DNA of 52,062 nucleotides from a virus (Duplodnaviria > Caudoviricetes): IMG/VR virus record IMGVR_UViG_3300017963_000331, positions 1 through 52,062 of that record; one strand, written 5' to 3'. Made by a program: the position numbers and the translations under genes. Under the pieces are notes generated by a model. The model ran no database searches and was not told the DNA's origin. It was given only the letters and a program-made list of their open reading frames with translations. Below are positions 1 to 52,062 of the stretch, in pieces. How positions within the stretch are numbered: position 1 is the stretch's first letter; the number at the start of each line of letters is the position of its first letter.

Positions 1-2254
1 AGACGAAATAACTATCAACGGCAGCACTATCACGAAGCCGAGTTCAACGACGTCGCTTACATTATCCTCAACGAGCACGGTTTCCGGTGTAAGCGCGTAT
101 GGAATGACGCTCTCGATCTCGGCAGTGTCAGACTCAAGTACAGTGTACGGGAACAACTCCTCGCATTACCTTCGGTGCGGCGACGGTCAGCAAGCCAGGG
201 GTCGGCAGACTACGACGCATTTCTATGGAACCGCAGGGTACACCAACATCTGGGCTATCGGCGAGTACATGAGCCTAGTCAAGCAGGAGACTGGAACGTG
301 GGACAACAGTGCGGCATACTACATCCCAGCGGTTAGCGTTGGCACGGAAAACTGGGCAATCTACTGTCATAACGCAATCGCGATCAAAAGTTCGTCAGGC
401 GGAATCGAGCTTGGGTCTAGCCTGGAATCGAAAATCTACCACAACGGCACAAGTCTTGTCGTCGAGTTCGACTCGAACTCAGCGCTTGAAATGCAGAAGT
501 TCGACGCGACGTACACCAGTGTCGAGATCCCAGACCACTCTGAATTTCGTGTCCGTGCCGAAGACACGCTGACCGTCTATCATCCGTTCTCGAAATACTT
601 CTCTTCAACTCAGAGCGGCACCCTGAAGATCAATCTCGGGCGCCCGATGAATGAAGGCGTGATGGGGCACTACGTCATTGACGGGTTCAATTACACACAC
701 GCCGACGACAACGAGGGCCCATGGCAACTCACTATAGGGTTCTATGACACCGGTGGTCTCTTCTACGCACGGAACTGTTCGGTGAACGGGAACCCTCCGT
801 TCCTGTCGGTTCGTCTCGCCATCGAAAACAGTCAGCCGTGCATCCTACTTGGTCATGACGGCCAGACGGCTGGCGAAGAGGCAACGGCGTGGAACTACCC
901 GTGGATCAGTGTGGAACGCATCACAACTACGAACAACTACGGCGACGAGGATATCGAGGACACGAAGGGCGACTGGTCGGCTGAGTTCTCGACGGACGAG
1001 TCGACAGACTGGACGCTGACCGGCGAAGTCGATGTTGATATCTTCTTAGGCCCCGGCTGCACCGTCGAGGACCAAGGCGACGGAACCGTTAAGCTGCTGG
1101 TGAACTCATTGGAACTATCAGCGCCAGAAACTGGAAACACGCCAGCCGTCCTGACCAGCGACATGACTATTTACGTCAAGACAACAGGGAACGATACCAC
1201 CGGTAACGGAACGTCCTCGCTTCCGTATGCCACAATCGGCCGTGCAATCAGCGACCTTTCGAGGAACGTAACGTCAGTAGACACCGACGGAACCGGGAAC
1301 GCGGTAATTATTGATGTGGAAGCCGGCCACTACAGCGAACCGTACACGCTGCTTCCGTGGTATCCCTACGGCGGCTCCGTCTATTTCTACGGCGACTACC
1401 AGGATTGCGACGCATCGACGGCAACGGCATACGGCGCCGTGACGGCGTCCGGCGTCACCGGCTACGACTATATCAACGTCTCCGGCGTCTTGGCCAGCGG
1501 AACGACTGCAACGGTTGGCGATTATCTCGTCGTTCGCTCCGCGACCGGCGGCACGAACCCTCAGCTAGTCGAGGGGTGTCACGAGATTACTGCGTGGAAC
1601 TCAGGGACGCGGGCGTACACCTGCAAGGTGATGCGACGCACCGGAATCACGAATGTGCCGTCCGGGACTATTACGCTGACGACTGCGCATGTGTCCAAGA
1701 CGGTAGTCACGTTCACGGACCACGGAATCCTGGTGAACGGAAGCTTCGCCGGAGGCACGTGGGAGGGATTCACGCTTGTCGGCACTCAGAGCCATTACGG
1801 CGTCTGGTGTCTTGATGGCGGGAAATGCACGCTCGAAGAGCACTTCTCAACCTCGAACTGGAGCATCGGTGCCTACGTGACGCACAAGTCGTACCTGTAC
1901 GCAGACTACACCGTGCATTCGTACAACTCCACTGGGTTCTACATTATCAACGACAGTAGCTGCACGTTCCTTGGTGGCGTGATAAACGGTTCATCGTCTT
2001 TCGCCATTCAGTGCCTTATGGCGTCGGCAATGACCGCTAAGAACGCGCACATTCAGTGCGCGGGGAATTCGTATGTGCTGGTTTGCCAGTCAGCGTCGTA
2101 CCTTGAGTTCGACTCTGGCACGATAACGTACCCGACCTCGACAGCATATTACGGTGCAGCGTATCGAGGCGGCGGGATTGACCTTACGAGCGCCACTCTT
2201 ACTGGTGGTGTCACGGCCGTGGCAGATGCCAATTCCTACATCATCGGACCATAG
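1..2254 (+). CDS. Tail fibre/tailspike, C-terminal part (continues across the circular junction from the 51385 gene)
   Basis: The frame is open from base 2 (DEITINGSTITKPSS...), upstream of the listed Met at 104. Gly/Thr/Ser-rich beta-type composition. IYVKTTGNDTTGNGTSSLPYATIGRAI is a motif that typically precedes a right-handed beta-helix domain. Confidence 0.8.
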   Translation, partial: DEITINGSTITKPSSTTSLTLSSTSTVSGVSAYGMTLSISAVSDSSTVYGNNSSHYLRCGDGQQARGRQTTTHFYGTAGYTNIWAIGEYMSLVKQETGTWDNSAAYYIPAVSVGTENWAIYCHNAIAIKSSSGGIELGSSLESKIYHNGTSLVVEFDSNSALEMQKFDATYTSVEIPDHSEFRVRAEDTLTVYHPFSKYFSSTQSGTLKINLGRPMNEGVMGHYVIDGFNYTHADDNEGPWQLTIGFYDTGGLFYARNCSVNGNPPFLSVRLAIENSQPCILLGHDGQTAGEEATAWNYPWISVERITTTNNYGDEDIEDTKGDWSAEFSTDESTDWTLTGEVDVDIFLGPGCTVEDQGDGTVKLLVNSLELSAPETGNTPAVLTSDMTIYVKTTGNDTTGNGTSSLPYATIGRAISDLSRNVTSVDTDGTGNAVIIDVEAGHYSEPYTLLPWYPYGGSVYFYGDYQDCDASTATAYGAVTASGVTGYDYINVSGVLASGTTATVGDYLVVRSATGGTNPQLVEGCHEITAWNSGTRAYTCKVMRRTGITNVPSGTITLTTAHVSKTVVTFTDHGILVNGSFAGGTWEGFTLVGTQSHYGVWCLDGGKCTLEEHFSTSNWSIGAYVTHKSYLYADYTVHSYNSTGFYIINDSSCTFLGGVINGSSSFAIQCLMASAMTAKNAHIQCAGNSYVLVCQSASYLEFDSGTITYPTSTAYYGAAYRGGGIDLTSATLTGGVTAVADANSYIIGP

Positions 2255-2256
2255 CT

Positions 2257-2601
2257 ATGAAAGACAACAGGTTTATGTGGTACGACTGGATCTTGCTCGC
2301 AGCGTTCGCGCTGTTCCTACTGCTCTGCGGCTGCAAGCCGGTGCAGACGAAGCCGAGGGCCCGCAGTGTCAAGGTGCTTTGCTTCACGGCGGCATGGTGC
2401 GGGCCGTGCAAGTACCAGAAGTGTGACGTGCCAGATGTACTGAAAGGATACAATTGGCGGTTCGTGGACGTCGACCAGGAGCCAGCCGTGCAGAAGCACT
2501 ATGAGGTCAGGGCGGTCCCGACCTACGTCATCCTCGTCAACGGAGTAGAGAAGTCGAGGGTGCATAGCGTGAAGGATTTACGGAAAGTCATCGGGAGATA
2601 G
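2257..2601 (+). CDS. Thioredoxin-family lipoprotein
   Basis: Hydrophobic signal with lipobox-like LLLCGC, WCGPC active site, VDVD, and cis-Pro motif VPTY. Confidence 0.85.
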   Translation: MKDNRFMWYDWILLAAFALFLLLCGCKPVQTKPRARSVKVLCFTAAWCGPCKYQKCDVPDVLKGYNWRFVDVDQEPAVQKHYEVRAVPTYVILVNGVEKSRVHSVKDLRKVIGR

Positions 2602-2603
2602 AC

Positions 2604-2846
2604 ATGAAGTTCATTGCGTTAGGAACGGTTGCATCGTGGTTGCTACTCGGGAACACCGTCACCTCGACGACGGGGGTTCAGTACACCGCTCTCGGGCTCC
2701 TGGCCTTTGTGGTGATCTGGTTCTGCATGAAGGGGTTCCCGGCGATCCTCAAGAGCCAGAAGGACGAGCGAGAGCGGCTCGTGGGCGTGATCGAGAAGCT
2801 TGAGCAGGAGATTCGGCTCTTGAACGAGCGGAACCGCAGGGAATAG
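2604..2846 (+). CDS. Holin-like small membrane protein
   Basis: 80 aa with hydrophobic segment(s) followed by a charged coiled-coil C-terminus. Last gene of the late arm. Confidence 0.5.
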   Translation: MKFIALGTVASWLLLGNTVTSTTGVQYTALGLLAFVVIWFCMKGFPAILKSQKDERERLVGVIEKLEQEIRLLNERNRRE

Positions 2847-2870
2847 GCCGCACGGAAGCCGTGGCGCAAC

Positions 2871-2906
2871 TGAAAGGGCTCACCGCGAATGGTGAGCCCT
2901 TTTTCA
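2871..2906. terminator. Bidirectional intrinsic terminator between the convergent arms
   Basis: AAAGGGCTCACC-GCGAAT-GGTGAGCCCTTT inverted repeat with A-run and T-run flanks, where the + and - arms converge. Confidence 0.85.
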
Positions 2907-2946
2907 ATGGAACGCGTCAGAGTGCCTCTCAGAGCCTCTCACGACC

Positions 2947-3813
2947 CTATTGTACCCTCTTATCCTGTTTCCCTCCGAGGAGGGGTAGATCCTCGACGTC
3001 GCCGGAGAGTTCGCGGATCCAGGTCGGCGGAACCGTTTTCACCGGATCGAGATTGTTGTCTGCCGCGATCTCGTCGCAGTACCCCGAGCTGACCTCGACC
3101 AAGTCGCAGTTGAATTGTTCTGCGATGGAAACCCGCATGGTCGTACCAGTGCCGCCGAATGGATCGAGGACATAACCCCCAACTGGAGTTGACAGTCGTA
3201 GGCAACGCCGCACGAGGTCTTCATTAAGCTGCGTTCGGTGCCATTTACGGCGCTGACGACTATTACCGACAACGCGGGTGAAGTCGAGAAAGCTTTCAAT
3301 GTCCCGCGAGGCGTCGCCCACGAAGACGTCTCCGGGAACACGTCCCCGAGAATCTGCCCGTTTATCACCCATTCGCTGACGCTCGCTCTCAACGCGGATA
3401 GCATCTGGATCGTGATGGGCGCCTTTGTGACGGAGGCGCCAGATGGGCCGCATGTTATTACCGAGATCAGTTTGGCGGTGTTGTCCGAAGGTGAAGTATT
3501 GCGCACAGAACTTGTCCTCCAAGTCTGGGTGAACGGCTTTGAGTGTAGAAATAATTCGAGCAACCGGCCCGATCCATTTCACGTTGAACGAGAACCAGAC
3601 GGTGTCGGCTCTCGCGACAAACTTGGCCAGCCAAGCAGACAGCAGCTCGACGTACTTCCATTCAGGAAGCTTGTCGTCATACTCGTCGTACTTCAAGCCG
3701 ATGTTGTCAGGTGGGTCAGCGAAGATCGTGTGCCACCTCGACCCGAACGCAGGCACGCGCGTGCGGTCAAGGAAGTCGAGGCAGTTGTCGTGTGTGAGCT
3801 GGTAGGTGAGCAT
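2947..3813 (-). CDS. DNA N6-adenine/N4-cytosine methyltransferase (beta class)
   Basis: N-terminal motif IV variant FADPPDNIG and C-terminal SAM-binding VLDPFGGTGTT. Confidence 0.85.
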   Translation of the reverse strand: MLTYQLTHDNCLDFLDRTRVPAFGSRWHTIFADPPDNIGLKYDEYDDKLPEWKYVELLSAWLAKFVARADTVWFSFNVKWIGPVARIISTLKAVHPDLEDKFCAQYFTFGQHRQTDLGNNMRPIWRLRHKGAHHDPDAIRVESERQRMGDKRADSRGRVPGDVFVGDASRDIESFLDFTRVVGNSRQRRKWHRTQLNEDLVRRCLRLSTPVGGYVLDPFGGTGTTMRVSIAEQFNCDLVEVSSGYCDEIAADNNLDPVKTVPPTWIRELSGDVEDLPLLGGKQDKRVQ

Positions 3814-3815
3814 GG

Positions 3816-4361
3816 CTACTCTGGTGGTGTGTTGAGTGATACGCCCATTATGTTGTAGGTGGCTGCTGTCGAGAAGCTATTCAGCGCGGCACGGTGGACG
3901 TTGACGCCGTACCTTCGCAGGCGAGCCTTGCAGGCTTTCGTGAGATCCTTCTCGATACCGGCCATATCAGGTAGGAGCATATCGAACGGCCATTGCGTGA
4001 TGACCTCGACGATAGCCGCCTGCGCGATGACGTCGACCATTCCGTTGACGTCGTAGTTCTTCTCTCCGCACGCTTTGATGGGGTCTGTGATCTGAAACAC
4101 GATGACCCCGCCGCACGTCACCTCAACGCTGTCCTTCGTCATGAGGGTCTGTGCAGCAAGGTCCAGCGGTTGAACCGCCGTGACGATCTCTTCGTAGTCC
4201 GTCGTCAAGGGCCAGTACCAGCGCCACCCAGGTTGCTTCACGACGACCTTGCCCCACTTCCACTTGAGCATTGCGTGCGTGTTCCGCACCACGACCGGTC
4301 GCGGCACGAAGGACAGTGCAGCCTGAATGATATCGTTTAGCCAGTCCAAGCCCGTGAACAT
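3816..4361 (-). CDS. SPFH/Band-7 domain protein
   Basis: PGWRWYWP, QTLMTKDSVEV..GGVIVFQITDP and YGVNV pattern typical of the SPFH domain. Lacks a long C-terminal coiled coil. Confidence 0.75.
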   Translation of the reverse strand: MFTGLDWLNDIIQAALSFVPRPVVVRNTHAMLKWKWGKVVVKQPGWRWYWPLTTDYEEIVTAVQPLDLAAQTLMTKDSVEVTCGGVIVFQITDPIKACGEKNYDVNGMVDVIAQAAIVEVITQWPFDMLLPDMAGIEKDLTKACKARLRRYGVNVHRAALNSFSTAATYNIMGVSLNTPPE

Positions 4362-4816
4362 TACTCGTCTCCTAGGATCGACACGATAAGCTCCATGGCA
4401 ACCTCGTGGCTGTCAACGCGGAAGCCAATCGCCTCAGAGATCATCGGGTGCTCATGCACGTTCCCTTCGGGCATGACAGCCACGACGGGGGTGCGCGTCT
4501 GGAACGCCCACGCGACTTCCATGATGGTGCCGATACTCGGCTTGGTTGCGTCCTTGAAATTGACGAGGAGGAGATCGCACTTGGTGCAGTCGTCGAAGTC
4601 CCTCGTCATGATTCCTCGCGGTGTGGCGAGTGGGTCGAAGTCGTACGACCCGTCGATAACGCCGACCTTCTTCAGGTAGGCTTTGTTGCGCATCGGCGAC
4701 CAACATTCGATGTTGCAACGCTTGAGCTGGTCGACGTAGAGGTCGCGCCAGTCGGTACACTCGCCGTACGTGCAGCCGGAGATCGGTCCAGCCAGATAAA
4801 CTTGTCGTCCTCTCAT
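4361..4816 (-). CDS. Nucleoside 2-deoxyribosyltransferase-like (NDT/RCL family) N-glycosidase
   Basis: VYLAGPISG, D..DC..CD, SIGTIMEVAWA and TPVV motifs. Confidence 0.85.
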   Translation of the reverse strand: MRGRQVYLAGPISGCTYGECTDWRDLYVDQLKRCNIECWSPMRNKAYLKKVGVIDGSYDFDPLATPRGIMTRDFDDCTKCDLLLVNFKDATKPSIGTIMEVAWAFQTRTPVVAVMPEGNVHEHPMISEAIGFRVDSHEVAMELIVSILGDE

Positions 4817-4818
4817 AA

Positions 4819-5442
4819 TTACCTCTTGGAGTTGCGTTCGTTGTAGTTACGGATGGTTCCACACTTGCGGCAGAGCCGGTGATAGTCACTGTGCTGAATG
4901 TTCGAGTGCAACGGAATGCCGCAATCCTCGCACTCGCTACTGGTGGGCCAGCCACCGCACGCGGAACAGCCGTTGCCGTTGCACACGCAAACCGGAGTGT
5001 CATCCTTCGGCGAGTCGGCAATGGTATTCTGGTGTGGGTTGTGGTCCTTGAAGAGTTCCTGCAAGTGAGCAACCTTGTCCGACAGATCGTCGATCTGGTT
5101 GGAGACTTGCGTACGCGGGGGTCGGTCGTCGACCAGCTTGCCGCAGACGTTCGCGTCAAGGATGATCGCACAACACGCCATAACGGAAGCAAGGTGCTTG
5201 ACGCGGGTCACTTGATCCTCGTCCTCGCCGTTGGTGAACTTCGCGAGGTGTCGTCTCGCGGCAGCGATGTAGATCGAGGCGCGAACGCCGTCGATTCTCC
5301 AGTTAAACTTCCCGTACTTCAGGGCGCCTTCAAGGAAGCTAGTAGCCATTTCGGCGACGGCAGTATCGGGAACGAGGTCAAGCGGAAGCTTCTTCGATCC
5401 GATGGCGTCCTTCGGGTTGGTTGGTTTAGTCTCTCTACTCAT
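4819..5442 (-). CDS. dATP/dGTP diphosphohydrolase-like (DUF5664) with a C-terminal Cys-rich Zn-binding extension
   Basis: TNPKDAIGSKKLPLDLVP, GALKYGKFNWR, AARRH, HLA and DDRP. The C-terminus has several CxxC-like pairs. Confidence 0.8.
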   Translation of the reverse strand: MSRETKPTNPKDAIGSKKLPLDLVPDTAVAEMATSFLEGALKYGKFNWRIDGVRASIYIAAARRHLAKFTNGEDEDQVTRVKHLASVMACCAIILDANVCGKLVDDRPPRTQVSNQIDDLSDKVAHLQELFKDHNPHQNTIADSPKDDTPVCVCNGNGCSACGGWPTSSECEDCGIPLHSNIQHSDYHRLCRKCGTIRNYNERNSKR

Positions 5443-6493
5443 AAGTAGTACCGGCCTTTTCGAGGAAGATGGGAAGTGCAGAGGTCATGCCGTACGCGGA
5501 GTCGATGACGCAGAACGACTGCGTCGGGTGTTGGAAGTCGGCTTTGATCTCGACGGCGAATGGCGAGTACCCGATGAGGCAGCCGTTGCTGACCCACGTC
5601 GAGTAGTTCCAGAGGAACGTATGGTAGTGCCCGAACATGTCGAAGTCAACAGGCTTGACGCCGTTCCACTTTGCGACCGACTTGTTGACCGGGATCGTGA
5701 TCCCACCGACGCCGCCGTTGTACCGCAGCCCGTCGCCGTGGTGATTGCGGACACGTCGCCCCATGCACGTCACCGTGTTATGGTAACCCTTGCCAACGAT
5801 GAAGTTCACGCGCTCGTTGTCGGCGTAGTCGCCAGCGAGGATCGTGTAAAGAAGCCACTCGAACGAGTTCTTATAGCTCGTCTTGATCTGCTTCTTAGGC
5901 GTCGTGCGACCATGGTTGCCGTGGCACGTCGGAATGTAGATAGGCAGCTTCGTCTCCTGCAAGATGAAGTCGATGCCAGCCTGGATCGCCTCGCGAAGCC
6001 AGACGATTGTCTCGACCGGAGACAGCTCGTTCGACTCCTTCAACTCGTCGTGGATGTAGCCGCTCATGAGGTCGCCGAGGAGTGCAAGCCAGAGTTCCTC
6101 GACCGGTGCTAGGTGAGACTGCACGTCCAGTAGTTCGACGATCTTCTGGAAGAACCGCTCGACCCGCTTCCACGCGACGTCGATATTGAACTCATTCTTA
6201 AACGAGACGAGTTCAGCTTCGACGGTTTCTTCGACGTGCCAGTCGGAGGCGAGAACGTAAGCGGCGACGCCTCGCCCCTTGGACTTTGGTTGCTTGCGGT
6301 ATCGCCGCTTCTTCGACACCGCGTCCGCAACACCCAAGAGGATGCCGTTCTGGGTGGCGAGATCCTTCTCGCGCTCCAACGCCATGAGGTATCGCCGCTT
6401 GTACTGTCGAGCCTCGTCGACAGCCTTGGCCAGCTTTACCTCTTCGGATTGGTTCTTCGCTTCCTTGACGAGATCGAGTGCTGACTTAGCCAT
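5435..6493 (-). CDS. Calcineurin-like metallophosphoesterase
   Basis: SDWH, LGD, GNHGR, HHGD and FGHYH motifs. Likely start ATG 6493 (MAKSALD), overlapping the upstream stop. Confidence 0.85.
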   Translation of the reverse strand: MAKSALDLVKEAKNQSEEVKLAKAVDEARQYKRRYLMALEREKDLATQNGILLGVADAVSKKRRYRKQPKSKGRGVAAYVLASDWHVEETVEAELVSFKNEFNIDVAWKRVERFFQKIVELLDVQSHLAPVEELWLALLGDLMSGYIHDELKESNELSPVETIVWLREAIQAGIDFILQETKLPIYIPTCHGNHGRTTPKKQIKTSYKNSFEWLLYTILAGDYADNERVNFIVGKGYHNTVTCMGRRVRNHHGDGLRYNGGVGGITIPVNKSVAKWNGVKPVDFDMFGHYHTFLWNYSTWVSNGCLIGYSPFAVEIKADFQHPTQSFCVIDSAYGMTSALPIFLEKAGTTYE

Positions 6494-6782
6494 TGCGAAT
6501 GAGTTCCTTGATTTTCTTAGCGACGTTGTGTTGTGAGACTGTGATCCCCAATTCCTCAATAAGGAGTCTCGCAACGGTATTCGGGTGAGAGTTCGGCTCG
6601 TCGATCATAGCGGCGACGACAGCCTCGACGTAATGCTGATCCTTCATCGGAAGAAGATCGAACCACGACTTCTTCGACTTGCACTCAGTCCTGGACTTGG
6701 CGACGAGTGCCTTTGCTTTTGCGCTCACGCTGGTGGTGGTGCGTGCCTTGACGGGCTTACGAGTCGCTTTCTTCCTCGGCAT
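6486..6782 (-). CDS. Hypothetical basic protein
   Basis: 98 aa, tightly packed with neighbours, Lys-rich N-terminus. Confidence 0.65.
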   Translation of the reverse strand: MPRKKATRKPVKARTTTSVSAKAKALVAKSRTECKSKKSWFDLLPMKDQHYVEAVVAAMIDEPNSHPNTVARLLIEELGITVSQHNVAKKIKELIRNG

Positions 6783-7296
6783 AGTTTTCTCCGGTGATGT
6801 TAGCTAGCAGACGTTCCGCGCGGTCTGCGATATCGTAGAACAGCATATTGCGGACTGTTTCCGCCTTCGCTAGGCCGACTACTTCGTCAGCCAATATGAA
6901 TAGCTCCGTAGCATGGAAGGCGCGAATGTACTTCGGAGTTTCGGTAATCTCGTGTTCGTTCTCCTTCTCGTCTGGAAGCATTACGTTCCCGCACGTGGGG
7001 CACGGATGCGGTGACTCTACGACGCTGGCCAATAGGAATTGGGTTCGCTTGATTGCCTTGACGACGTTGACGGGGAGCTTCAGCTTTGCGGAGATCGCTT
7101 CCTGCGACAGCCCGCCCATTGTCAACAGCCGCACGCGAGCCTTGCGTCGAGACTCTACGTTCTCAGATAGCCTGATGGCGACCCGGATGCGGCGAACCGT
7201 GCTAGCGCTGACGCCCATTGCTTCCGCGATCTCGCCGGTCGGTGCGCCAGCGAAGATCATCTTGTGAATCTGGGTTTCTTTCTGAATGGGAATCAT
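6757..7296 (-). CDS. HTH DNA-binding protein with Zn ribbon
   Basis: TGEIAEAMGVSASTVRRI HTH, a second HTH-like segment SQEAISAKLKLP, and CPTCG. Confidence 0.7.
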   Translation of the reverse strand: MIPIQKETQIHKMIFAGAPTGEIAEAMGVSASTVRRIRVAIRLSENVESRRKARVRLLTMGGLSQEAISAKLKLPVNVVKAIKRTQFLLASVVESPHPCPTCGNVMLPDEKENEHEITETPKYIRAFHATELFILADEVVGLAKAETVRNMLFYDIADRAERLLANITGENYAEEESDS

Positions 7297-7676
7297 GCTA
7301 GCCTCGTGATGATAAGCTCAACCCGTGGGTGTTGCTTGTCGATTAACAGGTCGGGAATGTCCCGCACCATCTTGTCGGGTGTATCGTCGCTGACGACCCC
7401 GGCATCAACGATGCCGTCGTAAGTCGACTTCAGCGAGCCCATAGCGTTGTCGACGTCGCGACCTCGCTTGGTCTTGTGGTAGAAGATCGCGTGTACGTGA
7501 CACTTCTCCCACGGCAACGTCTCACACTCCTCTTGCTCTACTGCCTCGGCAGTGACCCGGCGTTGCTTTTTGATTGCGGACGCCTTCTTAAACCGCATCC
7601 CTATTGTACCAGCAGCGCAGTTGGGTTGCAGGACTTTCGGGATGACTGGCAGGATGATTCTTATTTCTTCGTGCAT
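7293..7676 (-). CDS. rusA: RusA-like Holliday junction resolvase
   Basis: RDVDN..K...DGIVDAGVVSDD and C-terminal PRVELII. Confidence 0.8.
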   Translation of the reverse strand: MHEEIRIILPVIPKVLQPNCAAGTIGMRFKKASAIKKQRRVTAEAVEQEECETLPWEKCHVHAIFYHKTKRGRDVDNAMGSLKSTYDGIVDAGVVSDDTPDKMVRDIPDLLIDKQHPRVELIITRLA

Positions 7677-9940
7677 CTGTCCACCTCAGCCTCGAACTCC
7701 TTCATCCAGTACCAGTTCGACCTACCGACCTTGCGTGCGATAATAACCTCCTGGTCGAGGAGTGCTTGCACGACGCCCTTGAACTCTCGGAACCACGCGC
7801 TGCAATTATTCGATAGCTTGGAGTGCTGAATGCCAGCGATGCCAGCCCTTGCGACGAAATTCTTCGTTTTGATGAGATTCTTAAAGGCGCGATCGTTGCC
7901 GACTTCTGGTGCGACGCAGCGAATGAAGGAGTTGATGCAGTACCGCACGACACGGCACGCGTAGTGGGCGTCGATCCACTCGATAGTCGAGACGTCGGGG
8001 CTTCGACCGGCAGCCATGATGAGCCCGACGCGGCGAGCGAGTTCCTCTGACTTGTGCCAGAGTTCAGGATAGTGGCCGGTTGCTCCGCGCGAGAACTCAC
8101 GGAGTGCGTGGTACTCGGCTTCAGCCTCGCGGGTGGCGATGTACTCTACTGGGTTAGGAAGCTCATCCTTGCCGCTTGCGTTCGCTGGCGTGTTCATCGC
8201 GTTGATGATCGGGTCGCCTAGTTCGGTCTTGTGGACGTCGCGCAGCTTCCACGAGTGGATTACGTCAAGGATATGCTGCGGTGGGTCGCTAGCGTCGTTG
8301 CCAACATAGGTCGGGGTCGGGTCAGCCGTGAACGTCAGGACGCGAGCGATCCAGCCGTCGACAAGTTCCTCGACAGAGATACCTTCCTTGAGCCGCTCTG
8401 GAGTCGAGGTGCCGTAGAAGCTAACGCACGGCTGCACGATGACTTTCTGCTTCTCACTGTCGGCGTAGCCCTTGCCCTTGATAGTCTTGCTGGCGTTCGA
8501 GTAGAGCTGCATCATGTAGGGTATGATGCCCGCCTTGTGCTCGTTGCCGCCCTTCGTGCCCTTCAGCATATGACCCATTTCATCCCAGAGGAATAGGGTC
8601 GACGGCTCGTTGTAAATCTGAGTCTCAATTGCTGCCGGGGAGGTAACGTCGTCGCCCCCTAGGTTGTCGAAGTAGCCGGTGCGCTCAAGGATCGCGTGGA
8701 CGCCGTCCAGGGCGCCGCTCTTGCCGCACGACGATGGGCCCATGCCAAGCGTGTAGATGTTCGTGCGTGTCCCCCTGGCATCACGCACCTTGCGACCGAA
8801 GATCGTTCCAGCGAGCGACAGGGCGGCTCCCACGGCAAGCCACGGCTGCGCGTAGAGTGCCCGAGAGTTGATGTAGGCGCAGATATCGCCGATGAGCCCG
8901 TGAGGCTGACAGAGGAATTCGAGTTCCTTGTCTGGCTCGACTGGTGCGGGCTCGTGGTAAGCCGCTGGCTCTGTAGAGTACGCGGCTTGGTGTTCAAAGC
9001 CGGGCTCCGGCTCTGCTGTCTTCCCGGCGTCCATGAGCGCGTCGAAGTCGACGTCAGCTTCGGGCGGGAGACTGACGAAGTCTGGGTCGTTCAAGATCCA
9101 GCCATACGGGAACTTGTTGGATGGATTCGCCCTGGCTTGCGGAACCTTGCGCTCGAACTCGTTCCTCTGCGCAGGGTTGCCGTACTCCCACGGGTCAATG
9201 CAACGAGGGTTGTAGTGCTCCCATAGGAACGCGATAGCCTGCGAGTCAGACATGCAGAGCCCGTTGACCGCGCAGTCGGCAGCCCAAAACAGCTTGTTGT
9301 GCCCGCCCTGTCCTTCGATAGCCGGATCGACCTTCTCGAAGTAGGCGACAGCGCGACGCATGAAGTCAGGGTCGCCGACGCTGGCTGTCGAGTGGAAGAG
9401 TGTCGGCGCTGGCTTTGGTTTCTCGGATCGCTTCTTCGGCATCCACGCTGGCCAAGGTTGGATATCGACAGTCCAGGGGTTGAACTCCGGGTGCCACTCG
9501 TACTTGCCCCTAGGCCCGACCGAAGGCGGGAGGAGGACGTAGCCGCCCGTGGCTCGAATGTCGACGTCCTTCAGTATGTGGGCCGCATTGCCAATATCTT
9601 CTTCGGAAGTGAAGTATAGGTGCCAGCCGCCACGCTGCGTGATGCAGATCCAGGTGCGGGGGATCTCGCCAAGTTCTTCGATTGAAGGAAAGCCATTCTT
9701 CCCGCACGTATCGTCAACGTCAATGTCTACGACATAGACGCCGCTAGGCTTCCCGGTTGCAATCCCAATGTTCGCGGTAGGAAGGGTGTCCCACCAGTTA
9801 GCAATAGTCGCCGTGTCATTTGTTGCCTCGTCTCGCCACTTGAAACCCTTCAGCGGAATCTTGTCCCCTGGCGTCAGGGGAAAGATGTTCCACGGAGTGT
9901 TGACCGCGTAGTGCGCGGCTGCCGACTGTAGCTCGTTCAT
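7661..9940 (-). CDS. Bifunctional primase-polymerase (Prim-Pol) fused to a DUF3987-type P-loop helicase domain
   Basis: N-terminal NIGIATG, VVDID, HLYF and DIRATGGYVLLPPS. C-terminal GPSSCGKS Walker A and LFLWDE Walker B. Confidence 0.88.
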   Translation of the reverse strand: MNELQSAAAHYAVNTPWNIFPLTPGDKIPLKGFKWRDEATNDTATIANWWDTLPTANIGIATGKPSGVYVVDIDVDDTCGKNGFPSIEELGEIPRTWICITQRGGWHLYFTSEEDIGNAAHILKDVDIRATGGYVLLPPSVGPRGKYEWHPEFNPWTVDIQPWPAWMPKKRSEKPKPAPTLFHSTASVGDPDFMRRAVAYFEKVDPAIEGQGGHNKLFWAADCAVNGLCMSDSQAIAFLWEHYNPRCIDPWEYGNPAQRNEFERKVPQARANPSNKFPYGWILNDPDFVSLPPEADVDFDALMDAGKTAEPEPGFEHQAAYSTEPAAYHEPAPVEPDKELEFLCQPHGLIGDICAYINSRALYAQPWLAVGAALSLAGTIFGRKVRDARGTRTNIYTLGMGPSSCGKSGALDGVHAILERTGYFDNLGGDDVTSPAAIETQIYNEPSTLFLWDEMGHMLKGTKGGNEHKAGIIPYMMQLYSNASKTIKGKGYADSEKQKVIVQPCVSFYGTSTPERLKEGISVEELVDGWIARVLTFTADPTPTYVGNDASDPPQHILDVIHSWKLRDVHKTELGDPIINAMNTPANASGKDELPNPVEYIATREAEAEYHALREFSRGATGHYPELWHKSEELARRVGLIMAAGRSPDVSTIEWIDAHYACRVVRYCINSFIRCVAPEVGNDRAFKNLIKTKNFVARAGIAGIQHSKLSNNCSAWFREFKGVVQALLDQEVIIARKVGRSNWYWMKEFEAEVDRCTKK

Positions 9941-9941
9941 G

Positions 9942-11570
9942 CTAATCCTTCAAAGGCTCGTTGTACCCGACAACGCGTAAATACTTGCCTTCACGTTTCA
10001 CTGTGATTGTCCTCGTCCACTCCGATATGCGCTGCGAGAAGAACATGTCGTTAAGCGCTTCGGGGACGGTCGGGATCTCGGCATTCTGCCCGAACCTCTC
10101 GCGATACCAGACGCAAGCCTTATGGCGCGCGAAGTTCTCGTGGTCGAGACAGACCCATTCATTGATCCAGCGAATCTGATTGCCGAGGCAGACACGGTAA
10201 CGCACCTTGATCGAGGTTGGTGCCCCTGGCTTGACGTGAGGTGCAACGGTGACGGAGTCGACATTGACCGTCTCGGGCTCGCCGGAGAGGATGCTACGTT
10301 GAGTAGCCTTCGCCTCGTGCATCCGTCGCTCTGCTTCTTCAAGGGCTTCAAGGCGCTCGACCTCTCGCGGTGGTATCGGCGTTCCGCAGGCTGGACAGAT
10401 GCGGAGGGGACGCGGGAATGACTCGTCGCATTTCTGGCAGATGTACATCGGAACCCTCTCGCCCGTTCCGAGAAGGTCTAAGGGTCCATGTTCCTCGATA
10501 CAGCCCGCGTAGTCAAGGACTAGGCAAAATTCCTTGCTTTCATGGAGGCGAAGACCTCGTCCCACCATTTGAGCAAACAACCCTGGTGAGAGGGTAGGAC
10601 GGAGAAGGACAATGGTGTCGATATGAGGTGCGTCGAATCCTTCAGTGAGTACGTTGACGCAACAGACCACTTTAAGAACGCGGTCCTTAAAGGATCTGAT
10701 GATCCTGTCTCGTTCCTTTTTTGGTGTCTTACCAGTGACGGCGGGCGCGTGTATTCCGTACTTAGAAAGTTCCTTGGAAACGCGTTTGCAATGATCGACG
10801 TCAACACAAAAGAATATCGCGCTACGACGCTGTTCAAGCTGCATCTTGGACAGTGCGTCGGATACGGCGGCAGTGACGAGGTCGCCCTTGTTGGTTGCTT
10901 CAGCAAGAGCTGACACAACATAGTCACCTCCAGAGTTTCGCCGCACTCCTGACAGATCGGGGGTCGCCCGCCCAACCTTGGAGCGTAGGTTCGATAAGTA
11001 GCCTTGAGCGATGAGGTCTGTGATCTGTGCGTCATAGCAAACCTTGTTGAGGATGTAGTCGGGATGGCAGATCGGGCCACAACCCATCCGGTACGGCGTC
11101 GCGGTCCAGCCAACGACACGCAGAGCCGGGTTCATATGCGTCGCTTCGGCGATGAACTGCCGATACTTCCCTTGGCCAGCAGGAGGGATGCGGTGAGCTT
11201 CATCGACGAAGAGGAAGTCGAACGGCGCGAACTCGCCAGCCTTCTTATAGATGGAGTCGATGCTAGCGAAGATCATCTGCGAATGGTGATCGCGCTCACC
11301 AAGACCAGCAGAGTAGATACCGATCTCGCAGTCAGTGTAGAACGAGCGCAGCTTCTCGCAATTCTGCCCGACGAGTTCCTTGCGGTGAGCCAGGACGCAG
11401 CCGCGAACGTGCGGAGCCTGAACATACCAGTCGTGCATAAGAGCCGCCATAGTCACCGACTTCCCGGCGCCGGTTGGGAGTACGGCGCACGGGTTGTCGG
11501 TCCTATTGCAGATATGGGCGTGAATGGCTGCGTTGCATTCAGCCTGATATGGGCGAAGCGTGAAGCTCAA
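9942..11570 (-). CDS. SF2 DEAH helicase (RadD/YejH-like) with Zn finger
   Basis: LRPYQ, PTGAGKS, DEAH, TATP, QMVGRGLR and CQKC..CPAC. Confidence 0.92.
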   Translation of the reverse strand: MSFTLRPYQAECNAAIHAHICNRTDNPCAVLPTGAGKSVTMAALMHDWYVQAPHVRGCVLAHRKELVGQNCEKLRSFYTDCEIGIYSAGLGERDHHSQMIFASIDSIYKKAGEFAPFDFLFVDEAHRIPPAGQGKYRQFIAEATHMNPALRVVGWTATPYRMGCGPICHPDYILNKVCYDAQITDLIAQGYLSNLRSKVGRATPDLSGVRRNSGGDYVVSALAEATNKGDLVTAAVSDALSKMQLEQRRSAIFFCVDVDHCKRVSKELSKYGIHAPAVTGKTPKKERDRIIRSFKDRVLKVVCCVNVLTEGFDAPHIDTIVLLRPTLSPGLFAQMVGRGLRLHESKEFCLVLDYAGCIEEHGPLDLLGTGERVPMYICQKCDESFPRPLRICPACGTPIPPREVERLEALEEAERRMHEAKATQRSILSGEPETVNVDSVTVAPHVKPGAPTSIKVRYRVCLGNQIRWINEWVCLDHENFARHKACVWYRERFGQNAEIPTVPEALNDMFFSQRISEWTRTITVKREGKYLRVVGYNEPLKD

Positions 11571-12922
11571 TGCTTCTCCTCCATGATGAACGACTTCATG
11601 CAGCCCGTGTCGACGACGACGCAGACTTTGGGACCATCGGGAACCTGGAACTCGATCCCGATCACGTTCAGGTTTTCGTCCTGGTCGAGCGGTTCGAGGG
11701 CTGACATGTCGTAGCCGTAGAGCTGCTTGAACCCTACGCCCGTGTCAGACGCCGCACCATTCCACGAACACCAGCAAGTATCCATATCGGAATAACGCTC
11801 GATGCAGTTTCCACGAGCCTCATGGTGAACGACGTCGGCGCCTTGCTCTCTGGCTCGCTCAACGAGCGGATTACTGAGAGTTGAAACGGAAACAAAACGA
11901 AGTTCGCTCGCTGACCACCCCGCGCCACCTCCCTGTCGCCACTCGGGGCGTCCGCTTGAATCAGGCTCCCGGACTTGGTAGTCAATGTAATCGACCCCGT
12001 TCTCGTCCTGTCCGTAGTTGACTGGTTCGGAGTGGGCATCGACGATGCCCGGCAAGTACAGAAGGCGCTCACAAGCGCGGTCTTGATCCTCGACTGAGAG
12101 TGCCTTCCCAAGCTTATCGCAGGTCCATCGAGCGCCTTCACCTGCGATATCTGGTGTGGCAAAACAGCACTGCCGACAAGACGTTCCCGACGTAGCGCAC
12201 GCTTCGGCTTCGCTGGAGGTGGCATGGCAAATTTCCTTGGCATCGCACCAGCCGCACTGGTAGTAATCGGGGCGATCACTAAGCCGTGGCGGGATCTGGT
12301 TCTGGGTGATGATCCGGCGAGCCTTCTCCATGAGGAGGTCGTAGTGCGCCTGATCGAAATGAACTCGCTCACAATAGAGTTCGTCGGTGTCCTTGTTCAC
12401 GGCGAAGTACAGTGCCCTCTTGAGCCCCTGCTTGCCCATGTACGCCTGCATCTGCGAGTAATGCTGAGGCTTCGACTTCTTCACGCCCTTCTTCTCAAGG
12501 GCAACGAACGACTTGTTGTTGTGTGACTTGGCTTCGAGGAGGTGCCACGTCTTCGGTGCTTCCGGCAGTCCGACCAAGGCACCGTCAGTGTGCCCCGAGA
12601 AGTGCCCGCCGAACTCGCTGATCTCGAACTGCTGGCCAGTGTTCGGGTCAACCTCGTGGACCGTGCAGCCGATCATGCGAAGGTCTTCGACGATTCGAGC
12701 TTCTTCAATGTCGCCCGTGTTGAACAGTCGGTAGATTCGCCCGCCGATATCCTCTTTCGTTGCCTGCCGGAAGCAATACCAGAGGTATCGTTCGCAGGCA
12801 TGACCGATGATCGACGCGCCGAGGTATCCTCGACTCTCTTCGGCGTCGCCCTTGGCTTTCCATGCCGCATAGATCGCATTCACCGTCTCCGACTTCGGCG
12901 GGAGTATGTCTTCAGCGCTCAT
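11567..12922 (-). CDS. Cas4-like PD-(D/E)xK exonuclease with an Fe-S-type Cys cluster
   Basis: YLGASIIGHAC.R.LWY, GHTDG, LEAK, QMQAYM and CGWC..C. Located in the replication module with no CRISPR context. Confidence 0.85.
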   Translation of the reverse strand: MSAEDILPPKSETVNAIYAAWKAKGDAEESRGYLGASIIGHACERYLWYCFRQATKEDIGGRIYRLFNTGDIEEARIVEDLRMIGCTVHEVDPNTGQQFEISEFGGHFSGHTDGALVGLPEAPKTWHLLEAKSHNNKSFVALEKKGVKKSKPQHYSQMQAYMGKQGLKRALYFAVNKDTDELYCERVHFDQAHYDLLMEKARRIITQNQIPPRLSDRPDYYQCGWCDAKEICHATSSEAEACATSGTSCRQCCFATPDIAGEGARWTCDKLGKALSVEDQDRACERLLYLPGIVDAHSEPVNYGQDENGVDYIDYQVREPDSSGRPEWRQGGGAGWSASELRFVSVSTLSNPLVERAREQGADVVHHEARGNCIERYSDMDTCWCSWNGAASDTGVGFKQLYGYDMSALEPLDQDENLNVIGIEFQVPDGPKVCVVVDTGCMKSFIMEEKH

Positions 12923-13209
12923 ATTTCGCCTCGTGTTGAGCTTGACTTGTCGACTAGAAAGTTCATATGCCCTAGCGGTGTGCTCTGGCTGTACCAGAGG
13001 ATCGTTGGTCGGCAGTCGCAGAAGTCGCCGGGCAGATCGTATCCACTAAGCGACGGATATGGACCGGGACCGTATAGCTCCAGAACCACGTTGGCTTGAC
13101 AGTGATCCTGGTGGACGACTCTGATAGACACGCGATCCTCGGGGCTGTCGGGCAAGACCCCGAGGGCGATCGCGCGTGTTATCATTGGACGCCAAGATGG
13201 GACGGTCAT
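12919..13209 (-). CDS. Hypothetical protein
   Basis: Likely start ATG 13209 (MTVPSW), with ATGA overlaps at both ends. Confidence 0.55.
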   Translation of the reverse strand: MTVPSWRPMITRAIALGVLPDSPEDRVSIRVVHQDHCQANVVLELYGPGPYPSLSGYDLPGDFCDCRPTILWYSQSTPLGHMNFLVDKSSSTRGEI

Positions 13210-13763
13210 TTTGCTTTCGGCTTGATAAGCTCGATACTGATCTTGGCGGGGGTAGCGGTGACGTGCTTGGCGATCTTGTTGAACGTATCCTTGTCGTTCG
13301 CCTCGTACCACTTGTAGCCCTTCTCGTCGAGCTTCACTTCCGTCTTGAGCTTGAGCGGAGGGTACGGCAAGCCGAGTTCACGAACCTTCTCGTGATCGAC
13401 CTTGTAGTTGATCCCGCGAGTAACCTTGACCTTGAGCCCTTCAGAGAGCTTCGAGGATCGCGAGCTGCCGAGCTTGCCGGGCAGCAGCGTCTCAATTGCG
13501 GCCATATTCTCGTCGACCTTGGCTTGTGCGGCGTCGCGCGCCTCCAAGAGCTTCTCGCGGTCGGCTGCTAGCGTCAGCAGCGCCGCCTTGACTTCATCAT
13601 TGACAGCGGGTGACATTGGGTTCCTCTTTTCGTATTCGGAGCACTTCCCATCGAGATTCTTAGATCGACAGTCGACGCCGTTTTCATCGCCGTCACGGAA
13701 GCACCAATAGACGGTGTCGCCGTTGATATCCCGACAGAACTTGCAGTCAACGCAGATATTCAT
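13206..13763 (-). CDS. Conserved-type phage replication-module protein; possible internal start at 13616
   Basis: C-terminal part (KVTRGINYKVD...VTATPAKISIE) resembles small proteins found beside phage SSB/Sak4 genes. SD-like sequences precede both 13763 and 13616. Confidence 0.65.
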   Translation of the reverse strand: MNICVDCKFCRDINGDTVYWCFRDGDENGVDCRSKNLDGKCSEYEKRNPMSPAVNDEVKAALLTLAADREKLLEARDAAQAKVDENMAAIETLLPGKLGSSRSSKLSEGLKVKVTRGINYKVDHEKVRELGLPYPPLKLKTEVKLDEKGYKWYEANDKDTFNKIAKHVTATPAKISIELIKPKAK

Positions 13764-13819
13764 GGTTGGACCTCAGAGATTGCCTCTTCTCTGGACCTAC
13801 GACGCGTCGGTTAATGCTC

Positions 13820-14449
13820 CTACTCTTCCTCTTCGCCTTCCGTTAGCTGGCCAAGGAGGTCATAGAAGTACGTTGCGCCATCCTCGAAGTCCGCTTCTGC
13901 TAGCTGCCAGTCGGCAAGTCCAGCGTTGAACTCGGTCGCGGCAGCTTGATAGTTAGCCTGACACGAGATAAACAGGTTCTTCGCACTGAAGTACTTCGCG
14001 AATGCGGTTGTGTAGCTAGGCGGGCTAGCTTCGTACTTTGCATAGTCGGCGGCAGCGTGGTCAGCCTCCCCCGCCTCCCATCGCGACTCTCCGAGAGTCC
14101 ACGAGCCATTAGGATCGGCTGTAGCGCTAGTGTAGTGAGCCTCGGCGTCTAGCCCATGCGCTGCCCCAAGGTTCATGTAGTAGTCGCCAGCGGCAATCTC
14201 TGCCGAGTTCGCACCGGCAGTGATGCAGAGATCGCGCACGCCATTCGCGCCGTTGATGCAGTAAATGAGTTCAACCATTTCCTGGACCATCGACTCGTAA
14301 CCGCCCTTCGCATCGCCTGCGGTATCAGCGTCAGTCTGCGCGTCGTCTCGTGCGTCGATGCAAGCTTGCTCTCCGCACTCCGGGATCTGGCCAAGCGCTA
14401 CGCCTGACACGAGGAGCATTGTAGCAAGAGCAAAAAGAAAGCGTTTCAT
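13820..14449 (-). CDS. Exported acidic alpha-helical protein
   Basis: Classical Sec signal peptide MKRFLFALATMLLVSGVALG-Q, followed by an Ala/Asp/Glu-rich mature region with several Cys. Confidence 0.75.
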   Translation of the reverse strand: MKRFLFALATMLLVSGVALGQIPECGEQACIDARDDAQTDADTAGDAKGGYESMVQEMVELIYCINGANGVRDLCITAGANSAEIAAGDYYMNLGAAHGLDAEAHYTSATADPNGSWTLGESRWEAGEADHAAADYAKYEASPPSYTTAFAKYFSAKNLFISCQANYQAAATEFNAGLADWQLAEADFEDGATYFYDLLGQLTEGEEEE

Positions 14450-14505
14450 AGTTGACCTTTCGGTTAGAGATCAGACAAAGTCTAGAGAAGATCAGACAAA
14501 AGAAA

Positions 14506-14627
14506 GAAGCGACCGTGTCGTGCGAGCTTTATGATATCCGCGAGCATCGTGCGGCTTGACCGTCTGCGGGTCTACCGGGTGTCCGTGCATCGCGTTCGTT
14601 TGTGTCTTCGCTGACTACGGTCGCTTC
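14506..14627. ncRNA. Candidate structured RNA element
   Basis: ~120 nt intergenic segment closed by a perfect 11-bp inverted repeat GAAGCGACCGT/ACGGTCGCTTC, with further imperfect internal pairing. Confidence 0.4.
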
Positions 14628-14646
14628 GTTCCCACACCACCAAGCG

Positions 14647-15447
14647 TTATGCCCAAGGCGGCTTACCAGCGGCTTGCGCCGGAGGGGCTGCCTGCTGAGG
14701 CGGGGCTGCGGGGGGCGCAGCTTGGGCGGGAGGGGCGGCAGCCGGAGGGGCTGCGGCGGGAGGCGCGGCTGCCGGTGGTGCAGCAGGGGGCGCCTGTTGG
14801 GCAGGAGGAGCCGCAGGAGGTGCCATCTGGGGCGGGGCGGCTGCCGGGGGTGTCACCGGGGGTGCAACGGGCGGAGCCGCAGCAGGGGCGACAGGAGGGG
14901 CTGTAGGAGGCTGGTAGGCGGCTGCCGGTGGTGCGGCTGCCGGAGGGGCATAGGCTGCCGGGGCTGCCGGAGCCACGGGCGCCGCAGGAGCGGCGGGCGG
15001 AGCCGGGACCGGGGGAGCGGCGAGCATCTTGAGGATGACCGGATCTTGCGGGTGATAGAACCCGTTGATATCGTTCTGGTCCTGCTTCACCTTCACGCTG
15101 ACGTACATCCAACGCCCGATGAGATCGTTGGGGTGCTTGATCTCCGGCAACTCGGTGGCGTAGAGGATCGCGGACAGCTCGCGTCGAGCGATCTTGACAG
15201 CCTTCTCATTCGGGTTGCGAAGGTTCAGCATGATCCAGAGCTTGCGATCCTTGAACGGGATGCCCGTGGTGTGTTCGAGTATCGACACCTGAATCCAGAG
15301 ATACTCGCCGTCCTGCTTCTTCGTGGGTCGCACGTCGACCTCTTCGATCTGCACCGGATACTTGCCGGGCGTGATCGGCTCGAAACCCTTTGCGGGCTCC
15401 TCTTCCTCGCGGTTGTAGCCATTCGGGCCGAAAATGTCATCTAACAT
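14647..15447 (-). CDS. DUF669-type single-stranded DNA-binding protein with a long Pro/Ala tail
   Basis: FEPITPGKY.V.I, RKLWIMLNLRNPNEKAVKIARREL and QNDING; low-complexity PA tail ending GKPPWA. Located beside the AAA gene. Confidence 0.8.
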   Translation of the reverse strand: MLDDIFGPNGYNREEEEPAKGFEPITPGKYPVQIEEVDVRPTKKQDGEYLWIQVSILEHTTGIPFKDRKLWIMLNLRNPNEKAVKIARRELSAILYATELPEIKHPNDLIGRWMYVSVKVKQDQNDINGFYHPQDPVILKMLAAPPVPAPPAAPAAPVAPAAPAAYAPPAAAPPAAAYQPPTAPPVAPAAAPPVAPPVTPPAAAPPQMAPPAAPPAQQAPPAAPPAAAPPAAAPPAAAPPAQAAPPAAPPQQAAPPAQAAGKPPWA

Positions 15448-15486
15448 GCGTCGTCTCCAGAGGAAAGAATTGAAACGCGAACTATC

Positions 15487-15495
15487 AGTATATCA
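15487..15495 (-). promoter_or_regulatory. Extended -10 promoter upstream of SSB
   Basis: The minus strand reads TGA-TATACT in the intergenic gap, next to the palindrome CAAGGCAGCCTTG (15494-15506). Confidence 0.5.
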
Positions 15496-15512
15496 AGGCA
15501 GCCTTGCCGTTG

Positions 15513-15974
15513 CTAGTCCTCCGTGGCAAACATCACAGCAGCCGCTTTCTGCGACAAACCGGCATCACGCAGCTCTTGCTTAGTGAACACTAAATCAGAG
15601 TCGAGGTCTGAATTGCTCGTCTGCTTGGCCAGCCAATGAGTAACGTCTCGTGCGGAGTCTAGGATTCCTGACAGGTGCAACCTAACCTCACCAGCAGACA
15701 CGACCATCTGCGCTGCATAAGCCTTCCACCCGGCAGCTTCGGTCTTGGACGCAGAGAGTTCTGTTTCCACGAGGCGTAGCGCGTTGTACGCTTTCTCCAT
15801 TCTCTCGTTTCGATTGCTGATAATGTCGTCGCGTTCCGCTACCATGAGGTTCAGCTTGTGGACTTCTCGCTGCGAGTCGGCAAGCTTTTTGTTCGTGTCG
15901 ATCACCTCGCCGTTCGTGGTGAGCCCGACCATATCGAGGAGCATCAGAAACAAGTCGAAGATCGTCTTCATCAC
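15513..15974 (-). CDS. Hypothetical coiled-coil protein
   Basis: 153 aa with a heptad-like central region; overlaps the upstream stop. Confidence 0.65.
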   Translation of the reverse strand: MMKTIFDLFLMLLDMVGLTTNGEVIDTNKKLADSQREVHKLNLMVAERDDIISNRNERMEKAYNALRLVETELSASKTEAAGWKAYAAQMVVSAGEVRLHLSGILDSARDVTHWLAKQTSNSDLDSDLVFTKQELRDAGLSQKAAAVMFATED

Positions 15975-16753
15975 TGCACGTTCCTTGCTGCTTGGACATG
16001 TTGACAGAACGCGTTCCAGTCGAGAGGAATCTCGTACGGGATACGCCCGAAGGGACCACGCCCGCCTCCAGGATGGGACGGCTTCTTCTGCGTGTAGAGG
16101 TAGCGCCCGCCCGTAACGTCGGTGCCGCGCTTGGTCTTCTTCCCGAAGCCCGCATCCTCGCTCTGGAGAATGACCTTGGAGTTAGCAAACAAGATCACGT
16201 CAGCCCAAGCGTAGAGCTGCGTTGCTGCCTTGTGGTGAATGCTCCAGATGAAGGAGTCGTAGCTGCCGACGATGGGATCGTCGATCCTCTTGATTGTGAC
16301 GTGACCAATCAAGATCGAGGCGCAGTTGCGATCACGCCGAAGGACGTCAATCCAGTCAGTGAGGCGGCGCCAATACTTGAGGGTTTCAAGGTAGCCCTTG
16401 CCGTAGCCGTCAAGCACTTTCTCGATGCTATCCTTGTTGTAGTCGTTGCACACCTGTTGATGCAGCAGGGGCTCAAGCGTCGTCGTCGAGTCGATCACGA
16501 TTGTGCCGAAGTCGTGTTGCTGATTGTAGAGCGCTTCGAGCCAGCCGACAGTCTCGTTATACGAGCTGACCGGCTTCTCAAGCTTGGCAACGGGGATATC
16601 GTCGATCCCCTCTTCCCCGTGTACCGGGATGAAGAACGGGCGATCAGATGCGGCAGCGAAGGACGACTTGCCGATCTTCTCCACGCCAAGCAGGATAATT
16701 CTCGGTGGACGTACCACCGCTTCGGTGGTGATCGTCGAAAGATCGAATGCCAT
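15971..16753 (-). CDS. Sak4-like AAA_24 ATPase (ssDNA annealing/recombination)
   Basis: GVEKIGKS Walker A, IVIDS Walker B, GYGKGY, LIGH and WADVILFAN. Confidence 0.88.
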   Translation of the reverse strand: MAFDLSTITTEAVVRPPRIILLGVEKIGKSSFAAASDRPFFIPVHGEEGIDDIPVAKLEKPVSSYNETVGWLEALYNQQHDFGTIVIDSTTTLEPLLHQQVCNDYNKDSIEKVLDGYGKGYLETLKYWRRLTDWIDVLRRDRNCASILIGHVTIKRIDDPIVGSYDSFIWSIHHKAATQLYAWADVILFANSKVILQSEDAGFGKKTKRGTDVTGGRYLYTQKKPSHPGGGRGPFGRIPYEIPLDWNAFCQHVQAARNVQ

Positions 16754-16761
16754 TGATTTGC

Positions 16762-16843
16762 TCCAGAAGGTAAGGGGAAGAAACGAGGGCGGGCCCTTAC
16801 TCCCGCCCTCGCTGGTCCCTCCGGTAAGGGTGAGGAACCTTGA
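16762..16843 (-). ncRNA. Structured 5' leader: two hairpins with complementary loops, the second terminator-like
   Basis: Minus strand GGTTCCTC-acccttaccg-GAGGGACC, then CGAGGGCGGG-agtaaggg-CCCGCCCTCG followed by TTTCTT. Confidence 0.65.
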
Positions 16844-16849
16844 ATCAAC

Positions 16850-16878
16850 ATGATAACCGGAACTCCACGCAGTGTCAA
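16850..16878 (-). promoter_or_regulatory. Sigma70-type promoter of the replication operon
   Basis: Minus strand TTGACA (16878-16873), 17 nt spacer, TATCAT (16855-16850). Confidence 0.8.
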
Positions 16879-17273
16879 TTCTGCGGACTGTCGACCGACA
16901 TGAACCCGGAAACGTCGTGGTATTTCGCGAACTCCGCCATACCTGCGGCGTCGCTCATTGCATCCTTTCTGCCACTCTTGCCGGTGTAGGGTCCGCAATC
17001 ACAAGCGGAGCCCTCAGCGTTGATGATCCACCAGCCGTCAGGGCGGAGGGTGATGTACGGGAACCACGACGGATAGCGCCCGGTGAGTTCCGCCCACCTC
17101 TCGGCGCACGCCTTGTTCTGACGCTTGCCTCGCACCTCTGGCGGTTCTGGTCGCCCGTTCTGGAGGAAGTGCAGCTCTGCCTGTTGTCGCCCCGCCTCTT
17201 CTGCCTTGTCGCGTTGGCGGTTCTCCGCGCTTCTTATTCGGTTCCTGGTCATTCTCTTTCCGTCTCCTCGCAA
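16875..17273 (-). CDS. Hypothetical protein
   Basis: ORF in the packed minus-strand run. True start may be the downstream ATG (MTRNR). Confidence 0.6.
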   Translation of the reverse strand: MRGDGKRMTRNRIRSAENRQRDKAEEAGRQQAELHFLQNGRPEPPEVRGKRQNKACAERWAELTGRYPSWFPYITLRPDGWWIINAEGSACDCGPYTGKSGRKDAMSDAAGMAEFAKYHDVSGFMSVDSPQN

Positions 17274-17488
17274 TGCTTACGGGTTTCTTCTACCTTGTCC
17301 CAATCAATAGCAGGCTCGACCTTGGGCAGCGCTAGCTTCTGCTGTAGCCACGTCTTGAACCGTGCGTGATCCTCCGGCGTGCGACTCTTGAGCCCCTGCG
17401 GTGGGGCGTAGCAGTCGCAATACTCCATGTCGTCTCGATCTTCACGCGGACAGATGCCGCGCTTCGTGCAGAGTTGACACTCTAACAT
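17249..17488 (-). CDS. Small Cys-rich hypothetical protein
   Basis: CQLC..C..CDC N-terminus; overlaps neighbours. Confidence 0.6.
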   Translation of the reverse strand: MLECQLCTKRGICPREDRDDMEYCDCYAPPQGLKSRTPEDHARFKTWLQQKLALPKVEPAIDWDKVEETRKHCEETERE

Positions 17489-17721
17489 TTCCTCCCCTTC
17501 CAGTATTCGAGGTGAAGCTTGAACCTACGAGCACTCACAGTGAGCGCTGCGCCCTCTGGATGCGTCGCAACAATGGTGCCGTTGCGGGTGACGCCCGAGA
17601 ACCGCGAGGGCTTGCGCTGACCGCACCGCACCCATTGCCCCGGCTGTAGCCGTAGCTGGCCAGCAAGTAACGCCTGCGTAATGCCAGGAGCCCACAAGTC
17701 AATTGTCGGTAGATACTGCAC
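17482..17721 (-). CDS. Hypothetical early protein
   Basis: MQYLPTIDLW...LQPGQWVRCG...SRF; packed ORF. Confidence 0.6.
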   Translation of the reverse strand: MQYLPTIDLWAPGITQALLAGQLRLQPGQWVRCGQRKPSRFSGVTRNGTIVATHPEGAALTVSARRFKLHLEYWKGRKC

Positions 17722-17908
17722 GGCTCAACCTTTCAAGCTGGGTATCATTGTACATGGTCATTATCCGGGACGGCTCGAACACTGGCCGAACGTGGCACAA
17801 GCCACGAGCCAGCAGCGGCGCGCCGGGGTGGGCCCTCGTCCACCTCGCGGCGCTTGTCAGATCAATGAGGCGCACAACCTCACACGGTCTAGCGAGTCGA
17901 TACGACAC
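17699..17908 (-). CDS. Hypothetical protein
   Basis: Fills the gap between neighbours; weak support. Confidence 0.4.
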   Translation of the reverse strand: MSYRLARPCEVVRLIDLTSAARWTRAHPGAPLLARGLCHVRPVFEPSRIMTMYNDTQLERLSRAVSTDN

Positions 17909-18083
17909 GGGCGCGCCCCCCCTCGCTATCGACTGCGACGGACTGCGCCCCTTCGATGAAGTGACACGCCGCGAGTAGGTCGGCAGCCGTTGCGTTGCTG
18001 CCGCTGTCCCGGAGATCCGGCGCGAGGGTTTCGCGAATGTACCCGATGAAGTGGTCGCGCGTCATCAAAAATTCGTGGCTCAT
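17889..18083 (-). CDS. Hypothetical early protein
   Basis: 64 aa, SD-like GAGGA upstream, YIRETLAPDLRDSG..ATA.D pattern. Confidence 0.6.
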   Translation of the reverse strand: MSHEFLMTRDHFIGYIRETLAPDLRDSGSNATAADLLAACHFIEGAQSVAVDSEGGRARVVSTR

Positions 18084-18086
18084 GGT

Positions 18087-18560
18087 CTACGGTTCCTCTG
18101 CGATAATATGGCGTGATGTAAGAAGTTCATCCGTGAGACGATCAGCAAGGCGCGCGGCGTCCTGCGCAACCTCGCGCAGGAGCCTGATTGACTTGTGGAC
18201 CCGTTCCGGGTCGATCTGTTCCCACCAGTCGGAGCCGTCGAAGTCGGCGAAGTCGGGCGCCGCCTCGTCAGTCCATTCGCTGGTTAGACGGTCGCGCGCC
18301 TCTTCGGCTCCCGCCACGATAGCCGCGATCCCATTCCCGGCGCTTGGGAGGATGAAAGACACGATGGTTTTGTTGCGCACGAGCGCGAGGCGCCGCCCGT
18401 TGAGGTCGCTAAAATCGTAGACCTCATATTGCCCGGTTTTGACTTGGTTCATGAGTCGCCCACGCTCCCACCCATCAATGGGTCGATCTTCGGCACTGTT
18501 TGCGTGCCGGTAGTGTGTTGCGATCTCAAGCGCTGCTAGCTGGTCTTTCTGGCTAGTCAT
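18087..18560 (-). CDS. Hypothetical early protein
   Basis: 157 aa; ATGA overlap with the radical SAM gene. Confidence 0.65.
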   Translation of the reverse strand: MTSQKDQLAALEIATHYRHANSAEDRPIDGWERGRLMNQVKTGQYEVYDFSDLNGRRLALVRNKTIVSFILPSAGNGIAAIVAGAEEARDRLTSEWTDEAAPDFADFDGSDWWEQIDPERVHKSIRLLREVAQDAARLADRLTDELLTSRHIIAEEP

Positions 18561-19243
18561 GCCGTCACCCTCTCGCTAATGTCACGGGAACAGTAAGAAT
18601 CAAAATATCCGCTGTCGCTGTCGGGCATTTCCCACCCGTCGATAATGTGCCCCAGCTTGACCGCGTCATCACAACCGCACGCGTAGACGTCGCCGTTAGG
18701 CTTGCAAATTGGACCGTCACAAGGGCAACGGTAGTCGTCGCCTTTCTCGATGCCTAGAACAGTCGTGGCGCGTCCGTTCGCCATAGGTTCATGGTGTTCC
18801 GTTGTGTTGCGAATGCCGACGCGCGAGGGCTCCGATATCTCGCGGTAGCGGTTGTGCTCCAGTCGCACGCGCTCCGCCTCTTCTCGCCATTGCCATTCTA
18901 CCTCTTCGTCAATCGGATCATGGTAGCAATCAAGGGAGAGGTCGGCAGCAATCGCCCCGCACTTGGCCAGCCCGAACAGCATACGCGTGCGCTCCGCGTG
19001 CGTCCCGTTCGTGATTACCATAACGCCGCAAGCTTCAATCCCCGGCGCGGACATAGCAAGCAGAAGGAACTTTTCAAACTGTTTGTGTAGCGTCGGTTCT
19101 CCTCCGCCTAGCGTTATGCTCATATCAGACGCCGCGACTGCTGCGCGGAACACGCGCAGACTCATATCCTCACCTTCCGCAGTGCATGAATAGCAGCAGT
19201 GCTCACAAGACATGTTGCAACGGGTCGTGATCTGAATATACAT
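18557..19243 (-). CDS. Radical SAM protein with a C-terminal SPASM/twitch-like Cys cluster
   Basis: ITTRCNMSCEHCC (CxxxCxxC), GGGEPTLH, ITNG and C-terminal CPC...PNGDVYACGC. Likely start ATG 19243 after GAGGTG. Confidence 0.9.
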   Translation of the reverse strand: MYIQITTRCNMSCEHCCYSCTAEGEDMSLRVFRAAVAASDMSITLGGGEPTLHKQFEKFLLLAMSAPGIEACGVMVITNGTHAERTRMLFGLAKCGAIAADLSLDCYHDPIDEEVEWQWREEAERVRLEHNRYREISEPSRVGIRNTTEHHEPMANGRATTVLGIEKGDDYRCPCDGPICKPNGDVYACGCDDAVKLGHIIDGWEMPDSDSGYFDSYCSRDISERVTA

Positions 19244-19244
19244 T

Positions 19245-19451
19245 CTACACCTCGTCTTTCTGTTCAATGGTCACGAATTCGTCAAGCAGTACCGGCGCCG
19301 CATCGTTGGCGCCCACAACCTGGACCCATAGCCCCCCTTGTTCGTCTAGTTCAAGCTTGATTGACGCCGGGAACTTGCCGAGATAGTCAATCGTGATGCG
19401 CCTATCGGGCTCCTCAAGCGCGACATAGACCGGCTTGCGATGCGCCATCAT
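19245..19451 (-). CDS. Hypothetical early protein
   Basis: 68 aa packed ORF. Confidence 0.55.
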   Translation of the reverse strand: MMAHRKPVYVALEEPDRRITIDYLGKFPASIKLELDEQGGLWVQVVGANDAAPVLLDEFVTIEQKDEV

Positions 19452-20053
19452 TCCGCGCCCCCTTCCTCTTCAACGGTAATGTTCGGGCTGTATCCGTCGT
19501 GATTTATCAGTGATTCGCGCACCTCGTCCGCGTCAATAGGTGTGTTCGCGCCGTAGAACACGCAATCTATTTCCTCCCCGCAAAGGTACACATTGAAAGC
19601 GCGAGTGGTTCCCTTTGTCTTGGGGTTTCCGTCCGCGTCAAGTTCTAGCGGTTCATGTTCGCGCACGGGCGCCGGTTTCTCTTCCTTGTATTTCGACTTC
19701 AGAAGTATCTGCGCCGCGGTTCTCTTCCCGTTCCATTGCGCCCATAGGTTGCCCGACACGTTCGACAGTACCACTAGCGATAAGTCGAACTTGCGCACGC
19801 CAACGAAAGCCTGCGCCACGTCGCCGAACCATGAATACGGATTCCCGCCACTCCCCCCGCGTTCCGCTATGAGTTGAACGAGCATAGGCGCGACGAGACG
19901 AAACACCATAGACGCGCGCCCCTTCTCCGGCACTAGCTTGACAAGCAGGCTATCGGGACAAGCGCCGCACGTGTCCCCGTCGTTGGGGTTCCACTTATTC
20001 GAGCGCGTATCGGGGCACGAGGATATCAGAACATTGACAATCGGTTTCTGCAT
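19448..20053 (-). CDS. Hypothetical early protein (apparently two-domain)
   Basis: 201 aa, AGGTG SD; C-terminal AFNVYL.G.EID.VFY...VRESLINHDGY.P.I.V module. Confidence 0.7.
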   Translation of the reverse strand: MQKPIVNVLISSCPDTRSNKWNPNDGDTCGACPDSLLVKLVPEKGRASMVFRLVAPMLVQLIAERGGSGGNPYSWFGDVAQAFVGVRKFDLSLVVLSNVSGNLWAQWNGKRTAAQILLKSKYKEEKPAPVREHEPLELDADGNPKTKGTTRAFNVYLCGEEIDCVFYGANTPIDADEVRESLINHDGYSPNITVEEEGGAE

Positions 20054-20064
20054 GGTATCACCTA

Positions 20065-20304
20065 TCAGGAAAGAGGGAACGGGGAAACGTAGGGGCGCCG
20101 CATACGGCGCGCCCCTTCTGCGCGGATAACGTCAAGCGCTTCCGCGTATCCTGGCATTGTAATCATTAGCGTGCGCCAGTCAATGCCGAACATTAAACCG
20201 CCTGCGCTTGCCTCATAAACTCGCGCCATGACGCGCGTGTATAGGCGGTTCAACGCGTCAACGGACAAGGTGCGAACGTACGCGGGGAGGGTTGAATGTA
20301 TCAC
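20065..20304 (-). CDS. Hypothetical early protein
   Basis: 79 aa, GGAG SD upstream. Confidence 0.55.
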   Translation of the reverse strand: MIHSTLPAYVRTLSVDALNRLYTRVMARVYEASAGGLMFGIDWRTLMITMPGYAEALDVIRAEGARRMRRPYVSPFPLS

Positions 20305-20307
20305 GTT

Positions 20308-20691
20308 CTATATCTCCTTGTTGCAATGTTCACAATCGGGCGCCTCGTCCATGTTACAAGTGGCGTCGCAATACTGGACGCGCCAACCGTCGTTGCACTT
20401 CGTGCGTATACTATCAATCACGTTTTCTAGTTCCTCGCGAACGCACGAGGGGCAAAGCGCCGCGCCGTCAGACGTGAAGTAGACAATAGAGTATCCACCC
20501 GGAAACGCGTAATCCCCAGCGCGCAAACAGGCGCGCAAGTCGGCGCCCGTCTTGATATCTCGGGAGTGCCGCGCGTAGTTGCGCCGCACGGGCTGCGCCG
20601 TCCAATTGTCGCGCCTCGTGTCGAATAGCTCACCTTGGAATTCGTGGAAGTAGTCGGGAAGTGTAGCGTGTAGCATTCTACCACCTATCAA
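20308..20691 (-). CDS. Early Zn-binding hypothetical protein
   Basis: AFPGGYSIVYFTSDG..LCPSC...GW.V...CEHC. Likely start at MLHAT after the AGGTGG SD. Confidence 0.7.
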   Translation of the reverse strand: MIGGRMLHATLPDYFHEFQGELFDTRRDNWTAQPVRRNYARHSRDIKTGADLRACLRAGDYAFPGGYSIVYFTSDGAALCPSCVREELENVIDSIRTKCNDGWRVQYCDATCNMDEAPDCEHCNKEI

Positions 20692-20727
20692 TATGGGTTG
20701 CGTGTCGCGTCGTATGCTGGCCAGTGT

Positions 20728-21225
20728 CTACGCTTCGGGGACGTCGCGCACCTTGACGGGAATACGTCTATAGGTGTTCGGCTCGAATTCGTCAATGCGC
20801 CCGACAGGTTGCGAGAACATGAGGCAGTTATCCCCGAACGGTTGGAATTCGCGCACCTCCCCGACATAGTAGCCCGCAACGTACATTTCGCATAAATCCA
20901 TACCGCTAGCGCTGTCGGGGACGTAACACACGGGGCGCGAGTATATCACGGCGCTTTCCCCCTTGTTGCGCGGGGGTTTCTGGCGCCGAACGTAGGAAAG
21001 AGGAACGCGCGCGAGATACAGCCCGACACGCGTGGTACGTTCGGGATTGCGAGAACCTACGGGTGGGGTGAATGTCTCGACGTAAAGCGCGCCGGGGATG
21101 GTTTCGTTATGCTTTCCACCCGTGCATATCTCTAGTGTGATAGGCTGCGCGCTTGTGACGGAGGGGAGGGATTGCAGCCACTCGGCGCGCTCGCGCGCTT
21201 GCGTTTCGTTGTTGTTGTCGCTCAT
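20728..21225 (-). CDS. Hypothetical early protein
   Basis: 165 aa, GAGGTG SD. Confidence 0.65.
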   Translation of the reverse strand: MSDNNNETQARERAEWLQSLPSVTSAQPITLEICTGGKHNETIPGALYVETFTPPVGSRNPERTTRVGLYLARVPLSYVRRQKPPRNKGESAVIYSRPVCYVPDSASGMDLCEMYVAGYYVGEVREFQPFGDNCLMFSQPVGRIDEFEPNTYRRIPVKVRDVPEA

Positions 21226-21356
21226 GCTTGCACCTCGAAAATGGATTCACCAAAATAGAAAGACAGGAACGCCCCCACGTCTTGATAATGCAAGACGGTT
21301 GGATAGTCGCCCCGATCAGACAGCCAGAACCATTGAATGTACACTACCACGTTCAC
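21222..21356 (-). CDS. Small 44-aa ORF not in the provided track
   Basis: GTG start overlaps the upstream stop (GTGA) and its stop overlaps the downstream start (ATGA): MNVVVYIQWFWLSDRGDYPTVLHYQDVGAFLSFYFGESIFEVQA. Confidence 0.55.
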   Translation of the reverse strand: MNVVVYIQWFWLSDRGDYPTVLHYQDVGAFLSFYFGESIFEVQA

Positions 21357-21622
21357 ACCTCGCGCTTGTCAATAATATGGTTCTCGTCGCGCAGGACGTA
21401 GCGCCCCGCGCGGTTCTCGACGTACGCGCGGAACGTGGTAGGGAACGAGGGCGCGCCCCTACGATGGGAAGCGTAAACCGTTCCTTCTTCGCGTTTGACC
21501 TCGCGTTCATATCCGGGGCGCGGGGGGCAACCGTTCGGAACGAGGGCGCAAGCTTGCGCTTGTGAAATGTACCAACAGCCCGAAGCGTAGCCGATACGGT
21601 TCTTAGTCTTGACTGTGAGCAT
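21353..21622 (-). CDS. Hypothetical early protein
   Basis: Likely start ATG 21622 (MLTVK) after the AAGGTG SD. Confidence 0.6.
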   Translation of the reverse strand: MLTVKTKNRIGYASGCWYISQAQACALVPNGCPPRPGYEREVKREEGTVYASHRRGAPSFPTTFRAYVENRAGRYVLRDENHIIDKREV

Positions 21623-21670
21623 ATCAACACCTTGTGAGAAGAGAGAAGAGAGAACCACGCGCGGGGCGTG

Positions 21671-22294
21671 TCAATTGTGAACGTACGCGCGCCCATCGTC
21701 GCCAATCATGAGCCCTTGAGTTCCGTAGGATTTACTGGCATTCGTCAAGCGCTTGCCCACTAACTCCGGCCAATCCCCATCCCAGAAACCGGCGCCGTGT
21801 CCATTGCGCGTCAAGTAGAAATCGTGCCCTGCTTGTTTCTCGCGCCCGTCTATGTCGTCCGCGTGTTCTTCCTGGAACGCGTTGCAATCCGTGATAATCT
21901 CGCGCCGCCCATCGTCGTCTATATCGTTCCAGTCGTGCGTATCGTCGAAAGGCCTATCCTCGCGTGTTCCATCGTCATAATGTTCGGCCCACAACATGCA
22001 CTCCACGTAAGCTTCCGTGAAGTCGTCAAGCCTATGCCACTCGGGAATCGCGGGGCGTTCGTCGTCAAGCTTCCCGGCGCATTCGGCGAAGTGGCGGACG
22101 CATTCCCCTAGCTTGGCGCTAGCCTGGACGGCGCTAGCGCAGTGTGTCACCTCCAAGCAGTAGCGCACCAAGTGCTTGCATGGCCCATCCGTCGACCACA
22201 CGATAGCGCCGTCATAAAGGGACGCAACGATGGTTTCGAGGTCCGCAGGGGCGTGTTGCTTGTTTCCGGCGTAGTCGCGGAATTGTCGTGTCAT
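21671..22294 (-). CDS. Acidic early protein with an HDFYLTRNGHGAGFWD motif
   Basis: Likely start ATG 22294 after GAGGTG. The motif recurs in phage early proteins of unknown function (from recollection, not a search). Confidence 0.75.
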   Translation of the reverse strand: MTRQFRDYAGNKQHAPADLETIVASLYDGAIVWSTDGPCKHLVRYCLEVTHCASAVQASAKLGECVRHFAECAGKLDDERPAIPEWHRLDDFTEAYVECMLWAEHYDDGTREDRPFDDTHDWNDIDDDGRREIITDCNAFQEEHADDIDGREKQAGHDFYLTRNGHGAGFWDGDWPELVGKRLTNASKSYGTQGLMIGDDGRAYVHN

Positions 22295-22349
22295 TGTGTC
22301 ACCTCGTGAGATTGGAACGAGTGGAACGAGAAGGGGGCAACCGTGGGCG

Positions 22350-22583
22350 CTAGATGCACGCGTGGAGAATGTCGTCAAGGGTATCGGATACGTGCAGAAG
22401 AGAGACGTGGGCGATTCCATCGGTTCCAAGTGTCACGAGGGGCGACACGTCGTAGCGCCCCTCCGGTTCCAGGATAACGCGACGAACGTAGTCCGACACC
22501 TCATGAACCGTGAGGGGGCGCGGGAAGGTGAGGGGGAAAGATTGGGTGTCCGTGTCCAGCGTAGCGTTTTGAGTGGCGATCAT
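22350..22583 (-). CDS. First gene of the early arm, hypothetical
   Basis: ATG 22583 after the GAGGTG SD. Confidence 0.6.
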   Translation of the reverse strand: MIATQNATLDTDTQSFPLTFPRPLTVHEVSDYVRRVILEPEGRYDVSPLVTLGTDGIAHVSLLHVSDTLDDILHACI

Positions 22584-22627
22584 TCTAGCACCTCGTGAGG
22601 TTGTGGGAGAGAATCGGGCTGTATTCA

Positions 22628-22656
22628 AGCATACCTTGCAATTGGCACGCGTGCCA
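22628..22656 (-). promoter_or_regulatory. Candidate early promoter overlapped by a 14-bp palindrome
   Basis: Minus-strand TATGCT -10; perfect palindrome TGGCACGCGTGCCA at 22643-22656. Confidence 0.45.
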
Positions 22657-22809
22657 GTCTAAAACCGGATAGGGTGATTGTCCTGGTTATGACGCGCGGT
22701 GATGACGCTTGTGCTGGCCAGCTATGCTGGCGCGGTGGTGCGGGTTGTAGTGAGGTTCGACTGGGTAAACCTGAACGATGGTAGCGATTGTGAGCCCGCA
22801 GGACCGTTA

Positions 22810-23000
22810 TGACCGGTCATGATGGGGTTGTAGCGGTTGTAGGGAGAGGGTTGTAGTGGTTGTGCGTGGTAGGCGTAGCCCGTGTGGTAGGTGGTGTTGT
22901 TGTGTGGGTTGTAGTGTTGTGTTGTTGTTGCAATCGTTATGACTGGTTGTGAGGGTTGTGTGGTGTGGTGGTGTGTGTGGTGCGTGCGTGGGGGTGAGGG
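22810..23000. repeat. G/T-skewed low-complexity tract
   Basis: The plus strand is dominated by GTTGT/GTGGT/GTGTG units. Confidence 0.8.
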
Positions 23001-23041
23001 TCGGGGCTAGCCCACCCCCTCCCCCTTGAATCCCCCTGCGC

Positions 23042-23082
23042 GTAGTCATATTGACGACAGTGTGTAGTCATATTGACTACAG
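23042..23082. repeat. Tandem pair of palindromic sites (22-bp period)
   Basis: GTAGTCATATTGACGAC (23042-58) and GTAGTCATATTGACTAC (23064-80). Confidence 0.8.
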
Positions 23083-23149
23083 GTTAGAGTGTACGGTGTT
23101 GTGATCGTTATAGATGGACATAGGTTTTGTGTTGGTTGTGAGGATTATA

Positions 23150-23500
23150 GGGGGGCCCCATGAGATTGTGGTCAACCATTCCTTACGGTGCTCCGGTCAG
23201 GTTGGGGTAGGGTAGCCCGCCTCCGCCCCGTAACGTCAAAACCTTTGAGAATAACGACTTAGGGGCAGATTACGGCTTTCCGGCATATCCCCTAAGACAG
23301 AAACCTGGAGAAATGAAGAAATGAGAGATAAGAAGGGGGCCCCACCGTAACGCCGTAATCTCGCCGGGGGAGAGGGAGAGGGAGTCTATAAGATGATATA
23401 TAAATATATATATATTATATACTTACGTCTATTCACCCTTTGGTCGCACCCCTCATAGGTGGCAATTTAATCTACGGCGTCCCCCCCGTCAAAACAACGC
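23150..23500. other. Candidate replication origin and/or packaging region
   Basis: Non-coding; five TTACGG/CCGTAA hexamers and an almost pure A/T tract at 23387-23425 in a GC-rich genome. Confidence 0.45.
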
Positions 23501-23648
23501 ATTTTGACCACCGTACTGCCGGAATCTCAGGGCGTTGGTTCGAGCCCGATGCCAGAAGTGTGGCGTTTGAACCGTGAACCCCCTGTTTATACGGTGCGCT
23601 CCCGCGCTGGCAATTATCATAGATTATTGGCCAGCAGGGGAAGGTTTA

Positions 23649-23657
23649 TGGTATGAT
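23649..23657 (+). promoter_or_regulatory. Extended -10 promoter for the rightward arm
   Basis: TGG-TATGAT upstream of the groES leader, which has a GGAGG SD. Confidence 0.55.
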
Positions 23658-23710
23658 GTTGGTTTGAAGAGTGTGTTGTTTGTTTCCCCTATCACTGTTT
23701 GGAGGTTGTT

Positions 23711-24010
23711 ATGTTGGTTCCCAGAAGAGATTCCGTGTTGGTCGAAATGCCAGAAGCGCCCGCCATGTCACCCGGAGGCATCGCGCTGCCGATGAACGTC
23801 AAACTCGACGAACCGGGCAAGCCCCGCGCCGGAACCGTCGTGGCGTTCGGTCGCATGACCGAAGATTACCGCAAGGGCGACAAGGTCTTCTTCACGTTCG
23901 GCTACGAAGTCGTTGAGAACGACAAGACCTACCTCGTCGTCAAGGAAGACGATATCATCGCGAAGTTCCCGCAGAAGACAGCGGCTCCCGCCCTGACTCC
24001 GCGCAAGTAG
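23711..24010 (+). CDS. groES: Co-chaperonin GroES (cpn10)
   Basis: LVPRRDSVLV, SPGGIALP mobile loop, GTVVAFG, GDKVFF and YLVVKEDDIIA. ATG 23711 after GGAGG. Confidence 0.9.
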   Translation: MLVPRRDSVLVEMPEAPAMSPGGIALPMNVKLDEPGKPRAGTVVAFGRMTEDYRKGDKVFFTFGYEVVENDKTYLVVKEDDIIAKFPQKTAAPALTPRK

Positions 24011-24060
24011 GGTCTTCGCTCTCACAAGTCACTTCACCCCAAGACACCGAAAGGCCACTC

Positions 24061-25227
24061 ATGGCTGGAAAACAATGTCTCACCCCCGGATGCAGTCACG
24101 TCGCGAAGTCGCGCGGGATCTGCACCAAATGCTACGGCACCCTGCGGGTCAAAGTCCAACGAGGCGAGATCACCTGGGATGGCGCCGTCGTTGCCGGGCT
24201 CTGCAACGCCGCTGGCGATGGACCCCAACCCGGCGAATCCGCAATGGCTGCCGCGATCCGCCGCGCCGAAGAGGCGGGCAAGATCAGGCTGCAACCGGTC
24301 CAACAGATCCCGCAACCCGATCCCGATCAGGAGCCGCCCGTCCAGGTTCCCGCGCCGCAGCAGCCGGTCGCCCCGCCTCCGGTCGTCCAGATGCCCGAGG
24401 TCAACGCCGCACCGGAAGGCTACGGCGAGTTCGATCCGAACGCGAAGCCCGCGCCAACGGCGCCGGAGCCCGCACGGCAGCCGCGAGACGAGCAAGCTCC
24501 CGAGGCGATTGACCCGCTCGATCTGATCGAAGAGGCTGACGACTTCGACGAGACGCCCGAGCAACGCCAACGCCGTCAAGCTATCGAGCGACGGTGGAAG
24601 GCGGAGCAACGCCAGAACTTCATCGAAGAGAATGGCTTCGAGCCGCCCGAGGGTGGCAAGGTCGTTGTGGTCCCTCCGCCGAACACGAGCTACGACCTCA
24701 ACAACGACCCAGATCAACAGGTGACCGGCGTTGGCGCGGGCAACACGCCCAACCCGAATCGCCCGCCCGGCGTCTACTTCGAGCCGCACGACCAAGCGGC
24801 GCCGCAGACGATTGACGGCGAGCCCCTTCTCCCCGGATGGTCGCTCCATCCTGACGGCGTGAACCTCGTCAACCCGCAAGGGCAGGTAGTTCACACTGAC
24901 CCTCGGATTCGGGCTCAACAGAATCCCGCCCCCGCCCCTGCTGGCCAGCCCGCCCCGGCGCCTGGACTTCAGGCTACGATCCCGACACCGGTCAATGTCA
25001 ACGTCCCGACGCCCGGTGGGCAGGTTGCGAACATCCAGGGCGGGCTCATCCTTCCGGCGACGCTTCCATCCAATCCTCCCGCGCAGGCTCCTGCCGATCC
25101 GGTAGCTCCGGCCCAACCGGAAGCCCCGCAGCAGGCCGCGCCTGAAAACACTGGGTTGATTCCGCAAGGACCGCAGCCCATGGACCCGCCGAAGCCTGAC
25201 GGCCAAGCGCCGTGGCTGGAGGAGTAA
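24061..25227 (+). CDS. Pro/Gln-rich protein with an N-terminal Zn finger
   Basis: CLTPGC...RGICTKCY followed by long disordered PQ-rich regions. Confidence 0.7.
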   Translation: MAGKQCLTPGCSHVAKSRGICTKCYGTLRVKVQRGEITWDGAVVAGLCNAAGDGPQPGESAMAAAIRRAEEAGKIRLQPVQQIPQPDPDQEPPVQVPAPQQPVAPPPVVQMPEVNAAPEGYGEFDPNAKPAPTAPEPARQPRDEQAPEAIDPLDLIEEADDFDETPEQRQRRQAIERRWKAEQRQNFIEENGFEPPEGGKVVVVPPPNTSYDLNNDPDQQVTGVGAGNTPNPNRPPGVYFEPHDQAAPQTIDGEPLLPGWSLHPDGVNLVNPQGQVVHTDPRIRAQQNPAPAPAGQPAPAPGLQATIPTPVNVNVPTPGGQVANIQGGLILPATLPSNPPAQAPADPVAPAQPEAPQQAAPENTGLIPQGPQPMDPPKPDGQAPWLEE

Positions 25228-25409
25228 TGAGGTACGCCCTTACGGTTGTGCTCCACACGGTCGACGACAAAGGCGAGGGCATCGACGTCCCCGCCGACGA
25301 ACTCGCCGTTCAAGTGGAGCGTTTACTCAATGACGAATGGATAGACGACGGCAACGACGTCGATGTGCAGATCGTCGAGGCTGAAGTCGAGGCGAGGTCT
25401 GACTTGTGA
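25227..25409 (+). CDS. Small acidic hypothetical protein
   Basis: ATG overlaps the upstream stop (TAATG); GGAGG SD. Confidence 0.6.
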   Translation: MRYALTVVLHTVDDKGEGIDVPADELAVQVERLLNDEWIDDGNDVDVQIVEAEVEARSDL

Positions 25410-25774
25410 AAGCTTTTACCGCGTGCCCGCAGTGCGGGAAGATCGTGACCGTTCGCAGGAACGGCAAGGTAAAGTTCCACCGCGTCAAGGTGTGGGACGA
25501 GAAAACCCAGACCGGGCGACACGCCCGGTGCTCCGGCACGAACCAGAAGGTTTCGTGCGAACACGCATGGATGACCTATCAGGCGGCAGAGGAAGCCATT
25601 GGAAAGCAACGAGACGCAACTATGAAGGAGTTGACAGATGCCGCGAAGAGACTTAGTGAAGCAGATCATGAAGCGAAAGCGAGACGACGCGAGGCAGAGG
25701 AGGGAGGATCAGGCGTTGCCGCCGTCGAGCGACCTGGGCTCATCCTCCCCGGCCAACGAGGATACCACGTCTGA
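25406..25774 (+). CDS. Zn-ribbon hypothetical protein
   Basis: CPQCG...H...CSG; GTGA overlap. Confidence 0.65.
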   Translation: MKAFTACPQCGKIVTVRRNGKVKFHRVKVWDEKTQTGRHARCSGTNQKVSCEHAWMTYQAAEEAIGKQRDATMKELTDAAKRLSEADHEAKARRREAEEGGSGVAAVERPGLILPGQRGYHV

Positions 25775-26330
25775 CTTCTTCGATGGCATCGCCGAACTCG
25801 ACGAGATCCTTGAGGACACCAACAAGCAGACTGACGACAGCGTTTGCGACTGCTGTGGCGAAGAGGATCTCAACCTGAAGACGGACGCTGGTAATGTCAC
25901 GCTCGAAGAGGCCGCACGCGCCCCGCTACTCATGGACGCGGAGGAGACGCACGAAGGAACCGTCTCAGAGGTCATGGATGCCGCCGACCCGAACGCTGAC
26001 CCGTGTAGCATCGCCTACTGGATCAAGCCGGAGGATCGCGAGCCGAAGCGTGTCTTCGAGTCGACGCCGAATGGTTCGGAGCCCAACGCATTCTACGATG
26101 GAGTGCTTGGCGAGGAGAAGCCGAGTAACGTCTACGACGCAGGGACGCAGCAACTCAACACTGGCCTTGACCAGGGGATCATGAGAAGTCATGGCGAAGA
26201 AGAAAAGGAAACGCCCCAGTTGGAAGGTCTACACGAAGGCGGAGCGACGAGAGGCAGTGAAGAGACTGGAGACGGAGACGAAGAAAGCCGTCTACACGGA
26301 TCTCCAGACGACACCTCGGACGCTGAATAA
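25767..26330 (+). CDS. Acidic hypothetical protein; start uncertain (ACG at 25767 or ATG at 25638)
   Basis: Asp/Glu-rich reading frame. A GAGGA SD sits just upstream of ACG. Confidence 0.5.
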   Translation, partial: TSDFFDGIAELDEILEDTNKQTDDSVCDCCGEEDLNLKTDAGNVTLEEAARAPLLMDAEETHEGTVSEVMDAADPNADPCSIAYWIKPEDREPKRVFESTPNGSEPNAFYDGVLGEEKPSNVYDAGTQQLNTGLDQGIMRSHGEEEKETPQLEGLHEGGATRGSEETGDGDEESRLHGSPDDTSDAE

Positions 26331-27033
26331 GTGGATCGAGGAGTTCAAGGATGAAGAGGTGTCGATCCCAGAGGGCCCATCGAGCATCGGAACCATTACG
26401 GATTTCGTGAAGAGAGTTCGGTCGGTCCTCTGGGGCATCGACAAGACGCAGTACGACCGCTGGGTTGACCGCGTCTGTTACTTCGAGCACAATGGATACT
26501 CGAAGGGTCAAGCTCAAGTGCGGGCGGCAAAGGAGTTCCCGGCGTGCCGCCCGTTCTTTCGTGAGTACGACATTCGGCAGTTCGACCGTGACTCGGGCTC
26601 TCATCCCGATATCGTTTTCTTCGGCGATGAGAAGCGGGCACGCGAGATTGTCAACCTTGAAAAGGATATGTCGTACCGCGACAACATGCGATGGGCTGCC
26701 GCCGCTGCTGGCCAGCATCTTCGTACCGGTGAGGAGTTTTATGAGATCCCTAACGATACTGCGTTTTATTTGTACCAGCAGGCGTTGGGTGACCCGAAAG
26801 ATTTCATGACAAAGTTCGGAACCATGGAGGGTCGCGAAGACATGGAGGCTATACTTGAGAAGTCGACGCGGAAACTAGCCGACCGCGCGGTGAATGAAAT
26901 CGACAAGTGGCTAGGTGAACTCGAAGAGACGGTAGTGAACGATGGCAAAGCGCCAAAGGAAGCTTCAAGACTATTCATCGAAGAAGCGTTCAAAGGGATC
27001 GAGCCGCGCAGGCAAGACCCCGTTCACGACTGA
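26191..27033 (+). CDS. Putative terminase small subunit / HTH protein
   Basis: N-terminal HTH-like segment (YTKAERREAV...TTPRTLNKWI); located upstream of the large terminase. Confidence 0.5.
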   Translation: MAKKKRKRPSWKVYTKAERREAVKRLETETKKAVYTDLQTTPRTLNKWIEEFKDEEVSIPEGPSSIGTITDFVKRVRSVLWGIDKTQYDRWVDRVCYFEHNGYSKGQAQVRAAKEFPACRPFFREYDIRQFDRDSGSHPDIVFFGDEKRAREIVNLEKDMSYRDNMRWAAAAAGQHLRTGEEFYEIPNDTAFYLYQQALGDPKDFMTKFGTMEGREDMEAILEKSTRKLADRAVNEIDKWLGELEETVVNDGKAPKEASRLFIEEAFKGIEPRRQDPVHD

Positions 27034-27244
27034 CGTTTGCAAAGTATGCGGGAACCGCTTAAAGGTTACCTGTTCCTTAGATATTGGATCGGTGGTCATG
27101 GCTTCGGCTCACGGCGTCTCATGTCGTCATGAGCCGGAGGCAACCACCCTTGCTAGCCGCTTCTCTTTCTACTGCGGAGAAGTGTGCAAGGAACAGGACG
27201 ATGGCGCAGGTCGCAACACCGTGGCGGAACCGTGTACCAACTGA
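26942..27244 (+). CDS. Possible small Cys-containing protein
   Basis: CKVCG and YCGEVC. Overlaps both neighbours but fills the 27033-27201 gap. Confidence 0.35.
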   Translation: MAKRQRKLQDYSSKKRSKGSSRAGKTPFTTDVCKVCGNRLKVTCSLDIGSVVMASAHGVSCRHEPEATTLASRFSFYCGEVCKEQDDGAGRNTVAEPCTN

Positions 27245-29039
27245 GTATCGACAGAACCTTCTATGGCGACGCGAGGTCCACGAACGCGCGGCAGAGGATA
27301 AGAACTTCCGCGAGGGCATGATACAAGCCTGCCGCGAAGATCCGATATTCTGGCTGAACGGATTCGCGCACACCTACGACCCTCGCGTCGAGCCATTCCC
27401 CAAGATCCCGTTTATCCTCTATCCGTTCCAGGAGGAGGCGATCCTACGCATCATCAAAGCCGTAGGAAACCACGACCTCCTCATCGAGAAGTCTCGCGAC
27501 ATGGGCGCGTCATGGATCAACATGGCGGCTATCGCGTATCTCTGGCGTTTCCGCGAGGACCAGTCGTTCCTCATGGTGTCTCGTGTCGAGGATTACGTCG
27601 ACAAGGCGGGAAACCCCAAGGCGTTGTTCTGGAAGTTCGACTACCTCATCGACAACATGCCAGCATGGCTCCAGCCGTACGGCTACGACAAGTCGAAGCA
27701 CCGCTCCAAGATGCACATTGTCAATCCCGAGACTGGCTCTGTCGTAGATGGGGAGTCGACAAACCAGAGAGTGGCTCGCGGTGACCGTCGTACGGCGATC
27801 CTCCTCGACGAGTTCGCGGCTGTCGAGCAAGGCCAGTCGGTCTTGTCTGCGACGCGTGACGCAACCCCGTGTCGTCTGTTCAACTCGACGCCAGAGGGAA
27901 CGAATAACGCATTCTACGACACGCGTAAGAAGATGATGGAACTCGGCGGAGACAACATCCTTCGCCTTCACTGGTCAGAGCACCCCGGCAAGGCGATGGG
28001 GCTCTACACGACTGGCGACAACGGTGAGTTCAAGCAGCTCGACATTACGCACACCTACTCGGAAGACTTCCGGCCCCGCCTCGACGGAAAGATCAGGAGC
28101 CCGTGGTACGACTACGAGTGCGACCGCGCAGCGAACCCGCAGGAGATCGCGCAAGAGCTTGACATTGACTACCAGGGCTCTGGCTGGCAGTTCTTCAAGC
28201 CCGCAAAGGTCGAGGAGTACATTAGGGCGAACGTACGACCACCCATCTACGTCGGTGACCTCGATCACATAGCTGAAACCGGCGAGCCCACGAAGTTCAG
28301 GGAGGACGAGGAGGGGCGGCTGAAGGTCTGGACGGTCCTCGACGGCAAGTATGCTTTGCCGACAGACGTGAGGGTCACGATGGGAATCGACATTAGCGCC
28401 GGAACCGGTGCGTCGAATTCAGTGATAACGGGTTACAACTCCAAGACTTACGAGAAGGTGTTCGAGTTCGCGAGCCCGTACATTCGACCGGAGCCGCTTG
28501 GCGTCCAGGCAGTCGCGCTTGCCCGGTGGGCGAACGGAGCGTTTATCATATGGGAACGCAACGGTCCCGGTCGACAGACCGGAGCCAAGATCGTTGAGCT
28601 AGGTTACGGAAACATCTACTTTCAGCGTCAAGAGGAAGCGATCTCGAAGAATGTCTCGAAGATTCCTGGGTGGGCATCGACCCGCGACTCAAAACTTGCA
28701 CTCGTCAGCGAATACCGTGACCGCCTCGAAGCGAACACGGTCGTCAACTATAGCCGGGTCGCAATTGAGGAATGCCTCGAATACATTTACACTCCTGACG
28801 GAAGTGTCGTGCATAGCAGCTCGACCTCGAAGAAAGACCCGACCGGCGCCAAGGCTAACCATGGTGACCGGGTCATTGCCGACGCCCTCGCGGTCAAGGG
28901 ATTCGATGAGCGAAAGTTCAGCCCCGAGGAAGGAAAGAAGCCAGAGGTTCAGTACGGATCTCTCGCTTGGCGAAATCAACAGCGCGAGCTACAGAAGAAG
29001 CTCTCGCCACGTGAACTATCCGACAGTTGGAGATTATGA
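27201..29039 (+). CDS. terL: Terminase large subunit
   Basis: LIEKSRDMGASW Walker A, ILLDEFA Walker B, STPEG coupling motif, and nuclease GIDISAG...HGDRVIAD. Confidence 0.93.
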   Translation: MAQVATPWRNRVPTEYRQNLLWRREVHERAAEDKNFREGMIQACREDPIFWLNGFAHTYDPRVEPFPKIPFILYPFQEEAILRIIKAVGNHDLLIEKSRDMGASWINMAAIAYLWRFREDQSFLMVSRVEDYVDKAGNPKALFWKFDYLIDNMPAWLQPYGYDKSKHRSKMHIVNPETGSVVDGESTNQRVARGDRRTAILLDEFAAVEQGQSVLSATRDATPCRLFNSTPEGTNNAFYDTRKKMMELGGDNILRLHWSEHPGKAMGLYTTGDNGEFKQLDITHTYSEDFRPRLDGKIRSPWYDYECDRAANPQEIAQELDIDYQGSGWQFFKPAKVEEYIRANVRPPIYVGDLDHIAETGEPTKFREDEEGRLKVWTVLDGKYALPTDVRVTMGIDISAGTGASNSVITGYNSKTYEKVFEFASPYIRPEPLGVQAVALARWANGAFIIWERNGPGRQTGAKIVELGYGNIYFQRQEEAISKNVSKIPGWASTRDSKLALVSEYRDRLEANTVVNYSRVAIEECLEYIYTPDGSVVHSSSTSKKDPTGAKANHGDRVIADALAVKGFDERKFSPEEGKKPEVQYGSLAWRNQQRELQKKLSPRELSDSWRL

Positions 29040-30727
29040 TGGTTGCACTGTACATGAATGAGTCGCGATTCAGTCGCTTGACTCCGGCTATCGACTGGTC
29101 GCTTCAGCAGATGCAGTTCCCGCGTAAGGAGCGCTTCGATGCGTTCCAGCAGTTCTGCGGATCACACTACGCCGAGGGCGGAGCCGAAAAGCTGGTTCCG
29201 GTGAACTTCCTCGCGCTCGCCGTCATGATCTATGTTCGGCGTCTCGCCGCGAAAGCCCCAACGGCTTTGCTGACGGCTGAAGACAAGCACCTTCGCCCGA
29301 TGGCGCAGGACTTCCAGGAAGCCTTGAACCTGATCCCAGGCGAGATCGGGCTCGTTCACACGCTGCGTCAATGGGTCACCGAGGCGATGTTCTCGCCGTG
29401 GGGCGTGTTGAAGTGCGGCCTAGCGAACGGCAAGACGTTCGTTGAGCTTGCAACGCTGGACGACTACTTCATCGACATGTCGGCTACCAGGATGGATACA
29501 ATCGACTTCGAGGGCAACGACTACTGGATGGACTACGACGAGATCATGGAGAACAAGGCGTACGTCAACAAGCATAGGCTTGGCCACGACGAGCGAACGC
29601 CCACGGGTCCGAACGGCGAGCGGAAGACGCAAGGGATCTCCGCTAGCGGAACCATGACGACCTACAAAAAGAAGAAGCATCTGCGTGACGTCTGGCTGCC
29701 TGACAAGGGGCTCTTGGTCACTTACACGGTCCAGGACAAGCGGGTCATTCGCGAGGCTGACCTCAATGAGCTTCGGCACTCGCCGTACCACAAGCTCTCC
29801 TTCACGACCGTCCCTGGCCAGCTCATGCCGCTGCCGACCGTCTCGCTCTGGCGTGACCTTCACGACCTCGGCAACTCGCTGTTCCGCACGCTTGCCAATG
29901 GCGCCGACTCGCAGAAGACCGTGCTTGGCTTCAACGGCGACAACGAGGGCGTGACGAACTTCCAGGGCGCACGCAACGGTGATGGTATCAACTTCAACGG
30001 ACCCGACCCGAAGGTTCTCAAGGCTGGTGGCATCGAGCCGCAGACGATGATGTTCTTCCTTCAGACCCGCGACCTCATGTCGTACTTTGCGAATAACCTC
30101 GACTCGATTGGTGGTCTTGGTGCGCAGACGGAGACGGCGGCGCAGGACAAGCTTATCTCTGGAGCCGCGAACGCGCAGCTCGACGACATGAGCGACCAGA
30201 CTATCGAGGCAACCGAGACTCTCTTCGAGTCGATTGCCTACTACGAGTACACGGACCCGACGAAGAAGCGAATACTTCAGAAGAAGATTCCCGGCACCGA
30301 CTTCACTATCCCGGTTGAGTTCGGCCCGGCGCAGCGTCGCAACGCAAGCTTCGAGTCGTTCTACTTGAAGCTCGACGTCTACTCCATGGCGAAGGACAGC
30401 CCGCAAGAGAAGCTCATGAAGCTGAAGGGCTTCGTGCAGGAGTTCATCATTCCGCTCGAACCGTTCATCACTGCCGGTGGCGGGACGGTAGACGTCAAGG
30501 CGATCCTCAAGCGCGCAGGAGAGTATGCGCAGTTCCCGGAGGCTGACGAGTTCGTTGTGTTCGTTGACCTCCCGGAGAGCGCGATGGGACAGGCACTAGG
30601 CGCTGGTGGCGGGCGACCGCAACACACCACGCACACGTCGACTCGGCAGGGCTCGCCGGGACCGACGCCGCAGAGTGCGTCTCAGCAGATGCAGCAGCAG
30701 CTCATGAGTATGTCGGCTGCGTCATAA
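29036..30727 (+). CDS. Portal protein
   Basis: ~560 aa directly after terL; helical with an ETAAQ motif and a Gln-rich tail like podovirus portals. Confidence 0.8.
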   Translation: MMVALYMNESRFSRLTPAIDWSLQQMQFPRKERFDAFQQFCGSHYAEGGAEKLVPVNFLALAVMIYVRRLAAKAPTALLTAEDKHLRPMAQDFQEALNLIPGEIGLVHTLRQWVTEAMFSPWGVLKCGLANGKTFVELATLDDYFIDMSATRMDTIDFEGNDYWMDYDEIMENKAYVNKHRLGHDERTPTGPNGERKTQGISASGTMTTYKKKKHLRDVWLPDKGLLVTYTVQDKRVIREADLNELRHSPYHKLSFTTVPGQLMPLPTVSLWRDLHDLGNSLFRTLANGADSQKTVLGFNGDNEGVTNFQGARNGDGINFNGPDPKVLKAGGIEPQTMMFFLQTRDLMSYFANNLDSIGGLGAQTETAAQDKLISGAANAQLDDMSDQTIEATETLFESIAYYEYTDPTKKRILQKKIPGTDFTIPVEFGPAQRRNASFESFYLKLDVYSMAKDSPQEKLMKLKGFVQEFIIPLEPFITAGGGTVDVKAILKRAGEYAQFPEADEFVVFVDLPESAMGQALGAGGGRPQHTTHTSTRQGSPGPTPQSASQQMQQQLMSMSAAS

Positions 30728-30790
30728 CCCCTATTTCCCAGTGTCAGGTGACCGGTGGTCGGTCACCATGGCACCGGTCAACTCGTAGCA

Positions 30791-30799
30791 TGGTAGACT
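30791..30799 (+). promoter_or_regulatory. Extended -10 promoter, probably leaderless transcript
   Basis: TGG-TAGACT, then 6 nt, then ATG 30806; no SD. Confidence 0.5.
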
Positions 30800-30805
30800 A
30801 CCTCA

Positions 30806-31165
30806 ATGCCAACTTACTGTTACACAAACGAGAGCGGCGACACCATCGAGCGGTTCTTCCATATGAGTGAAGAGTTGCCGACGATGGTTGTCAGCAATGA
30901 GCATGGGCTCGACGACATGCACTATCACCGCGACTACTCGGCGGAGAAGAAGTGCTTGCAAACCGAGACGGCGCCCGGCTGGCCAATGCCGCCGTGCAAC
31001 TCGTCGGGCGTTCAGCCGGAGCAAGCACAAGAGCTGCGTGACCACTTGAAGAAGCACGGAGTTCCGACAGAGGTGACCCCGCAGGGTGATCCTATTTACC
31101 GTACTCCCACGCACCAGAAGAGAGCACTTGCGTGCCGTGGGATGCACAACAAGGCTGCAATCTGA
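30806..31165 (+). CDS. FmdB-like small protein (degenerate Zn ribbon)
   Basis: MPTYCY...G..IERFFHMSE N-terminus; sits between portal and scaffold. Confidence 0.6.
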   Translation: MPTYCYTNESGDTIERFFHMSEELPTMVVSNEHGLDDMHYHRDYSAEKKCLQTETAPGWPMPPCNSSGVQPEQAQELRDHLKKHGVPTEVTPQGDPIYRTPTHQKRALACRGMHNKAAI

Positions 31166-31176
31166 AGAGAGAAATC

Positions 31177-32256
31177 ATGGCGATCCCAGCAGAATTTACA
31201 GCAGAAATCGAGCAAGCCGCGACCGTAGCTGGTCAGACCGCAGCGTCCAACGCAAAGGACGAGGGCGGAGGAACAGGTGAAACCGCGTTTGTTCAAAACC
31301 CCGAAGAGGAGAAGAACGATGGCGGCAATCCTAACGTGGCTGGCGAAAGCGGCGGAAGTGATCCTGGCGCTGGCGAGGGCGGTCAAGCTGGTACGGAAGG
31401 CGAAGGAAACGTGGGAACTTCCGCCGAAGGATCAGTGGATGACGCCGGAGGAGGCGGGACTGACGGAGACGCAGGAAATGCCGGTGATGGGGGAACCTCC
31501 CACGCCAATCAAGGCGGAGTCTCAAGCGCGACCTTGGCCCGAGCGATCCGCGCGGGATTACGAATAGACGAAGCCCTCGCACTCGGCAGCGATGCGAAGG
31601 TGAACGAGATCGCAGACAGCATGGAAGCTGACCGCGTGGCGCAGCTCGAAGCCGAACAGGCGGAGGCTGACGCTGAAGCAGAGCAGGAGCGTATCAACGA
31701 GGAGCGGAAGAAGCTGAATGAGTCGTTCCCGACTCTCGACCCGGACGAAACCGACCCGAAGGTGATCGAAGCGTTCAACAAGATGCAGGAGCGGTTCGTC
31801 AAGCAGCAAGAGCAGCTCGACGCGTTCCAGCAGCAGCAGGTTCAGCAAAGTCAGGTAGCCGAAGCCGCTCAACAGCGAGAGCTTGCGAAGTGGTTCGGCG
31901 ACCAACTCGGTGACTTGAACAAGACGTTCAAGGAATCGCTTGGTAAGGACGTTTGGGAAGACGTCTCGCTTGACAGTGCGAAGGGTGACCTGATCGCATC
32001 GAAGATGGCGGCTCTCGTGGGCAGCTACACTTCGATGGGTCAGAAGGCGCCGTCCCGCGAGGAGATTTTCGCGGACGCGGCAAGGCTGGTGCTCAAGGAT
32101 GACTTCGTGCGAGCGGAAGAAGCACGGCTGGCGAAGCAGGTAGAGAAGCGTAAGGAAATGGAGATCAATCCTCCAGGTGGAAGCAAAGGCAAGACTGAAA
32201 AGTCGCCGGTTGACGCGACCGCAGACCTAATCAACAAGCGGTTCTTCAATCGGTAG
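31177..32256 (+). CDS. Capsid scaffolding protein
   Basis: Acidic Gly-rich N-terminus, coiled coil, basic C-terminus; directly upstream of the MCP. Confidence 0.75.
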   Translation: MAIPAEFTAEIEQAATVAGQTAASNAKDEGGGTGETAFVQNPEEEKNDGGNPNVAGESGGSDPGAGEGGQAGTEGEGNVGTSAEGSVDDAGGGGTDGDAGNAGDGGTSHANQGGVSSATLARAIRAGLRIDEALALGSDAKVNEIADSMEADRVAQLEAEQAEADAEAEQERINEERKKLNESFPTLDPDETDPKVIEAFNKMQERFVKQQEQLDAFQQQQVQQSQVAEAAQQRELAKWFGDQLGDLNKTFKESLGKDVWEDVSLDSAKGDLIASKMAALVGSYTSMGQKAPSREEIFADAARLVLKDDFVRAEEARLAKQVEKRKEMEINPPGGSKGKTEKSPVDATADLINKRFFNR

Positions 32257-32273
32257 AAAAAAGGGTTTTATTC

Positions 32274-33320
32274 ATGGCTGGACTGCAATTCGCAGACATT
32301 GACGATGCCGTACTGTTGACGCAGGAAAACCTCATCAAGCGAGGCGCGTTCCTCGACATGCAGACGGATCTTCAAGACCACGTCGCCGTTCGGGAAATGT
32401 GGAAGGGTCGCCAGAAGAAGTTCGACGGGGGTCACCCGTGGGAGTTCCAGGCGCAGATCGACCACAACTACTCGGCACGCGCCGTGGCGATGTACGAGAC
32501 GGACGGAACCGCGATGAGCGACACGATGATCTCGGGCTCCGTCACGCCCCGGCACATCAACGCTCACTACATCTACGACCAACGCGAGCCCGCCTTCCAG
32601 CGTGGCGGTCACGCGGTCGTTGACCTCATCCAGACGCGTTACGTCGCGATGATGGTTTCTCTCTACGAGTACCTTGAAGCGGTGCTCTGGGGCAAGCCGA
32701 CTGACTCGACCGACACGCTCACCCCGTTCGGTATCGCCTATTGGGTCGTGAAGAACGCGACAGAAGGCTTCACCGGTGGGAATCCGACCGGGTTCTCCGA
32801 TGGTCGTGCCGGGATCGACTCGGCGACCTACACCCGCTTCAAAAACTGGAGCGCCTCCTACGCTGAGATCAGCAAGCCTGACCTCATCCGTAAGATGCGT
32901 CGCGCCGCTCGCAAGACGAAGTTCCGCTCCGTCGTGTCGCACGCGCAGCCCGATCTGGGTTCCATGAAGAACGGCATCTACACGAACGACGTGGTCCTCG
33001 GCATCATGGAAGAGTTGCTCGAAGACCAGAACATGAACCTCGGCAACGATCTGGCCAGCAAGGACGGTCGGACCATGTTCAAGTCCAGCCCGGTGATCTA
33101 CGCGCCGTACCTGGACAACGACACCGAGAACCCCGTGTACATGCTCGATTGGAAGTGGCTCGCCATCGGCGTCATGCCCGGTTGGGAGGAAAACCTCACG
33201 AAGCCCTACATGGTGCCCAACAAGCACTTGGTGCGGCGCGTGGACCTCGACGCGACCTTGCAGATGATCTGCACGAACCTGCGTCGGCAAGCGGTGTTGT
33301 ACAACCCCGCCTTATCTTGA
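32274..33320 (+). CDS. Major capsid protein (podovirus-type HK97 fold)
   Basis: 348 aa after the scaffold, strong codon bias, FDGG, GID.ATY..FKN, PVYMLD and QMICTNLRRQAVL. Confidence 0.88.
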   Translation: MAGLQFADIDDAVLLTQENLIKRGAFLDMQTDLQDHVAVREMWKGRQKKFDGGHPWEFQAQIDHNYSARAVAMYETDGTAMSDTMISGSVTPRHINAHYIYDQREPAFQRGGHAVVDLIQTRYVAMMVSLYEYLEAVLWGKPTDSTDTLTPFGIAYWVVKNATEGFTGGNPTGFSDGRAGIDSATYTRFKNWSASYAEISKPDLIRKMRRAARKTKFRSVVSHAQPDLGSMKNGIYTNDVVLGIMEELLEDQNMNLGNDLASKDGRTMFKSSPVIYAPYLDNDTENPVYMLDWKWLAIGVMPGWEENLTKPYMVPNKHLVRRVDLDATLQMICTNLRRQAVLYNPALS

Positions 33321-33327
33321 TCTTGGT

Positions 33328-33351
33328 CCCCGGTAGCATCGGCTACCGGGG
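33328..33351 (+). promoter_or_regulatory. Hairpin after the MCP (mRNA stabiliser, processing site or weak terminator)
   Basis: CCCCGGTAGC-ATCG-GCTACCGGGG with no U tract. Confidence 0.55.
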
Positions 33352-33402
33352 TGGGTGACTGCGAACTGAACTACAACAAGTCTCTAACATAGGGAAAACA
33401 TC

Positions 33403-34227
33403 ATGGGTGCCTCTCAAGCTCTCAATGCCCACATCGAAAAGGCTCCGGCCAATCCGCTTTTCGTGTGGTTCACCGGATCGACTGCGTTGCTCGAAGGTCA
33501 GGGCGTGTGCTATGACTTCGACAGCGGGACTGCAACCGCCTACGATGGCAAGCGACTCAACCGGGTCGAGCTGCCTTCGCAGACGAACAACCGATGGTTC
33601 GCTGGCGTCGCGCGGCGAGCTTACGCCGCTTCGAGCGGCGGGCAGTTCATCGAGATTTACGGCCCCGGCTCGACGTGCAACATCCTGTCGAAGGTCAGTA
33701 ACACGCTGGGTTCCGGTCGGACCACGTGCATCGCGGGCGGAACCTACGCTGGCTACTTCGAGCGAGCCGGTTTCGAGGGGAAGGGCTCCGCCATTCCGCT
33801 CCAGACCGTAGACCGTTCGAGCACTGCCGGTAAGTGCATGGCGCGTCTCGAAGAGGGCCCCGAGTCGGGTCTGATCGAAGTCGTGACTGCGGCTGCCGGT
33901 GCCAACGTCTTCATGGTTGGTGGCGTCACCTACATTGTGGGTGCCTCCGTCGCCGCTGACGCGACCTTCACCTTGGCCGATGGCACCTTGCCCGGTCAGA
34001 AGAAGATGTTCGTCGTCGTCGACACCGCTGTCACCACGAACGATGCCGTGATTACCGTCACGAGCGGGATTCTCGGTGGCATGTCGGGCGCTGCCGCCAA
34101 TGGAACCGACGCGCTGTCCACCATCACCCTCAATGCGCTCCAGGAGTATTGCTCGCTCGAATGGACTGCTGCGGGGACGGCTGGTGTCTGGGCGCCGATC
34201 TCAACGGCAGGCGCGACCCTCGCCTGA
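33403..34227 (+). CDS. Capsid decoration/cement-like virion protein
   Basis: Directly follows the MCP; Gly/Ala/Thr-rich beta composition. Confidence 0.6.
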   Translation: MGASQALNAHIEKAPANPLFVWFTGSTALLEGQGVCYDFDSGTATAYDGKRLNRVELPSQTNNRWFAGVARRAYAASSGGQFIEIYGPGSTCNILSKVSNTLGSGRTTCIAGGTYAGYFERAGFEGKGSAIPLQTVDRSSTAGKCMARLEEGPESGLIEVVTAAAGANVFMVGGVTYIVGASVAADATFTLADGTLPGQKKMFVVVDTAVTTNDAVITVTSGILGGMSGAAANGTDALSTITLNALQEYCSLEWTAAGTAGVWAPISTAGATLA

Positions 34228-34251
34228 TAGGGGAAGTTCGTTGCAACGGAC

Positions 34252-34293
34252 AGTCGGGGGCGGGTTTCTCTTCCCCGCCCCCGGCTACTTTTT
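34252..34293 (+). terminator. Intrinsic terminator
   Basis: AGTCGGGGGCGGG/CCCGCCCCCGGCT stem followed by ACTTTTT. Confidence 0.8.
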
Positions 34294-34311
34294 CATTCAA
34301 CGAGGTTTCTC

Positions 34312-35088
34312 ATGGCTGAATCTGGACTATCACTTGGGCTGCCTGACTTCAAGGCTGAAGTCGGTGAACTCATCGGGTACGGTCGCTCCGGCTGGTCCTC
34401 TGCGCAAGAGGCGGCGATTGACCGTGTCGTGAATTCAGGCATCCGTAGGGTGTACTACCCTCCAGCAGTGCATGAGTCTGTAGTCGGCTACGAGTGGACG
34501 TGGCTACGCCCGTACACGACGCTCTCGATGGTCAGCGGAACCGAGGACTACGACCTCCCCGACGACTTCGCGAGGTTCATTGGGCCGATCCATTACCCGG
34601 CAGCAGAGTACAAGGAAGCCGTGGTCATTATCCCCACTTCGCAGATCGAGGAGTATCGGTCTGGAGTGTCGACGACCGGCTACCCGCGTTACGCGTGCGA
34701 ACGCTGGAAGTCTTCGACAGGTAGCACTGGCCAGCGGAAGGAAGTCTGCTTCTGGCCGGAGCCCGACATTACGAAGACGATGAAGTACCAGTACGAGGCG
34801 TATCAAGGCGCGTTGAGCGCCACATACCCGTACCCTCTCGGCGGCATGAAGCTCTCCGAGTTGTACATGGAAAGCTGCCTTGCGATTGTCGAGAGCCGTC
34901 TCAACGACAGCCCCGGCATCCATAATCGCGACTACGCCGCACTCCTGATCGACGCTGTTGAGCGCGACAAAAAGAACGGGGCGCAGATTTACGGAGCGAT
35001 GGGGCAGAATACGACGGAGTCCGGTAAGTTCCGCAGGGGGCATACCGGTGGAACATATTCAATCACCTACAAGGGAGAAGACGTCTGA
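34312..35088 (+). CDS. Head-tail adaptor / tail tubular protein A-like
   Basis: YEWTWL, YDLPDDF and FWPEPD pattern; typical position. Confidence 0.7.
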   Translation: MAESGLSLGLPDFKAEVGELIGYGRSGWSSAQEAAIDRVVNSGIRRVYYPPAVHESVVGYEWTWLRPYTTLSMVSGTEDYDLPDDFARFIGPIHYPAAEYKEAVVIIPTSQIEEYRSGVSTTGYPRYACERWKSSTGSTGQRKEVCFWPEPDITKTMKYQYEAYQGALSATYPYPLGGMKLSELYMESCLAIVESRLNDSPGIHNRDYAALLIDAVERDKKNGAQIYGAMGQNTTESGKFRRGHTGGTYSITYKGEDV

Positions 35089-35321
35089 TGGCGAAGAGTA
35101 AAGCCGAAATCGCCGCAGCGAAACGCAGAGCGGCTGCGACTCCCTCTGGCTTGTCCAGGCTGACGCGTGCATTGCAGGCGAACCGCAAGGACAAGGCGTC
35201 CGTAGCGCAGGGAAAGAAGAACCGCAAGGGAATCCAGACGCCATCCAAGGATGAGAAGAAGCGCGTCAGGCATCGCCTTGAACTGAAGTACCCCCGAACC
35301 TACAAGGGAGGCGGGCGATGA
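35088..35321 (+). CDS. Small basic protein
   Basis: Lys/Arg-rich 77 aa, coupled to both neighbours. Confidence 0.6.
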   Translation: MAKSKAEIAAAKRRAAATPSGLSRLTRALQANRKDKASVAQGKKNRKGIQTPSKDEKKRVRHRLELKYPRTYKGGGR

Positions 35322-35614
35322 CCCAGCTAGCCGGAGGGAAAGCAACAGGAACCGCAGCGAGCGCCGAAATGCTCGCTGCTGACAACTACCGTGACAGCGT
35401 GACGATCATGCTGTACGACGACACGGCTCCAGTCGCCATTGGAATTGGCGAGGCAGCCGTTGCTGACGAGGGCGTCGTCCTGCGAGAGCTTGGCGACTCT
35501 GTCGAGATTCGCGGCTACGCCGCAATCAAGCAGATCAATATCATCGGCAACGGTGGTATCGTGACGTATCAGACCGGGCCGGTGACGGCTCGCCTGAACG
35601 GCTACCTCGCGTGA
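35318..35614 (+). CDS. Small virion protein
   Basis: 98 aa beta-rich, ATGA overlap. Confidence 0.6.
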   Translation: MTQLAGGKATGTAASAEMLAADNYRDSVTIMLYDDTAPVAIGIGEAAVADEGVVLRELGDSVEIRGYAAIKQINIIGNGGIVTYQTGPVTARLNGYLA

Positions 35615-35655
35615 TGTAGCCGGGACTGAAGTGAAACCTTTTTCGGAGAAGACTT

Positions 35656-36048
35656 ATGCTGGCGCGAGTAACTTCGTTGCTGCGGCGTAACACTGTTTAC
35701 GCAGATGCCAGAGTCCTTGCTCAAGGTGCCCCTGCTGCGGGTGGCGATGAGGCAACGACCCTGACAATCGCCAACCTGTTGGCGAAGCTCATCACGGTCA
35801 CGCCCACCGCAGCGCGGGCGTACACCCTTCCGACCGGAACCCTCACCGAGGCGGGCGTCAACCTGCGTGTCGGCGAGTCGTTCGACTGGTCGCTGATTAA
35901 CCTCGCCGCTGCGACGCACGCGGTCACTGTCACGGCTGGCACGGCTCACACCGTAGTCGGAACCATGGCGGTTGCCGCTGCATCGTCCGGCATGTTCCGA
36001 ACGCGGAAGACTGACGTGAACACGTTCGTCACCTACCGCATCGCCTGA
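35656..36048 (+). CDS. Small virion structural protein
   Basis: Thr/Ala-rich, YTLPTG motif, GGAG SD. Confidence 0.65.
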   Translation: MLARVTSLLRRNTVYADARVLAQGAPAAGGDEATTLTIANLLAKLITVTPTAARAYTLPTGTLTEAGVNLRVGESFDWSLINLAAATHAVTVTAGTAHTVVGTMAVAAASSGMFRTRKTDVNTFVTYRIA

Positions 36049-36058
36049 TGGGACAAGG

Positions 36059-36089
36059 ATACCAGCGCCCGTACTGCGGGCGCTGGTAT
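36059..36089 (+). terminator. Stable hairpin / possible terminator
   Basis: 13-bp stem ATACCAGCGCCCG/CGGGCGCTGGTAT with a weak U tract. Confidence 0.55.
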
Positions 36090-36128
36090 TCCTATCCACC
36101 TGAACATTCTCACTTAGGAATATGAGCT

Positions 36129-38459
36129 ATGGCGAACCATCGCAAGCTACACGTCGATTTCCCTCTTGGTGGCTTGGACCGCTCTGGTCCCTACCGTCAG
36201 CAGCCGCCCTTCACTACCACCGACATGCGAAACGTGCGAGCATACGGCACGGCGGAAGGTAGACGCCGTGGGGGTTCCCGCCCCGGTCTGGTTGAGTCCC
36301 ATAGAACCGATATCGGGGGCTCCGTCCGTATGCTCCACAATATGCAGCTCACGCTGTCTGATGGTTTCACGGCGTGGAGCGATAACTTTGATGGGTCGTC
36401 CATGGGGGATGCGTGGTCGCAGGCTAGCTGGTCGTCGAACCAGCCGTCGATCCTTCCAGGTGCGCTAGCCTCGATTGACAACAGTGTCGCCGACGCTGCG
36501 TCTGTGAGGGATCAGATCACGACCCTTGACACTTCCAACTCGTACGCAGTCGAAGCGTTCCTTGTGCCGTGGGATGGCGCGTGGCACGGGTCTTACTCGA
36601 TCTATCTTCGGCTCGACAACACGACGCCCGCCTTCGAGACGGACGGCGTTGAGGTGAAGCTCACCATGACTGGGTCGAGCGGCAACATTACCGCAGAACT
36701 CAATTCATACCTTGCCTCCGTGAAGACCGTCACTGACTCCGATACGATTGCGTTCACTGAAGCTAGCCCCGGCTGGCTCACGGTGGTCGTGAGCGGGACG
36801 ACTGTGACGGTGTACTTCCAGGGCACGCAGATTCTTACCGGCACGGTTGGAGCGCAGACCGGCACTCGCGTCGGGCTTGGGCTCGAATGCACTGTCGACG
36901 GTGGGCTTTGCCTCATGAACACATTCCGCGTCCAGTATTACTCGACGTCCACTTTGCCCGCTTCCCGTACTCTGCTTGTCGCATCGGCAGACGGGAACCT
37001 CTGGTACGAAGAGTTCTATGGCGTTATGACGCAACTGTCCACGAACCTGTCGCTACGGGATGACGTACGCCTCTCTTCAGCGCAGGGCGGGCAGTTGCTC
37101 TACATCTGTGACTACGGGCTTGCGAAGGACGGCACCGATGGTACGGTGAGTGGTACGACGTTTGACGACGTCGCAGGAACGGACTGGTCCGCGATAGGAG
37201 CCAACATTTATGATTACGTGGTCGTGCTTGACAACGTCACGGGGGATACGGCAGCAGGCGTCTATGCGATCTCCGCGATTGCTGCCGGTTCCATTACCTT
37301 GGCCAGCGCACCCGGCGATGGAACGTGCTCATACCGGGTCGAGCGGCAGATCAAAGTCTATGACCATGAAGCGGGTACGCTTTCATTGCTCACGGCAACG
37401 GCTGGGCAGATACCGACCGGAAACCACCTCATGGTGCGTTATCTGGATCGCCTATTTATCGGCGGTGGCGACCTCGCACCTAACGCATGGTTCGCTTCCA
37501 AGCAAGGGGATTATACCGATTGGGACTACACCGACGAAACATCGCAGCGGGCGATCTATGGGCCGACGAGCGAACAGGGCGTTCCTGGACCGCCTTTGAC
37601 GGCGTTCGCCGCGACGTCCGACGATTACCTCATCATTTCGTGCGCTACGCAGTGCCATCGCATGAGGGGCGATCCTGCGTATGGTGGTAGCATGGACGTC
37701 TTGAGTGAGACTATCGGAACCGTCGACTCTCACGCGTGGGCCCACGGACCATCGGGCGAGTATGTCTTCCTGTCTCGCGACGGACTGTACGCCATCGGTG
37801 CCGGTGGGAATACGTTCCCAATCCCTCTGTCGCGTGAGGTCTTGCCTCGCGAGTTCCGTAATCTCGATATCGAGATCATGGAAGCGACGATGGGGTACGA
37901 CATTCAGGGCAGGGGTATTCACGTATTCCTTACGCCGGAGGATAGCAATGATCGCATTCACTGGTGGTTCGACTGGGAAGGAAAGACCTTTTGGCCACTT
38001 ACACTCCAGAGCAGTCACGAACCTACTTCCGTTTGCGTTGTGCAATCAACATCTATTGAAGCTTCGGGAGTTATCCTGGGTAGCAAGGATGGCAAGCTAC
38101 GCATGTTCAACGACCTCGCAGCGAACGACTGCGGGACCGCGTTCTCCGCGTGGGTCTTGCTAGGCCCGATCGCGCTCAACAACGACGGAGAGCTTGGCAA
38201 CATTATCACGATTGACGCCGTCATGGGCTCCGAGAGTGGCAATGTGTCGTGGGCTCTGCTTGTTGCCGACACGTTCCAGGAAGTGGCGTCTGCAACCGCA
38301 GCGCAGACCGGCACGTTCGTTGCCGGGCTCAACTACACTGTTCGACCGTCCGTGCGTGGTCAAGCGTTCTCGCTGAAGCTCACGTCGGTCGCTCACAATC
38401 GGTTTATGTGTGAGAACATCCTCGTCGTGACACGGCGGGCGGGTAGAAGGAGAATCTAA
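36129..38459 (+). CDS. Tail nozzle / stabilisation protein (P22 gp10 or T7 gp12-like beta-propeller) with an inserted domain
   Basis: FPLGGLD...MRNVR N-terminus, YLDRLFIGG, FLSRDGLY; 776 aa; typical position. Confidence 0.7.
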   Translation: MANHRKLHVDFPLGGLDRSGPYRQQPPFTTTDMRNVRAYGTAEGRRRGGSRPGLVESHRTDIGGSVRMLHNMQLTLSDGFTAWSDNFDGSSMGDAWSQASWSSNQPSILPGALASIDNSVADAASVRDQITTLDTSNSYAVEAFLVPWDGAWHGSYSIYLRLDNTTPAFETDGVEVKLTMTGSSGNITAELNSYLASVKTVTDSDTIAFTEASPGWLTVVVSGTTVTVYFQGTQILTGTVGAQTGTRVGLGLECTVDGGLCLMNTFRVQYYSTSTLPASRTLLVASADGNLWYEEFYGVMTQLSTNLSLRDDVRLSSAQGGQLLYICDYGLAKDGTDGTVSGTTFDDVAGTDWSAIGANIYDYVVVLDNVTGDTAAGVYAISAIAAGSITLASAPGDGTCSYRVERQIKVYDHEAGTLSLLTATAGQIPTGNHLMVRYLDRLFIGGGDLAPNAWFASKQGDYTDWDYTDETSQRAIYGPTSEQGVPGPPLTAFAATSDDYLIISCATQCHRMRGDPAYGGSMDVLSETIGTVDSHAWAHGPSGEYVFLSRDGLYAIGAGGNTFPIPLSREVLPREFRNLDIEIMEATMGYDIQGRGIHVFLTPEDSNDRIHWWFDWEGKTFWPLTLQSSHEPTSVCVVQSTSIEASGVILGSKDGKLRMFNDLAANDCGTAFSAWVLLGPIALNNDGELGNIITIDAVMGSESGNVSWALLVADTFQEVASATAAQTGTFVAGLNYTVRPSVRGQAFSLKLTSVAHNRFMCENILVVTRRAGRRRI

Positions 38460-41400
38460 ATGGCTGACAGGAGAAAGCGGGTTCCTAATCCGCACTCGCC
38501 GGTCGAAATGCGCCGTGCGGTCGCCCACCTCAACGATGACGTCGAGACTGTCGAGGGTGACCTTGCTGCGTTCATCATCCTCGTAGCTGCGACATACGTT
38601 CCATACACCGGCGCCCATAGCGACGTCGACCTCGGCTCGCAGAACTTCACGACGACCGGCGACATGTTCGCGAACGAGCTGACGCTGACCGACGACGCGA
38701 ACTGCGTCAACGTACTGGCCAGCGGCACGGTCTACGCCAACCAGATCGCCATCAACACTCCGACGCCGTTCGCGACTGCGAAGGCTCATATCGTCGGTGC
38801 AAACGGGGTAGTGACCGACTCTGATGCGCACTCGGACGATCCGATTGTGCTTGAGAACAACGACGACTGCAATATCAACTCGATCTCGAATCCAGCGAAG
38901 TGGGGTACGTTCCTGTTTAGCGATGACGTTCGTGGCGTTGCTGCGTTCGGATGGAATCACAACACGAACATGTTCTCACTGTTCTGTAGCGATGGATCGA
39001 CTACGGCGAACCAGACTAACCAGACCATCTTTAACGTGCATAGCACTGGCGTCGGCATCGGCGGTCCAGGAAATGGTGCGCAGACGAAGTCGTCTACGGA
39101 AGTCCTGCGGCTGTACGGAACGACGTACGACACGCACTGGTACTACGGTTCAGACGAGGACGTTTACATTCGCCCTGGAAAAGCTACTGGTAACGTCTAC
39201 ATCTGCGACCAGGGCAACGACGTTTACATTGGAAACAGTAGCACTGTTTACGTTAGCGGCAGCGTCGAGGTCACTGGAGACGTGTCGTGCGTGAATATCA
39301 CGCAGACTGGGTACATCACTGGCACAGACTATATCCAGTTCGACACGACGTTCTCTGACGGTTCGGCTGAGGGACGACTCCAGTGGAACTCTGACGACGG
39401 AACGCTCGAAGTCGGTATGCCGGGCGGCAATGTGAACTTGCAGATCGGGCAGGAGATCATCTTTCGCGTCAGGAATACGACGGGTAGTACGATCAATAAC
39501 GGCGACATTGTTCGTGTGACCGGCGCTACCGGTAACATGCTACTTGTCGGCCTCGCAGACAACACGAGTGTGTACCCTGGCAACCAGCCGATGGCAATGG
39601 CTACCGAGGATATCGCGCACAATGCGAACGGATACGTGACGGTGTTCGGTGCGGTGCGTGACATGGACACGAGCGCGTGGGCCGAGGGAACGTACTTGTA
39701 TCTCGGCACTGCTGGCGGAATGACCTCGACGGTCCCGACTGCACCGGCTGCGAAAGCTCTCGTGGCTGTCGTCGCGAGGCAGCACGCCACCGAGGGTGCA
39801 GTTGTCTTCAGGTGGGCTACGCCGTTCGCGATGCACACGATTAGCGACGTCCACGCTCCGAACGGAGACGAGGACGAGGGTGAGATCCTCTACTGGAACG
39901 CAACGAACTCTCGATACGAGCTTGGTAATCACGACAGCATTACTGGTCGCGACTCGCTCACGGCTCACGAGCAGTACGGCGACCTCAATACCGGATGGAA
40001 CCCGACAGCGTTCTCAGACGTGACGATCTCTGTTGACGCTGGCACCAGGACGCTCACAGTCACGCCGACAGGGGCTTCCGCTGAGTATTGGATCGCTGGC
40101 ACGGAATACTCGATCACCTCGGCTGATAGCGTCGTGTGGGGCGACACGGATGGTATGTGGTTCATCTACTACGAGGGCGGAACACTGACCGCCTCGCAGA
40201 CGCCATGGGACTTCGGTGACGACAAGGCGTTCACCGTGTTGCTCTACTGGAACTCGACGGACGGGAATATCGTCGGGTGGGCGCCAGAGCTACACTCGTG
40301 GAGAATGAACGACAAGCTGCACGAGTACCTTCACGAGACGTTCGGCTGCCGGTGGTCGAGTGGTCTTGGCGTCGCGATCAATGGCGACTACCTAGACGTC
40401 GGCACTGGCGAATTGTACGACGAAGACATTGAGTGCAACATTACCGACGACCTAGGCTCTGGCTGGTTCGATCAGACCCTCACGAACTTGAGCGCACCGA
40501 TCTTGTGGCGTGAAGGCACGCCCGGCGTCTGGCGGATTCAGGCGGCATCGACTACGCCAGTCCTGTTGGCCAGCAACATCCCGCAGATCAACATCGACAC
40601 TGCCGGAACGTGGTCGCTAGATGACGTGACTGTCAACCGATACTTCGCTATGTGGGTTATCGCTTCGACTCGTAGCGACTACCCGGTGTTCCTCGTCCCC
40701 GGTCAGGAGGACGGCGCTTCGCTGTCGGATGCGAGGGATGGGAATCAACTCGCTGACATGGAGTTCGGCGACTTGCCGGTCGTAGAGACGAAGGTCATTG
40801 CACGTGTGATCTGTCAGCGCCAAGTAGGATCTCCGTACTACAACCTCGTCGAGGTCGCTGACTACCGCAACGTCGTTGATGAGCCAAGTGGAACGGCAGC
40901 GGTCATTGGCGACCATGGCAACCTGATCGGTCTTGGCGACGTCGCGGACCATCCGGGGTATTCGCTTATCGACGGAACGCGGGACTTCACTGGCGTGGTC
41001 GTTGGCGTTACGCCGACGCTCGACACGCACCTCGCGACCAAGGGCTATACGGATGACTATGCTGACGGTGTCATGACGACGCACTTGGCAACATACAATC
41101 ACGACAACTACGATACCGCGTACTCGTGGGGCGACCACGACGGGCTCTACGATCCAGTCGGCTCTGCGTCCGCTGCCGTCGCTACTCACGAGTCGACATG
41201 GGACCATGATCTCTTCGGGGTTGACGCAATCGCTGTCACGAATGGTGACACGGCGTCCATGTCAATCGGCATGGCTGCATATGTGAGCGGCGCTGACACG
41301 GTGAAGCGTGCCAAGGCTGACGCGTCTGGTACGGCTCGCGTAGCCGGTCTGATGGTCGCGACGACTGGGGCGGCTGGCTCTGGACATATCAAGACCGAAG

Positions 41401-41612
41401 GCACTCTGACCGCCACTACGGGTGAATGGGACGCGATTGCGGGCACAACTGGTGGACTGACAGCAGGCACGCTATACTATCTAAGTTCCGGCACTGCTGG
41501 ATATCTGACCTCAACGGCACCCACGTCGGTGGGCCAGTTCGTTACAGAGATCGGCGAAGCAATGTCAACGACCAAGATGAGAATTAGCATCCGAAGAACG
41601 ATAGGTTTGTAA
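38460..41612 (+). CDS. Multi-domain tail fibre
   Basis: YVPYTGA.SDVDLG motif, two related cement-like domains, and His-containing repeats. Confidence 0.75.
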   Translation: MADRRKRVPNPHSPVEMRRAVAHLNDDVETVEGDLAAFIILVAATYVPYTGAHSDVDLGSQNFTTTGDMFANELTLTDDANCVNVLASGTVYANQIAINTPTPFATAKAHIVGANGVVTDSDAHSDDPIVLENNDDCNINSISNPAKWGTFLFSDDVRGVAAFGWNHNTNMFSLFCSDGSTTANQTNQTIFNVHSTGVGIGGPGNGAQTKSSTEVLRLYGTTYDTHWYYGSDEDVYIRPGKATGNVYICDQGNDVYIGNSSTVYVSGSVEVTGDVSCVNITQTGYITGTDYIQFDTTFSDGSAEGRLQWNSDDGTLEVGMPGGNVNLQIGQEIIFRVRNTTGSTINNGDIVRVTGATGNMLLVGLADNTSVYPGNQPMAMATEDIAHNANGYVTVFGAVRDMDTSAWAEGTYLYLGTAGGMTSTVPTAPAAKALVAVVARQHATEGAVVFRWATPFAMHTISDVHAPNGDEDEGEILYWNATNSRYELGNHDSITGRDSLTAHEQYGDLNTGWNPTAFSDVTISVDAGTRTLTVTPTGASAEYWIAGTEYSITSADSVVWGDTDGMWFIYYEGGTLTASQTPWDFGDDKAFTVLLYWNSTDGNIVGWAPELHSWRMNDKLHEYLHETFGCRWSSGLGVAINGDYLDVGTGELYDEDIECNITDDLGSGWFDQTLTNLSAPILWREGTPGVWRIQAASTTPVLLASNIPQINIDTAGTWSLDDVTVNRYFAMWVIASTRSDYPVFLVPGQEDGASLSDARDGNQLADMEFGDLPVVETKVIARVICQRQVGSPYYNLVEVADYRNVVDEPSGTAAVIGDHGNLIGLGDVADHPGYSLIDGTRDFTGVVVGVTPTLDTHLATKGYTDDYADGVMTTHLATYNHDNYDTAYSWGDHDGLYDPVGSASAAVATHESTWDHDLFGVDAIAVTNGDTASMSIGMAAYVSGADTVKRAKADASGTARVAGLMVATTGAAGSGHIKTEGTLTATTGEWDAIAGTTGGLTAGTLYYLSSGTAGYLTSTAPTSVGQFVTEIGEAMSTTKMRISIRRTIGL

Positions 41613-42811
41613 TGGGCGGAGCATATACCTCGAAGCCTGACGCAACGACAGCCGTTGATGTGCCTCCCGATTGGAACCCGGAGTGGACGCATCCCGGTCC
41701 TTGGCCCCCTGGCTACACGCCAACGCTTACTATCGTGTCTACCGGCGCCGCGACCATCGCGTACAACGGCTCGATCAATGCTATCTCGACGCTCTACGAC
41801 AACGACTCGTACAAGACGACTGACCCCGGCGAGAGCCTAACGTACTCCGCGACAATGAACGGCGCGGTAGTCGGGATGCGGTGGAGCGGCGGATCGACGT
41901 ACTACACGACGTTGACGCAGGTGTTCGCCGACCTTGGCTCCGGGTTCTACGGAAACGACAGGACGATTGAATTCGATCTTGAGGAGAGCGACGAGGAGCG
42001 CAGTGTCATCGTAACGATAGCCGGAACTCCGTTCGATCAGTCGGTGAGCGATACGGTTATCGCGACGATAGAGGCAGCCAGTGGGACCATCAGGTTCTAC
42101 GGGACGGTCACCTATTCGACAGGGCAGGGCGTTCCGAATGTGTACGTTAGTGTGAATTACTACGTTCCTCCGTTCGGGTTCCCAGTCAATAAGAATACCG
42201 TGACCGACGAGAATGGCGAGTGGGAAGTCGAGCATGACTACGTTGAGGGTAACTTGTACAGCGTGTCTGCGTGGGCGCAGAGCGGAAGCGACGCACTGCT
42301 GGATCAAGACTCGTTCAGCTTGTTCGCACAAGACCCAGTCGACGACGAGGACGAGGAGGTGAACCTCCAGTACGCACAGTTTGCTTCTGGTGCAACGCTC
42401 GTCATGTCTGTTAGCGGGTCGTCCCCTGGTGTCGATGAAGCGAATATCGGCAGGCTGAATAGTAGCGGCGGAAGCAACTCAGCCGAAATGGAGTTGATTC
42501 AAAGCAACAGCGGGTGGACGCCAGACGACACGTACTGGACGATGGTGCATGACCCTGACGGTACGGGGACCGTGACGGTCGACTACGACGCGTACAACGC
42601 GTCGATGAATGGAGGAGGGAACCTTAGCCTTTACGCATACTGCACGACCGGTGGTAGCACCACGACGAGTGCAACCGTCACTGTCGAGCTGAACGACGGG
42701 AACGGCAGTCAGGTATTCAGCGATAGCGTTGTTGGTACTGATCCTGGTGGAGGTGGCGGCAACACACTACAATGGCTCACGTTCGATGAAACTGGCGGAA
42801 CTGAAATCTAG
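41612..42811 (+). CDS. Acidic virion protein with Ig-like / carboxypeptidase-regulatory-like domains
   Basis: GTVTYSTGQGVPNVYV...TVTDENGEW pattern; beta-rich. Confidence 0.6.
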   Translation: MGGAYTSKPDATTAVDVPPDWNPEWTHPGPWPPGYTPTLTIVSTGAATIAYNGSINAISTLYDNDSYKTTDPGESLTYSATMNGAVVGMRWSGGSTYYTTLTQVFADLGSGFYGNDRTIEFDLEESDEERSVIVTIAGTPFDQSVSDTVIATIEAASGTIRFYGTVTYSTGQGVPNVYVSVNYYVPPFGFPVNKNTVTDENGEWEVEHDYVEGNLYSVSAWAQSGSDALLDQDSFSLFAQDPVDDEDEEVNLQYAQFASGATLVMSVSGSSPGVDEANIGRLNSSGGSNSAEMELIQSNSGWTPDDTYWTMVHDPDGTGTVTVDYDAYNASMNGGGNLSLYAYCTTGGSTTTSATVTVELNDGNGSQVFSDSVVGTDPGGGGGNTLQWLTFDETGGTEI

Positions 42812-42821
42812 GAGACAGATA

Positions 42822-43508
42822 ATGGCTACTCCTCAACAGCGAGCGAACGCCGCTCGCGCGAAAGAAGATGCACGGCTGGCTGCGGCCAGGAGTCGTTCGT
42901 ACGGCTCGCATCGCGACACGTCGCAAGACATTGGGTTCCGCAGTCTCCAGCAGACTTGGAACACGCCCACGGTTGTGTCAGCTCGCACCGACACTCCGCA
43001 GGCGCAGGCCGACTCGGAGATCCGAATGTTGCAGACGCAACTCCTGAAGTCGAAGCTTCAGGGTCCGACTGCCGGTGTGCAGTCTGGCATGGCGTCGCTT
43101 GTGAATCAGTACAACCGTGCGTTCCAAGCCGCCAAGACTCAGAACGAGCAACGGTTCCAGCAGATGCTTGGCATTGCTGACGCAACCACGCAGCAGCGCG
43201 CGGCTGATATTCGTTCGCAGGGCACTGCCCGAATCGGCGATATCCGTCAGCGGTTGTCTCGGTCTGGTCTTGGCGGCACGTCGGTCGGCAACGTCGAGGA
43301 GCAGGGAGTCGAGCGGTCGACAAGCTCGCAGCTCAACCTCCTCGCCGATCAGATGCAGGGAACCAAGCTTGGCATCCTGAATCAGATGCAGCCCGCCTTC
43401 CCGGATCTCGCGGCAACTCAGTCCACATTGGCCGGTGTGGCAAGTCAGTATGAAGGCGGCACCGGGTTGCCTTCGCTCCTTCAGTCCCTCTCGAAACTCA
43501 AGAGCTGA
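42822..43508 (+). CDS. Internal virion (ejection) protein
   Basis: Gln/Ala/Ser-rich helical protein with LSRSGLGGTS; ATG 42822 after GGAG. Confidence 0.65.
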   Translation: MATPQQRANAARAKEDARLAAARSRSYGSHRDTSQDIGFRSLQQTWNTPTVVSARTDTPQAQADSEIRMLQTQLLKSKLQGPTAGVQSGMASLVNQYNRAFQAAKTQNEQRFQQMLGIADATTQQRAADIRSQGTARIGDIRQRLSRSGLGGTSVGNVEEQGVERSTSSQLNLLADQMQGTKLGILNQMQPAFPDLAATQSTLAGVASQYEGGTGLPSLLQSLSKLKS

Positions 43509-43510
43509 AA

Positions 43511-44575
43511 ATGACCAGAGCACCAATCATCGGAAGCGTGCAGCAGGGGAGCCAGGGCGCCGGTCAGATGCTAGCGCAGGCTGGCCAAGGCTCCCTGAAC
43601 CGCCTGACGCGGGCTTACCAGGAACAGCAGCGACTCGACAACGCGCAGGTTCAAGCTGAGGCGCAGCGTGCGCAGCAGCGAGACTTGCAGGCGACCTCGA
43701 TAGCCGCTGCCCATCAACAGCAGATCGCGGGCATCGACGCGCAGCAGGAGAACCAGCGGTTCCTTGCTGACGAGCAGATGAAGCGAATGGTTGTCGGAGC
43801 AGGGCTTGAGGAGGAAGCCAGGGTCCAGGCGTTCGAGAACTCGCTGACCGTTGCTCGCGAACAGGCGAGGCAGCAGGCGGCTACGTTTGACCGGAAGTTC
43901 ACGATGGAACAGCGTGTCCAGGACGCGCGGTTCGCTCGTGCCGAACAGATGATCGAGGATGCAGACTACCTCGACGACCGGCAGAAGCAGATCGCCCTAA
44001 CGCGTCTCGCGGAAGCCAGGGCGACGAACTCGCGACCGACCGAGGTGCTTGGCGATCCGAACGCCAAGACGTTCCCGGAGGGTCAGGGCATCGGTGAGTT
44101 CTGGACCGATGAGGCAACCGGTGCTCTCATGTCTCGTGAAGCGAACGGCGATCCACGGATGCACGCCGACTACACGAAGACACGTGCCGGTCAGGCTGAG
44201 GCTCTGCAAGCCGAGGCGCAGATCAAGCAGGCAGAGATCGCCGTCGAACGCGAGCAGGCTATCTTCACGTCGGAGCTGAAGCAGCGCGAGACGATGGCGC
44301 TTGAGGTCGCGAAGTACGCAGCCGGGACAGACAAGGAAGGGAATCACCCCGGTCCAGATTCCGTGAAGAAGTTCGCTGACACAATGCGTCAGTACATGGG
44401 TGGAGGTCAGCAGCAGTCCTTCGACGCTCCGCCTGAAGTCCTTCAGAGTGCCGAATTGATTAAACAGTTCCAGGCCAGCGGCGCGTCGTTCGCGTCGCTT
44501 TCTCGCGAAGAACAACGTCAGCTTGAGAATGCCGCTCGCCAGACGAAGCGGTGGAGACTCCAAAATGCCAATTGA
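43511..44575 (+). CDS. Internal virion (ejection) protein
   Basis: Gln/Ala-rich coiled coil; second of three size-ascending genes. Confidence 0.65.
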   Translation: MTRAPIIGSVQQGSQGAGQMLAQAGQGSLNRLTRAYQEQQRLDNAQVQAEAQRAQQRDLQATSIAAAHQQQIAGIDAQQENQRFLADEQMKRMVVGAGLEEEARVQAFENSLTVAREQARQQAATFDRKFTMEQRVQDARFARAEQMIEDADYLDDRQKQIALTRLAEARATNSRPTEVLGDPNAKTFPEGQGIGEFWTDEATGALMSREANGDPRMHADYTKTRAGQAEALQAEAQIKQAEIAVEREQAIFTSELKQRETMALEVAKYAAGTDKEGNHPGPDSVKKFADTMRQYMGGGQQQSFDAPPEVLQSAELIKQFQASGASFASLSREEQRQLENAARQTKRWRLQNAN

Positions 44576-47500
44576 TAAAGACGTCTTCGATGCAGCCGAT
44601 GCAATCCTGAACCAAGGTGCTAGGCCGATGCCGAGGGAGATCGTGGCGGGTGCCGACGATATTCTGAAGCAAGCCGACTCACAGCAGGTCAGGATGCAGC
44701 GGCACGCGGAAGCGGACCTCAAGGCTCGCGAGGGTAGGTTCCTCGGGTCGCCGTTCATGCGCACCGTCACGATGAAGGCTGGTGCGACTGGTGGCGGTTT
44801 GCTTGCGAGGTTCACGGGGCACGAGGATGCCGCGAACCGCGTGCATCGCTTGTCGGCAGCCTACACCAAGGCTCATCAGGAAATGCTAAAGCAGCAAGAG
44901 TTCCCAGGTGTCGACGCGGTTGCACAGAAGACGTTGCAGATTGGTACTGAAATGACGGCGCAGGCGCCGTTCATTGGGCTCGCCGCATTCGGCGGTGCCC
45001 CTGCGATCATCGGTCAGGCTGCCGTCACGACAGCCGACCGGTCTTACACTGACGCGCTGGACGCTGGCAAGTCGCCGCGAGCCGCTGCGCAACACGCCAT
45101 CGGTATGGGCGTGATCGAGGGCGGGATCACGAGCGCGTTCCAGATGCTAGGTCTTGGTGGTGTCGAGAAGGTCTTGGGCCGAACGGCGAAGCCCGCCATG
45201 ACTGCTGGTGTGAAAGAGACTGCGAAGCGGTTCGGCATCACGACCGGGCAAGAGCTTGTCGAGGAGTTGAGTATCAGCCTTGGCCAAGCGATGTTCGAGG
45301 ATCACGTGACCGGCGTCGCGCCGAAAGGGTGGGAGCGATTCAAGGCGACCGCTGGCGACGTCGCGTTGCAGACTATCTTCACGTCGCTCGCCTACTCGGC
45401 GCCGGGCGAGATCAGCAACGCTGGTCGGCAGAAGCTCATCGACGGTCGCGGGAAGATTCTTCAGATCGCCAACGAGGGCAGGGCTCCGACCCGCAAGGAA
45501 TGGAAGTCAATGGGCTTCTCGCGGTTCAGCGGGCTCACTGAACAGTCGCGGCTCGATGCGGTCACGGAAATGGCAGATCAGCTTCAGCAGGCGTACCTTA
45601 GCCGGTTGCAGGAGCCGGAGGGTCCGCAGATGGAGATCCCGCAGGAGTTCGAGGCGTTCATGATGGAGCCAGCCGGGCCCGAGGGAGCCCCATCTGGCCA
45701 GCAGGAGGCAGCCCCGGTTCAGCCGGAAGCCGCCCCGGTCAGCCCAACTTCAGCCGAAGTTCAGCCGGAAGCCGCGCCAGTGGCCCCAGTTGAGCCGGTA
45801 GCGGCACCGGAGGCTCCTCCGGCTGTCGAGACTCCCACGGAGCCGGAGACGCTCCAGGGCGACGAGACGGGGACTGCGAGGCGGTTTACGGAGGCACTGC
45901 GGGCCGACGTCGAGCTTCCGGGGCTTGAGGACGCCGTGCCCGAGGAGCGGCAGCAGTGGGTGGACGACGCGATAGCCAGGGGCGAGAAAGACCCTGACTG
46001 GACCGACAAGCTACTCAACACCCTCGGGAACAATAAGAAGCGGGTGCTTACCAAGGTCGAGGTCGCCGGGCTTGGAATCCATATCCGCAAGCTGAAGAAC
46101 GACGTCGAGGCTCTGCGCGAGCAAGCGAAGTCGGATGATATCTATGTCGCGGAGCAAGCCCGCCATGAAATGGCGGAAGCAATCCATCAGATCAACCTCG
46201 TCACCGAGAAGACGAAGGGCGGGCTGACGGAGAACGCACGCGCACTCAATGCGGCAGCTCTGGCGTTCAGCAAGGACTTCACGTTCTCGACCATCGCTGC
46301 GCGTGAGGCAGCCGAGAAGGGCGCCCCGCTCAACCGGAAAGAGATCAACGAGATTTCGAGGCTTACCGATCTGATCGCGAAGAAGGACAAGACGATCGCG
46401 CAGCTCGAAGAGAATGTTCGCACGTCGTCCGTCGCGACTGCGGTGCGTGATGCTCGTCGCCGTGGCGGCGTGAAGCGACCGTCCAGGAAGAAGGTCCAGA
46501 AGCAGAAGAAGGTTCGCGACGCAATCAGCGCGTTCAAGTCCGTTGCGTTCGAGGGCGGCAAGCTCGCCGACTTCGTTAAGGCGGAAGCTGGTGCGTTCAA
46601 CATCGACGCCATCTTGGCCGGTGTCAAGGTCATCGAAGCCGCAGTCGATCTCGGGGCTACGACGTTCTCGGAGTTTTGGGCGGAGAACGTGAGCGACCTC
46701 GGGTTTGAGGCGCGTGCGCTGTTCAAGTCTGCGTGGGGCAAAGCGCAGCATGACGGCATCATTCCGCAGATGGCATTCAGGAAGGACAACTACGCGGACA
46801 TTGCGAAGTACGCCAGAAAGATGTTGAACGCGGTCGTCGATGGCGGGGTTGTCGACACCGACGAGGTGATCGCCGAGGTCCACGAGGAAATGAGCAAGGT
46901 GGTCGCCGACTTCACGAAGGCGAACACGATTGACGCGATTACCGGTCAGGGTAACTTCAAGCCCGGCAAGCGCGGTCGCACTGCGGCGCAGCAAGCTGTC
47001 GCCGATATCAAGCAGCAGCTCAAGCTTCAGCGAGAGCTGGAGAGTATCGAGGCTGGCGCCGTTCCGACGACGACGCCTCGCACTCCGAAGCAGGACGCCC
47101 CGGCAGTCGCGGCTCTGAAGAACGAGATTGCGGACGCTAAGGCGAACTCGCAGAACATCGCAGACGACAAGGCTCGTCGCGCGGAGAACGCAAGGATCGC
47201 GAAGCTGGAACAGAAGCTCGCGGACGTCCAGGCTGGCAAGGTCGAGCTACCGGCCAGGAAGGCGAAGGCTGAGGATTCGGATGCCGTTAAGAATCTGAAG
47301 AAGCAACTGAAGGAAGCCGAGGACACGTCGCCGGTCTTGAAGCGTATGCGTGCCGCACGCCGCGAGGGCGACTACACCGAGACGCTTGAGCGGCAGCTCG
47401 CGGACTACCAGCGGCGCCTCGACGAGGATGACATTCAGCCGACGCCGACACGACCGACGCCGACGTCAGATCGTATCAAGCAGCTCAAGCATGAGGTCGA

Positions 47501-48839
47501 GGTTGCCAAGGGTGAGATCGCGCGTCGCCGCAAGATCCACGCGAAGAAGAATCAGACGCGAACGCAGAAGGCTTTCTCGCATCTAGCGAAGACCGTCGAC
47601 ACCGGGCGCACGCTGATCCTTAGTCTCGACCTCCCGCTCATGCGTCAGGCGGCTACGTGGACGTTCAAGCAGGCTGCGACTGGCAACCTGAAGAAGCTGC
47701 GTGCGATGGCGAGGGACGCCGTATCGGCTGCGAGGTCTGATGAGAACCTGTTCGCGCAGATGGAGGATATCCGCAACGACGAGAATGCGGAGCACTACGA
47801 GGCAATGGGGATCGACTTCACCGACATGGCGACGGAGATCGAGCACCAGGAGGAAATGTTCGCCGGTGGTTACCTCAACGAGCTTCGCCGTAGCGGAGTG
47901 CCGGTCGTCGCGCACGCAGCCGGTGGTGTCGTCGCAACGAACCGTATGCACGTGTCAATCCTGAATCATATCCGCAAGGACTACGCTGACACGTTCCTCT
48001 ACACGATGATTCCCGGTGGTCCGCAGAACATGACCGCAGCGCAGGCGAAGATCATCGGTTCGACGATCAACTCCGCCACGGGTCGCGGTAGCCTCGGGCC
48101 GTTCGAGCAGCACGCGAGCATGATGGTCACCGTGTTCCTGGCACCCAAGTACGTCGTGTCGAGGTTCCGCACGCTGATCGAGATCCCGTTCCGCCTCGCG
48201 ACCGGCATCGGGCACACGCCCGAGACTCGGAAGTTCGTCGCGAAGGAAGTCGGCTTGACGATGGCGGGTGTTGCTGCACTGCATTCGCTAGCAGTCCTCG
48301 CGAAGCTTGGCGCCGGTGAAGAACTCGAAGAGGCGCTGCCGGAGATCGACCCGCGATCTTCCGCCGCTGGTAAGATCCAGTTCGGTAACACGACCATCGA
48401 CCCGATGTTCGGTCTGTCGCAGTCGCTCGTGTTCCCTACGCGATCATTGGCCGGTCAGTACAAGCAACGTGGCAGTGGTGAGATCAAGCCACTTCGCAAG
48501 CCGTGGATCGGCGAGGGCGAGGGTCCGGGATTCGGCGAGTTCGACATGAAGGACGTGTGGGCTGGCTTCCTCCAGTCGAAGCTGTCTCCGTGGTTGGGCT
48601 CGACGCTCGATGCCGCAGCCAAGGAAGATATCATCGGGCGTGAGGTCACGGCTGGTGGGCTCCTGGTCGGGAACACGCTACCCATCCCGATCCGCGATAT
48701 CTACAGTGCCATGAAGGCGTTGGGCGTTCCCGGTGGTACGGCGGCAGCCGTCCTAATGTGGACCGGCATGGGGATGCAGACCTACGAAGAGAGAGCGAGC
48801 GGTAAGTCCGCTCCAGATCCGTACGCGGTCACAGAGTGA
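44565..48839 (+). CDS. Large internal virion / DNA ejection protein
   Basis: ~1420 aa helical, with Gly/Ala hydrophobic helices, a PAE-rich linker and coiled coils; ATG 44565 after GGAG. Confidence 0.7.
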   Translation: MPIDKDVFDAADAILNQGARPMPREIVAGADDILKQADSQQVRMQRHAEADLKAREGRFLGSPFMRTVTMKAGATGGGLLARFTGHEDAANRVHRLSAAYTKAHQEMLKQQEFPGVDAVAQKTLQIGTEMTAQAPFIGLAAFGGAPAIIGQAAVTTADRSYTDALDAGKSPRAAAQHAIGMGVIEGGITSAFQMLGLGGVEKVLGRTAKPAMTAGVKETAKRFGITTGQELVEELSISLGQAMFEDHVTGVAPKGWERFKATAGDVALQTIFTSLAYSAPGEISNAGRQKLIDGRGKILQIANEGRAPTRKEWKSMGFSRFSGLTEQSRLDAVTEMADQLQQAYLSRLQEPEGPQMEIPQEFEAFMMEPAGPEGAPSGQQEAAPVQPEAAPVSPTSAEVQPEAAPVAPVEPVAAPEAPPAVETPTEPETLQGDETGTARRFTEALRADVELPGLEDAVPEERQQWVDDAIARGEKDPDWTDKLLNTLGNNKKRVLTKVEVAGLGIHIRKLKNDVEALREQAKSDDIYVAEQARHEMAEAIHQINLVTEKTKGGLTENARALNAAALAFSKDFTFSTIAAREAAEKGAPLNRKEINEISRLTDLIAKKDKTIAQLEENVRTSSVATAVRDARRRGGVKRPSRKKVQKQKKVRDAISAFKSVAFEGGKLADFVKAEAGAFNIDAILAGVKVIEAAVDLGATTFSEFWAENVSDLGFEARALFKSAWGKAQHDGIIPQMAFRKDNYADIAKYARKMLNAVVDGGVVDTDEVIAEVHEEMSKVVADFTKANTIDAITGQGNFKPGKRGRTAAQQAVADIKQQLKLQRELESIEAGAVPTTTPRTPKQDAPAVAALKNEIADAKANSQNIADDKARRAENARIAKLEQKLADVQAGKVELPARKAKAEDSDAVKNLKKQLKEAEDTSPVLKRMRAARREGDYTETLERQLADYQRRLDEDDIQPTPTRPTPTSDRIKQLKHEVEVAKGEIARRRKIHAKKNQTRTQKAFSHLAKTVDTGRTLILSLDLPLMRQAATWTFKQAATGNLKKLRAMARDAVSAARSDENLFAQMEDIRNDENAEHYEAMGIDFTDMATEIEHQEEMFAGGYLNELRRSGVPVVAHAAGGVVATNRMHVSILNHIRKDYADTFLYTMIPGGPQNMTAAQAKIIGSTINSATGRGSLGPFEQHASMMVTVFLAPKYVVSRFRTLIEIPFRLATGIGHTPETRKFVAKEVGLTMAGVAALHSLAVLAKLGAGEELEEALPEIDPRSSAAGKIQFGNTTIDPMFGLSQSLVFPTRSLAGQYKQRGSGEIKPLRKPWIGEGEGPGFGEFDMKDVWAGFLQSKLSPWLGSTLDAAAKEDIIGREVTAGGLLVGNTLPIPIRDIYSAMKALGVPGGTAAAVLMWTGMGMQTYEERASGKSAPDPYAVTE

Positions 48840-48864
48840 CAAGCGACCCCCAGTATGGTAGGAT
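48836..48864 (+). promoter_or_regulatory. Sigma70-type promoter, probably leaderless, for the peptidase module
   Basis: GTGACA, 17 nt, (TGG)TAGGAT, 6 nt, ATG 48871. Confidence 0.6.
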
Positions 48865-48870
48865 ATTGGC

Positions 48871-49494
48871 ATGAGCTACGAAGACATGAAACCCGGCGAC
48901 ATTATCGGATTCTCCGGCGCAGGCTGGATCAGCTCCGGTATCAATGTGGTGACCTACGGCTTGCCGTGGTGGTCTATCTCTCACGTTGGGATCATCGGTG
49001 AGGATGTAACGCACCCTCGTACCGATGTTGCTCTCTACAAGGAATTCGAGCTGCCTCTATTGCTGTTCGAGTCCACCGAGTTCCCGAACCAGGAGCCGTG
49101 CGAAATTACCCGTGAGCCGATCTGCGGCACGCAGGCGCACGACTGTCGCTGGGTCGTGAACCAGTACAAGGGTGCAGCGTGGCACTACAAGCTCACGAGG
49201 GAGCTGTACCCTCACGAGAGAGCACGACTGTCGAGGTATCTCAATGCGACGTGCGGCACTCCTTATGACGTCCTCGGCGCAATGAGGTCGGGAGGGATGC
49301 TATTTGCTTGGGCTGAGGCGTTGTTCAGAACGCAGAACGCGAACAAGCTTTTCTGTTCCGAGTGGGTAGCCGCTGCCGCACAAAACGTCGGCATCTTGCA
49401 GACGTCGTCTTTCTCGGGATGGTCCCCTAACTATCTCGTTCGCTACTTACGCAGGATGGGTTGGTTGCACAAGCCAGAGAGGCTACCAAGATGA
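48871..49494 (+). CDS. Permuted papain-like NlpC/P60 (YiiX/YaeF, C92) enzyme
   Basis: PGDII, SHVGI (His before Cys), GTPYD and LFCSEWVA. Confidence 0.85.
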   Translation: MSYEDMKPGDIIGFSGAGWISSGINVVTYGLPWWSISHVGIIGEDVTHPRTDVALYKEFELPLLLFESTEFPNQEPCEITREPICGTQAHDCRWVVNQYKGAAWHYKLTRELYPHERARLSRYLNATCGTPYDVLGAMRSGGMLFAWAEALFRTQNANKLFCSEWVAAAAQNVGILQTSSFSGWSPNYLVRYLRRMGWLHKPERLPR

Positions 49495-50144
49495 AGCGTG
49501 GAACGGAATTGCTAGTGCCTGTCGCCATTGTTGTCGCTGCGGTGATCGTCGTCACATATGATGGCGATAACCCTCTCGGCGCCATCACATATGGTGACAA
49601 GGCAGTCCTCGAACGACCGGTCGTGAACATACCCCACAAGCTCCGCCAAGGCAATTGGCTTAGGCGCGGCACCAGGGCTGACGGTTCATGCTGTCACGCA
49701 GCTTTTATTTCGTTGCTGCGATGGCAAGGACAGTACCGTCTGGCTGACAGGTGGCGACGTCAACATTCAGGTGGCGAGTATACGTTCACGATGATGGAAG
49801 AACTCGACGACGCAGATGTTCCGTACGCGTGGTGTCAGAACGGAGACGTCGGCTTCCTTGAGTGGGCGATCCGCACGAGGCGGGGAGCATGTATCCAGTA
49901 CATGGACGATCCGAAGCGGTTCATGAGTCTACCGAAGAACAAAAGATGCTATCATATGGTGAATCTGGTCGATCTGACGCCCAAGTACGCCTGCATCCTT
50001 GACAACAACGACCCCCGTAGATTCAAATGGATGGACCGCGATCAATTCCTCTGGAATTGGAAAGCGTCCGAAGGTTGGGCTTTCACGCCCGTTTATTCAC
50101 CGGCAGCTCCGCTGCCTCCCCGTTACAGAAGGGATACGTTATGA
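49491..50144 (+). CDS. Membrane-anchored/exported papain-fold (C39-like) cysteine peptidase
   Basis: N-terminal hydrophobic helix; Q...GSCCHAA, HMVNLV and ILDNN give Cys-His-Asp order. Confidence 0.7.
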   Translation: MKRGTELLVPVAIVVAAVIVVTYDGDNPLGAITYGDKAVLERPVVNIPHKLRQGNWLRRGTRADGSCCHAAFISLLRWQGQYRLADRWRRQHSGGEYTFTMMEELDDADVPYAWCQNGDVGFLEWAIRTRRGACIQYMDDPKRFMSLPKNKRCYHMVNLVDLTPKYACILDNNDPRRFKWMDRDQFLWNWKASEGWAFTPVYSPAAPLPPRYRRDTL

Positions 50145-50800
50145 ATCCTCGTTTCAAGATTGGCTTGGTAGGGGCGATCATCGTCGCTCTTGCTTGCGTC
50201 TGCTTCGCAGGCGAAACCCAGGAGCGTGTTGCTCCTCCGAATGACGCAGACGTACTGCACCTGTCAGTCGTTGGCATCGTCAACAACGCCGATTACCAAC
50301 GCGTACTGTCCTGGTTCCAGAATGACGCAGACCTCGCGTCGCTCCGCAAGGGAACCCACTTCCACGCCGTCAAGGCTGGCTCCGCGATCTATGATGAACG
50401 ATACCGACCCAACATCAAAGGGCTGCCGACAGTCCGCTTGCAGAATGCTAAGGGGGTCATTCTCTACGAGAGTGCCGGTGCAGCGATTCCGAAGTCGCCC
50501 TCCGAACTCCTGAATGCCATTGCAAGCAAGACGGGGCAGGTATTCGACCCTCCGCTTCTACCGTGGCGACGCAAGATCCAGAACAACTGCGACAACGGTC
50601 AGTGCGGCCCGCAGCAAGAGTTCACGCCCGAGGAGATCATGGAGGAGGAGTTCAGTTTCGGTGAGCCGCCCCTGCCGTTCAGTGAGCCTGAACCGGAGCC
50701 CGCTGTCCCCGCGTGGGTGATCGTCGTATTGGCGCTGGCATCGGCGCTTGGTGGCGGGGTTGGAGCCGTGATCGGTTCCGTGAAGAAAGAAATGGGCTGA
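50141..50800 (+). CDS. Exported thioredoxin-fold-like protein lacking CxxC, with a C-terminal TM anchor
   Basis: Signal peptide, KGLPTVRLQ..GVILYE (cis-Pro region of the Trx fold), CDNGQC, Pro/Glu linker and C-terminal hydrophobic helix. Confidence 0.55.
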   Translation: MNPRFKIGLVGAIIVALACVCFAGETQERVAPPNDADVLHLSVVGIVNNADYQRVLSWFQNDADLASLRKGTHFHAVKAGSAIYDERYRPNIKGLPTVRLQNAKGVILYESAGAAIPKSPSELLNAIASKTGQVFDPPLLPWRRKIQNNCDNGQCGPQQEFTPEEIMEEEFSFGEPPLPFSEPEPEPAVPAWVIVVLALASALGGGVGAVIGSVKKEMG

Positions 50801-50807
50801 CCCACAC

Positions 50808-50864
50808 ACGGGGTGCCTTCGGGATGCTGCGGCATAGGGTTCACGCCCTCCCCCGTATTTTGTT
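50808..50864 (+). ncRNA. Compact four-way-junction RNA element / atypical terminator
   Basis: Outer ACGGGG/CCCCGT encloses CC-TTCG-GG, ATGC-TGCG-GCAT and AGGGT-TCAC-GCCCT; ATTTTGTT follows. Confidence 0.4.
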
Positions 50865-50906
50865 CGTTCACAACTACCTACCTGTTTTCGTGAAAGAGAC
50901 TCTACT

Positions 50907-51293
50907 ATGACTCCTGTTGAAATCGTTTTGCTCTGTCTGTTGTGCGCCGGTGCCTGCTGGGTCGTCGGTAAGAAGCTGTTCGAGAAGGACACCGAGATCG
51001 AAGGTCGTCGCCGTGGAGCTGGCCAGCTCGCTATCGCACTCGGCAAGTACGGACTGAAACGTATCCCGGACTTCCTTGTCGACTACTCCGTTGGCGACTA
51101 CTCCGGCTGCGCCGTGAAGATCAAGCAACTCGCCGATCTGTTCCTGTCCGGTGAGACTGCGATCACCGAGGAATTCGACGGCGTGTTCAAACAAGTCTTG
51201 TTCAACAAGATGCAGACCGTCGAGGGCCGCGCCTTCGTCGATGCGATCTTGAAAGAAGCAAGAGAAGCGGTGGGCGAAGCGAAGCCCGAATAA
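50907..51293 (+). CDS. Membrane-anchored hypothetical protein
   Basis: N-terminal TM helix containing Cys residues, then a helical soluble domain. Confidence 0.7.
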   Translation: MTPVEIVLLCLLCAGACWVVGKKLFEKDTEIEGRRRGAGQLAIALGKYGLKRIPDFLVDYSVGDYSGCAVKIKQLADLFLSGETAITEEFDGVFKQVLFNKMQTVEGRAFVDAILKEAREAVGEAKPE

Positions 51294-51327
51294 GTAGTAC
51301 GACGCGACGCGACAAACCTTTGGACCG

Positions 51328-51368
51328 ACAGCTCGCTCGACTCAGTCGGGCGGGCTGTTTCTCATTTA
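51328..51368 (+). terminator. Intrinsic terminator
   Basis: 14-bp stem ACAGCTCGCTCGAC/GTCGGGCGGGCTGT (two G-U pairs), then TTCTCATTT. Confidence 0.65.
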
Positions 51369-51384
51369 CTTGGAGAACGATCCT

Positions 51385-52062
51385 ATGGCTAATTACCGAC
51401 CACTCGTCATCGTTGCCGGTCAGGTCATGCAACTATCTGACTCTGACGTCCTCTACTGCGAGGACGCGACCGTAAACGATTACCTCAACGTCAACGGCTC
51501 GATAGCGGTCGGCAACATGGGCCTAGCCGGGACTACGTTCTCGTGCTCCGGTGTCCTCGGAATCGACGCGTCCTTCGGTGTCCTGATCGGCGACACCGCG
51601 TCTTCGTACCAGGGGCAGCTCTCAGTCAACGCGGACAGGAGCGGCTCTGGTATCCAGATGGCGCAGTCGTATGAGGGCACGATAACCTCGACGGACAGCC
51701 ACGCGTACGGATCGTGGCACAATACCGAACTCGTCCCGGCGAACAACCAGAACGTGTACGGCACCGTGTGGTCCTGGCAGGTTGACTCTGGCGCCGCGAA
51801 TACGATTGCTGAGGTAAACGCAGCGTATGTCGGCGGAGTATCCGACAACGGAACCGGAACGGTCAACACGTGTATCGGATTGCGGCTCAAGACCCAGAAC
51901 GCCGGGTCGCTAGCAAACTGGTCGCTCTACTGCGAGGGCGACGCGTACTTCGGCTCTGACGTTGTCTTCGGGGCGTTCACGCTGACGTACCCGACCGCTG
52001 ACAACCAGATCCTACAAGCGACCGGCCGACACTGCCGCATGGACGACGGACATTGAGGGGCT
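51385..52062 (+). CDS. Tail fibre/tailspike N-terminal part; apparent frameshift near 52027, then continues into base 1
   Basis: ATG 51385 after GGAG. Frame 1 reads ..ADNQILQATG and frame 2 continues ADTAAWTTDIEG-L-DEITING across the junction. Confidence 0.7.

Follow-up and report, generated by a model that had tools for sequence, protein, structure and literature searches.

In phage lambda, promoter-proximal terminators are found at PR'-tR' (6S RNA) and at nutR-tR1, which lies before cII-O-P. The RNA I and RNA II of ColE1 are antisense transcripts from opposite strands that contact each other through several loops by 7-nt kissing. The CI RNA of P4 is described as pairing with seqA upstream and seqC downstream and as stopping the expression of the P4 replication genes, and IsrK of Gifsy-1 as the terminated small RNA of a single promoter that also gives a read-through mRNA, on which the small RNA acts (both in PMC4825925, where the Q antiterminator is described as well). 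The c4 RNA of P1 is placed in one operon with icd and ant, which it targets (PMC8198154), c4 antisense RNA and c4-a1b1 motifs are listed as families (PMC2864571), and processing by RNase P is reported for both CI and c4 (PMC5499578). For OxyS, exposed nucleotides of the terminator loop are described as kissing a translation initiation region, with a second loop as the second contact (PMC11979758).

Here we describe a 121-nt gap upstream of a Sak4-like gene in a complete virus record of 52,062 bp, the whole of which is referred to as the window. We propose that the gap consists of an internal promoter and a leader with a leaky intrinsic terminator (an attenuator) ahead of a recombination/replication module, a reading that we consider probable on balance. 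As at PR'-tR' and nutR-tR1 of lambda, a promoter or incoming transcription would meet a hairpin-plus-U terminator before a gene module, and a short RNA is the proposed default product. Unlike in lambda, no Q or N homologue was identified among the 25 ORFs scanned, nor was a qut- or nut-like element, and the U tract is weak. The 7-nt loop segments, in which nearly the whole loop would be paired, resemble those of ColE1 RNA I/RNA II, from which the present arrangement differs in being a single loop pair on one strand.

The layout also resembles that of P1/P7 c4 (RF01695) and P4 CI as far as the sources cited above describe them: a target copy, a complementary segment in the leader RNA and a second target near the ribosome-binding site (RBS) are all part of one transcript. 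Upstream and downstream target copies do flank the antisense segment in the window, and the likeness to c4 and P4 CI is one of layout only. Replication genes are controlled in P4 according to that description, and control of the same kind is proposed here. In contrast to c4 and P4 CI, the segment in the window is a single stretch of 7 nt in a plain terminator loop and not a processed RNase P substrate, there is no match to RF01695, the arrangement is not conserved in relatives, and this phage showed no indication of lysogeny or immunity genes. IsrK and OxyS-fhlA resemble the leader in the way it may operate and have no sequence or Rfam relation to it; in the leader, both complementary partners lie on the same putative short RNA. 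The literature searched contained no description of such a leader upstream of Sak4 genes, which is not proof of absence.

Genome setting and promoter

Between about 22.4 kb and 2.9 kb, the window has its genes on the minus strand in a tightly packed run, with stop and start codons that often overlap. The gap at 16754-16874 is the sole sizeable one in this run. It is bordered by an upstream ORF with an arginine-rich N-terminus, for which no usable family emerged from Pfam/PHROGs or the Atlas, and by the gene for the Sak4-like protein (Table 1). The latter is followed by genes for a DUF669/SSB-like protein, an SF2 helicase (ResIII and Helicase_C) and a Prim-Pol/DUF3987 protein, and because of this composition the name 'replication operon' given to the module by the first-pass annotation is a fair label. 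Antiterminator, repressor and HTH families were absent among the 25 ORFs scanned, and no tRNAs were found. Distant relatives of the phage are prophages of Planctomycetota, Lentisphaerota and Verrucomicrobiota. Two DNA runs that are possibly the source of the DNA contain an identical 3.5-kb stretch with 0 differences from the window, and a third run consists of short pieces of which none covers the leader; hence there are no usable population variants.

Table 1. Features of the gap and of the genes on either side, in window coordinates
Feature	Position	Strand	Description
Upstream ORF	16875..17273	-	132 aa with TTG as start, or about 125 aa with ATG at residue 8; stop TGA at 16877-16875 overlaps the -35 hexamer
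-35 hexamer TTGACA	16878-16873	-	Overlaps the stop of the upstream ORF; TTGACAC invariant in the four-sequence alignment
-10 hexamer TATCAT	16855-16850	-	After a 17-nt spacer
Hairpin 1 (predicted fold)	16839-16814	-	GGUUCCUC (16839-16832) pairs with GAGGGACC (16821-16814); 8 bp, one U-G; 10-nt loop ACCCUUACCG
CCCUUAC copy 1	16830-16824	-	In the loop of hairpin 1; predicted opening energy 0.36 kcal/mol
Hairpin 2 (predicted fold)	16811-16784	-	CGAGGGCGGG (16811-16802) pairs with CCCGCCCUCG (16793-16784); 8-nt loop AGUAAGGG
GUAAGGG	16800-16794	-	Loop of hairpin 2; complements both CCCUUAC copies exactly; predicted opening energy 0.00
UUUCUU tract	16783-16778	-	Follows hairpin 2; read from the sequence
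CCCUUAC copy 2	16776-16770	-	Predicted single-stranded; 5 nt upstream of the Shine-Dalgarno sequence
Shine-Dalgarno sequence GGAG	16764-16761	-	7 nt before AUG (16753-16751)
Sak4-like ssDNA-annealing ATPase gene	15971..16753	-	260 aa; opens the recombination/replication module; phrog_124, E 3.6e-25

The promoter TTGACA-17-TATCAT that the first-pass annotation had placed on the minus strand is indeed present. Its hexamers agree with the sigma-70 consensus at 11 of 12 positions and are 17 nt apart, within the usual range of 16-18 nt. This is the only 11/12 match on either strand of the 52 kb. Its use as a promoter presupposes that sigma-70 rules hold for the host. Matches of this quality are found somewhere in 14 of 100 dinucleotide shuffles of the genome. 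The match in the window has the correct orientation for Sak4 and is located in the 121-nt gap. Together with its retention in all three close relatives (see below), this supports a real sigma-70-type promoter upstream of Sak4. Transcription would start at about 16841-16845, 5-9 nt downstream of the -10 hexamer, and we use 16843 as the approximate start site (TSS) below. A leader peptide is ruled out, as the leader has a single ATG and this one overlaps the -10 hexamer.

Predicted fold of the leader and its putative terminator

Predicted folds of the region contain the two hairpins that had been noted on first inspection, namely a first one of 8 bp with a single G-U pair and CCCUUAC in its loop and a GC-rich second one of 10 bp with GUAAGGG in its loop and UUUCUU after it. 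They are separated by a linker of only 2 nt. For the 65-nt stretch 16843-16779, which includes both, the predicted folding energy is -37.4 kcal/mol, a stability that 0 of 200 shuffles attain (z = -4.84).

Hairpin 2 is a G+C-rich stem-loop of the kind expected of an intrinsic terminator. Its stem has 10 perfect base pairs, of which nine are G-C (-21.7 kcal/mol), and extends to 12 bp when an A-U and a G-U pair are added. Among perfect hairpins of the genome it ranks within the strongest five, each of which is intergenic and downstream of a gene, and its tail UUUCUUCC has five T in eight positions, the highest number among the perfect hairpins of at least 8 bp in the window. Canonical hairpin-plus-U terminators are used elsewhere in the phage, for example a bidirectional one at 2873-2902 between convergent genes. 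On these grounds we read hairpin 2 as a putative intrinsic terminator of moderate strength, assuming that the general rules for intrinsic terminators apply in the host. The U tract is short and interrupted (UUUCUUCCCC), and a consensus terminator scan did not call hairpin 2, probably because the extension of the stem swallows two U.

Because hairpin 2 lies downstream of a consensus promoter, the leader can be read as an attenuator. The near-consensus sigma-70-type promoter would start the leader at about 16843 within the minus-strand early arm. The RNA would fold into the 5'-proximal hairpin 1 and then into the GC-rich hairpin 2, which with its UUUCUU tract would act as a leaky terminator and would also stop part of the transcription coming from upstream. 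The default product would be a two-hairpin RNA of about 65 nt, while read-through transcripts would carry the Shine-Dalgarno (SD) sequence and AUG of Sak4 as well as the DUF669/SSB-like, helicase and Prim-Pol genes. In this manner the region would set the expression level of the recombination/replication module. If true, this is ordinary phage gene control, useful for the annotation of this group of uncultivated phages and unsurprising.

The leader matches none of the Rfam families, as had been surmised. A cmscan of 16400-17300 (901 nt) with E values up to 10 returned eight weak matches, all far below gathering scores and none to RF01695, and at gathering score there were 0 matches in the whole window and 0 in the relatives. 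The earlier suggestion of an attenuator, a riboswitch-like leader or a small RNA of about 65 nt is reasonable for the attenuator and the short RNA. A ligand riboswitch is not borne out: the four leaders available for comparison share no ligand-binding core, and no aptamer family of Rfam matches.

Hairpin 1 appears to have a simple origin. The leader contains a 16-nt direct repeat, GUUCCUCACCCUUACC and GUUUCUUCCCCUUACC, of which the copies are 81% identical and spaced by 54. Each copy is followed by GGAG, either directly or 4 nt further on, and all three mismatches are outside the common core CCCUUACC. Hairpin 1 with the upstream CCCUUAC therefore appears to be a second copy of the pre-SD tract together with GGAG, and the two direct copies of CCCUUAC probably stem from one duplication.

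Leaders of the closest relatives

A blastn search of the region against 50,697 phage records gave no match. Searches with the Sak4 protein identified 31 loci in IMG/VR (best 54% identity), three in GTDB genomes and 25 in metagenomes. Searches with a Sak4 alignment (A1) had a best match of 58% among the matches listed, with 80 loci kept per collection. From these we retained 93 loci in which the match starts from residue 1 of Sak4: 3/31 in IMG/VR, 2/3 in genomes and 7/25 in metagenomes for the protein query, and 72/80 and 9/80 for the alignment. Loci left out of this set have a match that does not start from residue 1, are duplicates or are more distant. A separate DNA pattern search with the SD sequence plus start returned 87 stretches, the best at 57% and none with the promoter.

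In 72 of the 93 loci, Sak4 is separated from the preceding frame by at most 20 nt according to a rough ORF-based measure, so that most relatives are without any leader. A homologous intergenic leader is seen only in the three closest ones, L053 (76% Sak4 identity), L054 (75%) and L059 (82%, partial gene). Synteny with the window is seen for L053 and L054, the order being a radical-SAM-like gene, a homologue of the upstream 132-aa ORF, the leader, Sak4 and an SSB-like gene, and in both the arginine-rich N-terminus of the upstream protein is kept.

TTGACA-17-TAnnnT is found at the end of the upstream gene in all three (L053, L054 and L059), compared with one of the 90 other Sak4 loci (L087). In all three, moreover, a GC-rich stem directly precedes a pyrimidine tract and the SD sequence. 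In L059 this is a 13-bp GC-rich hairpin (z = -3.66) with the tract ACUCUUUCA, in L053 a 10-bp hairpin with AUUCCUUCACC and in L054 a closing stem GGCGGGG/CCCCGCC with AUUCUUUCACC. The 5' arm of the L053 hairpin lies inside the promoter spacer. An RNA initiated at that promoter would consequently lack the hairpin, which only transcripts from upstream could form, and this layout is more in keeping with a terminator that acts on upstream transcripts than with an attenuator of its own promoter. The TSS-proximal folds of L053 and L054 are no better than those of shuffles (z = 0.35 and 0.37).

As a test of the proposed loop pairing it had been named beforehand that homologues should conserve the loop complementarity or show covariation in it, and neither is seen. 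Hairpin 1, the heptamers or an analogous loop complement are present in 0/3 of the homologous leaders of L053, L054 and L059. When the four leaders are aligned with MAFFT, nothing aligns apart from the -35 hexamer, pyrimidine tract, SD sequence and AUG, and RNAalifold gives 0 consensus pairs and no covariation. The pyrimidine tract of the relatives sits where the window has the RBS-proximal CCCUUACC. Hairpin 1 and the upstream CCCUUAC were probably duplicated from a pyrimidine-rich pre-SD tract that the relatives also carry, and the complementarity of the loop to both copies would be at most a lineage-specific fine-tuning and not the core of the mechanism. The leader of L054 has a different direct repeat of 10 nt, GATAACGCCC, which occurs twice.

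Loop complementarity and alternative readings

As had been pointed out, the loop of hairpin 2 is an exact complement of a CCCUUAC copy in loop 1 and of a second one shortly before the GGAG of the Sak4-like gene. A functional pairing of the terminator-loop GUAAGGG with the RBS-proximal CCCUUAC, either in cis as an H-type pseudoknot or in trans by kissing, could tune the translation of Sak4. We regard this as possible yet doubtful. In the trans version, which would work much like P1 c4, P4 CI or OxyS, an abundant terminated RNA of about 65 nt would kiss the read-through mRNA, and CCCUUAC of hairpin 1 would be a competitor or a second contact.

Several features of the sequence argue for such a role. 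The complementarity is exact over 7 nt, fills seven of the eight loop nucleotides and goes no further than the stem on either side. In the predicted fold none of the three heptamers is paired; opening them would cost 0.0-0.6 kcal/mol, and the 7-bp duplex is predicted at -9.0 kcal/mol. The three mismatches of the 16-nt repeat have left the core untouched. P4 CI RNA and IsrK, as described in PMC4825925, are precedents.

The geometry of the downstream pairing is also acceptable. In a model of the cis pseudoknot, S1 would be 10 bp, L1 1 nt (A, on the 5' side of the loop), S2 7 bp and L3 7 nt (UUUCUUC). This is a canonical H-type layout, and kissing in trans appears feasible too. The downstream pseudoknot could form only once the U tract lies behind the polymerase; for this reason it cannot gate transcription, while translation could be affected.

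How surprising the heptamers are depends on what is counted. CCCTTAC occurs four times in the 52 kb of the window and three of these occurrences are inside 61 nt of the leader. The only other exact copy is within a gene at 25237, with none at any other intergenic site, and copies with one mismatch are at chance level (25 observed versus 22.9 expected). Some 7-mer arranged as a triple of word, reverse complement and word within 65 nt is present in 36 of 100 genome shuffles, and the triple alone is therefore not significant. As a more specific background we collected 1600 instances of perfect hairpins with a stem of at least 8 bp and a loop of 7-10 nt from both strands of 474 fetched loci (3.2 Mb). 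A 7-nt loop complement is present within 45 nt upstream in 13 of these 1600 and within the same distance downstream in another count of 13/1600, and the same 7-mer is found on both sides in 0/1600. Within the window, hairpin 2 alone has its loop complement on both sides. Given this background, the heptamers may be more than a by-product.

Against a function stand, besides the absence of the arrangement or an analogue from the three homologous leaders, the lack of covariation and the lack of an Rfam C4 or IsrK match, the shortness of a 7-bp pairing and the probable history of the two targets. If the RBS-proximal copy is a variant of the pyrimidine tract common to the clade and the upstream copy its duplicate, both copies go back to one event, and only a single match between loop and flank is left to explain, a coincidence of about 1 in 100 per hairpin. 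A search of IMG/VR for the tri-heptamer pattern returned 17 loci, none homologous by inspection. Among 238 listed matches to the hairpin-2 stem with any loop (IMG/VR and GTDB genomes), none has a GTAAGGG loop, and one (L471) has an unrelated CCCTTAC nearby.

An extension of this idea is a self-contained RNA circuit, in which an RNA of about 65 nt has mutually complementary loops, the terminated RNA (or the leader itself, through the pseudoknot) titrates the translation of Sak4 or of the replication module, and the copy in loop 1 serves as an internal decoy. We consider such a circuit unlikely. If true, it would be a previously undescribed, minimal and independently evolved analogue of the P1 c4/P4 CI immunity RNAs. 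Even a functional loop pairing as such would indicate that the target-antisense-target layout of the c4/CI type can arise when an RBS tract is duplicated and a terminator loop undergoes a few changes, and it would make the origin of cis- and trans-acting regulatory RNAs testable on a compact example. With a length of about 95 nt the element is small and its promoter is near the E. coli consensus, so reporter tests with compensatory mutations would be straightforward.

Control by a phage protein is decidedly improbable by our estimate. In this case the heptamers or hairpin 1 would be binding sites, either as a set of DNA operators or as an RNA hairpin for an antiterminator of the N/nut or Q type, and in the antiterminator version RNA polymerase would read through hairpin 2 as soon as early proteins are available. 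A promoter followed by a terminator before replication genes is the layout of nutR-tR1 and PR'-tR' in lambda. A distance of 54 bp, about five helical turns, separates the two direct copies, but the centre-to-centre spacings of 30 and 24 bp between neighbouring heptamers are out of helical phase. The repeat GATAACGCCC of L054 is what one would expect of phage-specific sites, and the conserved arginine-rich N-terminus of the upstream protein also points in this direction. On the other hand, the ORFs scanned include no antiterminator, repressor or HTH family, the motif has no further intergenic copy (that at 25237 is genic, and one-mismatch copies stay at chance), and hairpin 1, with its 8-bp stem and 10-nt loop, is unlike boxB.

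The kissing-loop switch favoured by the first-pass annotation, in which loop 2 would alternate between loop 1 and the RBS-proximal copy within one molecule and so decide on termination or act as a riboswitch, is unproven and in our view very improbable: although the three sites are complementary and predicted to be accessible, a coaxial 7-bp loop-loop helix would set the stem bases about 25 bp apart, so that full kissing of adjacent hairpins in cis is sterically implausible with a 2-nt linker, a pseudoknot with the upstream copy would by the rules of RNA structure have to cross a 7-bp stem with a loop of 0 nt, the RBS-proximal copy follows the U tract in the transcript and hence comes too late for termination, and the leader has no conserved ligand pocket, no Rfam match and no conservation. 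What stands of the proposed pairing is thus the exact complementarity and a feasible pseudoknot at the RBS, whereas the cis contact with loop 1 is sterically doubtful, and the earlier interpretation is partly supported as a whole.

Two minor features of the region may be added. The SD-AUG spacer could pair with the 5' end over 6-7 bp (GUUGAUU/AAUCAAU), a possibility that was discarded; by a rough estimate, chance alone would give about two inverted pairs of 6-mers in 135 nt, and the 5' partner is probably upstream of the TSS. The SSB-like gene of the window is preceded by the same YCTGGAG context as Sak4, and UUCUUUCCUCUGGAG at this position resembles the Sak4 pre-SD tract.

Possible pairing over the Shine–Dalgarno sequence and leaders of the relatives

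In the predicted fold of transcripts that enter the leader of the Sak4-like gene from upstream, base pairing is possible between GUUCCGG (16857-16863, minus strand), a segment of the promoter spacer, and CUGGAGC (16760-16766, minus strand), which contains the Shine–Dalgarno sequence. This pairing would close a three-way junction that encloses both hairpins of the leader. A second possible pairing joins GUUGAUU (16849-16843) to AAUCAAU (16758-16752). These pairings are 6-7 bp each, which is within chance. Both 5' partners are probably located upstream of the inferred transcription start site, and the Shine–Dalgarno sequence would therefore be masked in read-through RNA only.

Two of the closest Sak4 relatives with a homologous leader, L053 and L054, are syntenic with the window. 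The L054 leader (2440-2474) contains two copies of the 10-nt direct repeat GATAACGCCC, 25 nt apart. In L053 the promoter -10 hexamer is enclosed by a 10-bp hairpin (2441-2476). The leaders of this clade are evolving fast through small duplications and deletions.

Arginine is abundant at the N-terminus of the protein encoded just before the leader, which begins MTRNRIRSAENRQRDK... in the window and MRRRPRKNN... in L053 and L054. The protein also contains a conserved DGWW(I/V)(I/V)NA core. No family match was obtained for it. The protein may bind nucleic acid; an N-like role is pure speculation.

Other features of the window

The intergenic hairpin of the structural arm shares nine of ten stem positions with hairpin 2, the terminator-like hairpin of the leader, and is probably a further terminator of the same type. 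The minus-strand gene that converges on the bidirectional terminator encodes an N6/N4 DNA methylase.

The minus-strand and plus-strand arms are separated by 1.27 kb without a credible ORF (22430-23698). This stretch, which contains repeats and a palindrome, may be an origin of replication and/or an early control region.

A scan of 25 ORFs of the window detected no family of integrases or repressors. The CCGGCAGCC-like repeats are a coding repeat and probably correspond to a low-complexity protein tail.

Features of the window and of the relatives L053 and L054
Feature	Position	Strand	Context or evidence
Bidirectional hairpin-plus-U terminator	2873-2902		Between convergent genes 2604-2846 (+) and 2947-3813 (-)
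Four spaced CCGGCAGCC-like 7- to 9-mers	14920-14970	-	Within DUF669/SSB-like gene
ORF upstream of the leader	16875-17273	-	Counterparts: L053 1949-2431; L054 1850-2356
Radical-SAM-like protein gene	18557-19267	-	PHROG hits
Numerous direct repeats, GT-rich and similar to GGTTGTAG	22728-22981		Inside 22430-23698
19-nt repeat containing TTGAC	23042 and 23064		Inside 22430-23698
AT palindrome	23400-23415		Inside 22430-23698
Cpn10/GroES-like co-chaperonin gene	23699-24010	+	PF00166, E 3e-11
Intergenic hairpin CGGGGGCGGG-UUUCUCUUC-CCCGCCCCCG	34255-34283	+	Between two structural-arm genes

Relatives in cellular genomes

The nearest Sak4 relatives of the window in cellular genomes (L158-L166, 48-53% identity) occur in genomes or MAGs that bear the labels Planctomycetaceae, Phycisphaeraceae, Cerasicoccus, Lentisphaerae/Lentisphaeria, Victivallales, Cryomorphaceae and, in one case, uncultured bacterium. 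These labels give a weak hint of a PVC-group host for the phage.

Follow-up and report, generated by a model that had tools for sequence, protein, structure and literature searches.

The window analysed here, a 52,062-nt stretch of a Caudoviricetes virus record (IMGVR_UViG_3300017963_000331), carries a conserved block of four genes at 48871-51293 (A207-B217-C219-D128) together with a fifth, the thioredoxin lipoprotein gene T (Table 1). On the basis of gene context and protein fold, we favour the reading that A-B-C-D and T form a Planctomycetota-specific lysis module, in which an exported peptidase is combined with a thiol-redox partner, and we put its probability at roughly 55%. The block is probably a means of opening an unusual host envelope.

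Table 1. Features of the five-gene block and its surroundings in the window
Feature	Position	Strand	Description	Basis
Promoter-like site	48836..48864	+	GTGACA-17-TAGGAT, 7 nt 5' of A207; weak	9/12 matches
A207	48871..49494	+	permuted NlpC/P60 (YaeF/YiiX-like, C92-like) Cys-His hydrolase, predicted cytoplasmic	motifs, profile, topology
B217	49491..50144	+	membrane-tethered papain/C39-like Cys-His-Asp peptidase, predicted exported	residues, model, lipobox
C219	50141..50800	+	signal peptide, thioredoxin-fold domain, LPWRR, Cys pair, acidic/Pro-rich linker, C-terminal TM	model, alignment
D128	50907..51293	+	single N-terminal TM, basic stretch, conserved soluble domain; candidate holin/lysis regulator	topology
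Terminator-like hairpin	51327..51359	+	15-pair stem; strong; closes the A-D block, 3' of D128	
T	2257..2601	+	WCGPC thioredoxin lipoprotein, predicted exported; fifth cassette gene	Pfam, lipobox, synteny
H80	2604..2846	+	80-aa small membrane protein, charged C-terminal tail, holin candidate	hydropathy, homologs

Results

Organization and distribution of the block

The order A207-B217-C219-D128 is kept in ~90 other loci, and this synteny, along with the database relatives of the proteins, identifies the four as genuine genes and not chance ORFs. Its carriers, roughly a hundred, are related phages and prophages with planctomycete hosts. Of the 93 loci in which A is followed by 4.5 kb or more of sequence, 79 contain all five genes, and the genes lie on one strand in collinear order in 79/81 five-gene loci, the loci being counted without de-replication and several being near-identical (distinct sequences: 86 for B, 84 for C, 67 for D and 58 for T); the C39-like, thioredoxin and YiiX-type genes thus do co-occur in relatives, as expected from an earlier interpretation of the window (the sequence-only reading). 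ATGA overlaps at the A/B and B/C junctions suggest that translation may be coupled. The same reading took the block to be separately promoted. Promoter-like sites in 48000-52062 number 2 against 1.3 +/- 1.3 in shuffles, and since the site 5' of A207 is not above chance, separate promotion is not demonstrated.

In the window, a 1438-aa internal-virion-like gene (44523-48839) precedes the block and fibre ORFs come after it. T had been grouped with the block, rightly so, as it lies directly 3' of D in relatives and is displaced by fibre genes in the window; in the podovirus relatives L047, L066 and L074 it follows D with no fibre gene between. That the two are joined on a circular genome is less certain, as the record is classed as linear and the two fibre ORFs across its ends would lie in different frames if it were closed exactly into a circle.

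The block is common to two unrelated phage groups. Most loci belong to the second (larger) group, which has a gpA-type terminase and a P22-type coat, and in which the cassette stands immediately upstream of the large terminase, far from tail genes. Tail or replication genes of the window were found at only about a dozen loci. With two phage groups carrying it and so few loci sharing these genes, the cassette is a mobile module. Among the strong genome loci, 17/19 belong to named Planctomycetota lineages (Thermoguttaceae, Pirellulales, Planctomycetaceae), which supports the earlier guess of a planctomycete host; terminase, coat and serine recombinase genes in their flanks indicate that these loci are prophages. 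Of five host genomes, all have murE (four over the cut-off); compared with a protein sacculus, peptidoglycan stem peptides are therefore the simpler target.

Two cysteine hydrolases

A207 (295 relatives at E<=0.001) was identified as a YiiX-type permuted NlpC/P60 enzyme, and our data agree: His38 precedes Cys162, both being invariant in 40 sequences (the invariant residues are H38, E67, S68 and C162), the profile matches PDB 3kw0 (BcYiiX; E 0.006) in an alignment that pairs the His and Cys motifs, and the Atlas neighbours (feature score 0.96; TM 0.67-0.72) are clusters partly carrying PF05708. The protein scores E 0.0068 against NCBIfam YaeF, and Pfam Peptidase_C92 matches only 2/40 relatives (best E 0.007); every match of A207 and B217 to curated families is below the family threshold. 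A207 thus shares with YaeF/YiiX enzymes and the toxin Tox-Act1 the His-then-Cys order and the ES and CSE motifs, but differs in falling under all curated thresholds. No TM segment is present in 95/99 homologs. According to two papers (PMC12994826, PMC3142127), the permuted NlpC/P60 family acts on lipids, not peptidoglycan, and the YaeF/YiiX enzymes characterised to date are lipid-binding or lipid-cleaving; this counts against the lysis reading of the block. Our literature search found no paper naming a YaeF/YiiX-type enzyme as a phage lysis enzyme.

For B217 (64 relatives at E<=0.001), the assignment as a membrane-anchored C39-like Cys-His-Asp peptidase was likewise confirmed. C67 and H155 are strictly conserved and D171 and N173 almost so, and the structure model (pLDDT 88) finds its best solved-structure match in the C39-like peptidase 3erv from Bacillus anthracis (VIA Z 15.1; profile E 0.0016), while Pfam Peptidase_C39 matched 1/39 relatives (E 0.029). 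The protein of the window has an N-terminal TM, and most relatives have a lipobox (lipobox-like signal in 73/94 B homologs). In BFVD it matches best a Gordonia phage endolysin (8.8e-5), with mycobacteriophage Lysin A and 'lysozyme' entries from cyanophages also among the top matches. The peptidase domains found in endolysins of actinophages and cyanophages (Gordonia phage OneUp, mycobacteriophage Lysin A) are thus the closest viral models to its papain-like fold, a resemblance predicted from models at E 8.8e-5 to 1.6e-3 and only 11-15% identity; unlike these endolysins, B217 is a single domain with a Sec/lipoprotein signal and has no cell-wall-binding or glycosidase domain. The pseudomurein endoisopeptidase PeiR (PDB 8z4n/8z4h; VIA Z 13.1-13.2 over 141-142 residues, 6-8% identity) represents Cys-His-Asp papain-like wall-lytic enzymes directed against a non-standard wall, but it differs in its archaeal host and pseudomurein substrate, and we know of no thioredoxin partner for such enzymes. 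The bacteriocin-processing C39 domains of ComA and PCAT1 (Z about 12) come with an ABC transporter and a double-glycine substrate context that B217 lacks. Since the solved neighbours include such processing domains as well as antibacterial papain-like toxins, the fold alone gives no substrate.

Thioredoxin-fold proteins and the replacement of B and C

T matches Pfam Thioredoxin over the cut-off (E 1.2e-9), with C48, C51 and P88 invariant and a G25-C26 lipobox in at least 90% of sequences (lipobox-like signal in 50/63 Trx homologs); no other window protein is clearly a lipoprotein. C219 had been described as an exported thioredoxin-fold protein with a CDNGQC motif. The fold (residues 40-131; model pLDDT 79.8, core 94-98; Foldseek thioredoxins at E about 1e-4), the signal and the TM anchor stand, and 63/91 homologs have a hydrophobic segment at both ends. 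CDNGQC as the active site was rejected: it sits in a low-confidence linker of the model, and no cysteine occupies the thioredoxin active-site position of C219, the domain being redox-dead as judged from the model. In the linker, Cys is found at window column 150 in 33/55 sequences, and at least two linker Cys in 32/55.

In one lineage (loci L076/L078/L079) a single protein stands in place of B+C while A, D and T are kept. This protein has a TM at either end, with a Trypsin_2 domain (8.5e-11) and then a Pro-rich linker between them, and its stalk holds a Cys pair, C257 and C262, in 26-27/27 sequences. T adjoins a trypsin-like protease in two further lineages (L126/L127 and L134). This displacement points to an exported, tethered peptidase as the conserved function.

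Small membrane proteins and the search for canonical lysis genes

A TM segment is predicted in 72/75 D homologs. The D128 family (474 representatives at E<=0.001) has no known relative in Pfam or PHROG searches: no Pfam family was over the cut-off in 45 remote relatives, and the PHROG search gave no informative match. H80 has one TM segment at a hydropathy threshold of 1.6 and a second, weaker one read by eye. It is conserved only in the podovirus group (tblastn matches at 3/104 loci; in L066 and L076 the homolog follows Trx) and is probably part of the lysis module in the window. In the larger group, where a small protein without membrane segments lies between Trx and the terminase, no holin was recognised.

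The 57 window ORFs gave no match to lysozyme, amidase or spanin families in Pfam and PHROGs (NCBIfam was searched with 13 of them), in agreement with the sequence-only reading, which had recognised no muramidase, Zn-amidase or spanin. A census of six Pfam families across relatives, 13 or 14 records being at least 90% complete, found no missed conventional endolysin either: PF00959 occurs in 0/31 cassette-bearing viral records, and PF01510, PF01464, PF13539, PF00182 and PF01520 in 0/32 each, the absence of GH19 being weak because the GH19 control search gave no match. The flanks of 11 loci (120 ORFs) hold no canonical endolysin. A novel glycosidase could sit among the many unannotated ORFs of these phages. 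The claim that the block acts instead of a classical endolysin is too strong, given that B shares its fold with endolysin cysteine-peptidase domains and with a pseudomurein endoisopeptidase.

Discussion

The predicted topologies, one cytoplasmic enzyme with exported or tethered partners, fit a lysis set. At the time of late gene expression, B, C and T would pass through Sec and stay waiting in the periplasm. A lipid would anchor T, a lipid or a TM would anchor B, and C would stand on a long Pro-rich stalk with its C-terminal helix fixed in the inner membrane. B may be the wall-opening papain-fold cysteine endopeptidase, cutting peptide links in the envelope; the simplest candidates for these are the stem peptides or cross-links of peptidoglycan. 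T would act as a CxxC reductant with the B/C unit, possibly protecting thiols from oxidation in the periplasm, an oxidising compartment, or opening the Cys pair that the stalk of C carries. As A has no export signal, its access to the envelope would depend on a holin (H80 and/or D) first breaching the inner membrane; it would then, by its family, hydrolyse an amide or acyl-ester bond in a lipid, lipoprotein or muropeptide.

The arrangement resembles a lambda-type cassette (holin, endolysin, i-/o-spanin; start of the late operon) in that the larger group has a compact co-oriented block beside the terminase, upstream of its large subunit, which is the classical lambdoid position; a cytoplasmic enzyme, small membrane proteins, an inner-membrane-anchored periplasmic protein and outer lipoproteins are present, and no other lysis genes are detectable in block carriers among the families searched. 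It differs in that the block has no muramidase, transglycosylase or amidase, its enzymes being cysteine hydrolases, that two thioredoxin-fold proteins are integral to it, and that no pair of coiled-coil i-spanin and short Pro-rich o-spanin was recognised. TlpA, ResA and CcmG are membrane-anchored periplasmic thioredoxin-like reductants; T is likewise an exported, anchored CxxC thioredoxin but is phage-encoded and lies in a cassette with a peptidase. P1 Lyz, a thiol-activated SAR endolysin, sets a precedent for an exported lysis enzyme under redox control. By contrast, B217 has no second conserved Cys for a caging disulfide, only C67 being invariant.

Trypsin_2 proteases normally cut proteins, and for a trypsin-like stand-in for B+C a protein substrate fits better than stem peptides with D-amino acids. 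Possibly, much as the sequence-only reading proposed, the target of B (or its serine-protease substitute), the stalked C and T is not peptidoglycan but outer-membrane tethers or a protein layer held together by disulfides, T reducing disulfides before the protease cuts, and A or another enzyme dealing with thin peptidoglycan. The retention of T beside the serine protease, also in L126/L127 and L134, argues that T serves not only to protect the catalytic thiol of B, and is compatible with reduction of envelope disulfides. [quoted passage not shown] We nevertheless consider a protein target unlikely: the hosts keep murE, so peptidoglycan still has to be breached, the viral structural neighbours of B are peptidoglycan-directed endolysins, and the stalk Cys pair shared by C and the serine protease offers T an internal target that explains its retention without a host substrate.

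A role other than lysis has some points in its favour: exclusion systems typically use exported lipoproteins, such as those of the block; many carriers are proviruses (IMG/VR classes; recombinases), and the larger group shows no holin. Expression from prophages for envelope remodelling or superinfection exclusion (lysogenic conversion) is nonetheless very unlikely in our view, as the block is also found in the phage of the window, where Pfam and PHROGs detect no integrase, has late-gene orientation and place just before the terminase, and encodes two hydrolases with intact catalytic residues, one without an export signal; such a role would, moreover, leave these phages without any lysis enzyme. 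The position of the block between the 1438-aa gene and the fibre ORFs could suggest virion-associated entry enzymes or helpers of fibre assembly, which we hold to be scarcely credible. Fibre-folding helpers were rejected, as the block of the second phage group abuts the terminase and not a fibre gene, and in L047, L066 and L074 no fibre separates Trx from D. The lipoprotein signals on B and T and the cleavable signal on C indicate proteins that are exported, not packaged.

The cassette and its products

The block discussed here consists of four consecutive plus-strand genes, A207, B217, C219 and D128 (A to D; numbers are lengths in amino acids), together with the thioredoxin lipoprotein gene T, which is followed by the small membrane-protein gene H80. 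The A/B and B/C gene pairs overlap by ATGA, and a 1438-aa internal-virion-like gene ends 32 nt 5' of A207.

Features of the cassette and of its surroundings in the window
Feature	Position	Strand	Description
A207	48871-49494	+	permuted NlpC/P60, YaeF/YiiX-like
B217	49491-50144	+	papain-like clan CA, C39-like peptidase; membrane helix at N-terminus
C219	50141-50800	+	signal peptide, thioredoxin fold, conserved LPWRR motif, linker, C-terminal membrane helix
D128	50907-51293	+	single N-terminal helix
Hairpin	51327-51359		15-pair, 3' of D
T	2257-2601		thioredoxin lipoprotein, WCGPC, PF00085
H80	2604-2846		80-aa small membrane protein with charged tail, 3' of T
SU10-type adaptor	34312-35088		Pfam/PHROGs

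A207 has 295 relatives at E<=0.001, and His38, Glu67, Ser68 and Cys162 are invariant across 40 sequences of the family. The order is permuted, with the His N-terminal and the Cys C-terminal, both aligning with the motifs of 3kw0 (profile against PDB, E 0.006). In the Atlas, whose model of A has pTM 0.74, the neighbouring clusters (feature score 0.96, TM 0.67-0.72) have PF05708 (Peptidase_C92) in 29-31% of their members; this family is matched by 2 of 40 A relatives (best E 0.007). A207 itself had no Pfam match at E<=0.1 and missed the family threshold of NCBIfam YaeF (NF008552; 15.5 bits and E 0.0068, cut-off 279), while PDB sequence searches with single proteins gave a chance-level match for A and nothing for B. 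A hydrophobic segment is absent from 95 of 99 A homologs. Lipids are the reported targets of permuted NlpC/P60 enzymes (PMC12994826; PMC3142127), and a hydrophobic S1 pocket or lipid substrate is described for YaeF/YiiX (PMC3142127); therefore, A may target membranes or lipoprotein anchors rather than murein. Two other assignments were set aside: the label "enoyl-CoA hydratase-like" (phrog_1128, 4.8e-13) is at odds with the Cys/His motifs, and a Neisseria prophage NlpC/P60 endolysin, as its source describes it, is a canonical Cys-then-His enzyme, not a permuted one, and hence no precedent for A.

For B217, with 64 relatives, the catalytic order Cys-His-Asp/Asn is kept: C67 and H155 are invariant, and D171 and N173 occur in at least 90% of 39 sequences. 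The model (pLDDT 88.2) has a papain-like fold (Foldseek 3erv, E 1.2e-4), and by VIA the closest structure is the same C39-like peptidase, 3erv (Z 15.1, rmsd 3.1 over 157 residues), ahead of a papain-like toxin (13.7), of PeiR, a pseudomurein endoisopeptidase (13.2), and of C39 domains (about 12). Among viral models, B is most similar to an endolysin of a Gordonia phage, to cyanophage entries named "lysozyme" and to Lysin A of a mycobacteriophage. At E<=0.1, Pfam gave no match for B of the window and Peptidase_C39 in one of 39 relatives (E 0.029, below threshold); C39 peptidases typically go with an ABC exporter and substrates that have double-glycine leaders, but no ABC transporter was found by Pfam or PHROGs among the neighbours of B in the window and the scanned loci. 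A lipobox-like signal is present in 73 of 94 B homologs.

The thioredoxin core of C219 (residues 40-131, beta-alpha-beta-alpha-beta-beta-alpha) is modelled at pLDDT 94-98, and in the fold search 45 PDB entries matched at E<=0.001, with thioredoxins at the top; Pfam gave none at E<=0.1. At the N-terminus of helix 1 there is no CxxC and no conserved Cys (GIVNNAD in the window, consensus VVGxxxD). T is over the cut-off for PF00085 (38.5 bits against 23.5), its CxxC (C48 and C51) and cis-Pro (P88) are invariant in 45 sequences, the lipobox is nearly so, and each of the 63 homologs extracted has WCxxC.

D128 belongs to a family of 474 unnamed representatives (profile search), and one N-terminal helix followed by basic residues is seen in 72 of 75 homologs. 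It had no Pfam match at E<=0.1, the Pfam cut-off was reached by none of 45 remote relatives, PHROGs was uninformative in 51 members, and the Atlas offered no structure and feature scores of at most 0.77. H80 looks holin-like by eye; its homologs lie 3' of the thioredoxin gene in podovirus relatives, with tblastn matches in 3 of 104 loci. A lipobox scan of the window found no spanin-like lipoprotein besides T and possibly C, which shares with a unimolecular spanin an N-terminal signal and a C-terminal transmembrane segment, although its signal looks like the signal-peptidase I type.

The sequence-only reading had called these four ORFs and a WCGPC thioredoxin lipoprotein, and profiles and structure agree with its calls on the four. 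It had also described C as an anchored thioredoxin-fold protein with a CDNGQC motif: the fold, the signal and the C-terminal helix hold, but the motif lies in the low-confidence linker and not at the CxxC position, with a Cys at that column in 33 of 55 sequences and at least two linker Cys in 32 of 55. Its proposal that the block is separately promoted finds no backing, since promoter-like sites, including that at 48836, are no more frequent than chance (2 found, 1.3 expected).

Synteny, hosts and phage groups

Related loci were the best 80 of 146 viral loci from an alignment-based scan, a scan with the single A207 sequence having returned none, plus 24 from a genome scan. Searching the 57 window proteins against these 104 loci by tblastn detected A in 99, B in 94, C in 91, D in 75 and T in 63, and window structural or replication genes in at most about a dozen; distinct sequences numbered 86 for B, 84 for C, 67 for D and 58 for T. 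A census with family HMMs covered 93 loci, not de-replicated, in which A is followed by no less than 4.5 kb of sequence. The genes presumed to co-occur indeed do so: A-B-C-D-T was found in 79 of the 93 loci, A-B-C-D in seven, A-B and T in two, A, D and T in two, and A-B-C, A and D, and A alone in one each, and 79 of 81 five-gene loci are collinear. Hence, T is the fifth gene of the block. Since D is followed directly by T in the podovirus relatives L047, L066 and L074, the fibre genes that separate them are peculiar to the window.

Most loci belong to another phage group. In most of its members a gpA-type large terminase gene begins some 200 nt past T, with portal-sized and P22-type coat genes behind it, and serine recombinases lie upstream. 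Terminase, coat genes and recombinases in the flanks identify the MAG loci as prophages. The block of this group lies beside the packaging genes, the same place as the lysis genes of lambdoid phages. Planctomycetota lineages are the named source of 17 of the 19 strong genome loci; of the other two, one is labelled "uncultured archaeon" and one "bacterium". Five weak partial matches fall in Neisseriaceae or Gallionellaceae. The planctomycete-type host guessed earlier is thus supported for the cassette's relatives, and through them is the probable host of the window phage. When the B profile was run against 401 genomes sampled from the phylum (7 candidates scored per genome), only the centre genome matched, with two copies; cassette carriers are rare in this sample. 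G033 (Thermoguttaceae, host of L088) has two B copies on different contigs, C4:904165-904707 and C1:1295403-1295990, with one stop codon per match span, and therefore probably contains two cassette-bearing prophages.

The junction between A and B, otherwise tight, is interrupted in L003 by an ORF resembling an HNH_3 and AP2 homing endonuclease (10567-11055), and gaps of about 0.5 kb occur likewise in L002, L010, L014, L042 and others. Between T and the large terminase, phages of the terminase-adjacent group encode a small conserved protein starting MARRRCRNCPD (L002:5706-5933, L004:12896-13165 and equivalents); it has no membrane segment, the one tested had no Pfam match, and small terminase or zinc-ribbon regulator are possible identities. 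The Neisseriaceae genomes have a 158-aa ORF with the permuted order of A207 (SHAEI... then FCSEWCAAA; L102:9740-10216 in Eikenella, also L101, L103 and L104), flanked by ORFs of 209 aa and, with a P-loop, 405 aa; this 158-aa ORF is perhaps related to A, as a shorter form carried by other prophages.

A serine protease in place of B and C

In L076, L078 and L079, one lineage with identical sequences, B and C are absent and a single 367-aa protein takes their place. Its Trypsin_2 domain (8.5e-11, over cut-off) is preceded by an N-terminal helix and followed by a Pro-rich linker and then a C-terminal helix resembling that of C; A, D and a CDPC thioredoxin are retained. Among the 90 relatives of this protease family, several bear the name Thermoguttaceae, and the family occurs in 36 viral loci, where it adjoins A (L114/L115 and L128), D (L118, L119 and L123) or the thioredoxin (L126/L127 and L134). 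A nearly invariant Cys pair lies C-terminal to the protease domain. Comparing the C and serine-protease families, hhalign aligned 63 columns in a single match (probability 89.7%, E 1.9e-6), which spans the domain end and a PW motif and leaves out the Cys pair, linker and transmembrane segment; this alignment weakly suggests a C-terminal module common to both.

From this replacement it follows that the block conserves the activity of an exported, tethered peptidase, and that B and C behave as one unit. Moreover, because a thioredoxin is retained beside a serine protease, the role of T is not merely to guard the catalytic thiol of B.

Endolysin search and the host wall

As the sequence-only reading had it, no conventional endolysin is to be seen: no recognised endolysin family was found by Pfam or PHROGs in the 57 window ORFs, and none among 120 flank ORFs of 11 loci; the likeness of B to endolysin peptidase domains is one of fold only. 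In relatives, whole-record searches covered six families, with 13 or 14 of the records at least 90% complete; Phage_lysozyme was found in none of 31 cassette-bearing viral records, and Amidase_2, SLT, Peptidase_M15_4, Glyco_hydro_19 and Amidase_3 in none of 32 each, the GH19 control being silent. The window ORF at 4819-5442, labelled "endolysin; inhibits RNA polymerase" by phrog_2252, was rejected, Pfam identifying a dATP/dGTP diphosphohydrolase N-terminal domain (6e-25). All five carrier genomes have murE, four of them over cut-off, so by gene content the hosts are not wall-less.

Proposed working of the cassette

The A-B-C-D-T block is most likely a lysis module. Folds, conserved residues, predicted topologies, synteny and host range are established, and from here we infer the rest. 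The exported peptidase would be the enzyme that opens the wall, with the thioredoxin T as its redox partner; A would be active only once the inner membrane is opened, and H80 and/or D would serve as holin or regulator.

What the peptidase attacks may be read in more than one way. The idea of the sequence-only reading was that the cassette is aimed at a disulfide-bonded protein envelope, and the substitution of a serine protease for B and C agrees with it, as do older reports of a disulfide-bonded protein sacculus (PMC2754498). However, the hosts keep murE, the structural neighbours of B are endolysin-like, and the internal Cys pair offers T a target inside the cassette itself. In a more elaborate scheme, B (or the serine protease that stands in for it), C as a stalked pseudo-thioredoxin and T as a CxxC lipoprotein would form a pre-positioned, periplasm-spanning, redox-gated protease machine that replaces both a SAR-type endolysin and spanins. 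At triggering, T would reduce the Cys pair in the stalk and/or host disulfide-bonded envelope proteins, upon which the tethered protease would dismantle the planctomycete protein/peptidoglycan wall and its outer-membrane links, with holin-released A attacking membrane lipid or lipoprotein anchors. We regard this full scheme as rather unlikely; if true, it would mean that these phages lyse their hosts in a way adapted to PVC-type envelopes, and no lysis pathway before it would have required a thioredoxin encoded by the phage.

Endolysins that are cysteine peptidases, and lysis cassettes as such, are already known. In the portions of the literature searched we found no description of the lysis of planctomycetes by phages, nor of a cassette with two thioredoxin-fold proteins and a permuted NlpC/P60 enzyme and without a glycosidase or amidase. 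The lysis module proposed here would bring a thiol-redox component into the known repertoire and give a first function to three unannotated families (C, D and this permuted NlpC/P60 branch). As a conserved, host-specific cassette it would also provide named enzymes as envelope probes, since the targets of B, of the serine-protease substitute and of T would be what holds the planctomycete envelope together.

The window phage genome

The record (52,062 bp) is classed as linear, with a CheckV completeness of 100 (IMG/VR). By the gene content of its 57 ORFs (Pfam and PHROGs) it is a tailed phage, and besides the adaptor it has a terminase, a major-head-like gene and a replication module on the minus strand. 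Fibre-like ORFs at 51370-52056 and 2-2254 meet at the record ends, but an exact circle would put them in different frames; from 51986 onwards the second frame is open, and it lacks a start codon before 104, which could reflect a frameshift, a base missing at the junction or two genes. Near the cassette, an SPFH/Band 7 protein is encoded at 3816-4361 (-; PF01145, 1.4e-16); L003 has a larger one (7320-8432; 3.1e-34), roughly 1.5 kb upstream of its cassette, and none was seen in the other 10 loci scanned. Three hints of nucleotide or DNA modification come from genes in 4361-5442 (-) and 18557-19267 (-), namely a dATP/dGTP diphosphohydrolase N-domain protein (PF18909, 6e-25), a nucleoside 2-deoxyribosyltransferase-like protein and a radical SAM protein. 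The phage also encodes a GroES-like co-chaperonin at 23699-24010 (+; Cpn10, 3.1e-11).
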